From Clostridia bacterium (GTDB lineage: Bacteria > Bacillota > Clostridia > Oscillospirales > Acutalibacteraceae): 64,000 nt of DNA. The position numbers and the translations under genes are program-made. The number at the start of each line of letters is the position of its first letter. Within the stretch, counting starts at the first letter, position 1. Below are positions 1 through 64,000 of this stretch, piece by piece. The stretch is from the NCBI GenBank assembly GCA_017513245.1, contig JAFXGK010000014.1, forward strand, positions 25,197 through 89,196. Reading direction: 5' to 3'. The notes beneath the pieces are model-generated. The model saw nothing but the letters and a program-made list of their open reading frames with translations, was not told the DNA's origin and made no database searches.

Positions 1-1320
1 CCCGACGGTACCGTCCTCTGTGAGGGCGCCGTAAAGAGGGGAGTAAGCGAAAAAGACGCCGAAAAAATCTTCGATGAAATGAGCGCCTTCAGCTCCTACG
101 CGTTCAATAAATCTCACGCGGCCGCCTATGCCGTCGTTGCATACCGCACCGCATATTTAAAGTGTCACTATCCCGCAATTTATATGGCCGCGCTTATGAC
201 CAGCGTGCTCGATTCGGCGGGCAAAATATACGAATACACCTGCGAATGTCAGCGCCTTGGTCTTAAAATTCTGCCCCCTAACGTTAACAGCAGTCAAAGC
301 GATTTCAGCGTCTGCCCCGAGGGCATTCGCTTCGGCCTTTTGGCCATTAAAAACCTCGGCCACGGCCTTATCGACCGCCTGATAACCGAACGTGAGCAAA
401 ACGGTCCCTTTACCTCTATGTACGATTTTTGTCTGCGCAGTGACGGCCGCGATATGAACCGCCGTGCACTCGAGGGACTCATAAAAAGCGGCGCGCTTGA
501 CGGACTTGAGCAAAACCGCCGTCAAATGCTGCAAAACATTGACGCAGTGCTGGCGGCCGTTGCCGACCACAAGCGTTACACCGGCGGCGGTCAACTCGAC
601 CTTTTTGGTGACGGACAAGCCTCAGGAGGCGAATTCCGTATGGCTCCGTGCGAGGAACTTTCTGCCACCGAGTTGCTTAAAATGGAAAAAGAGGTCACGG
701 GACTTTATCTCTCGGGCCACCCCATGAAAAACTACGAAAATTACGTAAACGCTTTATCGCTCAGCCGTATAAACTCGCTCACCCCCGAAACCGTGTCGGA
801 CGGACAAAAGGTGTCCTTAGCCGCCATCGTTTCCTCCAAAAAGGAAAAGACCACCAAGTCCAACAGCCAGCTTTGCAATATGGTGCTCGAGGATATGACG
901 GGCACCGTAAACGCCGTCGCTTTCGGCAAGGTTTACTCCTTCTATAAGCCCACGATTACCGAGGGCAAGGTCTATAGAATAACCGCAACCGTCTCCGAGC
1001 GTGAAGATCGCCCCATTGAACTGATCATAGAAAAAATGGAAGCCATCACAGAGGCGCATATTGCTTCCGTCCCCGAGAGAAAAGAGCGTAAGCTTTACAT
1101 TCGTGTCAATAATATAAATGACCCGATTCTCATAAAGGTAAAGTCAGTTCTCTCGAGCGCTTCCAAAAACGGTGCGCTTTGCAAAACCTTTATCTTTACT
1201 GAAAACGACCGCAAAAACCTACTGGCGCCTAAAGAACTTTGGGTTGCCGAAACGGCGGTAAATAAGACTATTGAGCAGTTAAAACCGTTTGTTGGCGAGG
1301 ATAATATAAAGTTTGTGTAG
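1..1320 (+). CDS. dnaE: DNA polymerase III alpha subunit, C-terminal part (5' end lies outside the window)
   Basis: The frame is open from base 1. The FNKSHAAAYAVVAYRTAYLKCHYP motif is typical of DnaE-type Pol III alpha, and an OB-fold-like tail follows. Stop at 1318-1320. Confidence 0.85.
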   Translation, partial: PDGTVLCEGAVKRGVSEKDAEKIFDEMSAFSSYAFNKSHAAAYAVVAYRTAYLKCHYPAIYMAALMTSVLDSAGKIYEYTCECQRLGLKILPPNVNSSQSDFSVCPEGIRFGLLAIKNLGHGLIDRLITEREQNGPFTSMYDFCLRSDGRDMNRRALEGLIKSGALDGLEQNRRQMLQNIDAVLAAVADHKRYTGGGQLDLFGDGQASGGEFRMAPCEELSATELLKMEKEVTGLYLSGHPMKNYENYVNALSLSRINSLTPETVSDGQKVSLAAIVSSKKEKTTKSNSQLCNMVLEDMTGTVNAVAFGKVYSFYKPTITEGKVYRITATVSEREDRPIELIIEKMEAITEAHIASVPERKERKLYIRVNNINDPILIKVKSVLSSASKNGALCKTFIFTENDRKNLLAPKELWVAETAVNKTIEQLKPFVGEDNIKFV

Positions 1321-1393
1321 CGTGTACTTTTTGCCAAAGAACAAAAATGTCCTCAAAAGTCAAAAAAAGATAGTAATATCTTGCAAAAAAACA

Positions 1394-1422
1394 TTGAAAA
1401 AAACCGTAAAACGATATATAAT
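1394..1422 (+). promoter_or_regulatory. sigma-A type promoter for pfkA (TTGAAA-17 nt-TATAAT)
   Basis: TTGAAA at 1394-1399, a 17-nt spacer, and TATAAT at 1417-1422, about 35 nt upstream of the pfkA start. Confidence 0.5.
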
Positions 1423-1455
1423 ATCGTTTGATATTGTTTTGGAGTTGAACTAATT

Positions 1456-2424
1456 ATGAAATTAAACACAATCGGCGTTTTGACAAGCGGCGGCGACGCA
1501 CCCGGAATGAACGCAGCCGTTCGTTCGGTAGTCAGAACTGCTCTTTACAGAGGAATGAAGGTCAAGGGTATCTTAGACGGATACGAGGGCCTTTTTAATA
1601 AAAACGTAATCGATATGGGCGACCGCAGTGTTTCGGATATTATCCAGCGCGGCGGTACAATCCTCGGCACTGCCAGAAGCGAAAAGTTTAAAACAGCAGA
1701 AGGCGTTAAGGAAGCAGCTGCTGCCTGTCGCGAACTCGGCATTGAGGGTATTGTTGTAATCGGCGGCGACGGTTCATTCCGCGGCGCACGCGACCTTTCT
1801 CTCGAGGGCATTCCCTGCATTGGCATTCCTGCCACCATCGATAACGATATTTCTTCCACCGAATACACCATCGGTTTCGATACCGCTATGAATACCGCTT
1901 GTGAGATGACCGATAAACTCCGTGATACCGTTCAGTCGCACTGCCGTTGCTCGATAGTTGAGGTTATGGGTCGTCACGCAGGCTACCTCGCATACGAGGT
2001 TGGTACCGCAGTAGGTGCTACCGCAATCCTCGTTCCTGAAGCTAAGTATGACCTCAAGGCTGATGTTATCGACCGTATCCTTGCAGCCAAGGCAACGGGC
2101 AAGAAGCACTTCATCATCGTTGTTGCAGAAAACCTCTGTGACGTTGATGCTATGGCAAAGGAAATCGAGGCAGCTACCGGCGTTGGTACACGTCCTACCG
2201 TTTTGGGTCACGTTCAGCGCGGCGGTAACCCCACGGTTCGTGACCGTGTTATGGCTACCAAGATGGGCTTCTACGCTGTTGAACTCTTAAAAGAGGGTAT
2301 TGGTAATCGCGTTATTGCCTATAAGCAGGGCGAAATCGTTAACTACGATATCTACGAAGCTCTCAATATGAAGAAAAATCTCAATGCAGACGATCTTCAC
2401 ATTGCACACAGAGTTTCCCGATAG
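1456..2424 (+). CDS. pfkA: ATP-dependent 6-phosphofructokinase
   Basis: N-terminal IGVLTSGGDAPGMNAAVR and GGDGS motifs; 322 aa; RBS GGAG upstream. Confidence 0.95.
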   Translation: MKLNTIGVLTSGGDAPGMNAAVRSVVRTALYRGMKVKGILDGYEGLFNKNVIDMGDRSVSDIIQRGGTILGTARSEKFKTAEGVKEAAAACRELGIEGIVVIGGDGSFRGARDLSLEGIPCIGIPATIDNDISSTEYTIGFDTAMNTACEMTDKLRDTVQSHCRCSIVEVMGRHAGYLAYEVGTAVGATAILVPEAKYDLKADVIDRILAAKATGKKHFIIVVAENLCDVDAMAKEIEAATGVGTRPTVLGHVQRGGNPTVRDRVMATKMGFYAVELLKEGIGNRVIAYKQGEIVNYDIYEALNMKKNLNADDLHIAHRVSR

Positions 2425-2440
2425 TTTAAAAAAACAAAAA

Positions 2441-2461
2441 GCAGCAGGTTTAACCTGCTGC
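2441..2461. terminator. bidirectional intrinsic terminator between the convergent pfkA and the 814-aa gene
   Basis: gcagcagg-ttta-acctgctgc hairpin with an A-run upstream and a T-run downstream. Confidence 0.7.
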
Positions 2462-2469
2462 TTTTTTTG

Positions 2470-4914
2470 TTACATTTTCTCGGATATAAGCAGTGTTCCC
2501 GTGATGCCCGTAAGCTTATAAACCTTGCCGAAGGGCGAGTCAACAAGCTCATAGGTAAAGGGTGTCTGCGATACAAAATGCGGATAGTTAGAATTGAGTA
2601 AGAAGGTTGTTTTCTCAGGGGTCGAGAAGGGAATTACGTAAACCGTAGCGTCCACAAGTCCTTCAACCACCATTCTGCGCTTAATTTTGTATGCAGTTGC
2701 GATATGGTCTTTAGCGTGCATTACGGTTTTGGCACCGTTTTCAACGAACACACGGCATTCGTGGCGCCAAGCCCTCTGCAAATTATACTTTGCGTACTTG
2801 CCGTCAACAATGCATTCGTTAGCCAGCATCAGAGGTGCGCCGAGCGGAGTGCTGAGTGTTACGCCAACGGTGGTGTCGGCACAAAAACCGTTAAACCAAA
2901 CGGCGCCGTTAGAGCGATGCATAAGAATTACCGGTTCGGGAGAGTAGCGGTTAAACTTTTCAAATCGGAAGTCAAAGCCGGTATACGCTGCAGCCTTACG
3001 CATAAGCGTTTCGGCAGGGAAGGAGTCGTAGTGAACGGTGTCATCCTTCTTGGCGGCATCATCATCAGCCACCGGCTTGCGCGAGCAGTCGCAACCGCGG
3101 CACCAAATAGCCATACCGTCACCGGCGGGTGTGACGAGTGAGAGAATTCTGGTATCACCGTCTTTTTCGGCTGTAGCAAGCACGGTAGATTCGGTGTTGC
3201 CGTCTTTAAGGGTTGCAAAAAGTCCGCCATCGGTAAAGATACCGCCGTAATTTATGTTGGTGCAAATGGTATCCTCAAGCAGTTCTTTTTCGATACCGGT
3301 ATTATCGCATACCTCAAATTCACCGCAAAGTTCGGAGCTTTTTTCGAGCCCTAAAACGTCGATAATTCTCTTATCGGCGCCCAAAAGCGAGCCGTAGAAC
3401 ATAACCTTGCCGCCGTTTTTAATAAATTCGCAAAGCGCGTCACAAACCTCTGCGCCCTCGTGAGGCATCGGGGTTACTAAAATTCTGCCTGCGAAGGTTT
3501 CGGGCTTTGTTTTGGCTAATTTTCTGAAGTTATCGGTCGAAACAACACTGTTTACGGGCAGACCGTGGTTAAGCGCGGCAATAAAGTACCAATCTTCAAA
3601 GAAACTCTTTTCAAGACGTCCGCTTGCGATGCTGTTGTATTCCGAGAAGGGATAAACCCAAACAAACGGTGCCGCATCGTCGGGAGCGTTAACGTAGGAA
3701 CTGAGCATATAAGGAATAATCTCGTTGGGACAGCGGTCGGGCATATCGCCGTAACTGTCGTCAATGGATAAGAAGTTAATATGATTGGCAACTACGGTAT
3801 CGCCGTCTTTGTTGATTCGCGAGGTGGCGGTAGGCAGATAAATATCGTGGGGCTGACCTTCGTAGCGGTCAATCCAAGGGCTGTTTACCCACCAAATATC
3901 GTGAACGTAGAAACGGAAGAGGAAGTCCTCGTCCGGCAGCTCGGCCGCACGTGACATATATCCTGCAAGTTCAAGACCAAAGTTGCCGTCAAGCGCTGCC
4001 CAAGGCGAGTTGGGAGGCGGCAAAAGTTCGGGATTAAGATCGTATATTAAGCCGTGGTCAACGCCGTCGGAGGCGAAGTCAGCGCCAACTGTAAGGTTTG
4101 TGCCGCGTGTCTGAACAGGGTAGTGGCACTCTTTATAAAACAACTTCCAGAAGTCGGCTATCTTTTCACGGCAATCGTCAAGCTTCTCCTTGTAAAAAGC
4201 CTTGCCGTCAAACAAAGCGCCCGAAACGCCCCAGGTTTCGGTACCAAAGCCAAAGCCGTTCGAAAGCCAGATGAAATCAAATCCCATATCGGAAAGGAAG
4301 ATTTCCGATTGCTTGCCGAGGAAGGTGCCGAAGGGAGTACCGTCGGGAATACCGTTCGGATATGCGGCGTAAGCAACGTCGTCGCCGTTAAGCACACCGT
4401 AGCAGCAAACCATACTCTTTGCGCCCATCGAGCCGCCTTCGCAAATTTCGTTGTGACGATTGTATTTAAAGTCCGAAACCGCAAACTCGGGGCCGGGGTC
4501 AAAGGTGGTGCCGACGAAAACGGGCTTACCCGTAATGCGTGCGCCAACCTCCTTGATTATAGAAACAATATTCTTAAGATCGCGGTATGTATATTCGGGT
4601 GCGTTGTCCATATAAGGGTAGTTACGGGTGTGAAGGCCGAGTCCTTCAGGGTCGTTGGCACGGTCCCAGTTCATCTTAACGTTGGCTCCGCCCAGATAAT
4701 GCGCCCACTCGAAAACGTCGTCTAAGTTTCCACGGTAATCCAGCAGTTCGCTGCCGTCACCGGTCCACATCATAACGCCGACTTCTTCGGCCGCATCGAG
4801 TATATTCTTCCACTGTAAAAAGGCCTTTTCACAAACCTTTTCTATAACAGAAACGTCGGTGCTTTTAAAAGGCTTTAAGCTAACCTCCAGCGTAACGCGT
4901 TTTATGTTTTTCAT
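2470..4914 (-). CDS. uncharacterised 814-aa cytoplasmic protein, possibly glycoside hydrolase/phosphorylase-like
   Basis: Long ORF with a GGAGTGA RBS and no signal peptide. Composition is rich in aromatic and acidic residues (FDFIWLSNGFGFGTETWG, HDIWWVNSPW), as in sugar-active TIM barrels. The mid-region ILVTPMPHEG...NGGKVMFYGS resembles the flavodoxin-like module of GH42/GH112 enzymes. No family could be assigned by eye. Confidence 0.6.
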   Translation of the reverse strand: MKNIKRVTLEVSLKPFKSTDVSVIEKVCEKAFLQWKNILDAAEEVGVMMWTGDGSELLDYRGNLDDVFEWAHYLGGANVKMNWDRANDPEGLGLHTRNYPYMDNAPEYTYRDLKNIVSIIKEVGARITGKPVFVGTTFDPGPEFAVSDFKYNRHNEICEGGSMGAKSMVCCYGVLNGDDVAYAAYPNGIPDGTPFGTFLGKQSEIFLSDMGFDFIWLSNGFGFGTETWGVSGALFDGKAFYKEKLDDCREKIADFWKLFYKECHYPVQTRGTNLTVGADFASDGVDHGLIYDLNPELLPPPNSPWAALDGNFGLELAGYMSRAAELPDEDFLFRFYVHDIWWVNSPWIDRYEGQPHDIYLPTATSRINKDGDTVVANHINFLSIDDSYGDMPDRCPNEIIPYMLSSYVNAPDDAAPFVWVYPFSEYNSIASGRLEKSFFEDWYFIAALNHGLPVNSVVSTDNFRKLAKTKPETFAGRILVTPMPHEGAEVCDALCEFIKNGGKVMFYGSLLGADKRIIDVLGLEKSSELCGEFEVCDNTGIEKELLEDTICTNINYGGIFTDGGLFATLKDGNTESTVLATAEKDGDTRILSLVTPAGDGMAIWCRGCDCSRKPVADDDAAKKDDTVHYDSFPAETLMRKAAAYTGFDFRFEKFNRYSPEPVILMHRSNGAVWFNGFCADTTVGVTLSTPLGAPLMLANECIVDGKYAKYNLQRAWRHECRVFVENGAKTVMHAKDHIATAYKIKRRMVVEGLVDATVYVIPFSTPEKTTFLLNSNYPHFVSQTPFTYELVDSPFGKVYKLTGITGTLLISEKM

Positions 4915-5012
4915 AAATCAATCACTCCGAAATATAGATTTATATTATGATTATAAATAAATAAAAAGTTTTATGGGATATCGAAACACAAACAAAAACT
5001 ATCTAAAATAAA

Positions 5013-5040
5013 GATACGAGCCGTGTTTGCGGCTCGTATC
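5013..5040 (-). terminator. intrinsic terminator ending the GRE operon
   Basis: gatacgagcc/ggctcgtatc 10-bp stem, followed on the minus strand by TTTATTTT, just downstream of the stop at 5048. Confidence 0.6.
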
Positions 5041-5047
5041 GTTTTAT

Positions 5048-6106
5048 TTATTCTTTAGCAGGTAAGCATTCTACCAATTCAACCTGCGTTGCAGATTTAA
5101 CCGTGAATTTACCGTTAATGCTGTAGGGTGCGAAGAAGTAATCGCCCTTCTTAACGGGGGTGGCTTCCTCGCCGCAAACTATTTCGCCTTCGCCTTCGGT
5201 AACGATATAGATTGCAGGAGCAACCAAATCATCGGTGGCCGAAGCGCAAACGCTTACGCGGTTAACGGCAAAGCAGGGGGTGTCGTCATACGAGATAAGG
5301 GCCTCGCGTTTAACGCCGTCACGCTCGTAAATTACGCGGGGTTCCTTCTTGGCACGGCGAACAGCCTCTTCTCCGAATATATCAAAATTAAATACATCCA
5401 AAGCGATATCCTCGGGCAGACCTAAATACATGGTATGCTCCGAAATACGGTTGCCTGCGCACCAAGCTTCGGGCTGAATGGTAAAGTCGGAAGGCTCCTG
5501 CGTCTCAAGGATAAGGCAGCCTGCGCCGATAGCGTGTACCATCTTGGCAGGAACGAGGTAGATATCACCCTTCTTAACGGGAACACGGTTAAGAAGCGGT
5601 TGCATATAGTCGGGCTCGTCGTAACTCTTGGCTACGGCCTCGCGGAACTCCTCCTTGGTCATCTTGTCCTTAAAACCGAAGTAAAGGCAAGCGTCCTCGC
5701 GGGTGTCAACAACGATCCAGGATTCAGCCTTACCGTAGCTGGAGTTTAAATACTTTTCGGAATAAGCGCGGTCGGGATGAGCCTGAATCGGCAGACGAAT
5801 GGCGCTGTCGAGCAGCTTTACGAGAACGGGGAAGTCGGGACGGGGACCGATCATATCCTCCTTGTAGTCCTTTAAAAGATCGGAAAAAAGGATATTGGTG
5901 CCGCGAACGGTCGAGATACCTTCGTTTTCAATGTCGCTGCCTTCATTTAAAGCCTCAACGGCCGAGCAAACCCACTCTTCGGGGAGAAAACCGTCCACCG
6001 GCTCGTCACCGAAGAAGCCTGCAAAAAGCTTACCGCCGGTGTAAATACGGCCAACTCGGTTACGGTTTAAGAAAACAGGCTTTTTGGTAATTTCACTTAT
6101 ATTCAT
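5048..6106 (-). CDS. class I mannose-6-phosphate isomerase-like cupin (sugar-phosphate isomerase)
   Basis: QAHPDRAYSEKY and VHAIGAG motifs as in type I PMI. I chose the ATG at 6106 (AGGTGA RBS 5 nt upstream) over the GTG at 6115. It lies 1 nt after the kinase stop. Confidence 0.7.
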   Translation of the reverse strand: MNISEITKKPVFLNRNRVGRIYTGGKLFAGFFGDEPVDGFLPEEWVCSAVEALNEGSDIENEGISTVRGTNILFSDLLKDYKEDMIGPRPDFPVLVKLLDSAIRLPIQAHPDRAYSEKYLNSSYGKAESWIVVDTREDACLYFGFKDKMTKEEFREAVAKSYDEPDYMQPLLNRVPVKKGDIYLVPAKMVHAIGAGCLILETQEPSDFTIQPEAWCAGNRISEHTMYLGLPEDIALDVFNFDIFGEEAVRRAKKEPRVIYERDGVKREALISYDDTPCFAVNRVSVCASATDDLVAPAIYIVTEGEGEIVCGEEATPVKKGDYFFAPYSINGKFTVKSATQVELVECLPAKE

Positions 6107-6107
6107 A

Positions 6108-7469
6108 TTATTCACCTATGTATCTGATAATTTTTTGAGCTTCCTTTATGCTCTCGCATACACCGCAGGCTGCAAGTGCGAAAACTGCGGCGCCGTAGGC
6201 AGCCTCTTCTTTGTGGGCGGGTACCGACATGGAAAGTCCGAACATCTCTTCACACATTTTGCGCCAAACGGGGCTCTTGCGAAGACCGTTACCCGAACCA
6301 ACAAGTTTGGTGGGCTTGGTGCTAAGCGTATCGGCAACCTCTAAGTACATATCGTAAAGTTCGCGTACCGAACCCTTAAGCACACCGCAAACGAGGTGGG
6401 CAGGGGTAAGGTTGTCTGTGCAGATGTTCTGTATGCTGCCGCGAACGTCGGGAGCCGAACGCTTGCCCGAAAATGCGGTATCAATAATAAGTTCATTGTC
6501 GAGCGGGTAGAAGCTTTCGGCAATATCATCCATAAAGCGATATGCCGATTCATCGCCGCCACCCTGCAAACGGAAGGTCTCGCGGAAAAACTTTTCAAGG
6601 CAGGCATAAACTCTGCCGCCGCAAAGAGCGCTTCCAACGAGGATATAATCGTCGCCGGTCAGGGGACGAACCTCACCGGAGGGGAATGCGGTTTCGGGTG
6701 CGCCCTTAACCGAAATCTGGCTTCCTGTGCCGATATTAACGAGAATGGTGTTTTCGCTGTCGTCAACCGAGCCGATAAAGCTTGCCTGATTGTCGCCGAT
6801 GGCAACACTTACGGGAATACCCTCAAAGTTGCCTGCCGAAGCGGTATCGGCGGTAACCTCGGGCAGCATCGAAATATCAAATCCCAGTTTTTCGCAAGCG
6901 GCGGTGTCGAAGCGGGCGTTCTTTATATCGAAAAGGCCAAAGCTTGCTGCATCCGAAGAATGCATAAGCGGAGTCTTTCTGCCGCAAAGGCGCATGGCAA
7001 TATAATCATGAATGGTACAAAAACTGCGTGCCTTAGCAGGTACAAGACCGTTTTGCAGATTATAGTAATGTGTGGCAAGGCCGTATCCGGGGGCAACCGA
7101 ATAGCCGGTAAGCTCCTTAATCTTTTCGCAATAAGTCTTACCGTCCTTTGCCTTTTCGGCAGCGCGACCGTCCTGCCAGGTGGCAAGAGAACTGCAGGCA
7201 ACACCGTTTTCATCGGTGTAAACAATTCCGTGCATCTGGCCGGTTACACCGATAGCGCAAACGTCTGCCGCCTCGGCGCGAACCTGTGCGAGAAGGTCGA
7301 AAACCTTACCCTCTATAATCTCAACCGACTGGATTTTTTCATAAGCCTTGTCGGTTTCGATAAAGCTTTCGCTGTTTACGGTAATGGCCTTTTTGCCGAT
7401 ACCCGTTTCGGCGTCAACCGCCGAAACGCATATCGTTGTTGTTCCAATATCAATTCCTAAAACGTACAT
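6108..7469 (-). CDS. FGGY-family carbohydrate kinase
   Basis: N-terminal VLGIDIGTTTIC ATPase motif, plus GVTGQMHG and VGSGNGL motifs. I chose the start at 7469 (MYVLGID), one base after the GRE stop codon. Confidence 0.85.
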   Translation of the reverse strand: MYVLGIDIGTTTICVSAVDAETGIGKKAITVNSESFIETDKAYEKIQSVEIIEGKVFDLLAQVRAEAADVCAIGVTGQMHGIVYTDENGVACSSLATWQDGRAAEKAKDGKTYCEKIKELTGYSVAPGYGLATHYYNLQNGLVPAKARSFCTIHDYIAMRLCGRKTPLMHSSDAASFGLFDIKNARFDTAACEKLGFDISMLPEVTADTASAGNFEGIPVSVAIGDNQASFIGSVDDSENTILVNIGTGSQISVKGAPETAFPSGEVRPLTGDDYILVGSALCGGRVYACLEKFFRETFRLQGGGDESAYRFMDDIAESFYPLDNELIIDTAFSGKRSAPDVRGSIQNICTDNLTPAHLVCGVLKGSVRELYDMYLEVADTLSTKPTKLVGSGNGLRKSPVWRKMCEEMFGLSMSVPAHKEEAAYGAAVFALAACGVCESIKEAQKIIRYIGE

Positions 7470-7470
7470 A

Positions 7471-9825
7471 CTAACACTCCAAGGTTGTGGATTTAAGGTC
7501 AAGACGCTTGATTATATCCTGCTGAATAGCGGGAGAAAGGTCGAGGAAGTTAACAAACGTGCCGTGAATACGCATGATGTAAACACCGCTCGGAGCGTAC
7601 TTCTTCGGATTTGCAAGCACCTTACGGAGCATTTCGGGGGTAGTAACGTTAACGTAGAGATAGAAGGGAGCAAGCTTATCGTTAAGCGGGTTGAAGAAGA
7701 ACTGACGCATAACCTTGTTCTTGAATTCGATACCTTTTTCTTCATAGGTAGCACCGGTGAAGTAGTTGGGGTCGATACCGAAGTGCGAGGCAAAGCCGCC
7801 GTTCATCTTAATGTAGGGAAGTTTGAAGGAAGAAAGAACACGGAAACCAAGACCCTGATGTGCATCGCCGAACAGCGGGTCAACGCCGTAGTTCATCATC
7901 TCTCTTGCCTTTCTGCCGTCGGGCAGAGCGCCAACCCAATAACCATAGGTGAGGTGGGTGGAGGGAGAGGAGAAGTCGGGACGGAAGGGATTGCCGAGGT
8001 AGTTCTTCTCTGCGGCTACCATATCGGCAACCTTGGAAGCAACCTCTGCAGCCTCATCGTCAACAACGGCGATGTTGTTACCGTACTTCTTGCAGCCGAG
8101 AAGATACTCGTGAAGTTCGTCATCGCCTGCAAAATCGTTTGCGAGAGCCTTGATAAGGCGCTCAGCATCTTCGGGTCTTTCTTCGAGGAGTGTGTCAACG
8201 GCGATAAAGCTGTCGGCAACAATCGAAAGACCGTGAATAAGACATCCGCTGCCGTTGTAGGGGGTACCCTGATGAACGGGGTCACGCATATCGTAGCCCG
8301 ACTGGATACCGCCCATAAGGGTGGAAAGGAAGGGAACGGGCAGGTTAGAAAGCGCACGGGAAGCACCGTTTGCCGACTTGGTCATTTCCTTAATAATAAA
8401 CTGGCAGTTAGCGTAGAAACGCTCGCGCAGATTCTTTAAGATGGTGATAGCATCGTCGCCGGTTGCGGGCAGGATGCGGTCGCCTGTGATGGTCGAAACA
8501 CCGTCGCTTAAGGTGAGCTCAAGAATCTTGCCGAGGTTGAGCCAGCTGTTGGTGGTGTTGGCGTTATCCTTACCCATGATAAGCGGCTCCTGGCAGCCTG
8601 CGATGGAGTAATCGGCAAGGTCGCACTCGGCTACGCCGGCATTGCGAAGAACCTCGAATACCGAGTCATCGTTGAAGAGTGAGGGGGTAAGACAGCCGGG
8701 GGTAAAGAAGAAACGTCCGAGCTCTTCATAGAGTTTATCGGGGGTATTCTTATGAAGCTTTACCGAAAGAATAGGCTGAGGCAGGTTCATATCGTAGTAA
8801 GCGTCGAGCAGTGCATAGGAGCAGAGGTTGGTAAGGTCGTTACCCTCTGTGTCCTTACCGCCGACGATAAGGTTCTGGCTGATTGCCCAGCTGCGGTCAG
8901 CAACGTTGTAGAAAACAAGCAGATGCTTGAAAAGAGCAGCGGCATCCTCACGCGAGAGGTTATCCATTGCGCGGTAGGGCTCGAAGATGCGGTCAGCGTT
9001 ACCAACCGAGAAAGCAAACGGGTTGGGAGCCTGCTCAAGGCACATTACCTGCCACATAAGAATGAAGGACTGAATTGCCTCGAAGAGGTTGCGAGCGCCC
9101 TCTGCAGGAACGCGTGCGAGAGCGTCAGCAAGACGGTTGAACTGCTCAGCCTTATCGCCGACTGCCTTTTCGAGAGCAATCTCTCTATAGCGGGCAGCAA
9201 AGATAATAACGGCATCGAGAGAGTCAAGCATTGCCTTATAGGCATCGATGCGCTCGGCGTCGTCGGTCTTCTGCATATTAGCCTCGATTTCACGCTTCAT
9301 CTCATTAACGCCAACTTTAAGTGCGTGGCGCATATCGGGAATAACGTGACCGGTAACCTGCTCAACGAAGAAAGCAACTTCCTTTGTATAGTTTTCGGCT
9401 GCATCGTAAACCTTGGTGAGCTCTTTTATGTAATCGGTTTCCTTATCGTGAGCCTTAACGGTATCAAGACGCTCTTGTGTTATATCCTCGTTGGGCTCAA
9501 TATCGCCGAAAACAGCGGTAGGATCGCAGTAACCCGAGAAGGTTTCAACGCGGAAAGCGGGGTTGATAAGAGCATAGCTGCGAGCAAAAGCATCGCGCTG
9601 TGTACCTGCGAAAACAGCATTGTCGCTGATGGAAATCGGAAGCTCTGCAGCTATCTTCTTAAGCAGATATGCGGTACGGCGCATCTTGGACATACCCTCG
9701 GTCTCGTGCTCGTATTTCATGCCGATTTCCTTGGAAAGGAACCAACCGTCAAGACGCATTAAACTGCGCTCTTCGCGGAATAATTCTTTTGCCATTTCGG
9801 TGGTCTTCTGGTGATTGATTGCCAT
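7471..9825 (-). CDS. glycyl radical enzyme (pyruvate formate-lyase superfamily), substrate unknown
   Basis: 784 aa. The C-terminal Gly-radical loop YIMRIHGTFVNF aligns to PFL TIRVSGYAVRF. The thiyl loop is SIAGCQEP (Cys411, Glu413). GGGAGGA RBS. Confidence 0.9.
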   Translation of the reverse strand: MAINHQKTTEMAKELFREERSLMRLDGWFLSKEIGMKYEHETEGMSKMRRTAYLLKKIAAELPISISDNAVFAGTQRDAFARSYALINPAFRVETFSGYCDPTAVFGDIEPNEDITQERLDTVKAHDKETDYIKELTKVYDAAENYTKEVAFFVEQVTGHVIPDMRHALKVGVNEMKREIEANMQKTDDAERIDAYKAMLDSLDAVIIFAARYREIALEKAVGDKAEQFNRLADALARVPAEGARNLFEAIQSFILMWQVMCLEQAPNPFAFSVGNADRIFEPYRAMDNLSREDAAALFKHLLVFYNVADRSWAISQNLIVGGKDTEGNDLTNLCSYALLDAYYDMNLPQPILSVKLHKNTPDKLYEELGRFFFTPGCLTPSLFNDDSVFEVLRNAGVAECDLADYSIAGCQEPLIMGKDNANTTNSWLNLGKILELTLSDGVSTITGDRILPATGDDAITILKNLRERFYANCQFIIKEMTKSANGASRALSNLPVPFLSTLMGGIQSGYDMRDPVHQGTPYNGSGCLIHGLSIVADSFIAVDTLLEERPEDAERLIKALANDFAGDDELHEYLLGCKKYGNNIAVVDDEAAEVASKVADMVAAEKNYLGNPFRPDFSSPSTHLTYGYWVGALPDGRKAREMMNYGVDPLFGDAHQGLGFRVLSSFKLPYIKMNGGFASHFGIDPNYFTGATYEEKGIEFKNKVMRQFFFNPLNDKLAPFYLYVNVTTPEMLRKVLANPKKYAPSGVYIMRIHGTFVNFLDLSPAIQQDIIKRLDLKSTTLEC

Positions 9826-9838
9826 AAAATTTCCTCCC

Positions 9839-10576
9839 TTATGTTCTTACTGCAGTAAAGCCTGCAGCCTTAAATTTGCTTACTGTTTTTTTATAACATT
9901 CGGTGCTTATGTTCGCGTTTTCCATAGCGTACACAAGTCCGCATTGTTTCCATTTATCCTTGCCGTATTCGTGATAGGCCAAAAATTCAATTCTTATATC
10001 GTCCTTAAAGGGCAAAAGCGCCTGAAGCAGTTTGTCGGTTGCGTCCTCATCGGCATTAAAGCCGTTTATCAGCGGTACGTGCACCAAAATATCGAGTTTT
10101 GCATCCACAGCCGCCTTAAGATTTTTAAGTATCGGGTAGAGCACACCGCCTGCAACCGATAAAAGTTTATCTTCGTCAGCGCTTTTAACGTCCATAATCA
10201 AATGGTCGAGAAAGGGGAAAAGCGTCGGCAGGGCGGGGCTCATAGCGTTGGTTTCAATCGCTGTGTTAATGCCCTCGTCTTTAAGCCTTTTAAGCAGCTC
10301 GCGAACCGCGTCGGCCTGCAGCGTTACTTCACCGCCCGTAAGCGTTACTCCGCCGCCGTCAAAAAACATCGGCTTGCAGGATATTATTTCCGACAGCATA
10401 TCCTCAACCGTTACCTGTGTAATCGGGAAGGCAGGGTATGCGGCGTCGGCCTTCATTCCTTCGGGATTGGAACACCAAGGACATTTCATATTGCAACCGT
10501 GCAGATGATAAACCAAACGGTTGCCGGGTCCGTCCTGGGAGTAATTAAACCCTTTTTGAAAATATTTTATCGTCAT
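9839..10576 (-). CDS. glycyl-radical enzyme activating protein (radical SAM)
   Basis: CNMKCPWCSNPE (CX3CX2C) near the N-terminus. 245 aa, the short PflA-like form without a ferredoxin insert. Located immediately upstream of the GRE. Confidence 0.9.
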   Translation of the reverse strand: MTIKYFQKGFNYSQDGPGNRLVYHLHGCNMKCPWCSNPEGMKADAAYPAFPITQVTVEDMLSEIISCKPMFFDGGGVTLTGGEVTLQADAVRELLKRLKDEGINTAIETNAMSPALPTLFPFLDHLIMDVKSADEDKLLSVAGGVLYPILKNLKAAVDAKLDILVHVPLINGFNADEDATDKLLQALLPFKDDIRIEFLAYHEYGKDKWKQCGLVYAMENANISTECYKKTVSKFKAAGFTAVRT

Positions 10577-10618
10577 TTTTCCTCCATTAGTTCAAACCTT
10601 AAACTAATTGCTATAATA

Positions 10619-10647
10619 ATTATAATATATTATGGGGTTTGTGTCAA
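10619..10647 (-). promoter_or_regulatory. consensus sigma-A promoter for the activase-GRE-kinase-isomerase operon
   Basis: The minus strand reads TTGACA (10647-10642), a 17-nt spacer, then TATAAT (10624-10619). Confidence 0.5.
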
Positions 10648-10676
10648 TAAATATCTTTACAAAACGGACTGTTTGA

Positions 10677-10695
10677 TTTACAATAGCCTTGTAAA
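10677..10695. promoter_or_regulatory. candidate operator palindrome TTTACAA-N5-TTGTAAA
   Basis: Perfect 7-bp inverted repeat with a 5-bp spacer in the divergent intergenic region. It overlaps a possible -10 (TACAAT, 10679-10684) of the ROK gene. A third TTTACAA half-site lies at 10656-10662. Confidence 0.35.
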
Positions 10696-10711
10696 CAAGG
10701 GGGGAAGACTT

Positions 10712-11863
10712 ATGAAAAGCTACGCCAAAAACGTGCAGTCGATAAAGAACGACAACCGCGCAACCATCCTTAATTTAATCCGCAAAGCGCCCGTTTCGCG
10801 AGCCGAAATTTCTGCGGTGGCAGGCCTTTCGAAGTCCTCCGTAACCATGATAACCAACGCCCTTATATCCGAAGGTCAGGTGAGGGAAATCGGCACCGAG
10901 GAATCCACGGTCGGACGCAAGAGAATTTTGCTGGATATCGTCGCCGATTACCGCTTTGCCGCAGGTATAATTCTTCACCGCCGCGATATTAAGGTCTGCC
11001 TGACCGACCTTAAAGGCGAGGTAATTACCCGCGCCAGTACTGCTATCGAAAATTTCCGTTCGGCCGACGAGGTAATCGACTATACGGTGAACACCGTTTT
11101 CGAGTTGATAGACCGACTTTCTCTTAAAAAAGAGGACTGTATCGGCATCGGCATCAGCTGTCCGGGACCGCTTGATATAACCCGTGGCGTCGTGCTTTCG
11201 CCGCCTCATCTTGATATGCTGCATAACGTTGCATTTTGCGATAAAATCCGCGAAAAAACGGGTATGAACGTATCGCTCGAAAACAACGCCGTGCTGCTTG
11301 CAATGCGTGAGAATCTTATACGTGATAAAATGCAGAATTTTATGTCGGTAATCATATCCCACGGTATTGGCTCAGCCGTTGTAACGGCGGGCGAAATTTA
11401 TCGCGGAGCGCTCGGTTTTTCGGGCGAGCTCGGCCATATAAGCGTGGTGGCAGACGGTCTTCGTTGCCCCTGCGGAAACTGCGGCTGCCTTGAGCGTTAC
11501 GTATCGCTTTCGGCCCTTAAGGAGCACTTCGGATTCACCGATTATAAGCAAAAGGTCGATATGGCCTACGAGGGCGACGAAGAGGCTCTTTCGGTGCTTC
11601 GCTACATTACGACCTATCTCGGCAGCGGCCTTGTAAGCGCCGTAAATTTATTCGATTTGGACGCCGTAATTTTGCACGGCGACTATTCCTACCGTCCTGA
11701 GCTTTTAAACGGAATGTTAAAGAAATATATAAACAAAAACTCGGTTGTTGCGGCGGTTCACGGGGTAGAGGTTATATCCTCGCCCGAGCGAAACGACCGC
11801 GCTGAAGGCAACTCGACAGCCGCTATAATTGAACAGTATTTCGACCAGATTTTGGAGGGCTAA
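10712..11863 (+). CDS. ROK-family transcriptional regulator
   Basis: N-terminal winged-HTH (NRATILNLIRKAPVSRAEISAVAGLSKSSV) and a ROK Zn motif (GHI...CPCGNCGCLE). Start at the ATG at 10712, preceded by AAGGGGGGA. Confidence 0.85.
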   Translation: MKSYAKNVQSIKNDNRATILNLIRKAPVSRAEISAVAGLSKSSVTMITNALISEGQVREIGTEESTVGRKRILLDIVADYRFAAGIILHRRDIKVCLTDLKGEVITRASTAIENFRSADEVIDYTVNTVFELIDRLSLKKEDCIGIGISCPGPLDITRGVVLSPPHLDMLHNVAFCDKIREKTGMNVSLENNAVLLAMRENLIRDKMQNFMSVIISHGIGSAVVTAGEIYRGALGFSGELGHISVVADGLRCPCGNCGCLERYVSLSALKEHFGFTDYKQKVDMAYEGDEEALSVLRYITTYLGSGLVSAVNLFDLDAVILHGDYSYRPELLNGMLKKYINKNSVVAAVHGVEVISSPERNDRAEGNSTAAIIEQYFDQILEG

Positions 11864-11864
11864 A

Positions 11865-12995
11865 ATGATACTCGACCGTTACGATTTAGAAACCTATACC
11901 TTGCCCGTTTGGGAGGGTGATACAGTATATAACGAAGGCGTTCTGTTTTATAGGGGTCGCCGTCGCGCTCGCCTTTTATACCCGATTGACGAGGTGATTT
12001 CTCTCCGCAGCTTTGATTTGCAAACCGAATTTTGCGAGGGCAAGGATTACTATGTAGAAAACGGCGAGCTTGTCCTTACTGAGAATACCGAAATTCCCGT
12101 TTGGGATATCGAACCGCTGACCGAAAAGCCGAATTGCCACGTTTTTCCCGCAAAGAAAGAAGGGCTTTTCCTTTACGACACCTGCGGCATAAAAATGCGC
12201 CAAATGACGGTATGCGTTACGTATAAGCATTCCAAGGTTTTCCCCGACGGTTATTCGGGCAGGGGAGTAGATACACTGCGCGCCAAACTGCCCGATATAT
12301 TCAAAAAACTCGAAAACGGCGAAACAGTTAATATTATGCTTAACGGCGACAGCAACTACACCTCGTGGGGCTGTAGCGGCGGCTATGCGGAGGAAAGGTT
12401 TTTCGACAGAACCGATACCGGCTCTTTCTATACGGTAGGACTTAACGTTCCGCCGTATTCTCCTCCGTGGTTTGATATGTTCGTATCGGTGCTCAGAGAG
12501 CGTTTCCCCAAGGCCGAAATCAACGTTGATAATATCTCTATGGGCGGCGTTGACGCACGCTGGGCAAGCGAGCATCTCTCGGCTCGACTGAAACTCTCGA
12601 AGCATCGCCCCGACATCGTTTTCTACGGCTACGGCGTAAACGATCTTTGCGGCGGCGCAAGCGCAGCTACTTATAAAAAGCATAATCTTGAGCTTATCGA
12701 TAAGCTTCGCGCAGATGAAAACGGCAACCCGCAGGTGGCCTGCGTTATGGTGTCGCCCCATATATGCAATACCGACGCTAAGTGCTATCCCACCGAGGTC
12801 TTCCTTGAGTATGAAAAAATGCTTGAAGAAATTTGCGAAGAGCGCGAAAACTGCGTTCAAATCAAGCTTACCTCGTTCTCGTATGATATCGCAAAATGCA
12901 AGAAGCCGCTCGACCGACTTGAGAACAACATAAACCATATGATGGACTTCAGCGGACGTATGTTTGCGCAAATTTTCATCGAATCCATGAAATAA
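11865..12995 (+). CDS. SGNH/GDSL-like hydrolase (putative carbohydrate esterase)
   Basis: Block I LNGDSNYTSWG and a late-block GVNDL. The start is 1 nt after the ROK stop, so the two are probably co-transcribed. Confidence 0.65.
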   Translation: MILDRYDLETYTLPVWEGDTVYNEGVLFYRGRRRARLLYPIDEVISLRSFDLQTEFCEGKDYYVENGELVLTENTEIPVWDIEPLTEKPNCHVFPAKKEGLFLYDTCGIKMRQMTVCVTYKHSKVFPDGYSGRGVDTLRAKLPDIFKKLENGETVNIMLNGDSNYTSWGCSGGYAEERFFDRTDTGSFYTVGLNVPPYSPPWFDMFVSVLRERFPKAEINVDNISMGGVDARWASEHLSARLKLSKHRPDIVFYGYGVNDLCGGASAATYKKHNLELIDKLRADENGNPQVACVMVSPHICNTDAKCYPTEVFLEYEKMLEEICEERENCVQIKLTSFSYDIAKCKKPLDRLENNINHMMDFSGRMFAQIFIESMK

Positions 12996-13022
12996 AAAAG
13001 GCCCTTTTATAGGGCCTTTTTG
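12996..13022 (+). terminator. intrinsic terminator
   Basis: aggccc-ttttata-gggcct stem followed by TTTTTGTT. Confidence 0.7.
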
Positions 13023-13077
13023 TTATATAGTCCAAGCCGACCTTCATATATCTTTAGTGAATAAAGGGGGCATTGGC

Positions 13078-13839
13078 TTGAAATATATTATAGTGTCAAA
13101 AAAACAGCTCATACTGGGTGCGCTTGCCATATTGGCAACCCTCACGGTAATAATCGGCTCGGTCCGCGTGTTTGCAAGCGGCGAGCGAATATTGCCTATT
13201 TACTGCGTCGAATGTGAGGAAAAGAAGGTCGCGATTTCCTTTGATGCCGCGTGGGGTAACGACGATACCGACGAGCTTATAAACATCTTAAAGGAGTACG
13301 ACGTACCGGCAACCTTTTTCGTTGTCGGCGCGTGGGTCGATAAATATCCCGAATCGGTAAAAGCGCTTCACGACGCGGGTCACAAGGTGCAAAATCATTC
13401 TAATACGCATCCTTATATGACCAAACTTTCCGAGCAGCAAATGCTGGCGGAACTCTCATCCTGCAACGAAAAAATTGCCGCAATAACGGGCGAAAAGCCG
13501 CTGCTTTTCAGACCGCCTTACGGCGACTATAATAACGCGGTTATAAAGGCGGTGGAAAGCGCCGAAATGTACACAATTCAGTGGGACGTAGACTCCCTCG
13601 ACTGGAAGGATACCGCCACACCCGAGAGCATTTGTAAACGCGTTACAAGCAAGGTCAAAAACGGCTCTATCGTGCTCTTCCATAACGATGCCGACCACAC
13701 TCCCGCAGCCCTGCCAAACATCCTAAAAACCCTTAAAGACCAAGGCTACGAGTTCGTATTTATCGAGGACTTAATCTATAAAGAAAATTACGAAATTAAA
13801 CACGACGGAACACAATGTAAAATCGAAAATGACAATTAA
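13078..13839 (+). CDS. polysaccharide deacetylase (NodB/CE4 domain) with an N-terminal membrane anchor
   Basis: FDAAWGNDDT, ATFFVVG and HSNTHP motifs. TTG start at 13078, 7 nt after AAAGGGGG; the in-frame GTG at 13057 is an alternative. Confidence 0.85.
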   Translation: MKYIIVSKKQLILGALAILATLTVIIGSVRVFASGERILPIYCVECEEKKVAISFDAAWGNDDTDELINILKEYDVPATFFVVGAWVDKYPESVKALHDAGHKVQNHSNTHPYMTKLSEQQMLAELSSCNEKIAAITGEKPLLFRPPYGDYNNAVIKAVESAEMYTIQWDVDSLDWKDTATPESICKRVTSKVKNGSIVLFHNDADHTPAALPNILKTLKDQGYEFVFIEDLIYKENYEIKHDGTQCKIENDN

Positions 13840-13844
13840 ACGTA

Positions 13845-13873
13845 GGGGAGAGCCTCTGCGCCCTCCCGTTTTT
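13845..13873 (+). terminator. intrinsic terminator after the deacetylase gene
   Basis: gggag...ctccc stem followed by GTTTTT. Confidence 0.5.
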
Positions 13874-13920
13874 AATTGATAAAATAATCGGGCGGGCATG
13901 GAAACCCGCCCCTACAACGA

Positions 13921-13950
13921 AAAAAGACGGCGATTTCGCCGTCTTTTTTG
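13921..13950. terminator. bidirectional intrinsic terminator at the left edge of the AT-rich island
   Basis: AAAAAgacggcg-attt-cgccgtcTTTTTT. Confidence 0.65.
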
Positions 13951-13974
13951 TTGCAACTATAAAAAGAGGTTGTT

Positions 13975-14346
13975 TTAATCAAAATCCCAATCCATTTCTT
14001 TGAGGCATGTTCCGTTTGGGGAAATAAAAAAAGAGGGGCTACTAACAGAGCCTTTGTAATTAGCGTAGTTGGTTTTTACGTTGCTGCGTTTAGCTTTTGT
14101 TTTGCGAATATAATAAGCACTGTTATTGTTTTTTGTTTTTGAAAAAGGGGGGATAGGCACATCAATGCCGAGGGTTGTTTTTAAATATCTTTTCGCTTCC
14201 GTGTCCGCAGGAAACAAGCCTTCGCCAAATATTGAAATGTTACGTTTGTATTTTTTCCCTTTGTAATAAACAACGATAAATGTGCTCGAACTATTGAAAT
14301 TTTCCACCCACACAATTTCTTGGTTTTTGCAATAAAACTTTTTCAT
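13975..14346 (-). CDS. hypothetical small basic protein (123 aa), no recognisable domain
   Basis: AGAGGTGA RBS 5-6 nt upstream of the ATG. AT-rich codon usage like the neighbouring island gene. Lys/Asn/Tyr-rich. Confidence 0.55.
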   Translation of the reverse strand: MKKFYCKNQEIVWVENFNSSSTFIVVYYKGKKYKRNISIFGEGLFPADTEAKRYLKTTLGIDVPIPPFSKTKNNNSAYYIRKTKAKRSNVKTNYANYKGSVSSPSFFISPNGTCLKEMDWDFD

Positions 14347-14467
14347 TTTATCACCTCTAAAATAAAAGTAAAATGGTGCGATTGTTTTTTTACAGGCTAT
14401 ACACTTTTATACAGTATATCACTATTATATGATTTCTGCAATTAAAGAGCAAAAACAGGTGATTTAA

Positions 14468-14496
14468 TTGACGCACTACGGTAGCGATGTTATAAT
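14468..14496 (+). promoter_or_regulatory. sigma-A type promoter for the HelD-like gene (TTGACG-17 nt-TATAAT)
   Basis: TTGACG at 14468-14473, a 17-nt spacer, and TATAAT at 14491-14496. Confidence 0.5.
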
Positions 14497-14536
14497 AATA
14501 TTGCGATGTTAAGGCAAGGTGAAGGGGTGAGTAAAA

Positions 14537-17227
14537 ATGTTATTTAAATATAATATTTTTGGATACGACAAAGAAGGCTATAATCGTAAAGGTTTTGATA
14601 AAAACGGCTTTGATCGCAGTGGTTATGATAAAGACGGCTATAACAAGGACGGGTATGACGCTAACGGATACGACAGATTAGGCTACGATTTACGGGGCTA
14701 TGATAAAAGCGGGTATGATAAACAGGGCTTTGACAGCACTGGATACAATGCGAACGGTTTTGATAGAAAAGGCTTTGATCATAGCGGTTTTGATAAAGAC
14801 GGCTATGACAAAGATGGGTATGACGCCAACGGATACGACAGGTTAGGTTATGATTTGCAAGGCTATAATATTGATGGATACGATATAAAAGGCTTTGATA
14901 AACTGGGTTTTGACCATAGCGGCTTTGATAAAAACGGCTTTAATCGTAGCGGCTTTGATAAAGACGGCTATGACAAAGATGGGTATGACGCCAACGGATA
15001 CGACAGATTAGGTTATGATTTGCAAGGCTATAATATTGATGGATACGATATAAAAGGCTTTGATAAATTAGGTTTTGACCATAGCGGCTTTGATAGAAAC
15101 GGCTATGACAAAAAAGGATATGATGCTGACGGATATGACCAGTTAGGCTATGATTTGAATGGCTATGATAGAAGCGGGTATGACCGCAATGGCAAAAGAT
15201 TTGTTCATGATGACAAAATAATCGAGCTTACAAAAAAGACGTATAAAAAAAGAAACAAGGAAAATTTAAAAGAGTTAGGTGATTCGTTTGATGGCGGGTT
15301 ATATGGTGTGGAAAATTATGAGTTGGCCCGCTATATTTATGAAATTGCAAAAGGGAAAAATGTTCGAGTAAGTGAACAATATTATTATGCTCCTACCCAA
15401 GCTGCTTTTCAAAAAAACGATAATTCGTTTGGTGAGATTTTCAACCAAGAAAAGAGCACTCTAAAAAGGGTAAAAACGGCTATTGAAAATGACATTTCCA
15501 AAACAACTGAAGGAATAGAAGAGGTTGAAAAAGAAACCTGGTGGATGGATTATGACCAAAAGAACGAATGGCGTGTAACAGCGGGCAGAAATCGCAAAAA
15601 AGAAGATAAGATTTTCTTTTTGCAAAAAATCAAAAAGCGCCCATATTATGCCAGAATGGACACCAAAACAGAAGGAGAAATCAGCACTGCTTATATAGGG
15701 GAAGAGCATTACGATAGCGAAGATGGAACTTGCTGTATTGCCTCTGTATGGTCGGAAATCGGTAGGCGTTATAGAGAAAAACGCAATTCATCGTTTCAAT
15801 TCGATGGCAAGGTGCATGAAATACAATTAAGACGAAACCTTGAAATCCAAAATGGTGAACTGATTGACGTTTATGATGAGTATAATGTTGGTTCTGAAGC
15901 TGCAACAAACAATATAACCGACCTGTATTTGTTAAAAGTTCTTGAGGAGAAGAAGGGCGAAAAGAATATAACCAACATTATTCGTTCGATACAGTTAAAT
16001 CAAAATGCCATAATCGAATATGATTTTCAAAAGAATTTGTTGGTTCAGGGCTGTGCCGGCAGTGGTAAAACAATGATATTATTGCATAGGCTTGCTAATA
16101 TGAAGTTTAATTACCCGGATGTGGATTATACAAGAGTGAAAATCATCACCCCAAACAAAAATTTTAATTTGTTTATCGATGAATTATCTAAAAATCTTCA
16201 TATAGAGCAAATACCTAAAATGACGATTGGCGAGTATTGGATTGATGTTGTATCAAGATATAGGGTTGCGCATACTAAAGATAAATCGCCCATGCCTTAT
16301 AGTTTGGAAGATTTATTAACTGATGACTTTTCAAAGGAAGTTAGAGAAATCATTTATTCAAAAGAATTCGCCAACGTACTAAAAACATCAATAGAAAAAA
16401 TACCCAAAGGTCTTGACTATACACAAGATGGTACGAAAAAAAAGGAAGACGGCAGCACTGAAAAAAAGGAAGGTAGTATAAGAAAAATTGATAATGCTAT
16501 TGAGGAGGCACTATGTAGTTTTGGTTTGAGAGATATTAAGGTTGCGGATAGAAAAGAAAACAACAAAACTAATCATATGGATCTCACAGATTCAATACTT
16601 TATGCAAAAGTTTTGGCGCTATTCTTGTATTACGGACCGTTAAGTAATATTTACCAAGATACGTATTTGTGCGTTGATGAAGGACAAGATATTTCTTTGT
16701 TGCAATACGGGTTAATGTTAAGAATTAATCGCAATAATGTTAAGTTTAATATATATGGCGATATATATCAACAAATACCAAGTGGTTGCAATATTGAAGA
16801 TTGGGATTATTTATTAAAGTATATTCAGGCAGAAAAGTTTGTTCTAAATGAGAATTATAGAAATAGCGAAGAAATTATACAGTTCTATAACCAAAAACTT
16901 TCTATGTCTAATTTATCCTTCGGTTTAAAAACTAAAGAGGTTGAAAAAATATCCCACAAAACATTGATTTGGAAAGTTTTACTCAATTTAATACTTGGCA
17001 ATCGGACCGCTATAATATGTAATGATTACAACCTTATTCCAAATGACATCAAAGAATTCTGTTCATTTAATGATTTGTCAGCAACGAATAAAGCCAATGT
17101 GTTAACGGTAAAACAAGCAAAAGGCCTCGAATATGATACAGTGTTTGTTTTTGATAAGGATATGAACAAAAACGAAAGCTACATTTCATATACCAGAGCT
17201 TTAAGTGAACTGTATATTGTTGAATGA
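14537..17227 (+). CDS. UvrD/HelD-like superfamily-1 ATPase with an N-terminal G-[YF]-[DN]-x-x pentapeptide repeat array
   Basis: SF1 motifs are present: GCAGSGKT (Walker A), CVDEGQDIS (motif II), NYRNSEEI, and TVKQAKGLEYDTVFV...YISYTRALSELYI. A HelD-like pre-helicase segment is RPYYARMD...AYIGEEH...ASVWSEIGRRY. Residues 9-218 are pentapeptide repeats. Confidence 0.85.
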   Translation: MLFKYNIFGYDKEGYNRKGFDKNGFDRSGYDKDGYNKDGYDANGYDRLGYDLRGYDKSGYDKQGFDSTGYNANGFDRKGFDHSGFDKDGYDKDGYDANGYDRLGYDLQGYNIDGYDIKGFDKLGFDHSGFDKNGFNRSGFDKDGYDKDGYDANGYDRLGYDLQGYNIDGYDIKGFDKLGFDHSGFDRNGYDKKGYDADGYDQLGYDLNGYDRSGYDRNGKRFVHDDKIIELTKKTYKKRNKENLKELGDSFDGGLYGVENYELARYIYEIAKGKNVRVSEQYYYAPTQAAFQKNDNSFGEIFNQEKSTLKRVKTAIENDISKTTEGIEEVEKETWWMDYDQKNEWRVTAGRNRKKEDKIFFLQKIKKRPYYARMDTKTEGEISTAYIGEEHYDSEDGTCCIASVWSEIGRRYREKRNSSFQFDGKVHEIQLRRNLEIQNGELIDVYDEYNVGSEAATNNITDLYLLKVLEEKKGEKNITNIIRSIQLNQNAIIEYDFQKNLLVQGCAGSGKTMILLHRLANMKFNYPDVDYTRVKIITPNKNFNLFIDELSKNLHIEQIPKMTIGEYWIDVVSRYRVAHTKDKSPMPYSLEDLLTDDFSKEVREIIYSKEFANVLKTSIEKIPKGLDYTQDGTKKKEDGSTEKKEGSIRKIDNAIEEALCSFGLRDIKVADRKENNKTNHMDLTDSILYAKVLALFLYYGPLSNIYQDTYLCVDEGQDISLLQYGLMLRINRNNVKFNIYGDIYQQIPSGCNIEDWDYLLKYIQAEKFVLNENYRNSEEIIQFYNQKLSMSNLSFGLKTKEVEKISHKTLIWKVLLNLILGNRTAIICNDYNLIPNDIKEFCSFNDLSATNKANVLTVKQAKGLEYDTVFVFDKDMNKNESYISYTRALSELYIVE
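14561..15190 (+). repeat. coding tandem repeat with a 15-bp period (42 units) and a 165-bp higher-order period
   Basis: 42 consecutive G-[YF]-[DN]-x-x units. The 11-unit blocks at 14786-14950 and 14951-15115 are nearly identical in DNA, and an older copy lies at 14621-14785. Confidence 0.95.
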
Positions 17228-17303
17228 AAAAGCGTTGCTTTTGATTTCTAATTGTCTTGTGTTGCGATGCGTTTAAGTCGAAAAAATCAAGCAATTTGCA
17301 AAC

Positions 17304-17335
17304 AAAAAGACGGTGCTCGGTAGCACCGTCTTTTC
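17304..17335. terminator. bidirectional intrinsic terminator at the right edge of the AT-rich island
   Basis: AAAAAgacggtgc-tcggta-gcaccgtcTTTTC, between the convergent HelD-like and lipoprotein genes. Confidence 0.65.
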
Positions 17336-17337
17336 TA

Positions 17338-18120
17338 TTAATAAGCCTTAAAGCCTAAATCTGCAAGTGTTAACTTTACGCCCTCGTTTTTGAAGCACGA
17401 ATCAGTCAAAGATAAAAGCGTGTGGAAGAGGTTGTCCAGCTCGGCATCCTTACAAACCTTGGTGGTCTTGGTGAGCTTGGCAATATCAAACTTGCCGCTT
17501 TCGCTTTTGGTGGCATACTCGATTTTGTAGGTAGCCTTTGTAATGTTTATTTCGTAACTAAACTTGTTACCGTTATCGAAACCACTCTTTCTAAGAACAA
17601 AGTTGTTGTAATAATCGAGAATTATATAAACGTCGTGGGGCGCCATAAGATATTCGGAACTCATGGCGGCGCCGTCCGAGCCCTTGGACTTAATTACGTT
17701 GCTCAGATAGTCAAAAACCTTTTCGGGGTTAATGCGGTCACACTTGGTGCAGAAATCACCCGAAAAATTGTGGGCAAAATCTATTTCCTCGGTGTAGGTA
17801 TCGCCGCAGGCGCAGGTGTAGGTTACCGAGCCCTTTTTGGTGCAGGTAGCGGCAACAGTTTTGGTCTTATAGTCGTGGGTGTGCTCGTTCTTGCCGTCAC
17901 CCTTATCGGTCGAAGGCTTGCTCGATTCTTCTTCCTTGCTGCTTACAGGCTTATCGTCCTTGTCATCCTTATCGTTGGCCGGCTCGCTCGAAGAGGGCGC
18001 GTCGGTGTTTTCCGTTTCGGATGAAGTGTCGTCAATGCGGATAACGGTGGTCTCACTGCCGCAAGCGCAGAGTGAGAATATAAGTAACAGTGCTAATAAA
18101 AGTGCAGAAAGCTTTTTCAT
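17338..18120 (-). CDS. lipoprotein with an acidic low-complexity linker and a Cys-rich module
   Basis: MKKLSALLLALLLIFSLCACGS lipobox. AAGGAGA RBS before the ATG at 18120. CTKKGSVTYTCACGDTY...FCTKCDR cysteine cluster. The longer ORF extending to 18462 has no RBS. Confidence 0.75.
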   Translation of the reverse strand: MKKLSALLLALLLIFSLCACGSETTVIRIDDTSSETENTDAPSSSEPANDKDDKDDKPVSSKEEESSKPSTDKGDGKNEHTHDYKTKTVAATCTKKGSVTYTCACGDTYTEEIDFAHNFSGDFCTKCDRINPEKVFDYLSNVIKSKGSDGAAMSSEYLMAPHDVYIILDYYNNFVLRKSGFDNGNKFSYEINITKATYKIEYATKSESGKFDIAKLTKTTKVCKDAELDNLFHTLLSLTDSCFKNEGVKLTLADLGFKAY

Positions 18121-18318
18121 TTTCAGGTCTCCTTTTTGTGGATTACAAAATGATTTTATCATAAAATCCTGCCCAATACAACGACAAATTAGGGCATTTT
18201 TTGCCACGAAACAAAGCATTATTTTACTTTTTGTGTTTTGAAAATTTTCCTCTCGCATAATAAAGGCGTTGTAAACCGCGTAAAAATATGTTATTTTATC
18301 ATAAAAGGAGGGGTGAAA

Positions 18319-18684
18319 ATGCCGCTTACGGAAAGACCGGTGCACATATATGAACCAACGCCGCTGCAGTGCGGTCAGGCGGTGCTTGCCATGCTTTCGG
18401 GCGAGAGTGTTGAAAACGTAATAAACATCTGCGGAACCGACCGCGAAACCACCCTTCGCCAAATGTTTTCTACCCTCGAAAATCTGGGCATTTCCTATAG
18501 CCGCGAAAGGGTAGAGGTAAAGGAAAAAAGCGCCCTTCCGAGGGTCTGCATTCTAAGCCTCGAAACGCCTAAATGCTGGCATTGGTCGTTATATTTTGAC
18601 GGCGTTTTTTACGACCCCGAATACGGCGTTTTATCCGATTTTCCGCCGTCTGACCGCCGCTATTATTTCGAAATACTGTCCTAA
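18319..18684 (+). CDS. small stand-alone papain-fold (C39-like) cysteine peptidase domain protein
   Basis: AAGGAGGGG RBS. 121 aa. LQCGQAVLAML (Gln-Cys nucleophile context), then HWSLYFDGVFYDPEYG (His...Asp). Confidence 0.5.
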   Translation: MPLTERPVHIYEPTPLQCGQAVLAMLSGESVENVINICGTDRETTLRQMFSTLENLGISYSRERVEVKEKSALPRVCILSLETPKCWHWSLYFDGVFYDPEYGVLSDFPPSDRRYYFEILS

Positions 18685-18686
18685 AG

Positions 18687-18719
18687 AAACCCGCAAAATT
18701 TTGCGGGTTTTATTTTTTT
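18687..18719 (+). terminator. intrinsic terminator
   Basis: aaacccgcaaaa/ttttgcgggttt perfect stem followed by a T-run. Confidence 0.75.
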
Positions 18720-18764
18720 GTTTAAAAATGTTATTAAAAGTCTAAATTATATATAAATATTAAC

Positions 18765-18793
18765 TTGACATAGCGGCACGAAAACATTAAAAT
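18765..18793 (+). promoter_or_regulatory. sigma-A promoter for RNase J (TTGACA-17 nt-TAAAAT)
   Basis: TTGACA at 18765-18770 and TAAAAT at 18788-18793. Confidence 0.5.
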
Positions 18794-18866
18794 TATTCTG
18801 GATATTTATTACTAATGATATTATGAGATTGATATACATATTTCACTTAAGGAGGAAATTGCTTTA

Positions 18867-20714
18867 ATGCCGAAAACGACAGAAAACAAGGCTAAGAAGA
18901 AGTATACAAAAGCCGGCAATAACGAAAAGCAAAACAAGAAAGAAAAAGTAAATAAGTCCAAAAAAGGCGATATCAAGAAAACCAATGCTAACAAGCCTAC
19001 ATCCCAAAAGAAGGGAAAGGGCGCGCCCAAGAAGGATACGGCGCAGCAGAAAAAGGCTCCCAAGATGCGCATAATTCCGCTCGGCGGACTCGGCGAAATC
19101 GGTAAGAACCTAACCCTTTACGATTATGCAGGCAGCATGTTCATCGTCGACTGCGGAATGACCTTCCCTGACGAGGACACCCCGGGTATCGACGTTATCA
19201 TACCCGACTTTGATTACCTTGAAAAAAACAAAGACAAGATAAAAGGTCTTGTAATAACCCACGGCCACGAGGACCATATAGGCGCCGTTCCGTATCTGCT
19301 CAAAAAGATAAATATCCCGATATACGGAACACGCTTAAGCCTCGGCCTTATCGAGGGAAAACTTCGTGAGCACAAGATGCTGGGTGAAGCCAAGCTCAAC
19401 ACCGTTGACGCAGGCGCCACTATTAAACTCGGCGCATTCACCGTTGAGTTTATCCACGTAAACCATTCCATTCCCGGCGCGGTTGCGCTGGCAATCAGCT
19501 GCCCCGCAGGAACGGTGGTACAAACCGGCGACTTTAAAATCGATACAACGCCGATCGACGATAAAATGATCGATCTTGCCCGATTTGCGGAGCTGGGCAG
19601 GGAGGGCGTGCTTGCGCTGCTTTCCGACTCGACCAATGCCGAACGCCCCGGATTCACTTCATCCGAGCGACTGGTCGGCGAATCCTTCTCAACCTTGTTT
19701 AAAAAGGCTGAGGGTCACCGTATCATCGTTGCGACCTTCTCGTCCAACATTCACCGTATTCAGCAGATAATCGACGAGGCAGTCCGTTGCGGCCGTAAGG
19801 TTGCCGTATCGGGCCGCAGTATGATAAACGTTGTTGCGGTTGCATCCGAGCTTGGATACCTTAAGGTGCCCGACGGCGTAATTATCGAAATCGAAACGAT
19901 AAAGAATTATCCGCCTGAAAAACTCGTTATCGTAACAACGGGAAGTCAGGGCGAGCCTATGTCGGCGCTTCACCGTATGGCCTATTCCGACCATAGACAG
20001 GTCGAAATCATACCCGGAGATATGATAATCATATCCGCCACCCCCATTCCGGGTAACGAAAAGTTCGTAAACCGCGTCGTTAACGAGCTTATGAAACGCG
20101 GCGCAAACGTGGTATACGAAAAGATGTACGACGTGCACGTTTCGGGCCACGCCTGCCGTGAGGAGCTTAAGATAATCTTAAGTCTTGTAAAACCGCAGTA
20201 TTATATCCCACTCCACGGCGAGCAAAAGCACCTTGTTAAGAATGCTCAGCTGGGTGAAGCAATGGGAATACCCAAAGAAAATATAGTAATAGCAACCATC
20301 GGCAACGTAATCGAGCTGTCCCGCAAAAAAGCCAAGATTATCGACACTGTTCAGGCGGGTCGAGTTTTGGTTGACGGCCTAGGCGTAGGTGACGTTGGCG
20401 GCACGGTGCTTCGTGACCGTAAGCATCTCGCAGAGGACGGCGTTATAGTGATTACCGTAACGATGGACAGCATAACGGGTGAGGTCTTGGCAGGCCCCGA
20501 AATTATATCGCGCGGATTTATATACGTTCGCGAATCGGAGGATATGATGGACGGTGCCCACGAAGCCGCCTGTGACGCTCTCGAGCAATGCTATATTAAA
20601 AACATTCGTGATATGAACACGGTAAAAACCCGTATGCGTGATGCGGTTTCTCGTTATCTTTACGAGCAAACCCGACGCAGTCCGATGATTTTACCGATAA
20701 TTATGTACGTGTAA
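18867..20714 (+). CDS. rnj: ribonuclease J with a 66-aa Lys-rich N-terminal extension
   Basis: Metallo-beta-lactamase/beta-CASP motifs ([16 protein letters not shown]). AAGGAGG RBS before 18867. The canonical core starts at [15 protein letters not shown] (19065). Confidence 0.9.
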
Positions 20715-20725
20715 GGAGAATAAAA

Positions 20726-21166
20726 ATGAAGGTAATTTTACTTGCAGATGTAAAAGGCCACGGCAAAAAGGGCGAGCTTTGCAACGTATCCGACGGATAC
20801 GCCCGCAACTTCCTTTTCCCCAAGAAACTGGCTATCGAGGCTGACAGCGCCGCTATGGGCGAGTTCAAGAGCAAGCAGGCCGCTGCCGACCACCACAAAG
20901 CAGAAGAAAAGGCTGCCGCGCAAGCGGTAGCCGACAAGATAAACGGCAAGAGCGTAACCCTAAAGGCCAAAGCAGGCGCTTCGGGCAAGCTCTTCGGCGC
21001 AGTTACCTCCAAGGAAGTAACCGCTGAGATAAACAAGGTCTTCTCGGTTTCCATCGATAAGAAAAAGGTATCGATGAACGATATTAAGGCCTTCGGCACC
21101 TACAGTGCAGAGGTTAAACTTTATAACGGCATTACAGCAACGGTAAGCGTAGTTGTAGCCGAGTAG
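20726..21166 (+). CDS. rplI: 50S ribosomal protein L9
   Basis: [18 protein letters not shown]...GYARNFLFP signature; 146 aa. Confidence 0.95.
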
Positions 21167-21175
21167 GAGAATAAA

Positions 21176-22552
21176 ATGGCAGAAGAAAAACTCGTTCTGG
21201 ATTTAGAGGGAAGAAAACTTCCGTATTCGGTTGAGGCCGAGCAGGCGGTTTTAGGATCTATCCTTATCGATCCTCCCAGCATTAATATTGTTGCGCCCCA
21301 GCTTAAACCCGAGTTCTTTTATATTCCGCAGCACAAAGAGATTTATCGCGTGCTTACCCATATGCTTGAACTGGGCGGCAACACGATAGACTTTGTTACC
21401 GTGCTTGAAAAGCTGAAAAGCGAGGGTGTGTACGACGAAGCAGGCGGCAAGGCTTATCTTTCGCAGTTGGCTCAGGCAGTGCCCTCGTCGGCCAACATTC
21501 TTACATACGTCGGCATAATACGTGACCGTTATTATGCTCGTTCGCTTATGCTTGCGGCGCAGAAGATTATAAAGGACGTTGAGGAAAACGCCAAGGATTC
21601 TTCCGATTTGCTGGATGCCGCCGAGCAGAGCATCTACGACATCCGCGAGGGTATCGACTTTACCGGTCTTACCCATATTAAGGATGTTATCTCGGGCGAG
21701 ACTTTTGAGAGGCTCAGCAAAATAAACGACCCTGCAACCCGCGACGATTATATAGGAATTCCCACCGGTATTTCGGCGCTCGACCGCGTAATAACCGGAC
21801 TTAACAAATCCGACCTTATTATTCTCGGCGCCCGTCCCGGTATGGGTAAAACCTCGTTTGCGCTCAATATTGCGCGCAACGTTGCCGTGAACGCAGGTAA
21901 AACGGTATGCTTCTTCAGCCTTGAGATGAGCCGCGACCAGTTGGCACAGCGTATGCTCTCAAGCGAGGCCCCCATAGAGAGCCAAAAACTCCGTACGGGT
22001 GAGCTGACCGAGGACGAATGGACCAAGCTCTTAAAAGCGGGCTCAAATCTTGCAAAAGCCAACCTCTTTTTCGATGAAAGTTCGGGTATTACCGTTCCCG
22101 AAATGCGTGCAAAGCTGCAGCGTATGAAGAAGGTGGACCTCGTAATAATCGACTACCTCGGTCTTATGCATTCTCCTCGCCAGAAGGAAAACCGTGCGCA
22201 GGAGATTTCCGAGATTACCCGTAGCCTTAAGATTATGGCAAAGGACCTTCGCGTTCCTGTAATCGTGTGCGCACAGCTCTCGCGTGCAACCGAGAGCAAA
22301 ACCTTAAAATCTCACCGTCCGGCCCTTTCGGATTTGCGTGATTCGGGTTCTATCGAGCAGGATGCCGATATCGTTTTATTCCTCTACCGTGAGGCATATT
22401 ACGATAGTGAAAAGGCCGACGACGCAGAGCGCAGCGATCCTAACAAGGCCGTTTGTATGGTAGCCAAGAACCGACACGGCTCGGTCGAGGACGTACCCCT
22501 TTATTGGGACGGTGCTCATACAAGGTTTACCTCACAGGATGTGTATCATTAA
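21176..22552 (+). CDS. dnaB: replicative DNA helicase
   Basis: PYSVEAEQAVLGSIL N-terminus, Walker A GARPGMGKTSF and RecA-like C-terminus; 458 aa, with no intein-sized insert. Confidence 0.95.
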   Translation: MAEEKLVLDLEGRKLPYSVEAEQAVLGSILIDPPSINIVAPQLKPEFFYIPQHKEIYRVLTHMLELGGNTIDFVTVLEKLKSEGVYDEAGGKAYLSQLAQAVPSSANILTYVGIIRDRYYARSLMLAAQKIIKDVEENAKDSSDLLDAAEQSIYDIREGIDFTGLTHIKDVISGETFERLSKINDPATRDDYIGIPTGISALDRVITGLNKSDLIILGARPGMGKTSFALNIARNVAVNAGKTVCFFSLEMSRDQLAQRMLSSEAPIESQKLRTGELTEDEWTKLLKAGSNLAKANLFFDESSGITVPEMRAKLQRMKKVDLVIIDYLGLMHSPRQKENRAQEISEITRSLKIMAKDLRVPVIVCAQLSRATESKTLKSHRPALSDLRDSGSIEQDADIVLFLYREAYYDSEKADDAERSDPNKAVCMVAKNRHGSVEDVPLYWDGAHTRFTSQDVYH

Positions 22553-23835
22553 TGTTAAATAAAGTGCTTACGGCAATAAGCCGATATTCGATGCTCTCGG
22601 CAGGGGACAGCGTTACAGTTGCTCTGTCGGGCGGCGCCGATTCGATGGCGTTGCTGCACGTCTTATGCGCAAACCGTGAAAAACTCGGGATTTCGGTTTC
22701 TGCGGCGCACCTGAACCATATGCTGCGTGGCGAGGAATCCGACCGCGACGAAGCCTTTGTCCGCGACTTTTGCGAGCAAAACGGTATACCGCTTGCGGTA
22801 GAGCGCGCCGACGTGGCCGCCTATGCCGAGAAAAACGGTATGGGTATTGAGCAGGCGGCAAGGGCGGTTCGTTACGGTTTTCTATCGCGTGTGAGCGAGG
22901 GTAAAACGGCAACGGCCCACACCGCATCGGATAATGCCGAAACCGTGCTTATAAACCTTACTCGCGGTACGGCGCTTAAGGGCGCCACTGGTATTCCGCC
23001 CGTGCGGGAAGGGTTTATAAGACCGCTTATTTTCTGCACCCGTGCGGAAATTGAGGCTTATTGTAAAGATAATAATCTACCCTTCGTTACCGACAGCACC
23101 AACCTGTCGGACGATTATACGAGAAACAAATTAAGGCACAACGTAATACCAAGGCTTTGCGAACTTAATCCGTCCTTTTTTGCCGCAGTAACCAGATTTA
23201 CGCAGGCAGTGGGGGAGGATAGCGAGTTTCTGGAGTCTATTGCCGACGCCGAATTTGCAAGGCTTTATCAAAACGGCATTTTGGAAATACCGAAGGACAT
23301 GGCTCCTTCAGTTGCCAAACGCCTTATTGCCCGACTGCTGGATATACACTCGGCAGGCGGTGACAGTCTTCACATTTGTGAGATATACGAAGCCTTGGGC
23401 GACGTTACCTGTCGCAGCGTATCGGGTGGAAAGACGGCGCAAATAAACGACCGCAAAATTTCGGTTTCGGACGAAACACGGGAAATAACCTTTACCGTTT
23501 CGGCCGAGAGTATTGATCTTACGAATCCGGAAGAAGCGGCCAAAATTAACAAATTGTTATTAAAAAACGCCGTAGACTGTGATAGAATAGTTGGCAAAGT
23601 GCGGCTTCGCACCCGAGAAGAGGGCGACAGCATAAAGCTTGCAGGCAGGGGAACAAAGAGTCTGAAAAAGCTTTATAACGAGCTTAAAATTCCGCAAAAT
23701 ATGCGGAAAAATCTTCCCGTAGCGGCAGATGATGACGGTGTTATTTGGGTGTGTGGCGCAGGCGTTAGCGAGCGAGTTTGCGTAACGGACGAAACCAAAA
23801 AAATTACCGTGTTTACTTATCAACAATGCGAATAA
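22552..23835 (+). CDS. tilS: tRNA(Ile)-lysidine synthetase
   Basis: The PP-loop VALSGGADSMALLH follows the chosen start. The ATG overlaps the dnaB stop (TAATG). Confidence 0.9.
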   Translation: MLNKVLTAISRYSMLSAGDSVTVALSGGADSMALLHVLCANREKLGISVSAAHLNHMLRGEESDRDEAFVRDFCEQNGIPLAVERADVAAYAEKNGMGIEQAARAVRYGFLSRVSEGKTATAHTASDNAETVLINLTRGTALKGATGIPPVREGFIRPLIFCTRAEIEAYCKDNNLPFVTDSTNLSDDYTRNKLRHNVIPRLCELNPSFFAAVTRFTQAVGEDSEFLESIADAEFARLYQNGILEIPKDMAPSVAKRLIARLLDIHSAGGDSLHICEIYEALGDVTCRSVSGGKTAQINDRKISVSDETREITFTVSAESIDLTNPEEAAKINKLLLKNAVDCDRIVGKVRLRTREEGDSIKLAGRGTKSLKKLYNELKIPQNMRKNLPVAADDDGVIWVCGAGVSERVCVTDETKKITVFTYQQCE

Positions 23836-23865
23836 TAATTTCGCTTATTTTGGGGGATGTTAAAA

Positions 23866-24405
23866 ATGCTTAGAGATGTAGAAAGAGTATTATTATCAGA
23901 AGAGGAAATCGCTGCAAAAATTGCCGAACTCGGTAAGCAGATTTCCGAGGACTATAAGGGCAAAAACCTGCTGCTTATAAGCGTTTTAAAGGGCTCGGTT
24001 GTATTTATGGCCGATCTTATGCGCGCTATAACCATCGACTGTAAAATCGATTTTATGGCAGTTTCTTCTTACGGTGCCGGCACACATAGTTCGGGCAGCG
24101 TAAAGATTATCAAGGACCTTGATATCAACCTCGAGGGATACGACCTTTTGGTTGTTGAGGATATTCTCGATTCGGGTAACACCCTCTCCAAACTTAAGAA
24201 GATTTTGCTTGACCGCAACCCCAAGAGCTTTAAAATCTGCACGTTTTTAGACAAGCCGGATCGCCGTGTAGTTGAGCTTGAAGCCGACTATAAGGGCTTT
24301 ACCATTCCGGATGAGTTCGTAGTAGGCTATGGCCTTGATTACGATGAAAAATACCGTAACTTACCCTGCGTTGGAATTCTCAAGCGCAGTGTTTATGAGA
24401 AATAA
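23866..24405 (+). CDS. hpt: hypoxanthine phosphoribosyltransferase
   Basis: The PRPP loop [14 protein letters not shown]. The ATG at 23866 lies 8 nt after GGGGGA; the ATG at 23857 is an alternative. Confidence 0.9.
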
Positions 24406-24420
24406 CATCCCCGAAAGGAA

Positions 24421-26280
24421 GTGCCTTTTTTGAAGAAGAATTTAAGAAACGTTATTCTCTTCATAATCGTTCCGATAGTGCTTTTGGTTTCGGTTGTTGC
24501 CGTTACCCAGGGTCTCGAAAAGCAGACCGATAAAAAGTACTACGAAATCGTAGATATGATTAAGAATAACGAGGTTTCCGAATATAAGCTTAATCTGTAT
24601 TCGGGTGAGCTTAAGTACCGCTTACGCGCCGATAACAAGATGTACACCTACAAGGTTGCAGAGCCTAACATCTTTTATAACGACGTAAATGAAACGGTAA
24701 TGCAGATCTACGAGGATAACAAGGGAACCGACATGGTAATCAAGTACGATTACGAGCGTGGCGGTGAGACCTCGTGGCTTATCAACATACTGCCGACCCT
24801 CGTTATCATCGTTGTTGTAATTGTTTTCTGGATCATGATCAGCAAGAGAATGAACCAGTCTATGGGCGTTGACCGCACAATGGGTGTGGGCAAGGCCCGC
24901 ATCCGCAAAAATTCCGACCGCCGCAAGACTACCTTTATCGACGTAGCAGGCGCAGATGAGGAGAAGGAAGAGTTAGCAGAAATTGTTGATTTCCTTAAAA
25001 ATCCCAAGAAGTTTAACGAACTTGGCGCCCGTATTCCCAAGGGTGTTCTACTGATGGGCCCTCCCGGAACAGGTAAAACCCTCTTAGCCCGCGCAGTTGC
25101 AGGCGAGGCGGGAGTTCCGTTCCTTACCATTTCGGGCTCGGATTTTGTTGAAATGTTCGTCGGTGTTGGTGCATCGCGAGTTCGCGACCTTTTTGAAGAG
25201 GCTAAAAAGAGCTCGCCCTCCATCATCTTTATCGACGAAATTGATGCCGTTGGTCGTCAGCGCGGCGCCGGTCTCGGCGGCGGAAATGACGAACGCGAGC
25301 AGACCCTTAACCAGCTTCTGGTTGAGATGGACGGCTTCGGTACGAACGAGGGCGTTATCGTTATGGCAGCTACCAACCGTCCCGACGTACTCGACCGAGC
25401 ACTGCTTCGTCCCGGCCGTTTCGACCGTCAGATAACCGTAAACTATCCCGACGTAAAGGGAAGAGAGGATATCCTTAAGGTACACGCCCGCGGTAAGCCT
25501 CTGGGCCCCGACGTTAACCTTAAGACCATAGCAAAATCCACAGCCGGCTTTACCGGTGCCGACCTTGAAAACCTGCTTAACGAGGCAGCCTTGCTTGCCG
25601 CCCGTAAGGGACTTAAGGCCATCACCGAGGAGCAGATAGAAGAGGCTACCATCAAGGTTGTAATGGGTACCGAGAAGAAGTCGCACGTTATAAGCGATAA
25701 GGATAAGATGATAACCTCCTACCACGAGGCAGGTCACGCCATCGTATCCTACTTCCTGCCCACGCAGGACCCCGTTCATCAGATATCCATCATTCCCCGT
25801 GGTATGGCAGCAGGCTACACAATGTACCTGCCCACCGAGGAAAAGGGCCACGTTTCACGCAGCCAGATGTTAGAGCAGATCTGCTCGCTTTTGGCAGGCC
25901 GTGCCGCAGAGCAGCTCACCCAAAACGATATCTGCTCGGGCGCATCTAACGATATTGAGCGTGCTACCGAAATCGCACGCAAGATGATAACCCGCTTCGG
26001 TATGAGCGAAAAACTCGGCCTCGTTACCTACGGTACAAACAATGAGGAGGTATTCCTCGGCCGTGACTTCTCCTCTACGCCGAACTATTCCGATGTAACG
26101 GCAGGTAAGATCGATCAGGAAATATACGACGTAATTACCGCGCAGTATAAGAAGGCTATCGATATTCTTACCGAAAATATGGAAAAACTCAACGAGGTTG
26201 CACGAGTACTCTTCAATGAAGAGAAAATCTCGGGCGAGGACTTCCGCGAGATAATGGAAAATAAGCAGGCAGAGGCTTAA
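24421..26280 (+). CDS. ftsH: ATP-dependent zinc metalloprotease FtsH
   Basis: Two TM segments, AAA+ Walker [12 protein letters not shown], and the HEAGH zinc motif. The start is either the GTG at 24421 or the TTG at 24430. Confidence 0.95.
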
Positions 26281-26311
26281 TGCATAAGCCTCTCGCCTTA
26301 GGGTGATACAT

Positions 26312-27127
26312 ATGATTTGTGAAAAGATCGAACTCCGCAAAGTTCCCACAGAACATGGTTTTATGCCTTCGGTACATACATATATATTAGACAAGGATCC
26401 CGACGTTGGTCCCCGTCCGATAATTATTGTGTGCCCCGGTGGCGGCTACAGCAACGTTTGCGAAATTTGGGAGGGCGAGCGTGTTGCTCTTGCGTATAAC
26501 GCAATGGGCTTTTGCGCGCTGACTCTCAATTATGCAACCACACCGCACCGCTATCCCGAAGCTCTGCTTAATATCGGCGCTGCCGTTAAGCTGTGCCGCG
26601 ACAGAGCAGAGGAGTGGCAGGTAGATCCTAAAAAGGTAATCGTTCTCGGCTTTTCGGCCGCGGGCCATCTTGCCGCAAATATTTCCACCGAGTGGGATAA
26701 TGCCGAGGTGTTTGGCGAAGAGGCGGTAAAAAACCGCGCCTACCGCCCCGACTATGCCGTGCTGTGCTATCCCGTAATTACCGGTGGCGATGAGCGCCAC
26801 GAGGGTTCTTTTGTGAATCTGTCGGGCAGCAGGGAAGAGAGCGAATGGGTAAAGCACTCCAACGAAAAGCGAGTGAAGCCCACTACTCCGCCTACCTTTA
26901 TTTGGCACACCTTTGAGGACCGCTGCGTTCCCGTTGCAAACAGCCTTCTGTATGCCGAGGCGCTTCGCGTCAACAAGGTGCCCTTTGAGCTGCATATATA
27001 TGAAAAAGGCGACCACGGCCTTTCGCTTTCCACCCAGCGTCTTTATCGAAACAAGCCTGCGCTTGCGCGTAAATATAACTGGGTAGAAAATTCGGTCGAT
27101 TGGCTTTGCGAGCATTTTGAGGATTAG
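26312..27127 (+). CDS. alpha/beta hydrolase (esterase, carbohydrate-esterase-like)
   Basis: CPGGGY oxyanion region, the GFSAAGH nucleophile elbow, and a C-terminal GDHGL. Confidence 0.7.
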   Translation: MICEKIELRKVPTEHGFMPSVHTYILDKDPDVGPRPIIIVCPGGGYSNVCEIWEGERVALAYNAMGFCALTLNYATTPHRYPEALLNIGAAVKLCRDRAEEWQVDPKKVIVLGFSAAGHLAANISTEWDNAEVFGEEAVKNRAYRPDYAVLCYPVITGGDERHEGSFVNLSGSREESEWVKHSNEKRVKPTTPPTFIWHTFEDRCVPVANSLLYAEALRVNKVPFELHIYEKGDHGLSLSTQRLYRNKPALARKYNWVENSVDWLCEHFED

Positions 27128-27166
27128 CTTGCTTAAACGTTTATTGCAAGAATATAGGAGCTTGTT

Positions 27167-28807
27167 ATGAAGAAAAGTTTTCTTTCAATCGCATTAAAAT
27201 GGGCGATAACGTTGCTTGTTATCGGCGGATATTACTATTTCGTTCTGCCGCCCATCAATTTCCAGAGTAAGGATTTTTGGTTTTTTGTCGGATTCGCAAT
27301 AGTCGTAGGTGTTGGTATAAACGCCTTTGCGCAGATTTTAGAGTTCATTAAGGACAATAAAAACGCCACCGAAAAATCCAAAATACCGCATTTTGATTTC
27401 GGCTCGTTTAACAAACCCGTAAAGATAGCCTTGATTGCAGTTGTAGCAATTATCGCTTTAAGTGCAGTTGCTTCAATTGTCGGTTCACAGCTTTTTAATG
27501 CAAAGTCCTATAGGGATCTTATAATCTTTGAAGACGGCAATTTCATCGAGGAGGTTGCCGAAATCAGTCAGGACCAAATTCCCGTGGTTGACCGTGATAC
27601 CGCTTCGCGTTTAGGTCAGCGTAAACTGGGCGAAATGGCCGATTTGGTTTCGCAGTTCGAAATCGAAGAAATTTATACACAGATTAACTATAAAGGCAAG
27701 CCCGTAAGGGTTACTCCTTTAATGTACGGCGATATCATTAAGTGGATTAACAATCGCTCAGAAGGTATTCCCGCATATATCACCGTAGATATGACCACGC
27801 AGGAAACCGAACTTGTGCGTCTTGAAAAGGGCATAAAATACTCCGAAAGCGAGTACTTTATGCGTGACCTTAACCGTGCGCTCCGCTTTAAATATCCTAC
27901 CAAGATTTTTGATAATATCTCCTTCGAAATCGACGATGAGGGCACACCTTATTGGGTAGCGTCCGTAATTGATTTTAAAATCGGTTTTTGGAGCGGAAGC
28001 GATATTGACGGCGTAGTTATTATGAACGCGCAGACCGGTGAAAGCAAGTATTATAAGCTTGAGGACGTGCCTTCGTGGATCGATCAGGTGTTTGACTCAG
28101 ATATGATCGAACAACACCTTGTATATAACGGTAAATACCGTTCCGGATTCTTCAACTCCATTTTTGGTCAGCGAGGTGTGTTACAGCCCACCGACGGTTA
28201 TAATTATTTAGCGCTCGACGATGATGTATACTTGTATACCGGAATGACCTCGGTTACCAGTGATGAATCCAACGTTGGCTTCGTGCTTGTAAACCTTCGC
28301 ACCAAGGAAACCAAGTTCTATACCATTCCGGGCGCAGAGGAATATTCAGCCATGAGCTCTGCAGAGGGTCAGGTACAGCATCTTTCATATTCCTCAACCT
28401 TCCCGCTGCTTTTAAACGTTTCGGATAGGCCAACCTATTTTATGTCGCTTAAGGACAGTGCCGGTCTTGTAAAAATGTATGCGTTTGTCGATGTTAATCA
28501 GTATCAGATAGTAGGTACCGGCAACACGGTCGAAAGCGCTCGTGCTGATTATATTTCCAAGCTTAAAAAGGAAAACGTTTCCGACGCTCCCGAAACCGAA
28601 GATCAGGAGGTAGAGGGCGTTATAGCGGGCATTAGCTCTGCAGTCGTTGAAGGAAACACTACCTATTATATAAAACTGGAAAACGACGCTAACGTATATA
28701 CCGTGCTGGTTACCAAGTCCGATTTACTGCCCTTCGCAAAATCGGGCGATAGAGTAAAGATTACCGTTTCGGGCAAGACCGTAAACACGATTCAGTTTGT
28801 TGAATAA
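27167..28807 (+). CDS. membrane-anchored protein of unknown function (two N-terminal TM helices plus a large extracytoplasmic domain)
   Basis: AGGAG RBS. Hydrophobic segments at residues ~10-30 and ~38-58, with a third near residue 85. No catalytic motif recognised. Confidence 0.7.
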   Translation: MKKSFLSIALKWAITLLVIGGYYYFVLPPINFQSKDFWFFVGFAIVVGVGINAFAQILEFIKDNKNATEKSKIPHFDFGSFNKPVKIALIAVVAIIALSAVASIVGSQLFNAKSYRDLIIFEDGNFIEEVAEISQDQIPVVDRDTASRLGQRKLGEMADLVSQFEIEEIYTQINYKGKPVRVTPLMYGDIIKWINNRSEGIPAYITVDMTTQETELVRLEKGIKYSESEYFMRDLNRALRFKYPTKIFDNISFEIDDEGTPYWVASVIDFKIGFWSGSDIDGVVIMNAQTGESKYYKLEDVPSWIDQVFDSDMIEQHLVYNGKYRSGFFNSIFGQRGVLQPTDGYNYLALDDDVYLYTGMTSVTSDESNVGFVLVNLRTKETKFYTIPGAEEYSAMSSAEGQVQHLSYSSTFPLLLNVSDRPTYFMSLKDSAGLVKMYAFVDVNQYQIVGTGNTVESARADYISKLKKENVSDAPETEDQEVEGVIAGISSAVVEGNTTYYIKLENDANVYTVLVTKSDLLPFAKSGDRVKITVSGKTVNTIQFVE

Positions 28808-28839
28808 TAACCGTAAAATAAAAAACTGTGCAGTTTGGC

Positions 28840-29067
28840 GTGATACTCCAAGCGGAGCATCACGCCAGTTCTATTCGCCTGCGGCGAGTTTTATTGCTGC
28901 GCAGTGTTATTCGGCTTACGCCGAGTGATATTTGCTTCGCAAGTTTATGGCGAATAGAATATCACTGAAGCCGTAAGGCTTCAATATCACTTTCTTTTGG
29001 AAAAATCTCGTCATAGACGAGGAATTTTCAAAAGAAAATATCACGCTGACTTTAGTCAGCATATCAC
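28840..29067. repeat. array of short GC-rich hairpins separated by GTKWTAT / ATATCAC heptamers (REP/BIME-like)
   Basis: The first half has GTTCTAT, GTTTTAT, GTGTTAT and GTGATAT, each followed by a 3-5-bp-stem hairpin (28868-28942). The second half has four exact ATATCAC copies (28959, 28984, 29038, 29061) separated by hairpins. ATATCAC is the reverse complement of GTGATAT. Confidence 0.6.
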
Positions 29068-29081
29068 TTACACACATAAAG

Positions 29082-29120
29082 AAAGAGAAGACTCGTAATT
29101 AAAACGAATCTTCTCTTTTT
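29082..29120 (+). terminator. intrinsic terminator-like hairpin downstream of the hairpin array
   Basis: aaagagaagactcg / cgaatcttctcttt 14-bp stem (1 mismatch) running into TTTTTCT. Confidence 0.5.
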
Positions 29121-29399
29121 CTGCTTCTGTGGGTTTGGGCTACCGCCCAAGTGTATTTGTACTTACAAATGCGATGCCGGTTCTCAACAAGATTTGAAAG
29201 AATTTTCAAATTCTCCGTTAGGGATAACACGCGTTTTCTGCACAGTTTTTATTTTTATACCGCCGTTTAAATAAGGTTGACGGTGTTTTAAAACACCTTT
29301 ATCCGAAAAGGGAAAGTCCCCTAAAAAATGAGGTTGTTATTTTTTTAACAAAAATTTTGGCAAAAAATAAAAAACATTGACAAACATTTAACAAACCTA

Positions 29400-29428
29400 T
29401 TGACTTTACTGTTTTCTTTTAATATAAT
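29400..29428 (+). promoter_or_regulatory. sigma-A promoter for serC-serA (TTGACT-17 nt-TATAAT)
   Basis: TTGACT at 29400-29405 and TATAAT at 29423-29428. Confidence 0.55.
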
Positions 29429-29458
29429 GTAGCAAATGTTTTTTTGGAGGTCATTATT

Positions 29459-30544
29459 ATGTCTAGAGTTTACAACTTCAGTGCGGGCCCTTCCATGCTT
29501 CCCGAGGAAGTACTTAAAACCTGCGCAGCCGAAATGTTAGAATTCGGAACCACCGGTCAGTCCGTTATGGAAATGTCCCACCGTTCCAAGGAATATCAGG
29601 CAATCTTTGATGAAACCGAAGCAACCCTTCGTCAGCTTATGAATATTCCCGATGAGTATGCGGTTCTTTTCCTGCAGGGAGGAGCATCTTCTCAGTTTGC
29701 AATGCTTCCCTTAAACCTTATGAACAAGAATAAGAAGGCTGACTTCGTTGTTACCGGTCAGTGGGCTAAGAAGGCATACCAGGAGGCTGCCCGTTACGGC
29801 GAGGCAAAGGTTATCGCATCTTCTGCAGATAAAACCTTCTCCTACATTCCTAAGCTCGATAAGTCTACCTTTACTCCCGATGCAGACTATTTCCATATCT
29901 GCATGAATAACACCATCTACGGTACCAAGTGGCACGAGCTGCCCGACACCGGCAATGTTCCGCTCGTAGCCGATATCTCCAGCTGCATGCTGTCCGAGCC
30001 GATCGACGTTAAGAAGTTCGGCGTACTTTACGGCGGCGCACAGAAGAACGTTGCTCCCGCAGGTCTTACCATCGTTATCATCCGTAAGGACCTTCTCGGC
30101 AACGCTATGGATATTACCCCCACAATGTTCAACTACGTTACCCATGCTGACAACGGCTCTATGTTCAATACTCCGCCCTGCTACACCATCTACGTTGCAG
30201 GCCTCGTAATGAAGTGGATCCGCGACACTATGGGCGGCCTTGAGAATATGAAGAAGTACAATGAAGAGAAGGCTAAGCTTCTCTACGACTTCCTTGACAA
30301 CAGCAAGCTCTTCAAGGGCACCGTTGTTCCCGAGGACCGTTCTCTTATGAACGTACCCTTCATCACCGGCAGCGATGAACTCGACGCTGAGTTTGTTGCC
30401 GCTTCCAAGAAGGCAGGCTTCGTAAACCTTAAGGGTCACCGTTCGGTTGGCGGTATGCGCGCATCCATCTACAACGCAATGCCCATCGAAGGCGTTCGCA
30501 AGCTTGTTGACTTCATGAATGAGTTTGAAAAGGAGCATAAATAA
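29459..30544 (+). CDS. serC: phosphoserine aminotransferase
   Basis: MSRVYNFSAGPSMLPEEVL N-terminus. GGAGG lies 8 nt before the ATG at 29459. Confidence 0.95.
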   Translation: MSRVYNFSAGPSMLPEEVLKTCAAEMLEFGTTGQSVMEMSHRSKEYQAIFDETEATLRQLMNIPDEYAVLFLQGGASSQFAMLPLNLMNKNKKADFVVTGQWAKKAYQEAARYGEAKVIASSADKTFSYIPKLDKSTFTPDADYFHICMNNTIYGTKWHELPDTGNVPLVADISSCMLSEPIDVKKFGVLYGGAQKNVAPAGLTIVIIRKDLLGNAMDITPTMFNYVTHADNGSMFNTPPCYTIYVAGLVMKWIRDTMGGLENMKKYNEEKAKLLYDFLDNSKLFKGTVVPEDRSLMNVPFITGSDELDAEFVAASKKAGFVNLKGHRSVGGMRASIYNAMPIEGVRKLVDFMNEFEKEHK

Positions 30545-31710
30545 TGTTTAACATTAAGACCTATAATAAAATTTCCCAGAACGGACTTTCCTTACTTCCC
30601 GCCGACGCTTATACCGTAGGCGACGAGGTAGCAAGTCCCGACGGCGCAGTAGTTCGTTCTGCTTCGCTTCACGATACCGAGTTTGATCCCAACTTAAAGG
30701 CCATCGCCCGTGCAGGCGCAGGTACCAATAACATTCCGATCGACCGTTGCTCTGAAAACGGTATCGTAGTTTTCAACACCCCCGGTGCAAACGCAAACGC
30801 AGTTAAAGAACTCGTTATCGCAGGTCTTTTACTTTCTTCGCGTAAGGTTATCGCAGGTATCGAATGGGCCAAGACCTTAAAGGGTAACGGCGCAGAGGTT
30901 GGAAAGATGGTTGAAAAGGGCAAGAGTGCCTTTACCGGTCCCGAAATCCTCGGCAAGAGCATCGGTATCATCGGCCTTGGCGCTATCGGCGTTTTGGTTG
31001 CCAATGCCGCTAACAAGCTTGGCATGAAGGTATACGGCTACGACCCGTATCTTTCGCTCAACTCCGCATGGCACCTCACCCATAACGCTATCCACGCTAT
31101 GGATTTAAAGGAAATCTACGAGAAGTGCGACTACATCTCGGTACACGTTCCGCTCACTAAGGACACTAAGGGCTTCATCAATAGCGAGACTATTGCTAAG
31201 ATGAAGGACGGCGTTCGCATCCTTAACTTCGCTCGTGGCGACCTCGTTAACAATGACGATCTTAAGGCCGCTCTCGAGACCGGCAAGGTTGCAGCCTACG
31301 TAACCGATTTCCCCGCAGATGATATTCTTGATGTTAACGGCGTAATCGCAATTCCTCACCTTGGCGCATCTACTCCCGAGGCAGAGGAGAACTGCGCAGT
31401 TATGGCTGTTCGCGAGCTTTCCGATTACCTTGAGAACGGTAACATCACCAACTCGGTTAACCTGCCCGAGGCATTTATGCCCCGCAGCGGTGAAACACGC
31501 ATCTGCGTAATTCATAAGAACCAGCCCAATATTCTTTCTCGCATTACTACTGCTGTTGCCGAAGGAAACGTTAATATTGAAAACCTTATTAACAAGTCCA
31601 GAGGCGATTATGCTTACACTATGATTGATGCCGGCGCGGTTGATAAGGCAAAGGTTGAAGAAACCATCACCGCCATCGGCAGCGACGTTATCCGCGTAAG
31701 AATAATATAA
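30544..31710 (+). CDS. serA: D-3-phosphoglycerate dehydrogenase (short form with a C-terminal ACT domain)
   Basis: NAD-binding GIIGLGAIG, a 2-hydroxyacid dehydrogenase catalytic region, and an ACT-like tail. The start overlaps the serC stop. Confidence 0.9.
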   Translation: MFNIKTYNKISQNGLSLLPADAYTVGDEVASPDGAVVRSASLHDTEFDPNLKAIARAGAGTNNIPIDRCSENGIVVFNTPGANANAVKELVIAGLLLSSRKVIAGIEWAKTLKGNGAEVGKMVEKGKSAFTGPEILGKSIGIIGLGAIGVLVANAANKLGMKVYGYDPYLSLNSAWHLTHNAIHAMDLKEIYEKCDYISVHVPLTKDTKGFINSETIAKMKDGVRILNFARGDLVNNDDLKAALETGKVAAYVTDFPADDILDVNGVIAIPHLGASTPEAEENCAVMAVRELSDYLENGNITNSVNLPEAFMPRSGETRICVIHKNQPNILSRITTAVAEGNVNIENLINKSRGDYAYTMIDAGAVDKAKVEETITAIGSDVIRVRII

Positions 31711-31725
31711 CGGAGGGAATAAGAA

Positions 31726-32550
31726 GTGCCTCAGAACACACACGCGCGCAAAAAGCGCAGAGGTTCTTCCGCCCGTCGAGCTGTAATTTCTCTGTTGATA
31801 GTTACGATGATTCTCCTCATCGTAACTATCGCTTTATTGGTGGAAAATTTAAGCCTTCGCGCACAGCTTGCCGAACCGGAAGATAATAGCTCCGCAAATT
31901 CGCAGATATCCGATACCGTTTCGGACAACAGCTCCGAAGAATCAAGCTCTAAAGCTCCCACGGTAGCAGCGGCTGACAAATGGAAACTCCGCGTTGCCAA
32001 TTCCGAAAACGTGCTTCCTGCCGACTTCTCGGTGGAAACCGGACTTATTACTCCGGCCTACGCACGTGACCAGGGTATGAGTTTCGACGCTCGTGCAGTC
32101 GGCGACCTTAACGCCATGCTTGCCGCCGCAAATAAAGATGGCGTAAATCTGCTTGTAATTTCGTGTTTCCGCACCCTTACCAAGCAGACCAATCTCTATA
32201 ACGCCGAGGTTCAAAAGTGGCTTAACCGCGGTTATAGCGAAGAAAACGCCAAGGCAAAGGCCGCTACCATTGTTGCCGTTCCCGGAACGAGCGACCATAA
32301 CTTAGGCCTTGCCGTCGATTTAAACTCGGTTGAGGAATCATTTGAAAACACCAAGCAGTTTGATTGGCTGCAGGAGCATGCCGCAGAATACGGCTTTGTT
32401 ATGCGTTATCCCAAGCACAAGCAGGAGATAACCAAAATCATCTACGAGCCGTGGCATTACCGCTACGTAGGCAAGGAGCATGCGGCCAAAATGAACGAAC
32501 TCGATATGTGTCTTGAGGAATATGTTGAATATTTAGGTATCGAGTTTTAA
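31726..32550 (+). CDS. VanY-type D-alanyl-D-alanine carboxypeptidase (M15B) with an N-terminal TM anchor
   Basis: SCFRT...Q, GTSDHNLGLAVD and EPWHYRYVG motifs. GTG start 8 nt after GGAGGG. Confidence 0.8.
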   Translation: MPQNTHARKKRRGSSARRAVISLLIVTMILLIVTIALLVENLSLRAQLAEPEDNSSANSQISDTVSDNSSEESSSKAPTVAAADKWKLRVANSENVLPADFSVETGLITPAYARDQGMSFDARAVGDLNAMLAAANKDGVNLLVISCFRTLTKQTNLYNAEVQKWLNRGYSEENAKAKAATIVAVPGTSDHNLGLAVDLNSVEESFENTKQFDWLQEHAAEYGFVMRYPKHKQEITKIIYEPWHYRYVGKEHAAKMNELDMCLEEYVEYLGIEF

Positions 32551-32557
32551 TTTTCTC

Positions 32558-32585
32558 TTGACAAACCGAAAAAATGTGTTAAAAT
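32558..32585 (+). promoter_or_regulatory. promoter of the infC-rpmI-rplT operon (TTGACA, extended -10 TGTTAAAAT)
   Basis: TTGACA at 32558-32563, a 16-nt spacer, and TG-n-TAAAAT at 32577-32585. Confidence 0.55.
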
Positions 32586-32735
32586 ACTAAATGACAATAA
32601 AGCAGATACGGTTTTCCGTTCTCACCCCGAGGCATAGACTTACAGGGTTAATAAGTTTTCTATTTTAACCAAATGGACTTATTATGCGTGGACGGATTAT
32701 ACTGTCCACGCTTTTTATTTTGGAGGTGTTTACCA
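32586..32735 (+). promoter_or_regulatory. leader with a terminator hairpin directly before the infC RBS (L20-leader-type attenuator)
   Basis: gcgtggac...gtccacgc stem (32686-32711) plus TTTTTATTTT, ending 2 nt before GGAGG. This matches the arrangement of the Firmicute L20-responsive leader. Confidence 0.5.
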
Positions 32736-33254
32736 ATTAGCAGCAAAGAAATTGCCATCAACGAAGAAATCCGCTTTAAAGAGGTCAGAGTCATCGACTC
32801 GGACGGCTCTCAGCTCGGAATACTTCCGCTGAAGGACGCTTTAAAAGCAGCGTATGAAAAGGACCTGGATCTTGTTAACATCGCTCCTACGGCCAATCCG
32901 CCCGTTTGCAAAATAATGGACTACGGAAAGTACCGTTTTGAGCAGGCCAAGCGTGAAAAGGAAGCCAAGAAGAATCAAAAGGTTGTAGAGATTAAAGAGA
33001 TTCGTTTGGGTCTCAGCATCGATACACACGACTTTGAAACCAAGGGCAACCAAGCCAAGAAGTTCTTGGCCGCAGGCAATAAGGTAAAGGTTTCTATCCG
33101 CTTCCGTGGACGTGAAATGGGTCATCCCGAAATCGGCCTTGACACCATGAATCGCTTTGCAGAGTACTGCTCGGAGGCGTCGGTTGTTGAAAAGCCTGCT
33201 AAGATGGAGGGCAGAAACATGCTTATGTTCCTCGCTCCGAAGCCTACTAAATAG
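32736..33254 (+). CDS. infC: translation initiation factor IF-3, ATT start codon
   Basis: ISSKEIAINEEIRFKEVRVIDSDG matches the IF-3 N-terminus. The ATT lies 9 nt after GGAGG. The ATG at 32673 would sit inside the attenuator hairpin region. Confidence 0.9.
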   Translation: MSSKEIAINEEIRFKEVRVIDSDGSQLGILPLKDALKAAYEKDLDLVNIAPTANPPVCKIMDYGKYRFEQAKREKEAKKNQKVVEIKEIRLGLSIDTHDFETKGNQAKKFLAAGNKVKVSIRFRGREMGHPEIGLDTMNRFAEYCSEASVVEKPAKMEGRNMLMFLAPKPTK

Positions 33255-33280
33255 TTGTATATTAAAGGGAGGATTTAATA

Positions 33281-33478
33281 ATGCCTAAGATTAAAACACA
33301 CAGCGGTGCAAAAAAGCGTTTTAAGCTTACCAAGACCGGCAAGGTTAAGCGTGCACATGCTTACAAATCGCACATCCTGAACAAGAAGACTACCAAGCGT
33401 AAGAGAAATCTTCGCAAGACTGTGGTTGCGCACACAACAAATGTAGCAGCAGTCAAGAAAATGATTCCCTACAAGTAA
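33281..33478 (+). CDS. rpmI: 50S ribosomal protein L35
   Basis: [24 protein letters not shown] signature; 65 aa. Confidence 0.95.
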
Positions 33479-33513
33479 AGGGAAATTAAGAGAATTAACG
33501 GAGGTTGCTGTAA

Positions 33514-33873
33514 ATGGCACGAGTAAAAGGTGCGTTAGCCACACGCAAAAGAAGAAAAAAGACTTTAAAACTCGCTAAGGGTTATTTTGGTGCAAAATCC
33601 AAGCTTTTCAGAACTGCTAAAGAAGCTGTTATGAAGTCGGGCAATTATGCCTACATCGGACGTCGTCTTAAGAAGCGCGATTTCCGTCGTCTTTGGATCA
33701 CCCGTATTTCCGCTGCTGCAAAGCAGAACGGCATGAATTATTCCACATTCATGAACGGTCTTAAGAAGGCCGGCGTACAGTTAAACCGCAAGATGCTCGC
33801 TGAGCTGGCTGTAAATGATGCTGCCGGTTTTGCTACACTTGCCGAAACTGCAAAGAAGGCTTTAAGCAAATAA
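33514..33873 (+). CDS. rplT: 50S ribosomal protein L20
   Basis: [26 protein letters not shown] signature; 119 aa. Confidence 0.95.
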
Positions 33874-33881
33874 TGTTTTTA

Positions 33882-33920
33882 CGCCCGAGGGATAACTTTA
33901 CTCTCGGGCGACCTTTTTTT
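33882..33920 (+). terminator. intrinsic terminator after rplT
   Basis: cgcccgag...ctcgggcg stem followed by a T7 run. Confidence 0.75.
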
Positions 33921-33945
33921 AAACACTTCGCAAGGCGGTGGTGTT

Positions 33946-34722
33946 TTGTCGACAGAATTCACTAAAATTACAAGCAAGGATAACTCCTTAATAAAGCTGA
34001 TAAATCAGCTGAATAATTCCGGCCGTTCCCGAAAGGAGCACGGTCTTTTCGTCATTGAAGGATTACGTCTTTGCCGTGATGCCGCCGAAAACGGATACGA
34101 GTTTGAAACGCTCGTAATATCCGAAACAGCGCAGGAAAAGTACGGTGACGATATTCTGCTTTTATCAAAGCAGGCTAAAAAGGCATATTTGGTAACCGAC
34201 AGTGTTTTCACCAAAATATCGGATACCAAGTCGCCGCAGGGAATTATCTGCCTTGTAAAGAGGGAAGACGTAAAGCACAATATCGACCCACGCGGCCGAT
34301 ATATAGCGCTCGAAAACGTATCCGATCCTTCCAACCTCGGCGCCGTTGCACGAACAGCCGAAGCCTTTGGCATCAGCGGTATTATCGTCTCGTCGAACGG
34401 ATGCGATCCCTTTGCCCCCAAGTCGCTTCGTGCTTCTATGGGTGCTTTGTTGCGTCTGCCCGTAATTGTTTTAGATGATTTTGTGTCAGAACTGAAATCG
34501 AGTGGTTTATCTCTTTATGCCTGCGTTGTTACCGAGGCTTTGTCGGTTACCGATGTTAACTTTGCCGACGGCTGTGCCGCCCTTATCGGCAATGAGGCAA
34601 ACGGCCTTACAAGCGAAGCCATTGCCGCCGCAACACCCATAACCATCAAGATGACGGGTCGCGCAGAGTCGCTTAATGCTGCCGTTGCCGCATCAATAGT
34701 TATGTGGGAGATGCAGAGGTAG
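33946..34722 (+). CDS. TrmH/SpoU-family RNA 2'-O-methyltransferase
   Basis: SpoU motifs LENVSDPSNLGAVARTAEAFG, ALIGNEANGL and SLNAAVAASI. TTG start. Confidence 0.85.
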   Translation: MSTEFTKITSKDNSLIKLINQLNNSGRSRKEHGLFVIEGLRLCRDAAENGYEFETLVISETAQEKYGDDILLLSKQAKKAYLVTDSVFTKISDTKSPQGIICLVKREDVKHNIDPRGRYIALENVSDPSNLGAVARTAEAFGISGIIVSSNGCDPFAPKSLRASMGALLRLPVIVLDDFVSELKSSGLSLYACVVTEALSVTDVNFADGCAALIGNEANGLTSEAIAAATPITIKMTGRAESLNAAVAASIVMWEMQR

Positions 34723-34725
34723 ACT

Positions 34726-35889
34726 ATGAAATACAGTGTTTGGCTTCAGGGAGTTTTGGGCTACGGCTACGGAAAAGCCGCCGCTATATATGACCGCTTC
34801 GGTTCTGCCAAAGGCGTCTACGATGCCGATGAGGAACGTCTTTACAACAGCGGTCTTTTCACAAAAACGGCCTTTTCTCGCGCCAAGGACAAATCCCTTG
34901 CGGAGGCCGAAAGTATTTTGGCTTATTGCAAAGAGCAGGGGATAGAAATTATCCCGTACGGAGACACGCGTTATCCCATCGGTTTTTCGCAAATCCCCGA
35001 TTTTCCAATTGTTATTTACGCTAAGGGTTCTCTTCCCAGTTTGGAAGAAATCCCTTCGGTTTGTATTGTAGGTCCACGCAAGTGTTCGGATTTTGGTGTC
35101 AAAGCGGCATATTCGCTTTCGTCGCGTCTGGCTCGCGGCGGTATGGCGGTCGTCAGCGGTGGCGCACTCGGCGTTGACAGTGCGGCGCATAAGGGCGCGC
35201 TTGCCGAAAACGGTGTTACCGTGCTTATTATGCCGTGCGGCTTTGGCTACGATTATCTGTCCGAAAACGAAAATTTGCGTGAAAATATAATATTAAACGG
35301 CGGCGCCGTAATAACCGAATTTTCACCTAAAACGCCGGTAGGAAGATCAGCTTTTCAGGTCAGAAACAGACTTATGTCGGCGCTTACACTTGGTACCGTG
35401 ATAATTGAAGCAGGCGAGCGCAGCGGTGCGCTTATAACTGCGCGCCACGCACTCGAGCAGGGCAAGGATATATTCGTAATTCCGGGTAATCCCACTCTGC
35501 CGCAGTACATAGGTTCAAATAACCTTTTGCGTGACGGTGCAAAGCCTCTTTTAACCGCTAAGGACGTTTTCTTTGAATATCTCGGCGCCTACAAAGATAA
35601 ACTGGATATAGAAAAAGCTTACAGTCGCCCAAGCGGCAAGAGGGAATTACCCCCTGAAATCGCCGCCACGGAGCCGGAAAACGTGCCCGCAAAAGAAATA
35701 AACCTTTCGGGTCTTTCGCAAACCGCGGTCTCGCTTTACAATGCGGCCCCGACGGATGCGTTTTGCGTGGACGAACTGAGCGTTTTCTGTGATTATGATG
35801 CAAATGAACTTATGATTGCCATGACCGAACTTGAACTCGCAGGAGTTGTAAAGGCGGTTCCGGGCGGTCGCTATCTTAAACTACAATAA
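34726..35889 (+). CDS. dprA: DNA processing protein DprA/Smf
   Basis: IVGPRKCSDFG...VVSGGALGVDSAAHKGAL Rossmann core and a C-terminal winged-helix-like tail. Confidence 0.9.
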   Translation: MKYSVWLQGVLGYGYGKAAAIYDRFGSAKGVYDADEERLYNSGLFTKTAFSRAKDKSLAEAESILAYCKEQGIEIIPYGDTRYPIGFSQIPDFPIVIYAKGSLPSLEEIPSVCIVGPRKCSDFGVKAAYSLSSRLARGGMAVVSGGALGVDSAAHKGALAENGVTVLIMPCGFGYDYLSENENLRENIILNGGAVITEFSPKTPVGRSAFQVRNRLMSALTLGTVIIEAGERSGALITARHALEQGKDIFVIPGNPTLPQYIGSNNLLRDGAKPLLTAKDVFFEYLGAYKDKLDIEKAYSRPSGKRELPPEIAATEPENVPAKEINLSGLSQTAVSLYNAAPTDAFCVDELSVFCDYDANELMIAMTELELAGVVKAVPGGRYLKLQ

Positions 35890-35900
35890 GGAGTATGAAA

Positions 35901-37973
35901 ATGTCAAAACTGGTTATTGTTGAGTCTCCCGGTAAGATAAAGAGTATAAAGAAGTATCTTGGCGCGGGCTATGAAGTAATGGCTTCGGTAGGCCACGTAA
36001 GAGATCTTCCCAAATCCCGTCTCGGCATCGATACCGAGCACGGATTTGCTCCTCAGTATATCAATATGTCGGATAAGAAAGAGCTTATCAAATCGCTCAA
36101 AGCGGCCGCCGCAGAGAGCGAAATGGTTTACCTCGCGACCGACCCGGACCGCGAGGGAGAAGCAATTTCTTGGCACTTAGCGCAGATTTTAGGCCTCGAT
36201 ATGAGCGAAGAAAACCGCGTTGCCTTTAATGAAATAACCGAAAGCGGCGTAAAGGCCGGTATGAGCAAGCCGAGAAAGATAAACCTCGACCTTGTTGATG
36301 CTCAGCAGGCACGTCGCGTGCTTGACCGTCTGGTTGGCTATAAGATCAGCCCCTTCCTTTGGAAAAAGGTAAAGAGCGGTCTTTCGGCAGGTCGTGTGCA
36401 GTCGGTGGCGCTCCGTCTTATTGTTGACCGCGAAAAGGAAATCGAAGCCTTTAACCCGCAGGAGTATTGGACCATCGATGCCAAACTTCAGAGCGGACGT
36501 AAATCCTTCGCTTCCTACCTTTACGGCACCGCAGACGGCGTAAAAACCGAAATTGACTGTGAAGCTGATGCTCTTCGCATCGTAAACGAGCTTGACGGTG
36601 CAGAATATATCGTTGAAAACGTAAAGACAGGTATCCGCAACAAGCAGCCTGCCCCTCCGTTTACAACCTCCACAATGCAGCAGGAAGCCTCGCGTAAGCT
36701 TGGCTTCGGCGGTCAGCGCACCATGAAGATTGCGCAACAGCTTTATGAAGGTGTTGAGATTCCCGGATTGGGCGTAACCGGTCTTATTACCTATATGCGT
36801 ACCGACTCTCTCCGCATTTCCGAAGAGGCTCGCGCAGCAACCGGTAAGTATATCGTTTCTCGCTTCGGCGAAAAATACCTTCCGAAAAAGCCCCGCTATT
36901 TCAAAACCAAGGCAGGCGCTCAGGATGCCCACGAGGCTATCCGTCCCACCAACGTAAACCTCGACCCCGAGCAGATAAAGGGCTCGCTTTCTTCCGAGCA
37001 GTATAAGCTTTATAAGCTCATTTGGGAGCGTTTCGTTGCCAGCCTTATGTCTGCCTGCGTTCAGGATACCGTTGTCGTTGATATCGTTGCGGGCAACTAT
37101 CTCTTTAAGTCCAGCGGCTACAGCATAAAGTTTGACGGCTTTACCGTGCTTTACGAAGAGGGCAAGGACGAAAAGGATGAAGAACTTTGCGTTCTTCCTC
37201 CGATGAGCAAGGGCGACCTGCTTAAGCTTAAGTCGCTTGAGCCTAATCAGCACTTTACTCAGCCGCCCCAGCGCTATACCGAGCCTACCCTTATCAAGGC
37301 GCTTGAGGAAAACGGTATCGGCCGTCCCTCTACCTACGCTCCGATTATCGCAAACATCTCCAACCGCGAGTATATCGAGCGTGAGAAGAAGTCCTTAAAG
37401 CCGACAGCCCTCGGTACCGTCGTAACCGAACTTATGAAGGAGCACTTTAAGAAGATTGCCGACATTAAGTTTACCGCGGGTATGGAAACCAACCTCGATA
37501 AGATTGAAATCGGCTCCCTTAACTGGACAGACGTTCTCTCTGATTTCTACGGCGATTTTGAAACAATGCTCAAAAAGGCCGAGCAGAGTATGGACGGTGT
37601 TCGCGTAAAGGTTCCCGCCGTGGAAACCGAAATCCTTTGCGACAAGTGCGGCCGTAAAATGGTTGTAAAGAGCAGCCGTTTCGGTAAGTTCTTGGCCTGC
37701 CCGGGTTACCCCGAGTGCAAGAACACCAAGCCGATGCCCGAGGATGAGATTAAGCAGCCCTGCCCCAAGTGCGGTGCAAAGCTTGTAAAGCGTGTAAAGA
37801 GGGGAACAAACAAAACCTTCTACGGCTGCAGCAACTATCCTACCTGTGATTTTGCAGCCCCCGGCATTCCTACCGGTGATATCTGCCCCGAGTGCGGCGG
37901 TTATATCTTAAAGGGATTTAAGGGCAGAAAATACTGTATGAACGGTGACTGCTCTTCCAGAAAGAAAAAGTAA
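35901..37973 (+). CDS. topA: DNA topoisomerase I
   Basis: [33 protein letters not shown], active-site region ITYMRTDS, and C-terminal Cys4 zinc ribbons. The ATG at 35901 lies 7 nt after AAGGAG. Confidence 0.95.
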
Positions 37974-37974
37974 A

Positions 37975-39276
37975 ATGAACAAAATAAACGTTTTAGGCGC
38001 CGGTCTCGCAGGTTGTGAGGCCGCGCTTCAAATAGCTTCACGCGGAATTTTCGTTGACCTTTACGAAATGAAGCCGGTTAAGCGTTCTCCCGCCCACAGC
38101 AGTGACGGCTTTGCCGAGCTGGTGTGTTCGAATTCGCTTAAAGCCGAGCGCGTTGATTCCGCGGCAGGTCTATTGAAGACCGAAATGCGCCGTTTTTCCT
38201 CCGTTTGTATGGAGGCGGCCGATACCTGCAAGGTGCCGGCAGGCGGAGCACTGGCGGTTGACCGTGAGCTTTTCTCCGAGTACATCACCGCTAAAATCAA
38301 AAGCCATCCGTATATTAACGTTATCGAGCAGGTGGTAGAGAATATCCCCGAGGGTATTACCGTTGTTGCCACCGGCCCCTTGACCGACGGTGCCTTGGCC
38401 GAAAGCATAAAACGCCGCTTAAAGAGCGAGCATTTAAGCTTTTTTGACGCCGCAGCGCCCATAGTTTCGGCTGATAGCGTTGATATGTCGGTAGCCTTTA
38501 CCGCATCGCGTTACGACAAGGGCGATGCCGATTACATAAATTGTCCGATGAACCGTGAGGAATACGAGCGCTTCCACAGCGAGCTTATCGCGGCCGAAAG
38601 CGCACCGCTTAAGGATTTTGACCGTCCTTTTACGGTTTACGAGGGTTGTATGCCGATTGAGGTTTTGGCAAAACGCGGTGAGGATTCTATCCGATTCGGT
38701 CCGCTTAAACCCGTAGGACTTCGCGACCCGAGAACAGGCCACCGCCCCTGGGCTGTGGTACAGCTTCGCAAGGAAAACACCGAGGGCACCATGTATAACC
38801 TCGTCGGTTTTCAAACCAACTTAAAGTTTCCCGAGCAGAAAAGAGTGTTTTCGCTCATTCCCGGACTCGAAAATGCCGAATTCCTGCGTTTTGGTGTAAT
38901 GCATCGTAATACCTTTATCGATTCTCCGCGATTGCTTTCTAAAACAATGTCGCTGAGAGAGGACGGAAACGTCTTCTTTGCAGGCCAAATAACCGGTGTA
39001 GAAGGTTATATGGAATCGGCGGCAAGCGGCATTTTGGCAGGTTATAACGCGGCCGCGCTCTTGGAGGGAAGAGAACCCGTTATCCTGCCCGATTTTACAA
39101 TGATGGGCGCACTTATATCCTACATATGTGATGAATCGGTTAAGGATTTTCAGCCTATGGGCGCAAATTTCGGTGTTTTACCGCCTCTTGAAGAAAAAAT
39201 CAGGGATAAGCGCGAGCGTTATGCAGCGCTGTCCAAGCGTTCGCTGGACTGGTTTGACAGTAATATAAGGGAGTAA
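37975..39276 (+). CDS. trmFO: methylenetetrahydrofolate--tRNA-(uracil54-C5)-methyltransferase
   Basis: FAD motif [14 protein letters not shown]; conserved position after topA. Confidence 0.93.
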
Positions 39277-39280
39277 AAAG

Positions 39281-40270
39281 ATGAAAATAGCTATAGATGC
39301 TTTCGGTGGCGATAATGCGCCGCTCGAAATAATAAAAGGAGCCCGACTCGGCGCCGATGAATACGGTGTTACTCCTATTCTCGTAGGTGACGAGGAAATA
39401 ATTAAAAAGTGCGCGGCAGAGAACTCTGTTTCGCTCGACGGAATGGAGCTCGTCCACGCACCCGACGTAATATCGATGCACGATGAGCCCACCTCTATTT
39501 TACGTGCGAAGAAGGACTGCTCTATGGCGGTTGCATTCCGTCTTTTGGCTGACGGCGAGGCTGATGCCTTCGTTTCGGCAGGCAGCACCGGCGCAGTAGT
39601 GGTAGGCGGCACGCTTATCGTTAAACGTATAAAGGGCGTTAAGCGAGTAGCCCTTGCGAGTATGATTCCGGGCCTTAAGGCACCGTTTTTAATGCTTGAT
39701 ATCGGCGCAAACGCCGACACTCGCCCCGAAATGCTCGCCCAGTACGGACTTATGGCAAGCGTATACCTTGAGAAGGTTGAGGGCAGGGAAAACCCCACCG
39801 TCGGTCTGCTTAACATAGGCACCGAGGAAACCAAGGGCGACGAGCTTCATCTTGCGGCATACGATTTGCTGCAGAAGGCTCCCATCAACTTTATCGGTAA
39901 TATCGAATCGCGCGAAATTATGAAGGGCGAATGCGATGCCGTCGTAACCGATGGCTTTACCGGTAACATTGCTCTAAAGCTTATTGAGGGTGTTTTCTCA
40001 TCGATGTTTAAGCTTTTAAAGGGCGTATTTTATAAGAATTTAAAAACCAAGCTTGCTGCCTTAACGCTCAAAAAAGGCATGATGGGCGTTAAAAAGATGG
40101 CCGACTCCGAAGAGGTAGGCGGCGCACCGTTGCTCGGTTGCTCCAAGCCTGTAATCAAGGCGCACGGCAACTCTAAGGCAATGGCCATCAAAAATGCTAT
40201 ACATCAGGCTATGCTTTATACCGAAAAGGACGTTATTGGTCAGATTAGCGAAGGCCTTAGCAAAATGTAA
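39281..40270 (+). CDS. plsX: phosphate acyltransferase PlsX
   Basis: MKIAIDAFGGDNAP N-terminus and GFTGNIALK motif. Confidence 0.95.
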   Translation: MKIAIDAFGGDNAPLEIIKGARLGADEYGVTPILVGDEEIIKKCAAENSVSLDGMELVHAPDVISMHDEPTSILRAKKDCSMAVAFRLLADGEADAFVSAGSTGAVVVGGTLIVKRIKGVKRVALASMIPGLKAPFLMLDIGANADTRPEMLAQYGLMASVYLEKVEGRENPTVGLLNIGTEETKGDELHLAAYDLLQKAPINFIGNIESREIMKGECDAVVTDGFTGNIALKLIEGVFSSMFKLLKGVFYKNLKTKLAALTLKKGMMGVKKMADSEEVGGAPLLGCSKPVIKAHGNSKAMAIKNAIHQAMLYTEKDVIGQISEGLSKM

Positions 40271-40281
40271 GGGGAATTCCT

Positions 40282-40962
40282 ATGCGTGAATTGGAAAATA
40301 AAATTGGATATAGCTTTAAGGACAAGTCTTTGCTCCGTCTTGCATTGACTCACTCTTCCTATGCCAATGAAAACGGAAACCCCGCTCACTGCAACGAGCG
40401 ACTTGAATTTTTGGGCGATTCCGTGCTTTCCATCATTGTATCCGAGTATATTTTTGCAAAGTTTAAAAATAGTCTTGAGGGCGATCTTACCAAACTGCGT
40501 GCATCGCTGGTTTGCGAAAAATCGCTGTGCGAGTTTTCAAAGGAACTCGGTATAGGTGACCATATTCTTCTCGGCAGAGGAGAAGAACAAAACGGTGGCC
40601 GTCAGCGTCCTTCAATTCTTGCCGATGCATTTGAGGCTGTGCTGGCCGCAATATATCTCGACGCAGGTATGGAGCAGGCCAAGCAGCACGTTCTTCGCTT
40701 TATAACCGAAGAACTCAAACACCGCGATAACGAGGTGTTTAAGGACTATAAAACAACGCTGCAAGAGGTTATCCAACGCAATCGCGAGGAGCAGTTGACC
40801 TACGTATTGACCGATGAAAGCGGCCCCGACCATAACAAGAGTTTTACGGTTGAGGTGCGTCTTAACTCTAACGTAATCGGCGTAGGCACCGGCCGCAGCA
40901 AGAAGCAGGCAGAGCAGTCTGCCGCCAAGCAGGCCCTCGCTTTAATGGGTATTGAGGAATGA
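40282..40962 (+). CDS. rnc: ribonuclease III
   Basis: The NERLEFLGDSVL catalytic signature and a C-terminal dsRBD (GRSKKQAEQSAAKQAL). Confidence 0.95.
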   Translation: MRELENKIGYSFKDKSLLRLALTHSSYANENGNPAHCNERLEFLGDSVLSIIVSEYIFAKFKNSLEGDLTKLRASLVCEKSLCEFSKELGIGDHILLGRGEEQNGGRQRPSILADAFEAVLAAIYLDAGMEQAKQHVLRFITEELKHRDNEVFKDYKTTLQEVIQRNREEQLTYVLTDESGPDHNKSFTVEVRLNSNVIGVGTGRSKKQAEQSAAKQALALMGIEE

Positions 40963-41954
40963 GCGTAAAACACTCCAACATCTCTATCTTTGTGCCGCAT
41001 CTCGGTTGTCCAAATATGTGCAGTTTTTGCAATCAGCACTATATTGCGCGCACTGAAAAAGTACCCACCGAGCAAGATATAATAAACGCTGTAGAAATTG
41101 CAAAAAGCAGTAAAAACTATAACCCGTCCACCACCGAAATTGCATTTTTCGGCGGCAGTTTTACGGCTATTGAACGGGATATGATGATATCGTTGCTCGA
41201 ATGGGCAAATCCCTTTGTAGCGGATGGTACGGTGTGCGGCATTCGCATATCAACCCGACCCGACGCCATTGATGAAGAGGTGCTCGATATCCTTGCCCGT
41301 TACGGCGTAAAAACAATCGAACTGGGCGCTCAGAGCATGTGTGACCGCGTGCTCACACTTAATGATAGGGGACATAGTGCCGAGGACGTTATTAATGCTT
41401 CGATTCTTATTAAGCAGAAGGGCTTTTTACTGGGCCTTCAGATGATGACCGGTCTTTACGGTTCTTCAGCCGCCGACGATATAAAAACAGCCGAGCAGAT
41501 AATTAAACTATCGCCCGACTGTGTTCGTATTTATCCCACTATAGTGCTTAAAAACACTCGTCTTGCCGATTTGGTAGGTAAGGGAGAATACGAACCGCAA
41601 ACGGTTGACGAGGCAGTAAGACTTTGCACAAGGCTTAAATCTATGTTTGACGAGGCGTGCGTGCCGGTTATCCGACTCGGTCTTCATACCATCGACGAAA
41701 CCGCGTATATAGCGGGCCCGTGGCATCCCGCGTTTAGAGAGCTGTGCGATGCCGAAGAGTTTAAAAACAAAATATCCCGAGGCCTTAAGGAAAAAGGCTG
41801 CTACGAGGTTTTTGTAAATCCTCGCGACCTTTCCAAGGCAAAGGGTCAGTCAAAATCCAATATAGATTATTTCAGTAAAATAGGTTATAATATTAAGATA
41901 ATCGCAAACGATGATATTAAAATAAACGACGTATTAATTAAAGGGTGTGAATAA
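40959..41954 (+). CDS. radical SAM protein, ELP3-like core, function unknown
   Basis: The IFVPHLGCPNMCSFCNQ CX4CX2C cluster lies at the extreme N-terminus. A 4-bp overlap with rnc suggests translational coupling. Confidence 0.8.
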   Translation: MSVKHSNISIFVPHLGCPNMCSFCNQHYIARTEKVPTEQDIINAVEIAKSSKNYNPSTTEIAFFGGSFTAIERDMMISLLEWANPFVADGTVCGIRISTRPDAIDEEVLDILARYGVKTIELGAQSMCDRVLTLNDRGHSAEDVINASILIKQKGFLLGLQMMTGLYGSSAADDIKTAEQIIKLSPDCVRIYPTIVLKNTRLADLVGKGEYEPQTVDEAVRLCTRLKSMFDEACVPVIRLGLHTIDETAYIAGPWHPAFRELCDAEEFKNKISRGLKEKGCYEVFVNPRDLSKAKGQSKSNIDYFSKIGYNIKIIANDDIKINDVLIKGCE

Positions 41955-41957
41955 AAA

Positions 41958-44900
41958 GTGCTGTTGCGTTCCATTGAAATCCAGGGATTCAAGTCTTTCG
42001 CAGACAAAACAACACTTAAATTCGGAAGAGGCATAACTGCCGTTGTAGGACCAAACGGAAGCGGAAAAAGTAACATTTCCGATGCCGTTCGTTGGGTTTT
42101 GGGCGAGCAGTCTACCAAAAATCTTCGCGGCCAGTCTATGGAGGACGTTATCTTCGGCGGCACAGCTGACCGTCGTCCGCACGGATACTGCGAGGTTACC
42201 TTGGTAATTGACAATTCCGACCGCAGTTTAAACTTTGATAACGACACGGTGGCAATAACCCGCCGTTATTACCGCTCGCACGAGAGTGAATATCTTATTA
42301 ACAACGTATCGGTACGTCTGCGTGACGTTAACGAGCTGTTTATGGATACCGGTCTCGGACGCGACGGATATTCGATGATAGGTCAGGGTAAGATTGACAC
42401 CATCATCAGTTCCAAATCGCACGAGCGCAGAGATATTTTTGAAGAAGCTTCGGGAATATCAAAATACCGCTACCGCAAGTTGGAGGCCGAGCGCAAGCTC
42501 GCAGCCGCCGACGATAATATGGTGCGTCTGCGCGATATTTTAGGTGAACTTGAGGGCCGTGTCGGCCCGCTCGAGGAACAGTCCAAAAAGGCTGAAAAAT
42601 TCTTGAAGTTTGCCGCCGAGCGCAAGGAACTTGAAATAGGCCTTTGGATGCATACCCTTAATAATTCCAAGGATTCTATCCGCAATCAGGAGAGCAAAAT
42701 CGCCGTTGCCGAGGCACAGTATTCCGATGCCGACAATCAGTTAAGGCAGATGGAGGCAGACCTCGAGGGCAACTCCGAGGGCTTTGCAAAACTCACCTCG
42801 GATATCGATAATATGCGCGCACGCGCAGCCTTCTTCGAGGAACAGGCGGTAGCCCTTTCGGGTAACATTGCAGTTTTGGAAAATACAATTGCCCACAATA
42901 AGGAAACCATTGCCCGAATTGAAGAGGAAATCGCAAACATAGCCGACAGCGACGCTTCTGCTACAGAGGAAATTGCAAAGAAAAACGAAGAGATTGCCGA
43001 AAAGCAGGCAAGAATATCCGCGCTTGAACTTAAGGTTGCCGAAACCGGTGAACAGCTAAGCAACCTTTTAAGTGACAGTGAAAGCATCTCTAAAAACATC
43101 GAAGACCTTTCAAAATCTCTTAACGAGCTTATGGCTAAGGGCTCCGATGAGCGAGTAAAAATGGTTACCGCTCAGTCGTCCATAGACGAAATCGGCAACC
43201 GTGCCGCCGTAATCGATGAGGTTTTGGCAGAAAAGTTGGCTGAAATCAAGGCTCTTAATGAGGAACTTGATGAAACAAATAAACTGCTTGATGAGATTGA
43301 AGACAACATCTCGTCCTGCAATAATTCGATAAAGGGCTACGAACTTCGCAAGGAGGCCCGCAAGGAAACAGTTGATAAGCTTAAGGCCGATATCGACGAA
43401 ACCACCCTTGAAATCGAAAGTAAACTACATAAAATTCAGGTGCTTGAAGATCTCGAAAAGAATATGGAGGGCTTCAATCACTCGGTTAAAAAGGTTATGT
43501 CGGATGCCGAAAAGGGTCTCCTTCGCGGAATATACGGTCCCGTTTCACGCATCATAAACGTTGACAGCGAATACGCCGTGGCAATCGAGGTTGCTCTCGG
43601 AAACGCAATGCAGAATATCGTAACCGAAACCGATGCCGATGCAAAGCGCGCTATCGAAATGCTTAAGAAGGGCAATCACGGCCGCGCAACCTTCCTGCCC
43701 GTAGCCACCATGAGGGCAAAGAAGTATGAAACCGAGGAGGCGGAAAAGCACTTCGGCTTTATCGGCGTGGCAAGCGACCTCGTAAAGTGTGACGATAAGT
43801 ATCGCGAAATAATCAAATACCTGCTTGGCGGAACAATAGTAGCTGACGACCTTGACTCTGCTGCCACTATCGCCAAAAAGACGGGCTATAAGCTTAAGGT
43901 GGTATCGCTTGACGGTCAGGTTGTTAACCCGGGCGGAAGCCTTACGGGCGGTAGCCTTTCCAAGCAGGCCGGTATACTCAGCCGCAGCGGCGAAATCGAA
44001 AAGCTTAAGACCGCAAAAGAAAAACTTGAAGAAAAGTTTGAAAAACTGACGGTCGACCATACGGCAGCCGCGCAGGAGCTTGCCGCCGTTGAGGCCGATA
44101 TCGTTGCCGCAAACGCCGTTCTCACCACCGCAAACGAGGATAAGATTCGTGCTCTGGCCGAACTTCGCCGTATAAGCGAACTTAAAAACTCTGCGCAGGC
44201 AGCATATGATGCCGCTGCCGATGAAAAGCAGAACTCTGCAGCCAAGGTTGCTGAGCATACTGCCGCTATCGAGCAGTGCAACACAGCGATTGCCGAAATC
44301 GAAGAGCAGAAGGCCGCTATTCAGGCAGAAATCGATTCTAAGACCGGCGGACGTGACGACCTCGCAGCAAACCGCGAGCGCGTTGCAAATATGCTTACCG
44401 AATATCGCCTTAACATCGTAGAGATTGAAAAGGATATAGAAAACCTTAAATCGGTTAAGCAGTCGCTCGAAACCGCGGTAGGTAACCGCCTTGAGCGCGG
44501 CAACATACTTGCCGCCGAAAAGGACGAACTGCTTACAAAGAATACCGAACTGGGCGAACAAATCGAAAAGATAAAGAGCGATATCGAGGCTCTGCGTCAG
44601 AGCAAGACCGACGCTGAGGCCGAGACCGAAGCTCTCATAAACGCACGCAGCGAAATGGAAAAGAACTCGCACGATATGCGTGTTCGCGAGCGTGAGATTT
44701 TAGAGCAGAAGGAAACCCTAAGTGGTGAACTCGCCCGACTTAACGAGCGCCGTGAATCTATGCTTCGCGAGCTGGATGACGTTGTTAAACGCCTTTATGA
44801 CGAATATCAGCTTACCCGTACCGAGGCTGAGGAGATGGGCATCGTAATAGAAAACGTTACCGAGGCCAAAAAGACGTTGGCTGAGCTCAAATCCAAGATT

Positions 44901-45527
44901 CGCTCGCTTGGTCACGTTAACGTTGCCGCTATTGATGAATATAAGGAAGTAAGCGAAAGATACAATTTCTTGTCCGAGCAGGTTGCCGACGTTGAACGTT
45001 CGCGTGCCGAGCTCAATAAGCTTATTGCGCAGCTTACCGGCCAGATGCAGGAACTCTTTACCGAAGGCTTTGAAAAAATTAGTTCTACCTTCAGCAAAAC
45101 CTTTAAAGAACTGTTTGGCGGCGGTCAGGCAGAACTTTCCTTAAGCGACCCGACAAATATTCTCGAAAGCGGAATTGATATTAACGTTAAGCTTCCCGGC
45201 AAGAACGTTCCCAGTCTTGACGGTCTTTCGGGCGGTGAGAAAGCGCTTATCGCACTTTCTATCTACTTCTCAATCATGCGCGTAAACGCACCTCCGTTCT
45301 GTTTCTTGGACGAGGTTGATACCGCACTCGACGATATTAACGTTGATCGCGTTGCCGACTATATGAGCCGTGCCGACTTTAATACTCAGTTTATCTGCAT
45401 TACCCACCGTCGCGGAACGATGGAGGCGGCCGATATGCTCTACGGCGTAACCATGCAGGAAAAGGGTATTACCAAGCTGCTTGAGCTTAACGTATCCGAA
45501 CTTGAGAAGAAAATGAACTTAAACTAA
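41958..45527 (+). CDS. smc: chromosome segregation protein SMC
   Basis: Walker A GPNGSGKSN, long coiled coils, a hinge, the LSGGEK signature and Walker B FCFLDEVD. GTG start. Confidence 0.95.
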   Translation: MLLRSIEIQGFKSFADKTTLKFGRGITAVVGPNGSGKSNISDAVRWVLGEQSTKNLRGQSMEDVIFGGTADRRPHGYCEVTLVIDNSDRSLNFDNDTVAITRRYYRSHESEYLINNVSVRLRDVNELFMDTGLGRDGYSMIGQGKIDTIISSKSHERRDIFEEASGISKYRYRKLEAERKLAAADDNMVRLRDILGELEGRVGPLEEQSKKAEKFLKFAAERKELEIGLWMHTLNNSKDSIRNQESKIAVAEAQYSDADNQLRQMEADLEGNSEGFAKLTSDIDNMRARAAFFEEQAVALSGNIAVLENTIAHNKETIARIEEEIANIADSDASATEEIAKKNEEIAEKQARISALELKVAETGEQLSNLLSDSESISKNIEDLSKSLNELMAKGSDERVKMVTAQSSIDEIGNRAAVIDEVLAEKLAEIKALNEELDETNKLLDEIEDNISSCNNSIKGYELRKEARKETVDKLKADIDETTLEIESKLHKIQVLEDLEKNMEGFNHSVKKVMSDAEKGLLRGIYGPVSRIINVDSEYAVAIEVALGNAMQNIVTETDADAKRAIEMLKKGNHGRATFLPVATMRAKKYETEEAEKHFGFIGVASDLVKCDDKYREIIKYLLGGTIVADDLDSAATIAKKTGYKLKVVSLDGQVVNPGGSLTGGSLSKQAGILSRSGEIEKLKTAKEKLEEKFEKLTVDHTAAAQELAAVEADIVAANAVLTTANEDKIRALAELRRISELKNSAQAAYDAAADEKQNSAAKVAEHTAAIEQCNTAIAEIEEQKAAIQAEIDSKTGGRDDLAANRERVANMLTEYRLNIVEIEKDIENLKSVKQSLETAVGNRLERGNILAAEKDELLTKNTELGEQIEKIKSDIEALRQSKTDAEAETEALINARSEMEKNSHDMRVREREILEQKETLSGELARLNERRESMLRELDDVVKRLYDEYQLTRTEAEEMGIVIENVTEAKKTLAELKSKIRSLGHVNVAAIDEYKEVSERYNFLSEQVADVERSRAELNKLIAQLTGQMQELFTEGFEKISSTFSKTFKELFGGGQAELSLSDPTNILESGIDINVKLPGKNVPSLDGLSGGEKALIALSIYFSIMRVNAPPFCFLDEVDTALDDINVDRVADYMSRADFNTQFICITHRRGTMEAADMLYGVTMQEKGITKLLELNVSELEKKMNLN

Positions 45528-45539
45528 AGAGGTTTATAA

Positions 45540-46460
45540 ATGGGATTTTTCAGCCAAATCAGCGAGGGACTTAAAAAAACTCGCTCCAATATTTCGGGCG
45601 CCGTAAACAACGTCCTTAAAAGTTTCAAAAGAATCGATGAGGACCTTTTTGAAGAACTTGAGGAAATTCTTATCACCTGTGATATCGGCGTTACCACCTC
45701 GACATATATCTGTGATATGTTGCGCGAGCGCGTAAAGGAAGAGCGCATCTCGGACCCCGATGAAATTCGCCGTCTTTTAAAGGAAATAATAAGCGATATG
45801 CTCTCGGGCGATACCGCACTGCACCTCGAAACCTCGCCGTCTATCGTGCTTATGATAGGTGTAAACGGCGTTGGCAAGACCACCACCATCGGCAAGATGG
45901 CGCTGGGCTTTAAAAAGCAGGGTAAAAAGGTGGTGCTTGGCGCCGCCGACACCTTCCGTGCCGCCGCAATCGACCAACTTTCGGTTTGGGCAGAGCGCAG
46001 TGGCGTCGATATGGTTAAAAGCGTTGAGGGAACCGATCCCGCTTCGGTAATTTTCGATACCATCGCTTCGGCGAAGGCCAAGAAAGCCGATATTATCGTA
46101 TGCGATACCGCAGGCCGTCTGCACAATAAGAAAAACCTTATGGACGAGCTTGCAAAAATGAATCGCGTAATAAACCGCGAACTGCCCGATGCCTCGCTCG
46201 AGACACTGCTCGTGCTCGACGCAACAACGGGACAGAACGCAGTAAATCAGGCGCGCGAATTTAAAAACGTTGCAAATATTACCGGTATCGTGCTCACAAA
46301 ACTTGACGGAACTGCTCGCGGCGGCGTAGTACTCGCCATAAATCACGAGCTCGGAATTCCCGTTAAGTTTGTAGGCGTGGGCGAAGGAATAGACGACCTT
46401 CAGCCCTTCGATTCGGTAAAATTTGCCGAAGGTCTTTTTGAAGGCGGTGAGCAGGAATGA
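45540..46460 (+). CDS. ftsY: signal recognition particle receptor FtsY
   Basis: GVNGVGKTTTIGK, DTAGR and TKLDGTARGG motifs. Confidence 0.95.
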   Translation: MGFFSQISEGLKKTRSNISGAVNNVLKSFKRIDEDLFEELEEILITCDIGVTTSTYICDMLRERVKEERISDPDEIRRLLKEIISDMLSGDTALHLETSPSIVLMIGVNGVGKTTTIGKMALGFKKQGKKVVLGAADTFRAAAIDQLSVWAERSGVDMVKSVEGTDPASVIFDTIASAKAKKADIIVCDTAGRLHNKKNLMDELAKMNRVINRELPDASLETLLVLDATTGQNAVNQAREFKNVANITGIVLTKLDGTARGGVVLAINHELGIPVKFVGVGEGIDDLQPFDSVKFAEGLFEGGEQE

Positions 46461-47044
46461 AATTCTTTATAGCAACAAAAAATGCCCACAAGGTAATCGA
46501 GTTTAAACGAATTCTCGAACCGATGGGAATAGAGGTGCTGTGTGAAAGCGACCTGCCTTATAGTCTCCCCGACGTTGAGGAGGACGGTACCACCTTCGAA
46601 GAAAATGCCACCATTAAAGCCGCCTTCGCTTGTGAGAAGACAGGCCTTGTATCACTGGCGGATGACAGTGGCCTTTGTGTTGACGCGTTAGACGGCGCGC
46701 CGGGAATCTTCTCCGCTCGCTACAGCGGTGTCCATGGTGACGATAAAGAAAATAACCGCAAGCTTCTTCGTGAACTCAAGGGAGTGCCATATGAAAAGCG
46801 TACTGCCCGATTTGTATCGGCGGTTGCCTGCGTTTTCCCCGACGGTCGCCGCTTTACCGTAACCGGTAAGTGTGAGGGCCACATTGATTTTGAAGAAAAG
46901 GGCGAAAACGGCTTCGGCTACGACCCGCTCTTTGTTGGCGAAATCGGCTGTTTTGGACTCGCTTCGGGCGAAGAAAAGGATAAAGTAAGTCATCGCGGCA
47001 AGGCGTTAAAGTTGCTTCGCGACGAGCTTAAAAACTATATTTAA
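46457..47044 (+). CDS. rdgB: non-canonical purine NTP pyrophosphatase (RdgB/HAM1)
   Basis: ATKNAHKVIEF, the DDSGLCVDAL...PG.FSARY motif, and FGYDPLF. Confidence 0.9.
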   Translation: MKFFIATKNAHKVIEFKRILEPMGIEVLCESDLPYSLPDVEEDGTTFEENATIKAAFACEKTGLVSLADDSGLCVDALDGAPGIFSARYSGVHGDDKENNRKLLRELKGVPYEKRTARFVSAVACVFPDGRRFTVTGKCEGHIDFEEKGENGFGYDPLFVGEIGCFGLASGEEKDKVSHRGKALKLLRDELKNYI

Positions 47045-47055
47045 GAGGTAAAAAT

Positions 47056-47358
47056 ATGTTAACCGGAAAACAGCGCGCACAGCTTCGTGCGCTTGCAAAC
47101 AGCCTGGAAACAATCTTTCAGGTTGGTAAAAGCGGCATAAACGACCAGCTTATCCGTCAGGTTGATGAAACGCTTGAGGCCCGCGAACTTATAAAACTTC
47201 GCGTGCTCGAAACTTCTCCTCAATCCTCGCGTGAGGCTGCCGATATCATCGCCGCCGAAACGGGAGCCGACGTAGTTCAGGTAATCGGCTCGCGCTTTGT
47301 GCTTTATCGTGAAAGCAAGGAGCACAAAAAAATCGTTTTGGTAAAGAAGAATGGATAG
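47056..47358 (+). CDS. yhbY: ribosome assembly RNA-binding protein YhbY (CRM domain)
   Basis: LTGKQRAQLRALAN...FQVGKSGI...LIKLRVL pattern; 100 aa. Confidence 0.85.
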   Translation: MLTGKQRAQLRALANSLETIFQVGKSGINDQLIRQVDETLEARELIKLRVLETSPQSSREAADIIAAETGADVVQVIGSRFVLYRESKEHKKIVLVKKNG

Positions 47359-47938
47359 GGTAGTAGCCGTATTCGGAGGCACCTTTAACCCTATACACAA
47401 CGGCCACGTTGAGATGGCAAAAAAGGCGCTGGCATTGCCGCAGGTGGAAAAACTCGTGGTAATTCCTACCTACCGTCCGCCCCATAAGGATGCGCAAATG
47501 TTGGCAACCGGTGAGGACCGCCTTAATATGTGCCGCATTGCACTTATTGGTATCGGCGACGTTGAATTCTCCGATATCGAGCTTGCCCGCGGAGGACTCA
47601 GCTACACCTACGATACCCTGTGCGAATTAGGCAAGCTTTACGGCAAAAGGGCAGCGCTTATGTGCGGCGGAGATATGATAACAACCTTCAGTGGCTGGTA
47701 TCGTTATATCGATATACTCAAAATGGCCGATATTATCGCTTTTCGCCGCATCGGTGTCGATAATGCCCAGTTTGACGCATCGGTTGAGAAACTTAGGTCC
47801 GAGGGCGGAAATATCACCGTTATCGAAGCCGATATTGCTGATATTTCTTCAACCGAAGTCAGGGCAGGCGAGTGGGATAAAATTCCCTCAAAGGTGCTTG
47901 ATTATATAAAAGAAAAAGGACTTTACGGAGTAAAATAA
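47351..47938 (+). CDS. nadD: nicotinate-nucleotide adenylyltransferase
   Basis: FGGTFNPIHNGH and ISSTEVR motifs. Confidence 0.9.
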   Translation: MDRVVAVFGGTFNPIHNGHVEMAKKALALPQVEKLVVIPTYRPPHKDAQMLATGEDRLNMCRIALIGIGDVEFSDIELARGGLSYTYDTLCELGKLYGKRAALMCGGDMITTFSGWYRYIDILKMADIIAFRRIGVDNAQFDASVEKLRSEGGNITVIEADIADISSTEVRAGEWDKIPSKVLDYIKEKGLYGVK

Positions 47939-48495
47939 TGACAATTGATGAATATAAGCAGCTGCTCGCCAAAAGGCTTAATCCTCAGCGTTATAAGCAT
48001 TCGCTCTGTGTCGCCGACGAGGCATTGCGTCTTGCCGAAAAATACGGCGGCGATAAGGATAAATGTTATCTGGCGGGATTACTGCACGACATTACCAAAA
48101 ATGCGCCGAAGGATGAGCACTTGCAATTGTTCCGTGACTTTGGTATAATTCTTTCGTCTGTGGAAGCGAATGCCCAAAAACTTTGGCACGCTATGTCGGG
48201 TTCGCTCTACGTTCGCCATAAGCTCGGCATAAACGACGACGAGATAATAACAGCAATCCGCTATCATACCACTGCCCGCGCAGGAATGACCCTTACGGAT
48301 AAAATACTGTATCTCGCCGATTTCACTTCGGCCGACCGTGACTATGACGACGTTGACGTTATGCGTCGTCTGGTTGATATAAGTATGGATGAAGCGCTTA
48401 AATATGCGCTTTCTTATTCCATCGTTGATTTAGTTAATAAAGGTAAGCCCATCCATCCGGATACGCTTGAGGCTTACAATGAAATATGTCTTTGA
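47938..48495 (+). CDS. yqeK: HD-domain bis(5'-nucleosyl)-tetraphosphatase YqeK
   Basis: RYKHSLCVA...GLLHDITK HD motif; conserved position after nadD. Confidence 0.85.
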   Translation: MTIDEYKQLLAKRLNPQRYKHSLCVADEALRLAEKYGGDKDKCYLAGLLHDITKNAPKDEHLQLFRDFGIILSSVEANAQKLWHAMSGSLYVRHKLGINDDEIITAIRYHTTARAGMTLTDKILYLADFTSADRDYDDVDVMRRLVDISMDEALKYALSYSIVDLVNKGKPIHPDTLEAYNEICL

Positions 48496-48875
48496 AAAGA
48501 GGAAAGTTTTTGGAAGCTTTTGAAATTTTAAAGGTTGCGGCAAATGCCGTTAACGAAAGAAAAGCAAGAGATATGTTTGCCGTTGAGGTAGGGGAGATAA
48601 CCATTCTCGCCGAATATCTTCTTATGGCAACCGCAACGTCTTCGACCCACGTTCGCGCACTCGCCGAGGAGGTTGAGTGCAAGCTCTCCGAGCTTGGCGT
48701 AGAGCCGCATCACGTTGAGGGCAAGGCGACCGGCTGGATATTGCTCGACTACAACGAGGTTATAGTTCACATCTTCAGCCGTGAGGCCAGAGAGTTTTAC
48801 TCGCTTGACCGTATGTGGAGCGACGGCAACGTAATTAATCTTGATGATATACTCACATCCGAGCAGGAGGATTAG
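48486..48875 (+). CDS. rsfS: ribosome silencing factor RsfS
   Basis: The GW.LLDY...VHIF signature ([14 protein letters not shown]...YSLDRMW). Confidence 0.85.
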
Positions 48876-48877
48876 CA

Positions 48878-51283
48878 ATGTTTTACGATTACAAGCAAAT
48901 TGAAAAGAAATGGCAGAAGCATTGGTACGAAAACAACACCTTTGCAGCAAAGGACGATTATACTCTTCCTAAGTTTTTTGCACTTGTAGAGTTTCCGTAT
49001 CCGTCGGGTCAGGGCCTTCACGTTGGCCACCCCCGTTCCTATACCGCCCTTGATATTGTAAGCCGCAAGAGAAGACTCGAAGGCTACAACGTGCTTTATC
49101 CCATGGGCTGGGATGCTTTCGGTCTTCCCACCGAGAACTTCGCCATAAAGAATCATATCCATCCCGAAATCGTAACCGAGAAAAACGTTGCTCACTTCAA
49201 AGAGCAACTTCAGGCGCTCGGCTTCTCCTTCGACTGGACCCGTGAAATTAATACCACCGACCCCGACTACTATAAGTGGACACAGTGGATATTCCTTCAG
49301 CTCTTCAAAAAGGGCCTCGCATATAAAAAGGAAATGTCGGTTAACTGGTGTACCTCTTGTAAGTGCGTTCTTGCAAATGAAGAGGTTGTTAACGGCGTTT
49401 GCGAACGCTGCGGCAACGAGGTAGTACATAAGGTAAAGAGCCAGTGGATGCTCAAAATAACTGAGTATGCCGAAAAACTCATTGACGGCCTTGACGACGT
49501 AAACTTCATCGAGCGTGTTAAGACCCAGCAGAAAAACTGGATCGGCCGTTCCGAAGGTACTCAGATTAAGTTCAAGACAACTCTGGGCGACGAGTTTGAG
49601 GTTTTCTCAACCCGCGCAGATACACTCTTCGGTGTTACATATATGGTTATCTCGCCCGAGCATCCGTTGCTTGAAAAGTGGGCTGACAAACTTTCTAACA
49701 TTGACGAGGTTCGTGCATATCAGGAAGAGGCTGCACGTAAGTCCGATTTCGAGCGTACCGAGCTTGCCAAGGACAAGACCGGCGTAAAGCTTGAGGGTGT
49801 TGCGGCTATCAACCCCGCCACCGAGCAGGAAATTCCGATTTTCGTATCCGACTATGTTCTTATTTCTTACGGTACCGGCTGTGTTATGGGTGTTCCCGGA
49901 CACGACAGTCGTGACTGGGCTTTTGCCCGTAAGTTCGGTGTGCCGATTATCGAGGTTGTTGCCGGCGGCGACGTTGAAAAAGAAGCATACACCGATTGTG
50001 ATACCGGCGTTATGGTAAACTCCGGCTTCCTTAACGGTATGTCGGTTGACGAGGCAAAGAAGGCTATTGCCGATTGGCTCATTGAGCGTGGCCTCGGCTC
50101 CAAGACTGTAAACTATAAGCTTCGTGACTGGGTATTCTCGCGTCAGAGATATTGGGGCGAACCCATTCCGATTGTTCACTGTGACAAGTGCGGCTACGTT
50201 CCGGTTCCCGAATCCGAACTGCCGCTTTTACTCCCCACGGTTGATTCCTACGAACCCACCGATAACGGCGAATCTCCGCTTGCAAAGATGACCGATTGGG
50301 TTAACACCACCTGTCCTCATTGCGGCGGCCCCGCACATCGCGAAACCGATACAATGCCCCAGTGGGCCGGCTCCTCGTGGTACTTCTTACGCTATTGCGA
50401 TCCCCACAACAAGGAAGCATTAGCTTCCAAGGAAGCACTTGAATATTGGGGCCCCGTTGATTGGTATAACGGCGGTATGGAGCATACAACTCTCCATCTG
50501 CTTTACAGCCGTTTCTGGCATCACTTCCTTTACGACATCGGCATCGTTCCCACCGCCGAGCCCTATGCAAAGCGTACCAGCCACGGTATGATTCTCGGCG
50601 AAAACGGTGAGAAGATGTCTAAGTCGCGCGGTAACGTTGTTAACCCCGACGATATCGTTAACCAGTACGGCGCCGACACAATGCGTTTATACGAGATGTT
50701 CATTGGCGACTTCGAAAAGGCCGCACCTTGGAGTTCGTCCTCCATCAAGGGTTGCAAGCGCTTCCTCGACCGCGTTTGGGCACTCAACGATATGGTAGTA
50801 GACGGTGACGATTACAGCGCCGAACTTGAGAGCGATTTTCACCGTACCATCCAGAAGGTAACGAGCGATATCGAAGAACTCAAGATGAATACCGCCATCG
50901 CTGCACTTATGTCACTTCTTAACGGCATCTACGCCAAGAAGAACGTAACCCGCGGCGAACTCAAGACGTTTATAACACTGCTTAATCCCTTTGCACCGCA
51001 CTTAACCGAAGAAATGTGGGTAATGAACGGTTATGACGGAATGCTCAACGAAACCAAGTGGCCTGTATTCGATGAGGCAAAGTGCGTAGTAGCTTCCATC
51101 GAAATCGTTGCGCAGATTAACGGTAAGATAAAGGCAAAACTCAACGTTCCTGCCGAGATTACCGCACCCGATGCAATCGCGCTCGCAAAGGCTGATGCCG
51201 CAGTTGCTGCAGCAATGGAAGGCAAGACCGTAATTAAGGAACTTTACGTTCCCGGCAAGCTTGTAAATATTGTTGTAAAATAA
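48878..51283 (+). CDS. leuS: leucine--tRNA ligase
   Basis: [12 protein letters not shown] (HIGH) and KMSKSRGN (KMSKS) motifs; 801 aa. There is no leader, and the start lies 2 nt after rsfS. Confidence 0.97.
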
Positions 51284-51287
51284 TGTC

Positions 51288-51316
51288 TTGACAGATTGGG
51301 TTTTGCCTAGTATAAT
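51288..51316 (+). promoter_or_regulatory. perfect consensus sigma-A promoter (TTGACA-17 nt-TATAAT) for rpsU
   Basis: TTGACA at 51288-51293 and TATAAT at 51311-51316. Confidence 0.6.
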
Positions 51317-51361
51317 GTAATTTGATAACCCCTGCTATATATGCGGAGGGAGGGAATGTAA

Positions 51362-51538
51362 ATGAGTCAAGTAAGAGTTAAAGAAAATGAGTCGCTTGAT
51401 AACGCACTCAGACGCTTTAAAAGACAGACCGCTAAAGACGGAGTAATCCAGGAAGTTCGCAAAAGAGAACACTATGAAAAGCCTTCTGTAAAGCGTAAAA
51501 AGAAGTCGGAAGCCGCACGTAAGCGCAAGTTCCGATAA
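51362..51538 (+). CDS. rpsU: 30S ribosomal protein S21 (58 aa; below the ORF-track cutoff)
   Basis: Manual translation gives [72 protein letters not shown] upstream. Confidence 0.9.
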
Positions 51539-51553
51539 ATTACTTATTGCATG

Positions 51554-51585
51554 AAAGCGGCTGCAGAAAAGCGGCCGCTTTTTTG
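51554..51585 (+). terminator. intrinsic terminator after rpsU
   Basis: aaagcggc...gccgcttt stem followed by TTTTTT. Confidence 0.6.
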
Positions 51586-51604
51586 TGCAAAAAGGGGAAT
51601 TTTT

Positions 51605-52090
51605 ATGATTTTGAAACCACATATAAAACGCGAGCGAATAACCGATATTACTCTCGATGATTTAAAATTCTTAGGGGTAAAAGCTCTGCTTTTAGATGTT
51701 GATAATACTATGTCCACCCATCATGGCCAAACCCTGACTGACGGCCTTTTAGATTGGATTTCCATGATGCAGGAAAACGGTATAAAGCTTATGGTTCTTT
51801 CCAATTCTAAAAGAAAAAGGGTAGAGCCGTTTGCCGCAAAAATAAACCTGCCGTTTATCTCGCTCGGTTTAAAGCCGCTTCCTTTCGGATATTTTCGCGG
51901 CGCAAAGGCCTTGGGCGAAAAGCGTAAACATATTGCAATCGTTGGTGACCAGATGTTTACCGATATGCTCGGTGGCTGGGGCGCAGGAGTTAAGAAAATC
52001 CTCCTTACCCCAATTCTACCCGAGGATAAATTCAGTTTTAAGGTAAGACGCGCGCTTGAAAAGCAGCTTCTTAAGCGATACAAGTTTTAG
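51605..52090 (+). CDS. YqeG-family HAD phosphatase
   Basis: The LLLDVDNT HAD motif I, SN motif II and GDQMFTD motif III. The ATG at 51605 avoids spanning the rpsU terminator. Confidence 0.8.
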   Translation: MILKPHIKRERITDITLDDLKFLGVKALLLDVDNTMSTHHGQTLTDGLLDWISMMQENGIKLMVLSNSKRKRVEPFAAKINLPFISLGLKPLPFGYFRGAKALGEKRKHIAIVGDQMFTDMLGGWGAGVKKILLTPILPEDKFSFKVRRALEKQLLKRYKF

Positions 52091-52102
52091 GACGGTGAAA
52101 AA

Positions 52103-52957
52103 ATGTCTGCAAAATTCGGTCCTGCAGGAAACTCCGAAAGTTTCTTTAAAATGGGCTATAAGGGAAGTCTTGACGTTCCCGAATACGTAGAAAAAATGGG
52201 TCTCGACGCATTCGAATATCAGTGCGGACGCGGCGTAAATATCGGTCTCGATAAGGCCGCCGAACTCGGCCGCCGTGCCGCCGAAAAGGGTATAACCCTT
52301 TCGCTTCACGCGCCGTATTATATTTCTATGTCCTCGGTTGAGGAGGAAAAGCGTCTTAACTCCCTAAACTATATTTTAAGCAGCGCCCGCGCCGTCAAGG
52401 CAATGGGCGGAAACCGCATAATCGTGCATACCGGCTCCTGCGGAAAAATCAGCAGGGAAGAGGCGCTGTTTCTCGCATGCGATACAATGCGCAAAGCGCT
52501 TTCGGCACTCGATAGCGAGGGCCTTTCTGATATTCACGTTTGCCCCGAAACCATGGGTAAAATCAATCAACTCGGCACACTCGAGGAGGTCATAGCCCTC
52601 TGTGAGCTCGATGAGCGACTTATTCCGTGTATCGACTTCGGTCACCTGAACGCCCGAACCCTCGGCGGCCTTCGTGAGAAAAGCGATTTCGAAGAGATAT
52701 TCGACCAAATCGAAAACCGTTTGGGAAGCGACCGACTAAAGAGCTTCCATTCCCATTTTTCGAAGATTGAATATACCACCGGCGGCGAGAAAAAGCACCT
52801 CACCTTTGAGGACACTGTCTTCGGTCCCGACTATCTGCCCGTTATGGAGCTTATAGCGCAAAAAAATTGTTCGCCCGTTATTATCTGTGAATCGGACGGT
52901 ACGCAGGCGGAAGATGCAAAAATCATGAAAGACTGCTACTTATCGCTCTTAAAATAG
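52103..52957 (+). CDS. xylose-isomerase-like TIM-barrel protein (endonuclease IV-like)
   Basis: KFGPAGNSESF N-terminus, LHAPYYI, VHTG and CPETMG motifs reminiscent of the AP endonuclease 2 fold. Confidence 0.65.
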   Translation: MSAKFGPAGNSESFFKMGYKGSLDVPEYVEKMGLDAFEYQCGRGVNIGLDKAAELGRRAAEKGITLSLHAPYYISMSSVEEEKRLNSLNYILSSARAVKAMGGNRIIVHTGSCGKISREEALFLACDTMRKALSALDSEGLSDIHVCPETMGKINQLGTLEEVIALCELDERLIPCIDFGHLNARTLGGLREKSDFEEIFDQIENRLGSDRLKSFHSHFSKIEYTTGGEKKHLTFEDTVFGPDYLPVMELIAQKNCSPVIICESDGTQAEDAKIMKDCYLSLLK

Positions 52958-52967
52958 CGCTAAAGTC

Positions 52968-52996
52968 TTGACAAAAGGATAAAAAAACCTTATAAT
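52968..52996 (+). promoter_or_regulatory. perfect consensus sigma-A promoter (TTGACA-17 nt-TATAAT) for efp
   Basis: TTGACA at 52968-52973 and TATAAT at 52991-52996. Confidence 0.6.
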
Positions 52997-53052
52997 TTTT
53001 TTGAGTTAGAATATAACTTTATATTGATTTTGTTTTTTGGAGGAATTTTAAA

Positions 53053-53610
53053 ATGGTAAGTGCTGGTGATTTCAGAAACGGTGTAACATTTGAAATGGAC
53101 GGTAACGTTTATCAGATCATCGAATTTCAGCATGTAAAGCCCGGTAAGGGAGCAGCTTTCGTTCGCGCAAAGATCAGAAATGTTATTGCCGGTTCGGTTG
53201 TTGAACGCACCTTCAACCCTAACGATAAATATCCCACTGCATTCGTTGAGAGAAAGGAAATGGAGTTCTCCTACAGTGACGAGGGCCTTTACTACTTCAT
53301 GGATCCCGAAAGCTACGAGCTCGTTCCCGTTAACGCATCCGACCTCGGCGATGCATTCAAGTTTGTAAAGGAAAATATGGTTTGCAAAATCTTATCCTAC
53401 AAGGGCAACGTTTTCGGCGTTGAGCCCCCCACATTCGTAGAACTTCAGGTAACCCAGACCGATCCCGGTTTCGCAGGCAACACTGCTACCAACGCAACCA
53501 AGCCCGCAACTCTTGAAACCGGCGCAGAAATTCGCGTTCCGCTCTTCATCAACGAAGGCGATATGATCCGCATTGATACCCGCACCGGCGAGTACATGGA
53601 GCGCGCATAA
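53053..53610 (+). CDS. efp: elongation factor P
   Basis: The [19 protein letters not shown] signature; 185 aa. Confidence 0.95.
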
Positions 53611-53655
53611 TTTTTAAAAAATTGCTAAATATAACCTTTAAAGGAGTGCATAGAA

Positions 53656-54072
53656 ATGACTATTTCCGAAAAAGTATCTTATATTAAGGGTCTGGCTGAC
53701 GGTCTCGGTCTTGACGAGAACAACAAGCAGGACAAAATCTTAAAGGCTATCATCGACGTTCTTGATGATATCGCTCTTACCGTAGAGGATCTTGAGGATG
53801 GTTGCGCAGAGCTCGCAGAGCAGATTGATGCTGTTGATGAGGATCTCGCCGCTGTTGAAGATTTCGTTTATGAGGATGACTGCGATTGTGACGATTGCTG
53901 CGATTGCGACGACGAGCTTTATGAGGTTGAGTGCCCCAACTGCAACGATATTATCTGCGTAGATGAGGATATGCTCGCTGAGGGAAGCATCGACTGCCCC
54001 AATTGCGGTACAAATCTCGAGTTCGACCTCGAATGTGATTGCGATTGCTGCGACGGCGATTGCGAAGATTAA
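53656..54072 (+). CDS. acidic Cys/Asp-rich protein with a central zinc ribbon
   Basis: 138 aa. A helical acidic N-terminal half, then DCDCDDCCDCDD, then CPNC...(17 aa)...CPNC, then ECDCDCCDGDCED. AAAGGAG RBS and a strong terminator downstream. Confidence 0.7.
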   Translation: MTISEKVSYIKGLADGLGLDENNKQDKILKAIIDVLDDIALTVEDLEDGCAELAEQIDAVDEDLAAVEDFVYEDDCDCDDCCDCDDELYEVECPNCNDIICVDEDMLAEGSIDCPNCGTNLEFDLECDCDCCDGDCED

Positions 54073-54086
54073 GTAATAAAAAAACG

Positions 54087-54120
54087 TGCCGCGCTTTGTT
54101 ATCAAAGGGCGGCATTTTTT
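54087..54120 (+). terminator. intrinsic terminator
   Basis: tgccgc-g-ctttg...caaag-g-gcggca stem followed by TTTTTT. Confidence 0.7.
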
Positions 54121-54131
54121 GTGGGGAAAGT

Positions 54132-54869
54132 ATGGAACTTACTGAACTTCTTTTAAAATACGAAACCGAGAACGTCGAGAAGGGAAACGTTTCGGCTGTT
54201 ATCGTGGCTGCAGGCTCCTCCAGCCGTATGGGTGGAGTGCAAAAGCAACTGCTCTGCATTGGCGGTATTCCCGTGCTTGCCAGAACGCTTTTGGCATTCG
54301 AAAACGCAAAATGCATTAAAAATATCGTCATTGTTGCAAGAGAGTGCGATATTCTGGGATTCCAGATGTTGGTCGATAAATATATGATATCCAAGGTTAC
54401 CGATATCGTAGAAGGCGGCTCCTGCCGTGAGGAATCGGTCAAAAAAGGCGTGCTGCAACTCGACTTAGATACCGAATGTGTTTTAATTCATGACGGAGCT
54501 CGTCCCTTCGTAACCGAGGAGATTATTACTGCCGTTGCCGAAGCCGCAAGGGAACACGGCGCAGCTTCTTGTGCCGTAGCGGTTAAGGATACGCTGAAGG
54601 TGGTTGAAAACGGCGTAGTAAAGCAAACTCTCAATCGTGATTCGATAGTATCCATCCAAACCCCTCAGGGCTTTGATTACAAAAAATTCAAGGCTGCCAT
54701 AACATCCAAAGAGGACCTTTCCGTCTTTACCGACGACTGCTCGGTAGTAGAAGCCGATGGGATGACTGTTCGAATTGTTGAGGGCAGCTACAACAACATA
54801 AAAATAACTACACAAGAGGACGTGGCGGTAGCCGAGGGAATCCTTGGCTTTGGAGGTAAAAAATGTTAA
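54132..54869 (+). CDS. ispD: 2-C-methyl-D-erythritol 4-phosphate cytidylyltransferase
   Basis: [14 protein letters not shown] and [10 protein letters not shown] motifs. Confidence 0.9.
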
Positions 54870-55342
54870 GAATAGGACACGGATATGACGTTCACAAGTT
54901 CGCAAAAGACCGTCGCCTTATTTTAGGCGGTGTGGAAATCGAATATTCGCTCGGCCTTCTCGGACACTCGGACGCGGACGTGCTGCTGCATGCCGTGAGC
55001 GATGCGCTGCTGGGTGCGGCAGGACTTGGCGACATTGGCAAGCATTTTCCCGATACCGCTGCAGAATTCGAGGGCATCGACAGCCGAATCCTTCTGCGTC
55101 GCGTAGTTGCGCTGCTTGACGAAAAGGGATATGCTGTAGGCAACGTTGATGCAACCGTGATTGCCCAAAAACCGAAGCTTGCTCCCCACATATCTAAAAT
55201 GGCTGAAAACATTGCCGCCGACTGTAGGGTTGACGCCGGTTTTATTAACGTAAAGGCCACAACCGAGGAGGGCCTCGGCTTTACGGGCGAACTGCTCGGA
55301 ATAGCCGCGCACGCCGTTTGCACGGTCGTATCTAAACAGTAA
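54863..55342 (+). CDS. ispF: 2-C-methyl-D-erythritol 2,4-cyclodiphosphate synthase
   Basis: [24 protein letters not shown] and the DIGKHFPDT signature. Confidence 0.95.
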
Positions 55343-55399
55343 TAATAACACATCCTTTTTCATAGTATTACTATAACCGTGAAGAGGGATGTGCTTTTA

Positions 55400-55870
55400 A
55401 TGTATGCGGTGTTAGGCAGGCAAAGAATTAAATTAGTTTGTTTTGCCGCACTTCTGTTTGTAGCGTTTATACTTGAAGGCGTGATTATAACCAAGGCCGA
55501 TTCGGCCGATATACGCAACAGTGATGCACGGCTTAAATATCTGTCGGGTCTCGGTATCGAGGTCGATATCACGTCTTTAGAGCAAACCGAGGTACAAATC
55601 CCTGATACCTTTGGCAGCGTTTACAAAAATTATAACGAGCTTCAAAAGTCTGCGGGATTTGATTTAGCCGATTATAAGGGCGCTGTGGTCACTAAATACA
55701 CCTATAAGGTGCTGAAAACCGAGCAAGAGGTTTACGTAAATCTGCTTTGCTATAAGGGCAGAGTAATAGGCGGCGATATCTCGTCGCGGCGGCTTGACGG
55801 CTTTATGCTGCCGCTTGAAAAAACAACCGTTTTAGGAGAAGTTAAAAATGGCTTTAATGAGGCTGGATAA
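55400..55870 (+). CDS. membrane-anchored DUF4830-like protein
   Basis: A single N-terminal TM segment and the pattern YLSGLGIEV...YKNYNELQKSAGFDL, recalled from DUF4830. The start is either the ATG at 55400 or the GTG at 55379. Confidence 0.55.
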   Translation: MYAVLGRQRIKLVCFAALLFVAFILEGVIITKADSADIRNSDARLKYLSGLGIEVDITSLEQTEVQIPDTFGSVYKNYNELQKSAGFDLADYKGAVVTKYTYKVLKTEQEVYVNLLCYKGRVIGGDISSRRLDGFMLPLEKTTVLGEVKNGFNEAG

Positions 55871-56567
55871 GTTTATATCAAACCAAACCGGTATGTCACG
55901 CAGTGAGGCGAGGGAAGTGCTCAAATCGCTTCGCGTTACGGTAAATGGCGTTACCGAAAAGCACTACGACTACAAGGTCGATACCGATAAGGATGCCGTT
56001 ACGGTAAACGGCGTTTCCGTTTCGTATAACGAATATCTTTACATACTTATGAATAAGCCTAAGGGTGTGCTTACAGCCACCGAAGACAAGCGCCAAAAGA
56101 CGGTGCTCGATTTACTGTCGGACGATGTAAGACGCAAGGATATGGCTCCCGTGGGCAGGCTCGACAAGGACACTACAGGTCTCTTGCTTCTAACCGACGA
56201 CGGCAAGACGGCACACAAAATCATATCCCCGAAATCCATGGTGGAAAAGGAATACGTGGCAGAGCTTGACGGTGACATCACCGAGGACTGCATTCGCTCG
56301 TTTTCAGAGGGCGTAACTCTGGCGGACGGAACCAAGTGCATGCCCGTCGTTTTAAAGAGAATTAAAGAAAACGTGGCCTCCATAACTATATGTGAAGGCA
56401 AGTACCATCAGATAAAGCGAATGTTCGGCACGGCCGGGCTCGGCGTGAACGGTCTTACACGCATTCGTATAGGCGGTCTCTGCTTGCCCGAATGCCTGGC
56501 TGAGGGAGAGTATATGGTGCTCGAAAGCAGGGAAGAACTCCTTGAAAAAATTTCCTTAAACGGATGA
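55848..56567 (+). CDS. RsuA/RluB-family pseudouridine synthase with an S4 domain
   Basis: MRLDKFIS S4 N-terminus and the catalytic GRLDKDTTGLLLLTDDG. Confidence 0.85.
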   Translation: MALMRLDKFISNQTGMSRSEAREVLKSLRVTVNGVTEKHYDYKVDTDKDAVTVNGVSVSYNEYLYILMNKPKGVLTATEDKRQKTVLDLLSDDVRRKDMAPVGRLDKDTTGLLLLTDDGKTAHKIISPKSMVEKEYVAELDGDITEDCIRSFSEGVTLADGTKCMPVVLKRIKENVASITICEGKYHQIKRMFGTAGLGVNGLTRIRIGGLCLPECLAEGEYMVLESREELLEKISLNG

Positions 56568-56733
56568 TTTTTATGTCGAAATCTAGGTTATTATACATTT
56601 GTTACAAACATAACAGCGTTATTTTGGATAAAATCTATGTAGCAATTTTTAGTGCGTTTTGGTATAATACTGACGATGATAAGAAGTATGTTTATAAGCA
56701 GTTCTCTGCTTAAATATTAGGAGGTCAAAAATA

Positions 56734-57876
56734 ATGGCTAGTTTGTCACTTCGCAACATCTACAAAAAATACCCCGGCGGTGTAGTTGCAGTTTCCGATT
56801 TCAATCTTGAAATCAAGGACAAGGAATTCATCATCCTTGTAGGTCCTTCCGGCTGCGGTAAGTCTACTACCCTCCGTATGGTTGCAGGTCTTGAAGAGAT
56901 CAGCAGCGGTGAGCTTTACATCGGCGACCGTCTTGTTAACGATGTTGCTCCTAAGGATAGAGATATCGCCATGGTTTTCCAGAACTATGCTCTTTATCCC
57001 CATATGACCGTATTTGATAATATGGCATTTGGTCTTAAACTTCGCAAAACTTCTAAGGATGAAATCAAGAGACGTGTTGAAGAAGCAGCTCGTATCCTCG
57101 ATATTGAGCATCTTCTTGAGCGTAAGCCGAAGGCTTTGTCCGGTGGTCAGCGTCAGCGTGTTGCTCTCGGTCGTGCAATCGTTCGTGAGCCGAAGGTATT
57201 CTTACTTGACGAACCGCTTTCCAACCTTGATGCTAAGCTTCGTGCACAGATGCGTACCGAGATTACAAAGCTCCATCAGCGTCTCGGAACCACATTTATT
57301 TACGTTACTCACGACCAGACCGAAGCTATGACCATGGGTACCCGTATCGTAGTTATGAAGGACGGCTTCATCCAGCAGGTTGATGCTCCTCAGAAGCTTT
57401 ATGAGTTCCCGTGCAACCTCTTCGTTGCAGGCTTCATCGGCTCTCCGCAGATGAACTTCATCGAAGCAAAGGTGTTAAAGGAGAACGACGACTTCTTCGT
57501 AGAGTTCGGTTCTGAAGATACCAAGACCCGTGCAGGCGTTAAGTATCAGATTAAGCTTCCGGCATCCAAGAATAAGGACAACTGCCTCGAGGCTTACGTT
57601 GATAAGGAAGTTATCTTCGGTATCAGACCTGAGCACGTTCACAACGAGCCCGAACTCGTTGCAAACCTTCCCGACGGTATTGTTGAGGCTAATGTTGAAG
57701 TTACCGAGCTTATGGGTGCTGAAACCTACCTCTACATGAACTGTGAAGGTCAGGCAATCAACGCTCGCGTTGATCCTTCGTCTACTGCTCGCGCAGGCGA
57801 CACTATCAAGATTGCTATTGATCCTGCCAAGATTCACATCTTCGACAAGGACACCGAGAAGACAATCTGCAACTAA
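56734..57876 (+). CDS. sugar ABC transporter ATP-binding protein (MsmK/MalK/UgpC type), stand-alone
   Basis: Walker [24 protein letters not shown], Walker [12 protein letters not shown], and a C-terminal MalK-like regulatory domain. No permease or binding-protein genes are adjacent. Confidence 0.9.
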
Positions 57877-57888
57877 TATTAAAACATT

Positions 57889-57923
57889 CGCACCGCTTGA
57901 TACCAAGCGGTGCGTTTTCTTTT
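57889..57923 (+). terminator. intrinsic terminator
   Basis: cgcaccgcttg-atac-caagcggtgcg 11-bp perfect stem followed by TTTTCTTTT. Confidence 0.8.
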
Positions 57924-58075
57924 GCCGATTTTGTTACTAATTTGTTACTTTTTTTAATTTTTCTTAAGTTAGATATTGCAAATTTGTTCATTTGTGGTAC
58001 AATATAATGTGTATATTCATGGTTATTATATACAATATTACGATTTTGATTATATTTTAGAGAGAAGGATGTTAA

Positions 58076-59161
58076 ATGTCAAACCGCCTGTTCCAGAGTG
58101 TAGTTCATCAGATGCGTGACGCAGTTGACAGAACTATCGGAGTAATAGACGAAACATACACCGTTGTTGCTTGCAGTGATTTAGGTAAAATCGGTGAAAA
58201 TCTTGAGGTAAGTCTTATGCACGGCGCCGCCGAAAGCGAACCCTTTGTAAGCGGCAGATATACTTATAAGCCTTTTGGCACTCCTCAGCATCCCGAATAT
58301 ATGATTTTTGTCGAGGGAACCGACGTTGAGGCTGCTCGTTACTGCTCAATCTTGGCAGTTTCGCTTGCCAGCATTAAGTTCTACTATGATGAGAACTATG
58401 ACCGCGGCAACTTTATTAAAAACATAATCCTTGATAATATTCTTCCCGGCGATATTTACCTAAAGGCAAGAGAACTTCGCTTCAACAGTGACGTTACACG
58501 TACTGTTTTGCTTATCCGTGTTGCCAGCAAGAATGACGTATCGGTATACGACATCATCGGCAACCTTTTCCCCGACAAGACCAAGGATTTCGTCATCAAC
58601 ATAAGCGAAACTGATATTGCCCTCGTTAAGGAGACCAAGCAGGGCGTAAGCAGTGAGACCATCACAAAGCTTGCAAACTCTATTGTTGATACTCTTTCGG
58701 GTGAGTTCTATACTCAGGTATCGGTTGGTATCGGTACTACCGTTTCCAGCCTTAAGGACCTTGCACGTTCTTTTAAGGAAGCACAGGTTTCTCTTGAGGT
58801 TGGTAAGGTGTTTGATACCGAAAAGTCTATCGTTTCTTATGATAACCTCGGTATTGCAAGACTTATTTACCAGCTTCCCACAACCCTTTGCGAAACCTTC
58901 CTTCGTGAGGTATTCAAAAAAGGTTCTATCGACAGTCTTGACCAGGAAACTCTCTTTACAATTCAGCGTTTCTTCGAAAACAACCTTAACGTTTCCGAAA
59001 CCTCGAGAAAGCTTTTTGTTCACAGAAACACCCTGGTTTACAGACTTGAAAAAATCAGAAAGATTACAGGCCTTGACCTTCGCGAATTTGACCACGCAAT
59101 AGTATTTAAGATTGCTCTTATGGTTAAAAAGTACCTTAAGTCCAACCCCGTAAAGTATTAA
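58076..59161 (+). CDS. PucR/CdaR-family transcriptional regulator
   Basis: The C-terminal HTH NLNVSETSRKLFVHRNTLVYRLEKIRKITGLD is typical of the PucR C-terminal domain. Confidence 0.8.
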   Translation: MSNRLFQSVVHQMRDAVDRTIGVIDETYTVVACSDLGKIGENLEVSLMHGAAESEPFVSGRYTYKPFGTPQHPEYMIFVEGTDVEAARYCSILAVSLASIKFYYDENYDRGNFIKNIILDNILPGDIYLKARELRFNSDVTRTVLLIRVASKNDVSVYDIIGNLFPDKTKDFVINISETDIALVKETKQGVSSETITKLANSIVDTLSGEFYTQVSVGIGTTVSSLKDLARSFKEAQVSLEVGKVFDTEKSIVSYDNLGIARLIYQLPTTLCETFLREVFKKGSIDSLDQETLFTIQRFFENNLNVSETSRKLFVHRNTLVYRLEKIRKITGLDLREFDHAIVFKIALMVKKYLKSNPVKY

Positions 59162-59169
59162 AGAAATGA

Positions 59170-59895
59170 GTGAGAGTTATTAATACCAATACACAAGTCC
59201 CCGGTTACGAGCAGCCGCTTATCGAATTCCGCGGCGTATCCAAGACGTATATCGGCGGCACACATGCTCTTTCAGACGTTAATTTAAAGATAAATAAGGG
59301 CGAGTTTGTGTTTGTTGTAGGTTCTTCCGGCGCAGGTAAGAGTACCTTTATGAAGTTAATTATGCGTGAGGAAAAGGCTAATGTCGGCGAGGTTATAGTC
59401 AACGGCTACAACCTCTCTACAATGAAACGCAAGCAGGTTCCAATGCTTAGAAGAACGATGGGAATCGTTTTCCAGGATTTCCGTCTTATCCCCAATATGA
59501 ACGTTTTTGAAAACGTTGCATTTGCTATGCACGTTGTAGGTGCAGGCAGCCGCAAAATCAGAAAAGAGGTTTCCCGTGCGCTTGCTAAGGTGGGCCTCGG
59601 TCATAAGGCGCGCTCAATGCCCGACGAACTTTCGGGCGGTGAGCAGCAGCGCGTTGGTCTTGCCCGCGCACTGGTAAATGCTCCTGACCTCATAATTGCG
59701 GACGAGCCTACCGGAAACGTCGACCCCAATATGTCTTATGAAATCGTTGGTCTTCTTGACGAAATCAATAAGCGCGGTACCACCATCCTTATGGTAACGC
59801 ATGACCACAACCTCGTTCGCGACTTCAACCATCGTGTAATTATGCTCGACGGCGGTAAGATCGTGGCCGACAATGCGGAGGGTAGCGCACTATGA
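59170..59895 (+). CDS. ftsE: cell division ATP-binding protein FtsE
   Basis: GSSGAGKST, LSGGEQQRVGLARA and IIADEPTGNVD motifs. The GTG start is uncertain because the RBS is weak. Confidence 0.9.
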   Translation: MRVINTNTQVPGYEQPLIEFRGVSKTYIGGTHALSDVNLKINKGEFVFVVGSSGAGKSTFMKLIMREEKANVGEVIVNGYNLSTMKRKQVPMLRRTMGIVFQDFRLIPNMNVFENVAFAMHVVGAGSRKIRKEVSRALAKVGLGHKARSMPDELSGGEQQRVGLARALVNAPDLIIADEPTGNVDPNMSYEIVGLLDEINKRGTTILMVTHDHNLVRDFNHRVIMLDGGKIVADNAEGSAL

Positions 59896-60878
59896 AAGCA
59901 AGAAGTATAAAATATCTTACCGGCGAGGGTATAAAAAACGTTTGGGTTAATCGCCTTATGTCGATAGCCTCTGTCGGCGTGCTTATGGCATGTATGGTGC
60001 TTATCGGTATTGCGGTGATCATCGGCCAAAACGTTAACCGCGCCATGGTAGGTCTTGAAAAACAGAACGTAGTTATGGTGTATTTCAACGACTATAACTC
60101 GGTTATGTACCCCATCGATTTTGATGCCGATGATGAAATGATCGACCCCTCAACCATCACCGACGATATGTACGTCGTGCACAATGATGAAGAGGGTAAA
60201 GCGGTTGCAGAAAAAATCGAAAAACTCGATAATATTGCCGAAGTGGAGTATTTCACCAAAGAGGAGGATATGCAGCGCTTCGAGGATAAGAAAATCAGCA
60301 ATATTACCGATGACGTAAACTTCTGTTCCTGCGGCGCAAAGGTGACGCTTAAAGACCTTTCGCGTTTTGACGAAACCATTGAAGGTATAGAAAAGGTTGA
60401 AGGCGTTTATCACATTTCTTCCAGTGATGAAACTGCCGAAATCATTTCCGCCATCAAAGACGGTCTCGGAACAGCCGGCATATGGATTATTGCCATTCTG
60501 CTTATAATTTCGCTCGTAATCGTTTGTAACACAATAAGAGTTACTATGTATAACCGAAAGCTGGAAATCAGCATAATGAAGGCCGTAGGCGCAACCGACG
60601 CATTCGTACGCTTGCCCTTCGTTGTTGAGGGTATCTTGCTCGGATTAATTTCGGCAATACTTTCGGAGGTTGTTGTTTACTTCTGCTACAGAGTAATGCT
60701 CGAAACCTTCATCCCGTCTATAATGGGTGCAACGATGCCCGTTTCTTTTGCCTCTGCCGCACTGCCGATATTCGGCCTTTTCGTGGCCATCGGCGTAGTT
60801 TCGGGTGTTATAGGCAGTGTTATTATGATCAGCAAATATTTAAGACGAGAAGGCAGCGAATTCAAGGCTTATAATTAA
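59892..60878 (+). CDS. ftsX: cell division permease FtsX
   Basis: TM1, a large extracellular loop, and three C-terminal TM helices with KAVGATDAFVRLPF. 4-bp overlap with ftsE. Confidence 0.9.
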   Translation: MKARSIKYLTGEGIKNVWVNRLMSIASVGVLMACMVLIGIAVIIGQNVNRAMVGLEKQNVVMVYFNDYNSVMYPIDFDADDEMIDPSTITDDMYVVHNDEEGKAVAEKIEKLDNIAEVEYFTKEEDMQRFEDKKISNITDDVNFCSCGAKVTLKDLSRFDETIEGIEKVEGVYHISSSDETAEIISAIKDGLGTAGIWIIAILLIISLVIVCNTIRVTMYNRKLEISIMKAVGATDAFVRLPFVVEGILLGLISAILSEVVVYFCYRVMLETFIPSIMGATMPVSFASAALPIFGLFVAIGVVSGVIGSVIMISKYLRREGSEFKAYN

Positions 60879-60891
60879 CGGAGGTATATTT

Positions 60892-62103
60892 GTGAAACTA
60901 CTCAAATACAGACGGGCTGCGGTCGCATTCCTTTTGTGTTGTCTTATGGCGTTTACCTGTTGCTTAACCGAAGCGCCTGTTGTCGAGGCAAAATCAAAGG
61001 ATCAGATCAACGCTCAGATATCTGAATTAGAGAAAAAGTCCAAAGAACTTGAAAAAGAAATTGCTGCGCTTAAATCGCAAAAGGCGGAGCAGAATAAGAT
61101 TAAGTCTGCAATTGAGAAACAGATTTCCAATACCCAACAGCAGATAAATCTTTGCAACACCAGAATCCAGCAATTCAACGATGAAATAAAAGCCAACGAG
61201 GCAGAAATCGCAGCTCTTGAGGCCGATAAGACAAAGAAAATGTACGTTTATCGTTGTCGTATGCGCTCGATTCATATGAACAACGAAAACACCACGTTAC
61301 GCGTCCTTATGGGCCCCGAAGAATTTTCCGAATACCTTGCTCTTATCAAGTTTTCTAAAACCATGTCGGTATACAACAAGCGAATAATCGACGAGATTAT
61401 TGCTACTCAAAACAGTATCGATGCCAAGCGCGCCGATATTGACGCTAAGATTGCCGAGCAGGATGAGCTTAAGAAAACCATGGCCGCGAAAAAGGCCGAG
61501 CTCGATAAGCAGGTTAAATCGGTAAACGCCGTTATTTCTGAGATTAATGCCGACCAAAAGGACGTTCAAAACGAAAATAAGCAAATCGAAAAAGAAATAG
61601 CAGCCCTAGAGGCAGAGCTTGCTCCGTACATCAATATTAATACCGGCACCGTATATGACGGTAGCGCATTTACCTGGCCCGTACCCGGTCATTATAAAAT
61701 AACCTCGGGTTTTGATAGGCGTTGGGGTACCTGGCACAAGGGTATCGATATTTCGGACGGAAACGTTTATATGGCTCCGATTGTAGCTCCTGCTGACGGT
61801 GTTGTTGTTAAAGCGTACAATTCCTGCAAGCACAACTACGGCAAAAAACGCAGCTGCGGTTGCGGAAGCGGCTGGGGTAATCATATAATGATTGACCACG
61901 GTAACAACAATGGTAATAACTATAAGTCTTTGGCCGGTCATATGACCAAAACGGCCGTATCTTCAGGCCAGCGCGTAAAGAAGGGCCAGGTAATCGGTTA
62001 CGTTGGTTCTACCGGTTATTCAACAGGTTGGCATTGCCACTTTGAGATTTATCTCAATGGTACCCGTGTTGACCCGATGAAATACTATAATAAGGTAAAA
62101 TAA
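60892..62103 (+). CDS. secreted coiled-coil M23 metallopeptidase (EnvC/PcsB-like partner of FtsEX)
   Basis: A signal peptide, ~220 aa of heptad-rich coiled coil, and a C-terminal LytM domain (HKGIDI...GSTGYSTGWHCHFEI). Confidence 0.85.
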   Translation: MKLLKYRRAAVAFLLCCLMAFTCCLTEAPVVEAKSKDQINAQISELEKKSKELEKEIAALKSQKAEQNKIKSAIEKQISNTQQQINLCNTRIQQFNDEIKANEAEIAALEADKTKKMYVYRCRMRSIHMNNENTTLRVLMGPEEFSEYLALIKFSKTMSVYNKRIIDEIIATQNSIDAKRADIDAKIAEQDELKKTMAAKKAELDKQVKSVNAVISEINADQKDVQNENKQIEKEIAALEAELAPYININTGTVYDGSAFTWPVPGHYKITSGFDRRWGTWHKGIDISDGNVYMAPIVAPADGVVVKAYNSCKHNYGKKRSCGCGSGWGNHIMIDHGNNNGNNYKSLAGHMTKTAVSSGQRVKKGQVIGYVGSTGYSTGWHCHFEIYLNGTRVDPMKYYNKVK

Positions 62104-62106
62104 ACA

Positions 62107-62134
62107 AAAGGGCATCATTGCCCTTTTTGTTTTA
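62107..62134 (+). terminator. intrinsic terminator
   Basis: aaagggca-tcat-tgcccttt followed by TTGTTTT. Confidence 0.7.
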
Positions 62135-62145
62135 GAGGTTTTAAA

Positions 62146-63309
62146 TTGAACAGAAAGTTTTCACTGAGAAGCATAATTTTAATAGGTCTGGCGGGCTTGC
62201 TTGCGGGCGTAGTTTTGGCGGGAGTAGTGACGTATGCCCTTATGGGCGATATGGCCAAAACCTTTATAAAACTTTCGGAAATTGACTTTTTTGTTGATCG
62301 CTATTTTTACGGCGAGGTTGACTCTGAGAAACTTGAAAAAGCAATTTGCGAGGGTTATGTTGAAGCGCTGGACGATAAATACGCCAAATATCTGGCAGCC
62401 GAGGATGCCGCAGTTAATTTCGACCACCTTGAGGGAAATCGAAGCGGCATAGGCGTTACAGTTGTAAAACACCCCGATAACGACTGCATTTATGTTGTAG
62501 ACGTGAGCGAGAATGGCCCGGCACATAAGGTGGGCATTCGCGCAGGCGACGTTATTTCAAAGGTTGGCGATGTTGCAGTAACGGAAGAAACCTATATAAA
62601 ATGCGTCGATATGCTGATAGGCGAAATAGGGGATACCATTAGCGTAACACGCCTTTCTGACGGCAAAAAGCTCGATATAATCGTCGATAAGTTTGAGGTG
62701 CAGTCGGTATTTTACCGTATGATTGGCGACTATGCTTATATTAGGATTTCGGCATTTAGCGATAACTCGGTCGAACAGTTTAAAAACGCCTTAAACAAAG
62801 CGCAGGACAGTAACGCTAAGGGACTGATTTTCGATGTTACGGGCAACGGCGGCGGAACGGTCGACTCGGTAGCCGAAATATTGGATATGTTGCTTCCTGA
62901 GGGCGAAATTATGTCGGTTAAGTATGCTAACGGCGCGAGTGAAGTGCTCCACCGTTCGGACAAAGAAGAGGTAGATTTGCCTATGGTAGTCCTCACCGAT
63001 AAATTTACAGCCAGCGCCGCCGAGCTCTTTTCAATATCAATACGTGATTACGATAAGGGAGTGCTCATCGGTCAGCCGACCTACGGCAAGGGCGTAATGC
63101 AAACGACCTACCGCCTTGATGACGGCTCGTCGATCAAGTTTACGGTTGCGCAGTTCTTCTCAAAAAGCAAAACCGATTTCAGAAAAGACGGTATAATCCC
63201 CGATGAGGAATTCAGCCTCAGCGAGTACGAGCAGAAGTATTTTTATCTGCTCGGGGACGACGAAAATCCGTACATTCAAAGGGCAATCAAATACCTAAAC
63301 GAGCAATAA
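62146..63309 (+). CDS. S41 carboxy-terminal processing peptidase with a PDZ domain
   Basis: TM anchor, PDZ (GPAHKVGIRAGDVI), catalytic region FTASAAELFS and GQPTYGKG. TTG start. Confidence 0.88.
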   Translation: MNRKFSLRSIILIGLAGLLAGVVLAGVVTYALMGDMAKTFIKLSEIDFFVDRYFYGEVDSEKLEKAICEGYVEALDDKYAKYLAAEDAAVNFDHLEGNRSGIGVTVVKHPDNDCIYVVDVSENGPAHKVGIRAGDVISKVGDVAVTEETYIKCVDMLIGEIGDTISVTRLSDGKKLDIIVDKFEVQSVFYRMIGDYAYIRISAFSDNSVEQFKNALNKAQDSNAKGLIFDVTGNGGGTVDSVAEILDMLLPEGEIMSVKYANGASEVLHRSDKEEVDLPMVVLTDKFTASAAELFSISIRDYDKGVLIGQPTYGKGVMQTTYRLDDGSSIKFTVAQFFSKSKTDFRKDGIIPDEEFSLSEYEQKYFYLLGDDENPYIQRAIKYLNEQ

Positions 63310-63310
63310 A

Positions 63311-63344
63311 AAAGGGCTTGCAGGAATTAACCTGCAAGCCTTTT
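63311..63344. terminator. bidirectional terminator between the convergent ctp-like and nagB genes
   Basis: ggcttgcagg-aattaa-cctgcaagcc 10-bp perfect stem flanked by A- and T-runs. Confidence 0.8.
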
Positions 63345-63347
63345 ATT

Positions 63348-64000
63348 TTACTGACATTCAATAACCGTAAGGTCGGGATGAAGCTGAAGAATCGAAGCAG
63401 GAACGTTGGGGGTAATGGGTCCGTAAAGGGCCTTTTTAAGGATTTCCTGCTTATCCTTGCCGGAAGCGACAAGTAAAACCTTTTTTGCGTTCATAATCGA
63501 CTTCATACCCATAGTAATGGCCGACTTCGGAACGTCGTCATAGCTTGCGAAGAAGCGGGAGTTAGCCTCGATTGTGCTCTTGCCAAGTTCTACAATGTGT
63601 GTAGCCTTGGTGTACTTGTCATCGGGCTCGTTAAAGCCGATATGACCGTTGTGACCGATACCGAGCAACTGAAGGTCGATTCCGCCAAGTTCTTCAATAA
63701 GGCGGTCGTATCTTTCGCACTCTGCCTCAGGGTCCTCAGCGATGCCGCTGGGAACGTTGGTTTTATCCTTATTGATGTTTACGTGGTCGAAAAGGTTGGT
63801 GTTCATGAAGTAGCGGTAACTCTGGTCGTTATCGGGGGTGAGACCGCAATACTCGTCAAGGTTAACGGAGGTAACCTCGGAAAAATCAAGATCTCCGTTC
63901 TCGTAGCGGGCAATAAGCTCTTTGTATGCGCCGATCGGGGTAGAACCCGTTGCGAGACCCAAAACGCAGTTGGGCTTGGAAATAATCTGCGCACCAATTA
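63348..64000 (-). CDS. nagB: glucosamine-6-phosphate deaminase (N-terminus lies outside the window)
   Basis: [17 protein letters not shown] and [13 protein letters not shown] motifs. The frame stays open to base 64000 (..[18 protein letters not shown]). Confidence 0.9.

Follow-up and report, generated by a model that had tools for sequence, protein, structure and literature searches.

A glycyl radical enzyme–kinase–isomerase operon and a possible, hitherto undescribed radical step in anaerobic sugar breakdown

The DNA analysed here, a 64-kb stretch referred to throughout as the window, carries four minus-strand open reading frames (ORFs) that can be read directly from the sequence and that encode, in order, an activating enzyme (activase), a glycyl radical enzyme (GRE), an FGGY kinase and a PMI-like protein. 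Pfam searches found the domains Radical_SAM, PFL-like, FGGY_N plus FGGY_C, and cupin/MPI_cupin. The features of the locus are as follows.

5013–5040, minus strand: intrinsic terminator, an 11–12-pair stem with 7 G–C pairs followed by a T-run (signal scan)
5048–6106, minus strand: predicted PMI-fold zinc cupin isomerase, 352 aa, without the phosphate-binding Arg (AF2 pLDDT 94.9)
6108–7469, minus strand: divergent FGGY carbohydrate kinase, 453 aa (Pfam FGGY_N and FGGY_C)
7471–9825, minus strand: GRE, 784 aa, PFL-like (PF02901, 1.2e-105), with Cys411-Gln-Glu413, His160 and Gly755 in RIHGTF
9839–10576, minus strand: GRE activating enzyme, 245 aa (Pfam Radical_SAM and Fer4_12)
10586–10608, no strand assigned: operator-like palindrome, ATTAGTTTAA-N3-TTGAACTAAT, an inverted repeat between the −10 box and the ribosome-binding site (RBS)
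10619–10647, minus strand: sigma-70-type promoter, TTGACA-17-TATAAT, 12/12 match to consensus (signal scan)
10727–11863, plus strand: ROK-family repressor, 378 aa (Pfam ROK, 1.2e-45, with an N-terminal HTH), divergent from the operon

An earlier note on this DNA had described the four genes as packed end to end, and the ORFs and their coordinates match the sequence in this respect. Direct reading also confirmed the junctions it had reported, namely an RBS for the GRE right after the activase stop and two 1-nt gaps: GGGAGG begins at the first base past the activase TAA (9841–9839), the GRE TAG (7473–7471) is followed by a single T and then by the kinase ATG at 7469, and the kinase TAA (6110–6108) is followed by a single T and then by the isomerase ATG at 6106. 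The kinase is translationally coupled to the GRE. The promoter and terminator that had been placed at opposite ends of the operon were likewise found, the terminator hairpin starting 8 nt past the isomerase stop codon, and TTGACA-N17-TATAAT was also seen upstream in the related loci L001, L003, L004 and L005. Promoter-like and terminator-like sites were, in total, no more frequent across the region than in shuffled sequences; the operon promoter and terminator are notable for their quality and position, not for their number.

The 784-aa protein is a PFL-like GRE as judged from its predicted fold, the ten-stranded β/α barrel of about 80–100 kDa that marks the superfamily, and the glycine of its Gly loop. 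An AF2 model (pLDDT 80.5, pTM 0.86, with low confidence in the Gly loop and in residues 621–638) gave TM scores of 0.74–0.81 against more than 40 solved GRE chains, with values of about 0.8 to the eliminase-type enzymes. Identity to the solved GREs was 17–26% and never higher, the top solved sequence match being glycerol dehydratase (GD; 208 bits), and the scores with the NCBIfam equivalog models were all far under their cut-offs; these values bear out the earlier placement of the enzyme outside the characterised groups. The Pfam Gly_radical model found no match in the protein. C411, E413, H160 and G755 are invariant across 39 homologues. By sequence alignment at about 26% identity, H160 corresponds to GD His164, and C411 and E413 to GD C433 and E435; C411 also aligns with the catalytic cysteine on the Cys loop (GCxE) in PflD and YbiW from E. 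coli, and the invariant C411-Q-E413 presents the Cys-loop feature of the GRE 1,2-eliminase and isomerase classes. The catalytic roles assigned here to the Cys, Glu and His residues follow a recent review, according to which the His of GD protonates the leaving oxygen and is tied to C–O cleavage (PMC13450708). The same review gives the C-terminal fingerprint that holds the radical glycine of GREs as RVxG[FWY]x6-8[FL]x4Qx2[IV]x2R (PMC13450708). The window GRE reads R752-I-H-G755-T...L763...Q768..I771..R774, so that the Gly and the downstream positions fit the fingerprint, in a loop modelled with low confidence, and the two deviations (I for V and Thr for the aromatic residue) are both invariant in the clade. 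Among the residues that we take to be the diol-binding set of GD (H164, H281, S282, Y339, D447 and Y640), the alignment retains only H164, as H160, and the others become F270, A271, S316, T425 and S619, respectively. Replacement of these glycerol contacts fits a different, larger substrate.

The activase consists of the radical SAM core only, without a ferredoxin-like insert. TIGR02494 matched it in two separate stretches (164 bits) that leave out profile positions ~30–100, and its six cysteines include a single CX3CX2C motif (C28-X3-C32-X2-C35). In 73/73 loci the gene immediately precedes that of the GRE. Two features are of mechanistic interest, the non-canonical glycyl fingerprint (RIHGT) and the minimal activase that has no ferredoxin-like domain.

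Both kinase domains scored above their cut-offs (FGGY_N 83 bits, FGGY_C 43 bits) and the N-terminal motifs DIGTT and GDNQAS could be read in the protein. Its best NCBIfam model was XylB (TIGR01312), at 131.7 bits against a cut-off of 380.25, so it failed the equivalog test; the top solved match scored 53 bits. The kinases beside related GREs in L074, L078, L076 and L085 pass the XylB equivalog cut-off, with 404–513 bits. For the model of the PMI-like protein, the best Foldseek match was B. subtilis PMI 1qwr (TM 0.73/0.81, 24% identity), and TIGR00218 gave 82.7 bits, below its cut-off of 116.2. Residues Q108, H110, E128 and H191 align with Q97, H99, E134 and H255 of ManA, so that the four Zn ligands are kept, and where ManA has the Arg of its SDNVLR motif the alignment places an invariant Gln, Q211. 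This Arg is presumably the phosphate binder (R304 in C. albicans, R274 in Salmonella). Because a Gln stands where PMI has this residue, the alignment suggests that the protein acts on free sugars, with phosphorylation coming afterwards.

Relatives of the GRE at 64% identity or more occur in the genomes of at least 80 species, which come from the guts of humans, ruminants and poultry, and they are always accompanied by genes of sugar pathways. Full-length GREs in a library of 50% representatives fell at 66% and 57%, then at 43%, 40% and 35%, followed by a continuum at about 30%, and by these comparisons the GRE forms a discrete, previously uncharacterised clade. Identity within the clade is 64–70% even across bacterial families, indicating strong selection for a single function. 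The gene immediately after the GRE is an orthologous FGGY kinase in 65/71 loci, and a PMI-like gene is linked to the GRE in 49/66, about one locus in four having none; the smallest conserved module consists of activase, GRE and kinase, with housekeeping genes on either side. In a sister clade at 35% identity the GRE again has a kinase of the XylB type and a PMI-fold cupin as partners, as at L085, where the genes for GRE and activase are joined by those for the cupin, a XylB equivalog (513 bits against 380) and a CUT1 ABC transporter. The linkage of GRE, kinase and isomerase claimed from the window is therefore conserved elsewhere and, as the GRE does not cluster tightly with a characterised GRE of non-sugar function, neither of the two findings named beforehand as contradicting the earlier reading was obtained.

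Other neighbours were more variable. In L074, a Lachnospiraceae locus, the GRE is accompanied by equivalogs of XylB (457 bits) and of fructose-6-phosphate aldolase (FSA; 230 against 214) and by an aldo-keto reductase (AKR); in no other locus were the aldolase and AKR seen to adjoin the GRE. A rhamnulokinase equivalog and class II aldolases occur near the GRE in L076 and L056; most loci have no aldolase, and none of the annotated loci showed a PTS. The statement that the locus encodes no transporter held within the 64-kb window and failed for several related loci, monosaccharide-type ABC transporters adjoining the GRE in L079 and lying nearby in L052 and L053.

With an N-terminal HTH, a ROK sugar-binding domain and a palindrome at the promoter that it would control, the ROK protein has the make-up of a sugar-responsive repressor. 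It is closest to the NCBIfam models for NagC and Mlc, in both cases under the cut-off, and its gene adjoins the operon in about 12 loci, mostly divergently. The operator pattern was found with zero mismatches in L001, L003, L004 and L005 and with one in L062, in the form ATAGTTCAAGAGTTGAACAA in L067 and L069 and as ATAGTTCAAGATATGAACAA in L068; a divergent ROK gene is present at every one of these loci, and the DNA around the operator has diverged. The left half of the palindrome, TTAGTTTAAG, is identical in sequence to the XylR site that was verified by EMSA in Paenibacillus polymyxa (PMC9104551). The palindrome is thus a probable, predicted binding site of the divergent ROK repressor and, because this XylR-like operator is conserved, the repressor probably regulates the operon. 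Beyond it, an SGNH esterase gene starts with an ATG at 11865, after a 1-nt gap from the ROK gene. The earlier note had also labelled an 814-aa flanking protein as glycosidase-like and had drawn from the flanking genes an argument for a glycan-derived substrate. The label found no support, as searches of Pfam, NCBIfam and PDB sequences gave no match, and genes for the 814-aa protein, the SGNH esterase and a polysaccharide deacetylase adjoin the GRE only in the 3–4 closest relatives, so they provide no conserved evidence for such a substrate. The host is an uncultured gut Acutalibacteraceae bacterium (Clostridia), and that the operon is ROK-repressed and catabolic is a reading that we hold with slightly less than even confidence.

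For the pathway itself we tentatively favour, at just under even chances, a catabolic operon in which the GRE acts, probably, on an unphosphorylated sugar and the kinase later. The activase would place the radical on Gly755, and the Cys411 thiyl radical would then take H from the carbinol carbon of a neutral, monosaccharide-sized substrate beyond the reach of ordinary sugar enzymes, for example an anhydro-sugar, a polyol or another sugar bearing an ether or leaving group. Glu413 would deprotonate the hydroxyl while His160 would help the neighbouring C–O (or C–X) group to leave, and the product would be a deoxy-keto sugar. The PMI-like Zn isomerase, without the Arg that anchors a 6-phosphate, may serve this pathway by interconverting an aldose and a ketose in their free form; the XylB-like kinase would next phosphorylate the terminal hydroxymethyl of the ketose, and the phosphorylated product would pass into glycolysis, perhaps via an FSA-type aldolase as in L074. 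Overall, the scheme would resemble the 'anhydroglycolysis' of E. coli YbiW/PflD with a kinase replacing the PTS and with a probably unphosphorylated sugar. In the simplest anhydro-alditol or polyol model the role of the PMI-like protein is unexplained, because a C1–C2 isomerase cannot use a 1-deoxy-ketose or 2-deoxy-aldose product. The loci that have no PMI-like gene count against the scheme, as does the restriction of the adjoining FSA aldolase and AKR to one locus.

The main alternative follows the classical order, with isomerase and kinase acting first and the GRE working on a phosphorylated ketose or a phosphorylated anhydro-sugar or polyol, where it would replace an aldolase or epimerase step. 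The four genes are co-transcribed, an isomerase without the phosphate-binding Arg would suit a first step on a free sugar, and YbiW and PflD, the only characterised sugar GREs, use 6-phosphates. We nevertheless consider this order unlikely, as the minimal activase–GRE–kinase module has no isomerase in about a quarter of loci and no known ketose phosphate requires radical chemistry to enter central metabolism; nor was a phosphate-binding site apparent in the GRE. We accordingly do not favour the proposal in the earlier note that the neighbouring enzymes phosphorylate the compound on which the GRE acts: the Gln in place of the PMI Arg and the XylB-type ketose kinases would fit late phosphorylation.

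Cleavage of a C–S or C–N bond in a sulfo- or amino-sugar, for example direct desulfonation of sulfoquinovose or sulfofructose with the isomerase and kinase processing the skeleton, seems improbable to us. GREs do cut such bonds beside carbinols; plant sulfolipid is abundant in herbivore, bird and human guts, which the sample names give as the sources of the hosts, and the sulfo-EMP pathway likewise combines an isomerase with a ketose kinase. However, the Pfam-annotated loci contained no sulfite exporter or reductase, sulfoquinovosidase or amine-handling gene, and the Arg should have been retained if the PMI-like protein had to bind an anionic sulfonate. The GRE also has the GD-type His160, which is linked to C–O cleavage (PMC13450708).

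It is very improbable that the GRE is isofunctional with YbiW/PflD, opening 1,5-anhydroglucitol or 1,5-anhydromannitol 6-phosphate with the FGGY kinase in place of the PTS. The CxE motif and the His are common to these enzymes, and the partners of the L074 GRE (XylB-type kinase, FSA aldolase and AKR) are like those in E. coli, but PflD is only 27% and YbiW 22% identical to the GRE, the PflD model NF007437 gives 175 bits against a cut-off of 1109, and the PMI-like partner would have no role in an anhydrohexitol pathway. Moreover, we know of no FGGY kinase that phosphorylates pyranose-locked sugars. Least of all do we expect a glycerol or 1,2-propanediol dehydratase (PD) working on a C3 compound left by fermentation of a sugar that the adjoining kinase and isomerase help to degrade: GD and PD are the closest solved structures, and the rhamnulokinase and aldolase genes of L076 and L056 would suit it, but identity to them is just 24–26%, five substrate-contacting residues of GD are replaced, the window operon has no genes for a microcompartment shell, aldehyde dehydrogenase or lactaldehyde reductase, and aldolases are absent from most loci.

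The favoured reading, late phosphorylation of a free sugar, can be taken further. The clade may carry out an unprecedented radical cleavage of a C–O (ether or hydroxyl) or C–X bond on a free, non-phosphorylated sugar or derivative, with a phosphate-blind isomerase and a XylB-like kinase completing a new anaerobic entry to glycolysis that is widespread in gut Oscillospirales, Christensenellales and Lachnospiraceae; in this full form we regard it as possible, if somewhat unlikely. The GRE–kinase–isomerase operon itself points to a radical step, so far undescribed, in the anaerobic breakdown of sugars. GREs let strict anaerobes use substrates closed to ordinary enzymes, and newly assigned clades have each revealed a gut-relevant pathway (choline, hydroxyproline, sulfonates, anhydrohexitols). 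Assignment of a substrate would extend the map of anaerobic carbohydrate use and would correct the annotations 'pyruvate formate lyase family', 'hypothetical protein' and 'class I mannose-6-phosphate isomerase'.

The B12-independent GD of C. butyricum (1r8w) and PD (5i2g, 9rco) are the best sequence and structure matches of the GRE, with Cys, Glu and His aligned, whereas its gene lies among those for sugar enzymes and not in the setting of a diol pathway or microcompartment. Type I PMI (1qwr; ManA of E. coli and Salmonella) has the same fold as the PMI-like protein (TM 0.73–0.81) and the same four metal ligands, but identity is 15–24% and an invariant Gln replaces the Arg of the SDNVLR/SDxTYR motif. 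The xyl operons of Firmicutes, with XylB and the ROK regulator XylR, share with the window the best kinase model and an operator half-site equal in sequence to a verified XylR site; they differ in that the window kinase is under the XylB cut-off, xylA is absent and the regulator is nearest to NagC/Mlc. A functional parallel would be E. coli YbiW/YbiY and PflD/PflC with FsaA/FsaB and GldA, likewise PFL-like GREs with a CxE loop and conserved His in gut sugar catabolism, which open 1,5-anhydrohexitol 6-phosphates (Ma et al., JACS, 2024, via review PMC13450708). As these enzymes already perform GRE chemistry on sugar phosphates, the earlier claim that a radical route for carbohydrates lacks precedent cannot be upheld; of that interpretation as a whole, the uncharacterised GRE and its conserved linkage stand, while the novelty of the route and the glycan flank do not, and the phosphorylated substrate is disfavoured. 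In contrast to the E. coli systems, the window operon has an FGGY (XylB-like) kinase and no PTS, usually a PMI-fold isomerase that has no E. coli counterpart, an activase without the ferredoxin-like domain and the Gly fingerprint RIHGT instead of RVAGY, whereas the gene partners at L074 mirror those of E. coli ybiW-fsaA and pflD-fsaB-gldA.

The four minus-strand genes that the earlier note had assigned to one operon were all found just as it had described them, as were the consensus promoter that it had claimed at one end and the terminator at the other:

10647-10619, minus strand: promoter, perfect TTGACA-17-TATAAT, from a signal scan
10576-9839, minus strand: activase, 245 aa
9825-7471, minus strand: glycyl radical enzyme (GRE), 784 aa
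7469-6108, minus strand: FGGY kinase, 453 aa
6106-5048, minus strand: phosphomannose isomerase (PMI)-like protein, 352 aa
5040-5013, minus strand: terminator, a hairpin of 11-12 pairs followed by a T-run, from a signal scan

The tight packing that had been claimed, with a ribosome-binding site following the activase gene and 1-nt junctions thereafter, could likewise be read in the sequence: GGGAGG starts immediately behind the activase stop codon, and the GRE-kinase and kinase-isomerase junctions both consist of a stop codon, 1 nt and an ATG. The GC content of the operon does not stand out from that of its flanks.

The sole Pfam detection in the GRE was the PFL-like domain (1.2e-105). The closest solved relative was the B12-independent glycerol dehydratase (GD; 208 bits), and the E. 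coli GREs PflD and YbiW, which open 1,5-anhydrohexitol 6-phosphates, were matched with E values of 4e-40 and 1e-22, respectively. Scores were far under the cut-off for the NCBIfam equivalogs HypD, HpsG, HpfG, PflD, CutC, IAD, PFL and HPAD. An AlphaFold2 model (pLDDT 80.5, pTM 0.86) superposed on all GREs of the eliminase, isomerase, decarboxylase and succinate synthase types with TM scores of 0.73-0.81, at an identity of just 17-26%; this is well short of the >60% identity to a characterised enzyme that the earlier note had given as an example of a refutation, and so the GRE lies outside the characterised clusters, as had been proposed. In a search of 1.84 billion 50%-identity representatives, full-length matches were found at 66% and 57%, then at 43%, 40%, 35%, 35% and 33%, followed by the general GRE continuum at about 30%, and judged by sequence the clade is discrete.

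Alignment placed C411-Q-E413 of the GRE on C433-V-E435 of GD, and H160 on H164; none of C411, E413, H160 and G755 varies among 39 homologues. In GD the substrate hydroxyl loses its proton to the Glu, and the His donates one to the leaving oxygen; C-O eliminases and GRE isomerases share the CxE motif (PMC13450708). GD residues H281, S282, Y339, D447 and Y640 are replaced by F270, A271, S316, T425 and S619, which indicates that the enzyme is not a glycerol or propanediol dehydratase and that its pocket is probably larger. With regard to phosphate binding, a list of the basic residues common to YbiW and PflD gave no discrimination. The glycyl fingerprint reads RIHGT instead of RVxG[FWY], with its remaining positions kept, which accounts for both the absence of a Pfam Gly_radical match and the labels 'pyruvate formate lyase family protein' and 'hypothetical protein' in the source annotation. 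The activase has one CX3CX2C motif and 6 Cys, and the activase model matched it in two stretches, skipping the ferredoxin-like insert. Because this insert occurs in almost all GRE activases except PFL-AE and RNR-AE (PMC13450708), an activase without it is unusual. Relatives from Lachnospiraceae and Christensenella, with 288-300 aa and 10-16 Cys, probably keep it.

A scan for GRE relatives using one genome per GTDB species gave 295 stretches encoding one, of which the best 80 (64-96% identity) came mainly from MAGs of Acutalibacteraceae and Oscillospiraceae, with some from Christensenellales and Lachnospiraceae; the samples were from humans, ruminants and poultry. Among these best 80, and counting only loci with sufficient flanking DNA, the activase gene lies immediately upstream of the GRE gene in 73/73 and a kinase orthologue (at least 35% identity) immediately downstream in 65 of 71, while a PMI-like gene follows the kinase in 49 of 66; the kinase/isomerase linkage on which the earlier note had relied is thus conserved in other genomes. 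At loci without the PMI-like gene, sequence reading found housekeeping genes (MetY-, RecJ- and RelA-like) after the kinase, and therefore the minimal module is activase-GRE-kinase. In 36 related loci (L008-L050 and others) the gene directly after the PMI-like one is a conserved ORF without a Pfam match, about 216 aa long (for example L030:14788-15444); absent from the lineage of the window, it might belong to the operon there as a fifth gene.

Both FGGY domains were detected in the kinase. Solved FGGY kinases are all very remote from it (no more than 53 bits), and its best NCBIfam model is XylB, at 131.7 bits against a cut-off of 380. The PMI-like protein was modelled with confidence (pLDDT 94.9), and its closest structures were type I PMIs, with TM scores of 0.73/0.81 for that of B. 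subtilis (1qwr) and about 0.64-0.70 for those of Salmonella and Candida. Profile alignment with E. coli ManA matched Q108, H110, E128 and H191 to the Zn ligands Q97, H99, E134 and H255. The Arg of the ManA SDNVLR motif (R304 in C. albicans, R274 in Salmonella), which we take to be the 6-phosphate anchor in PMI, corresponds to Q211 (SDFTIQ), invariant in 44 homologues. From a Gln at this position we infer that the isomerase would precede the kinase and interconvert an aldose and a ketose that carry no phosphate; the protein appears to be phosphate-blind.

Some loci had variant, informative gene arrangements. L078 has the GRE gene, a XylB equivalog (473 bits) and LacI. L076 and L056 have genes for a rhamnulokinase, a class II aldolase and GatY-like, XylB-like, galactitol-1-phosphate dehydrogenase-like and GatZ-like proteins upstream of activase-GRE. 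The cluster of the distant GRE P0132 (35% identity, locus L085) comprises a CUT1 ABC transporter, a 393-aa protein, the GRE, a XylB equivalog (513 bits) and an activase. The 393-aa protein aligned collinearly with the PMI-like protein of the window in BLASTP (24% over 341 aa) and by hhalign (probability 79%, E = 1.5e-5), and on these comparisons is a remote PMI-fold relative of it; with XylB and GRE also present, the triad of GRE, FGGY kinase and PMI-fold protein therefore predates the clade itself. A metagenome scan with P0132 found just 8 distant loci and did not enlarge this sister clade, and the contexts of P0137 and P0139 (33-35% identity) held nothing informative. The Christensenella tenuis locus (L079) encodes an ABC transporter of the ribose type as well as a Zn-dependent alcohol dehydrogenase; on either side of its GRE there are URO-D family proteins that may be methyltransferase-like (L079:7758-9032 and L079:17471-18670). 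The association is recurrent, as the P0126 GRE (43% identity) has a URO-D family gene upstream (L083:3-443) and nothing else. In one Clostridia MAG (L054:6613-9181), two same-strand genes directly precede activase-GRE-kinase-PMI, one for a 506-aa protein with no Pfam match and one for a DUF2961 protein; DUF2961 corresponds to GH172, a glycoside hydrolase family whose members include alpha-D-fructofuranosidase and difructose-dianhydride enzymes. Upstream of its ROK gene (L068:473-6581), L068 encodes CUT1 ABC permeases and a DUF5696 protein; downstream (L068:16720-20838) there are another FGGY kinase and another GRE, the latter canonical and with a Gly_radical domain.

The divergent gene at 10727-11863 encodes a ROK repressor that includes an HTH domain. 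The operon has a palindrome, ATTAGTTTAA-N3-TTGAACTAAT, between its -10 box and its ribosome-binding site. This palindrome is kept wherever the ROK gene is divergent from the operon, although the flanking DNA has diverged: the search pattern matched with zero mismatches in L001 and L003-L005 and one in L062, and the form is ATAGTTCAAGAGTTGAACAA in L067 and L069 and ATAGTTCAAGATATGAACAA in L068. Its left half is identical to the Paenibacillus polymyxa XylR site, verified by EMSA (PMC9104551), which indicates a XylR-like, sugar-responsive repressor; the operator does not give the identity of the inducer.

The flanking genes had been taken as a pointer to a glycan-derived substrate, a suggestion that lacks conserved support: L002-L005 are the only loci where the 814-aa protein, SGNH esterase and polysaccharide deacetylase are found with the GRE. 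At the junction 11861-11867, the SGNH/GDSL esterase ATG (11865) is 1 nt past the ROK stop codon, with a GGAGGG ribosome-binding site inside the ROK gene, so that the two are probably co-transcribed in this genus; the pair is kept in L003-L005. The 814-aa ORF (2470-4914, minus strand), directly downstream of the operon, is an orphan; L002 and L003, the two closest relatives, are the only ones to conserve it, at 81-83% identity. Its product had no match in Pfam, NCBIfam or PDB sequences, nor any similarity to the L068 DUF5696 protein or to any of the neighbouring ORFs. The rest of the window examined contains housekeeping genes. A stretch at about 14000-17300, of low GC (0.31-0.37, against about 0.48-0.53 elsewhere) and strong positive GC skew, codes for a protein of 896 aa whose C-terminal region is UvrD-like helicase/AAA_19, and may be a horizontally acquired island; a 374-aa ORF with no Pfam match (17338-18462, minus strand) adjoins it. 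Another such ORF, of 546 aa (27167-28807, plus strand), lies amid housekeeping genes (FtsH, BD-FAE esterase, aminotransferase).

The evidence supports a radical eliminase or isomerase of the C-O type (or C-X type) which would act on a substrate about as large as a monosaccharide, perhaps with a ketose kinase adding the phosphate late in the pathway. The product would enter glycolysis, possibly via an aldolase of the fructose-6-phosphate aldolase (FSA) type. If the reaction were a simple ring opening or dehydration, it would yield 1-deoxy-ketoses or 2-deoxy-aldoses, neither of which a C1-C2 isomerase could use, so that the simplest form of this scheme does not account for the PMI-like protein. 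Sulfoquinovose, O-methyl sugars, C-glycosides, uronate decarboxylation, levoglucosan, heptoses and cyclitols were considered as substrate ideas and not adopted, for lack of evidence.

No description of the clade was found in the literature searched on glycyl radical enzymes with sugar kinases, isomerases or anhydro-sugars, and a June 2026 review has no such enzyme among its C-O eliminases or isomerases (PMC13450708). The carbohydrate radical route, which the earlier note had called non-classical for a GRE, nevertheless has a precedent, as the idea of a GRE in sugar catabolism is not new. The arrangement at L074 (substrate-binding protein, DeoR, activase, GRE, LacI, aldo-keto reductase, XylB equivalog at 457 bits and fructose-6-phosphate aldolase equivalog at 230 bits) mirrors E. 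coli ybiW-fsaA and pflD-fsaB-gldA. What distinguishes the present system is a kinase instead of a PTS, a PMI-like protein that is apparently phosphate-blind, and a minimal activase together with an atypical glycyl fingerprint.

What the first reader, a model, noticed from the sequence alone, without database searches (positions are those of the whole stretch)
14561..15190. Forty-two tandem G-[YF]-[DN]-x-x pentapeptides fused to a HelD/UvrD-like SF1 ATPase
Seen in the sequence: residues 9-218 form an uninterrupted array of 42 five-residue units (GYDKD, GYDAN, GYDRL, GFDHS and so on). Gly, an aromatic residue and Asp/Asn are invariant, and positions 4-5 are variable.

The array is followed by a HelD-like pre-helicase segment (RPYYARMD..AYIGEEH..SVWSEIGRRY) and a complete set of SF1 motifs.

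Established knowledge: this is neither the classical A(D/N)LXX pentapeptide-repeat family nor the ~20-aa Rhs YD repeat. HelD-type proteins insert N-terminal domains into RNA polymerase channels.

Inference: the array could form a regular solenoid or an extended acidic-aromatic, nucleic-acid-mimicking module that replaces the usual HelD N-terminal domain. I do not recognise this architecture as described.
Basis: partly seen in the sequence, partly recalled or inferred. Interest (0 to 1): 0.75.

Follow-up and report, generated by a model that had tools for sequence, protein, structure and literature searches.

The report
Pentapeptide repeat array on HelD-like ATPase
A horizontally acquired gene encodes a relative of the RNA-polymerase-recycling ATPase HelD that carries 42 perfect five-residue repeats (Gly-Tyr/Phe-Asp/Asn-x-x) at its front end; this repeat type occurs in thousands of proteins, yet has no family model in Pfam or NCBIfam, no similar solved structure and no known function.

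Summary
ORF 14537-17227 (+, 896 aa) has 42 uninterrupted G-[YF]-[DN]-x-x units at residues 9-218 (nt 14561-15190).

The rest of the protein is HelD-like. B. subtilis and M. smegmatis HelD are the best sequence and fold matches, and all SF1 ATPase motifs are present.

The antiparallel coiled-coil arm with a conserved acidic tip and the conserved Trp are retained at residues 295-405. The array and a short helical adaptor are added in front.

The protein is not a canonical HelD. The "absolutely conserved" DWR motif reads SVWSE, and the NCBIfam HelD model scores 85 bits against a cut-off of 419.

The array belongs to a very large repeat class (consensus G-Ar-[DN]-[RK]-[DEN]; more than 4,000 cluster representatives) fused to unrelated domains. 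It has no Pfam or NCBIfam model, no similar solved structure and no paper in the library searched.

Copy number ranges from 2-3 degenerate units to 82 among relatives. An otherwise identical allele has 31 units instead of 42.

The gene lies in a low-GC islet, and distant array-bearing relatives sit in mobile elements or defence-like islands.

The function of the array is unresolved. My best guess is a length-tolerant projecting scaffold outside the RNA polymerase secondary channel.

The parts
13800..17400 (.). Low-GC islet holding orf123 and the HelD-like gene
   Evidence: GC is 0.30-0.39 here against 0.46-0.52 on both sides. The flanks are core genes: polysaccharide deacetylase, RNase J, L9 and DnaB. 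No tRNA gene or att-like repeats lie at the edges.
13975..14346 (-). Divergent 123-aa ORF of unknown function inside the islet
   Evidence: Found. It has no Pfam or PADLOC hit. It was found next to the helicase only in the same-strain contig L081, so it is not a conserved partner.
14468..14496 (+). Sigma-70-like promoter: TTGACG, 17-nt spacer, TATAAT, with an extended -10 TG
   Evidence: It matches 11 of 12 consensus positions, the best match in the region. This is a consensus match only, not shown to be active.
14521..14529 (+). Shine-Dalgarno-like GAAGGGGTG, 7 nt before the ATG
   Evidence: Read directly from the sequence.
14537..17227 (+). Whole coding sequence, 896 aa plus stop codon: repeat array fused to a HelD-like SF1 ATPase
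14537..14560 (+). N-terminal leader MLFKYNIF
   Evidence: Conserved as M[LI]FKYNIF in relatives P0003, P0006 and P0013. pLDDT is below 50.
14561..15190 (+). 42 tandem G-[YF]-[DN]-x-x pentapeptides (residues 9-218)
   Evidence: Parsed. AlphaFold2 gives pLDDT 70-88 in the full-length model and 93 for the array alone. No Pfam or NCBIfam family passes its threshold.
14755..15084 (+). Two adjacent 165-nt (11-unit) copies, 95% identical; one copy's worth is missing in the otherwise identical allele L081
15191..15418 (+). Helical adaptor (residues 219-294), with Sel1-like sequence in relatives
   Evidence: Helices at 225-237, 241-253, 261-271 and 278-282. Relatives carry PF08238 Sel1 hits. The 286-aa distance from array end to Walker A is conserved.
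15419..15637 (+). Antiparallel coiled-coil arm (residues 295-367), equivalent to the HelD secondary-channel arm; acidic tip at 326-340 (nt 15512-15556)
   Evidence: Helices at 295-325 and 339-367. The tip reads GIEEVEKETWWMDYD, with conserved E329, [DE]331, [ED]333, D338 and D340. B. subtilis HelD has acidic tip residues D56/D57 (PMC7749167).
15638..15916 (+). Beta domain with the conserved Trp (SVWSE, residues 403-407, nt 15743-15757) in place of HelD's DWR motif
   Evidence: Aligned to HelD YDWRAP. W405 is invariant in alignment A1.
16028..16225 (+). First half of SF1 domain 1A, with Walker A GCAGSGKT (residues 505-512, nt 16049-16072)
16226..16654 (+). Insertion of about 140 aa splitting domain 1A, at the position of HelD's 247-aa clamp arm
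   Evidence: Placed by arithmetic from the alignment and the HelD domain limits given in PMC7749167.
16655..17224 (+). Second half of 1A and an unsplit 2A domain: DEGQD 714-718, GDIYQQ 741-746, NYRNS 773-777, motif V 858-871, motif VI 882-895
   Evidence: Only 85 aa separate motifs IV and V, which leaves no room for a 2B domain.

Best explanation
The ORF encodes an accessory, horizontally acquired, HelD-like SF1 ATPase with an extra N-terminal repeat module.

Shown:
- Residues from about 271 to 896 have the HelD body plan. This comprises an antiparallel coiled-coil arm with a conserved acidic tip, a beta domain with an invariant Trp, domain 1A split by an insertion, an unsplit 2A and all ATPase motifs.
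- Residues 9-218 are 42 perfect G-[YF]-[DN]-x-x units placed in front of that arm, not instead of it.
- The array belongs to a very large repeat class (consensus G-Ar-[DN]-[RK]-[DEN]) with no model in the Pfam or NCBIfam copies searched. The class is fused to many unrelated domains.
- Copy number changes quickly in blocks, here by 11 units (165 nt).

Inferred:
- Like HelD, the core docks its coiled coil in the RNA polymerase secondary channel and uses ATP to remodel or release the enzyme.
- The N-terminus of that arm lies at the channel mouth, so the array must project outside the polymerase.
- The array most likely forms a regular, turn-per-pentad rod or spiral. It would act as a length-tolerant projecting scaffold for multivalent weak contacts (aromatic plus alternating charges), used to capture a partner or to position the protein.
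- It is unlikely to be an element that enters a polymerase channel.

Confidence is high for the anatomy and about one in three for this specific role of the array.
For: HelD-like core:
- NCBIfam HelD_BACSU is the best family hit (E=2e-24, residues 351-622).
- PDB 6wvk_H B. subtilis HelD gives E=4e-17.
- The AlphaFold2 model has mean pLDDT 81. Its seven best Foldseek matches are all HelD chains (E 1e-24 to 4e-18), ahead of UvrD/PcrA/Rep (about 1e-11).
- The coiled coil, the acidic tip and the invariant Trp are present.

The array is an add-on:
- Relatives without repeats have Walker A at 277, against 505 here.
- The distance from array end to Walker A is a constant 286 aa in the clade.

Independent link to RNA polymerase:
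- In sister clades a CarD/TRCF-RID or PcrA/UvrD-Tudor-like barrel sits between array and core.
- 8 of 14 members hit CarD_TRCF_RID (best 28.5 bits, cut-off 23) and 5 of 14 hit PcrA_UvrD_tudor. UvrD/PcrA C-terminal domains in the PDB match at E about 0.01.

Repeat class:
- 4,122 cluster representatives at E<=1e-3 and 262 at E<=1e-30.
- Partner domains include RNase_T, FHA, AAA_11/12, HNH, VWA, HECT, Sigma70_r4/FecR, WXG100 and zinc ribbons.
- It is also found in animals.

Length tolerance:
- 72 of 116 helicase relatives carry 5-82 units.
- Relatives P0008 and P0009 (about 69% identical) keep only 2-3 degenerate units.
- L081 differs from the window only by one 165-nt block.

Structure: pLDDT is 93 for the array alone, with i,i+6 bridges from the aromatic residue of unit n to the D/N of unit n+1.

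Accessory status:
- The gene lies in a low-GC islet.
- Relatives lie next to integrases, relaxases, VapE and defence-like genes.
Against: - The DWR Trp-cage motif, described as absolutely conserved in all HelD proteins (PMC8655204), reads SVWSE here. It is SVWS[ED] or xDWAD in all 116 relatives.
- The NCBIfam HelD score is far below the cut-off (85.5 against 419).
- The insertion at the clamp-arm position is about 140 aa instead of 247.
- The coiled-coil helices are about 30 residues each, shorter than in B. subtilis HelD. Docking in the polymerase is therefore not assured.
- Nothing here tests binding to RNA polymerase.
- The array's fold rests on AlphaFold2 alone. DSSP finds no helix or sheet, pTM is 0.59, and Foldseek finds no PDB match at all. 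AlphaFold2 can be over-confident on perfect repeats (my own knowledge).
- A free N-terminal array with no distal domain is an odd design for a spacer.
- No partner for the array was identified.
Confidence: 0.55

Rival explanations
1. The array is a nucleic-acid mimic. A regular acidic-aromatic rod would occupy a DNA- or RNA-binding surface of RNA polymerase or of another nucleic-acid enzyme, as the pentapeptide-repeat proteins MfpA and Qnr do for gyrase.
For: - It has a five-residue period with a conserved D/N and an aromatic residue.
- The array is acidic (46 D+E against 30 K+R, net -16, pI 4.5).
- Several partner domains of the repeat class act on nucleic acids (RNase_T, HNH_2, AAA_11/12 helicases, Sigma70_r4).
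- HelD itself uses acidic tips to repel nucleic acids (PMC7749167).
Against: - Charge density is low (mean -0.37 per unit family-wide), and Lys/Arg hold position 4 in 61% of units.
- No Pfam pentapeptide family matches at E<=1.
- The motif order (G-Ar-D/N) differs from A-(D/N)-L-x-x, and there is no small hydrophobic residue two positions before the aromatic one.
- The same repeat occurs in membrane proteins and in animal kielin/chordin-like and FERM proteins.
- With the coiled coil in the secondary channel, the N-terminal array starts outside the enzyme (inference from PMC7749167).
Confidence: 0.12
2. The array is an intrinsically disordered or elastic low-complexity region, such as a linker, an entropic spring or a condensate-forming sticker-and-spacer tract. 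On this view the AlphaFold2 confidence is an artefact of perfect repeats.
For: - DSSP assigns almost no secondary structure.
- pTM is only 0.59, and nothing similar exists in the PDB.
- The composition is rich in G, Y/F, D, N and K. By my own knowledge, this resembles elastomeric pentapeptide repeats and prion-like domains.
- The very wide tolerance of copy number (2-82 units) fits a linker.
Against: - There is not a single indel in 42 units here, nor in runs of up to 77 units elsewhere.
- Three of five positions are held across bacteria and animals.
- pLDDT is 93 with the same local i,i+6 closure in two independent runs.
- The array is terminal, so it links nothing.
Confidence: 0.2
3. The array is a divalent-cation-binding (Ca2+ or Mg2+) repeat, loosely like RTX beta-rolls, whose folding or stiffness depends on metal.
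For: - Gly and Asp/Asn are invariant at fixed spacing (G-x-D), and D/E/N is frequent at position 5.
- The repeat occurs in extracellular proteins of shell-forming animals.
Against: - Asn replaces Asp in 38% of units family-wide. This suits turn-capping better than metal ligation.
- The spacing fits neither EF-hand DxDxDG nor RTX GGxGxD.
- The helicase has no signal peptide, so it is cytoplasmic, where free Ca2+ is low.
Confidence: 0.06
4. The tract, or at least its length, is an assembly artefact.
For: - An otherwise 100% identical short-read contig (L081, k141) has 31 units, lacking exactly one 165-nt block.
- The two blocks are 95% identical.
- The orthologue contig L001 breaks inside the array.
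Against: - Arrays of 5-82 units precede the same core in 72 independent database proteins.
- They occur in genomes whose record titles name cultured strains: F. prausnitzii APC923/61-1 with 49 units and Anaeroplasma bactoclasticum ATCC 27112 with 31.
- The reading frame, the leader and the junction to the adaptor are conserved.

The existence of the array is therefore safe. Only the count (42 or 31) is open.
Confidence: 0.03
5. The protein serves a conflict between the host and mobile elements or phages, rather than housekeeping recycling of RNA polymerase. It might guard the polymerase against phage or antibiotic inhibitors, or be a tool of a mobile element. The variable N-terminal module would be the sensing or targeting part. 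This concerns the biological role and is compatible with the best explanation.
For: - The gene lies in a low-GC islet.
- Relatives lie in an integrase/relaxase element and beside HIRAN, PLD nuclease, Eco57I and Schlafen-AlbA genes.
- Others lie beside DEAD/MZB, NERD helicase, ADP-ribosylglycohydrolase, PARG and Macro genes, next to an integrase, or near VapE or FRG genes.
- The same core carries swappable N-terminal modules: array, Tudor, Sel1, LRR_5, dynamin-like GTPase and zinc ribbons.
- B. subtilis HelD protects the polymerase from rifampicin (PMC12802891).
Against: - PADLOC gives only generic UvrD-type GajB matches, with no partner gene.
- No conserved neighbour was found.
- No relative was found in the viral contigs by pattern scan, and only weak generic hits appear in phage and plasmid records.
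- One close relative lies among ordinary chromosomal genes.
Confidence: 0.3

Closest known systems
HelD (YvgS) of Bacillus subtilis, class I RNA polymerase recycling ATPase (PDB 6WVK; NCBIfam NF041464)
   Same: - It is the best sequence and fold match.
- Both have an N-terminal antiparallel coiled coil with an acidic tip, a conserved Trp between the arm and domain 1A, a 1A domain split by a non-1B insertion, an unsplit 2A and a full set of ATPase motifs.
- Both are accessory genes with signs of horizontal transfer (for this gene; PMC8655204 for HelD).
   Different: - The DWR motif is replaced by SVWSE.
- The score is 85 bits against a cut-off of 419.
- The insertion at the clamp-arm position is about 140 aa rather than 247.
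- The coiled coil is shorter.
- About 270 extra N-terminal residues (array plus helical adaptor) are absent from all HelD classes described in PMC8655204.
HelD/HelR of Actinobacteria (class II; PDB 6YXU; NF041465, NF041254)
   Same: SF1 core and the region before Walker A are similar (E about 1e-13; Foldseek E about 4e-20).
   Different: - It is a weaker match than class I.
- In class II the arm in the primary channel carries the acidic tip (PMC7749167).
- It has no repeat array.
DotG/IcmE central decapeptide repeats of Legionella (Pfam PF25296 'Decapeptide'; also PF13599 Pentapeptide_4)
   Same: - Both have a G-[FY] pair recurring in phase. The array profile hits DotG 555-727 at E=9e-26, and the query array hits PF25296 at 21 bits.
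- Copy number is highly variable in both (PMC6761968).
- The DotG repeat region is also structurally unresolved (10.1101/2025.06.23.660953).
   Different: - The DotG unit is ten residues (AGFSAKELKD), with Leu in place of every second G-aromatic pair.
- A synthetic DotG repeat scores 190.9 bits on PF25296, whereas (GYDKD)x20 and (GYDRDGFNKE)x10 score nothing.
- The resemblance is periodicity, not membership.
Classical pentapeptide-repeat proteins (A(D/N)LXX; MfpA, Qnr, AlbG; Pfam PF00805)
   Same: Both have a five-residue period with a conserved D/N and a hydrophobic or aromatic residue. Members of this family protect nucleic-acid enzymes by mimicking DNA (my own knowledge).
   Different: - No Pfam hit at E<=1.
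- The residue order differs (G-Ar-D/N rather than D/N-L/F-x-G).
- There is no small inward-facing residue two positions before the aromatic one.
- The model shows no four-sided beta-helix ladder.
PcrA/UvrD with a C-terminal Tudor domain; CarD/Mfd RID
   Same: Both have an SF1 core. Sister clades of this family carry a Tudor/RID-like barrel of the kind that binds the RNA polymerase beta subunit.
   Different: - The query itself has no such barrel.
- In the sister clades the barrel is N-terminal rather than C-terminal.
- The core lacks the 1B and 2B domains.

Membership tests
HelD (RNA polymerase recycling motor; classes I-III) | SF1 ATPase motifs (Walker A Lys, DExQ, motifs III-VI) | tested here: met
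   GCAGSGKT 505-512, DEGQD 714-718, GDIYQQ 741-746, NYRNS 773-777, motif V 858-871 and motif VI 882-895. Pfam UvrD-helicase and AAA_19 both pass their thresholds.
HelD (RNA polymerase recycling motor; classes I-III) | HelD-specific N-terminal antiparallel coiled coil (secondary-channel arm) with an acidic tip | tested here: met
   AlphaFold2 places helices at 295-325 and 339-367. The tip carries conserved E329, [DE]331, [ED]333, D338 and D340. This is a prediction, not a solved structure, and the helices are shorter than in B. subtilis HelD.
HelD (RNA polymerase recycling motor; classes I-III) | DWR (Asp-Trp-Arg) Trp-cage motif, 'absolutely conserved' in all HelD sequences (PMC8655204) | tested here: not met
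   It aligns to SVWSE 403-407, so only the Trp is kept. All 116 relatives have SVWS[ED], xDWAD or other variants, and none has DWR.
HelD (RNA polymerase recycling motor; classes I-III) | Domain 1A split by a clamp arm instead of a 1B domain; 2A not split by 2B | tested here: inconclusive
   An insertion of about 140 aa (564-706) lies at the right place but is 100 aa shorter than the 247-aa clamp arm (PMC7749167). 2A is unsplit, with 85 aa between motifs IV and V. Foldseek aligns 779 columns to 6wvk_H, but the TM-score is only 0.43-0.49.
HelD (RNA polymerase recycling motor; classes I-III) | Curated family score (NCBIfam NF041464 HelD_BACSU, cut-off 419 bits) | tested here: not met
   85.5 bits, E=2e-24, covering only residues 351-622.
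HelD (RNA polymerase recycling motor; classes I-III) | Binds RNA polymerase and releases it from nucleic acids in an ATP-dependent way | not testable with these tools
   This needs pull-down, transcription-recycling assays or cryo-EM.
Pfam PF25296 Decapeptide repeat region (DotG/IcmE type) | Score at or above the gathering threshold (45 bits) on a ten-residue AGFSAKELKD-type unit | tested here: not met
   21.3 bits for residues 1-228. Synthetic controls: (AGFSAKELKD)x10 scores 190.9 bits, while (GYDKD)x20 gives no hit.
Classical pentapeptide repeats (PF00805, PF13599, PF13576; A(D/N)LXX) | Match to the family models; consensus [STAV][DN][LF][STR][G] | tested here: not met
   No hit at E<=1 for the whole protein or for residues 1-228. 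The motif order is G-[YF]-[DN]-x-x.
Rhs / YD repeats | A repeat of about 20 residues with the YD core motif; Pfam or TIGRFAM match | tested here: not met
   No Pfam or NCBIfam hit. The period is strictly 5 residues.
Gabija GajB (UvrD-like defence helicase) | GajB-type helicase encoded next to a GajA OLD-family nuclease | tested here: not met
   PADLOC GajB models match only generic helicase segments (best E=2e-14, residues 676-786). The neighbouring ORFs have no PADLOC or Pfam hit.

The most novel reading that the evidence does not exclude
The G-Ar-[DN]-[RK]-[DEN] pentad array is a new autonomous protein fold: a turn-per-pentad rod with no solved relative. It would equip a previously unrecognised DWR-less clade of HelD-like ATPases, spread by mobile elements, with a new activity at RNA polymerase. 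That activity could be a docking platform comparable in logic to the eukaryotic polymerase CTD, or a decoy against phage- or antibiotic-derived polymerase inhibitors. The same module would then play a general, still unknown role in thousands of other bacterial and animal proteins.
Probability: 0.15. Interest if true: 0.85.

Novelty: new variant of a known kind. Interest (0 to 1): 0.62.

Why it matters
HelD proteins recycle stalled RNA polymerase and protect it from rifamycins. Their N-terminal arm is the working part.

This work points to a whole clade of gut-Clostridia relatives that lacks the supposedly universal DWR motif and carries exchangeable N-terminal modules. The commonest module among the relatives retrieved is a long pentapeptide array. 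This widens the known design space of factors that bind RNA polymerase.

Separately, the array defines a repeat class found in more than 4,000 protein clusters across bacteria and some animals. It has no model in the Pfam or NCBIfam copies searched, no similar solved structure and no paper in the library searched. AlphaFold2 nevertheless predicts it with very high confidence. Solving one short array would characterise a large family at once.

The class is directly testable, because genomes whose record titles name cultured strains (Faecalibacterium prausnitzii APC923/61-1, Anaeroplasma bactoclasticum ATCC 27112) carry such genes.

Tried and rejected
1. Membership of Pfam PF25296. Sub-threshold hits and precomputed hits in relatives suggested the array was already catalogued. 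Synthetic controls show the model describes the DotG AGFSAKELKD decapeptide. Rejected.

2. Rifampicin-responsive convergent promoters, as at B. subtilis helD (PMC12802891). The only antisense candidate (14523 to 14495) matches 9 of 12 positions, which is chance level, and overlaps the sense -10 box instead of lying 45-100 bp away. Rejected.

3. A conserved partner gene. orf123 and the downstream ORFs are not found next to relatives, apart from the same-strain contig. Rejected.

4. Phage or plasmid origin. The pattern scan of the viral contigs found no relative. tblastn against phage and plasmid records found only weak generic HelD/UvrD matches, plus array matches in Gordonia plasmids. No support.

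5. An integration site. No tRNA gene and no att-like repeats flank the low-GC islet.

6. Three units per coil. Lag statistics over 5,552 units show small peaks at lags 3 and 6. Higher-order duplications confound them, and the higher-order blocks are 11 or 4 units long, not multiples of 3. The DSSP bridges all pair i with i+6. Not used as evidence for a solenoid.

7. Fold search of the array model. There were 0 PDB hits and nothing meaningful in BFVD. This is uninformative about function, and the absence of hits may partly reflect how Foldseek handles repetitive structures.

8. Literature searches for the motif strings, for PF25296 and for HelD in Faecalibacterium or Lachnospiraceae found nothing relevant.

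9. One large alignment of 69 array proteins failed in the tool. A 40-protein set was used instead.

Full report
**Observation.** The window holds one ORF at 14537..17227 on the + strand, 896 aa. Cutting residues 9-218 into fives gives 42 consecutive units with no indel. Gly is present in 42/42, Tyr in 28 and Phe in 14, Asp in 36 and Asn in 6, and the last two positions vary. Unit 43 (GKRFV) ends the pattern. The nucleotide span is 14561-15190, as reported.

From the window's own amino-acid frequencies, the chance of this run is about 1e-147. No other frame of the window holds such an array. The invariant residues use all synonymous codons, so the protein, not just the DNA, is constrained.

At the DNA level there is a higher-order period of 165 nt, or 11 units. 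Two adjacent copies, 14755-14919 and 14920-15084, are 95% identical.

**The core is HelD-like.**
- Pfam finds only generic SF1 domains in residues 488-895.
- The best NCBIfam family is HelD_BACSU (E=2e-24, residues 351-622), followed by HelR and mycobacterial HelD, and only then UvrD.
- Against PDB sequences, B. subtilis HelD is first (E=4e-17), with query 352-574 aligned to HelD 82-303.
- An AlphaFold2 model built on 43 relatives has mean pLDDT 81.
- Its seven best Foldseek matches in the PDB are all HelD chains (1e-24 to 4e-18). UvrD, PcrA and Rep follow at about 1e-11.
- All ATPase motifs are intact.

**The array is added, not substituted.** The model shows a long helical hairpin, 295-325 and 339-367. 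Its tip (GIEEVEKETWWMDYD) carries acidic residues conserved across the family. In B. subtilis HelD the equivalent arm (aa 1-203, acidic tip D56/D57) enters the secondary channel (PMC7749167). The absolutely conserved W137 of HelD corresponds to the invariant W405 here.

Relatives without repeats have Walker A at residue 277, against 505 here. In the query's clade the distance from the end of the array to Walker A is a constant 286 aa. The array plus a short helical adaptor (219-294) is therefore an N-terminal extension.

**It is not a canonical HelD.**
- The DWR motif, called absolutely conserved in all HelD sequences (PMC8655204), reads SVWSE here.
- Among 116 helicase-bearing relatives the motif is SVWS[ED] (the query's clade), xDWAD (a sister clade) or another variant, and never DWR.
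- The NCBIfam score is 85.5 bits against a cut-off of 419.
- The insertion at the clamp-arm position is about 140 aa instead of 247, and the coiled coil is shorter.

I therefore file it as HelD-like, possibly an undescribed class, and not as a member of classes I-III.

**A link to RNA polymerase in sister clades.** Different modules lie between the array and the coiled coil in different relatives.
- The query's clade has Sel1-like helices.
- Some clades have nothing (a gap of 216 aa).
- Several clades have a small barrel with the G-x-x-V-x-H-x-x-x-G-x-G signature.
- Of 14 such segments, 8 hit CarD_TRCF_RID (best 28.5 bits, cut-off 23) and 5 hit PcrA_UvrD_tudor. UvrD/PcrA C-terminal domains in the PDB match at E about 0.01.

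By my own knowledge, these domains bind the polymerase beta subunit. This supports polymerase as the family's target, although the query lacks the barrel.

**The repeat class.** Family-wide (5,552 units from 182 arrays) the consensus is G, Y56/F38, D57/N38, R34/K27, D25/E22/N15 (percentages). Mean net charge is -0.37 per unit. The query array has net charge -16 and pI 4.5.

A search with the array alone against 1.84 billion cluster representatives finds 4,122 proteins at E<=1e-3, 1,453 at E<=1e-10 and 262 at E<=1e-30. Only 6 of the 137 new top hits carry the helicase Walker A. In the rest the array lies at the N-terminus, middle or C-terminus of proteins of 315-7,692 aa.

Partner domains in a sample of 40 include RNase_T, FHA, AAA_11/12, HNH_2, VWA, HECT, Sigma70_r4, FecR, WXG100 and zinc ribbons. 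Named members include Elusimicrobiota proteins, kielin/chordin-like proteins of Lingula and Argonauta, and a snail FERM protein. Gordonia plasmids also carry it.

**Is the repeat catalogued?** The only family hits are sub-threshold: PF25296 'Decapeptide' (21 bits, cut-off 45) and the DotG/IcmE model. The array profile hits the DotG repeat region at E=9e-26, but only through the periodic G-[FY] pair.

Synthetic controls settle the question. (AGFSAKELKD)x10 scores 190.9 bits on PF25296, while (GYDKD)x20 and (GYDRDGFNKE)x10 score nothing. PF25296 therefore models the DotG decapeptide, and the pentad array has no Pfam or NCBIfam model.

Classical pentapeptide and Rhs YD families do not match either. 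No paper in the library searched contains the motif strings.

**Predicted structure.** The array has pLDDT 70-88 in the full-length model and 93 when modelled alone (pTM 0.59). DSSP assigns no helix and no sheet.

Every bridge residue in both models pairs i with i+6. The pair is the aromatic residue of one unit and the Asp/Asn of the next. This indicates a repeated local turn closure, not an inter-coil ladder.

Foldseek finds no PDB match even at E<=10, and nothing useful among viral models. The DotG repeats, the nearest sequence analogue, are unresolved in all structures (10.1101/2025.06.23.660953). A regular solenoid is therefore not shown. The choice is between a new turn-rich rod or spiral and an over-confident prediction on a perfect repeat.

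**Copy-number dynamics.** Contig L081 comes from the same species and has the same gene order. It is 100% identical over the gene and the 2.5 kb upstream, except for a clean 165-nt deletion, giving 31 units.

Relatives with at least 64% identity in the core range from 2-3 degenerate units (P0008, P0009) to 55 units. In all, 72 of 116 relatives carry 5-82 units, with a median of 54.

Arrays are present in genomes whose record titles name cultured strains: F. prausnitzii APC923/61-1 with 49 units and A. bactoclasticum ATCC 27112 with 31. The tract is real. Only its exact length in this genome could be affected by assembly.

**Genomic context.** The gene and a divergent 123-aa ORF lie in a 3.6-kb islet of 30-39% GC within a 46-52% GC chromosome. 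The islet sits between a polysaccharide deacetylase gene and RNase J, L9 and DnaB. It has no tRNA gene, integrase or flanking repeats. A strong sigma-70-like promoter and a Shine-Dalgarno sequence precede the ATG.

More distant array-bearing relatives lie in several accessory settings:
- an integrase/relaxase element;
- beside HIRAN, PLD nuclease, Eco57I and Schlafen-AlbA genes;
- beside DEAD/MZB, NERD helicase, ADP-ribosylglycohydrolase, PARG and Macro genes;
- next to an integrase;
- near VapE or FRG genes.

One close relative lies among ordinary genes. No neighbour is conserved. PADLOC gives only generic GajB-type matches. This is an accessory, mobile gene family, and a role in conflict is plausible but unproven.

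**Mechanism.**
- *Shown:* the HelD-like body plan, the retained arm, the add-on array, the promiscuity of the repeat class, block-wise length change and accessory status.
- *Inferred:* the core docks in the secondary channel and uses ATP to remodel the polymerase, as HelD does.
- *Inferred:* because the arm's N-terminus is at the channel mouth (PMC7749167), the array projects outside the enzyme.

The array tolerates 2-82 units, is often terminal, and has a fixed aromatic residue plus alternating acid, base and acid positions. I therefore favour a length-tolerant projecting scaffold for multivalent weak contacts.

The rivals are a nucleic-acid mimic (modest net charge, basic position 4, non-nucleic-acid contexts), a disordered or elastic tract (strict register and conservation argue against it), metal binding (Asn in 38% of units argues against it) and an assembly artefact (excluded for existence).

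**Verdict.** This is a new variant of a known kind: a DWR-less HelD-like ATPase carrying a repeat module that is widespread yet has no family model, solved structure or published description that I could find. Interest is moderately high. The function of the array is the open question, and it can be tested in strains whose genome records name cultured isolates.

Noticed in passing
window 13800-17400: A low-GC islet (0.30-0.39 against 0.46-0.52) holds the HelD-like gene and a divergent 123-aa ORF with no family hit. No tRNA gene, integrase or att-like repeats lie at its edges.
   Followed up: yes
window 14386-14429: An imperfect 19-nt tandem repeat (TTTTATACAGGATATACAC, 2.4 copies) lies in the divergent intergenic region, just upstream of the strong promoter at 14468-14496. 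It could be an operator.
   Followed up: no
L034-L038, L049, L055, L062, L069, L074 (Lachnospiraceae loci, including records titled Lachnospira multipara, Pseudobutyrivibrio sp. and Blautia sp.): Relatives of the same HelD-like core carry a different N-terminal extension of about 400 aa, with four repeated CxxC...CxxC zinc-ribbon-like units and an acidic linker, instead of the pentad array.
   Followed up: partly
P0037, P0093, P0096, P0098: The same core is also fused to a dynamin-like GTPase (P0037, 1551 aa) or to LRR_5 leucine-rich repeats (about 1295 aa). The N-terminal module of this clade is exchangeable.
   Followed up: no
P0043/L008, P0031, P0107, P0075, L015 and others (alignment A4): A CarD/TRCF-RID or PcrA/UvrD-Tudor-like barrel lies between the array and the coiled coil in several sister clades.
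   Followed up: yes
Pfam PF25296: The 'Decapeptide repeat region' model is a DotG-type AGFSAKELKD model. It cross-matches G-F-rich pentad arrays at sub-threshold or marginal scores, so precomputed PF25296 labels on such proteins can mislead.
   Followed up: yes
L081 6001-8526 against window 14537-17227: A same-species contig is 100% identical except for one 165-nt (11-unit) in-frame deletion in the array. This is either a strain polymorphism or a short-read assembly collapse.
   Followed up: partly
L001 1-2600: The 77%-identical orthologue runs off its contig inside the array. It is followed by a fragment 91% identical to residues 178-255 of the window's polysaccharide deacetylase, so the gene order differs there.
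   Followed up: no
P0024, P0113: Membrane proteins carry 68-91 pentad units followed by a shared C-terminal domain with a GGQCGEY motif. By transmembrane-segment count the array is probably cytoplasmic.
   Followed up: no
P0120, P0175, P0212: The same pentad repeat occurs in lophotrochozoan animal proteins: a snail FERM-domain protein and Lingula and Argonauta kielin/chordin-like proteins. Shared ancestry and convergence were not distinguished.
   Followed up: no
window 2470-4914 (-) and 27167-28807 (+): Two large ORFs (813 and 546 aa) have no Pfam hit at E<=1e-5.
   Followed up: no
window 13920-13949: A perfect 14-nt inverted repeat followed by a T run lies between the deacetylase gene and orf123. 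It is probably a bidirectional terminator.
   Followed up: no
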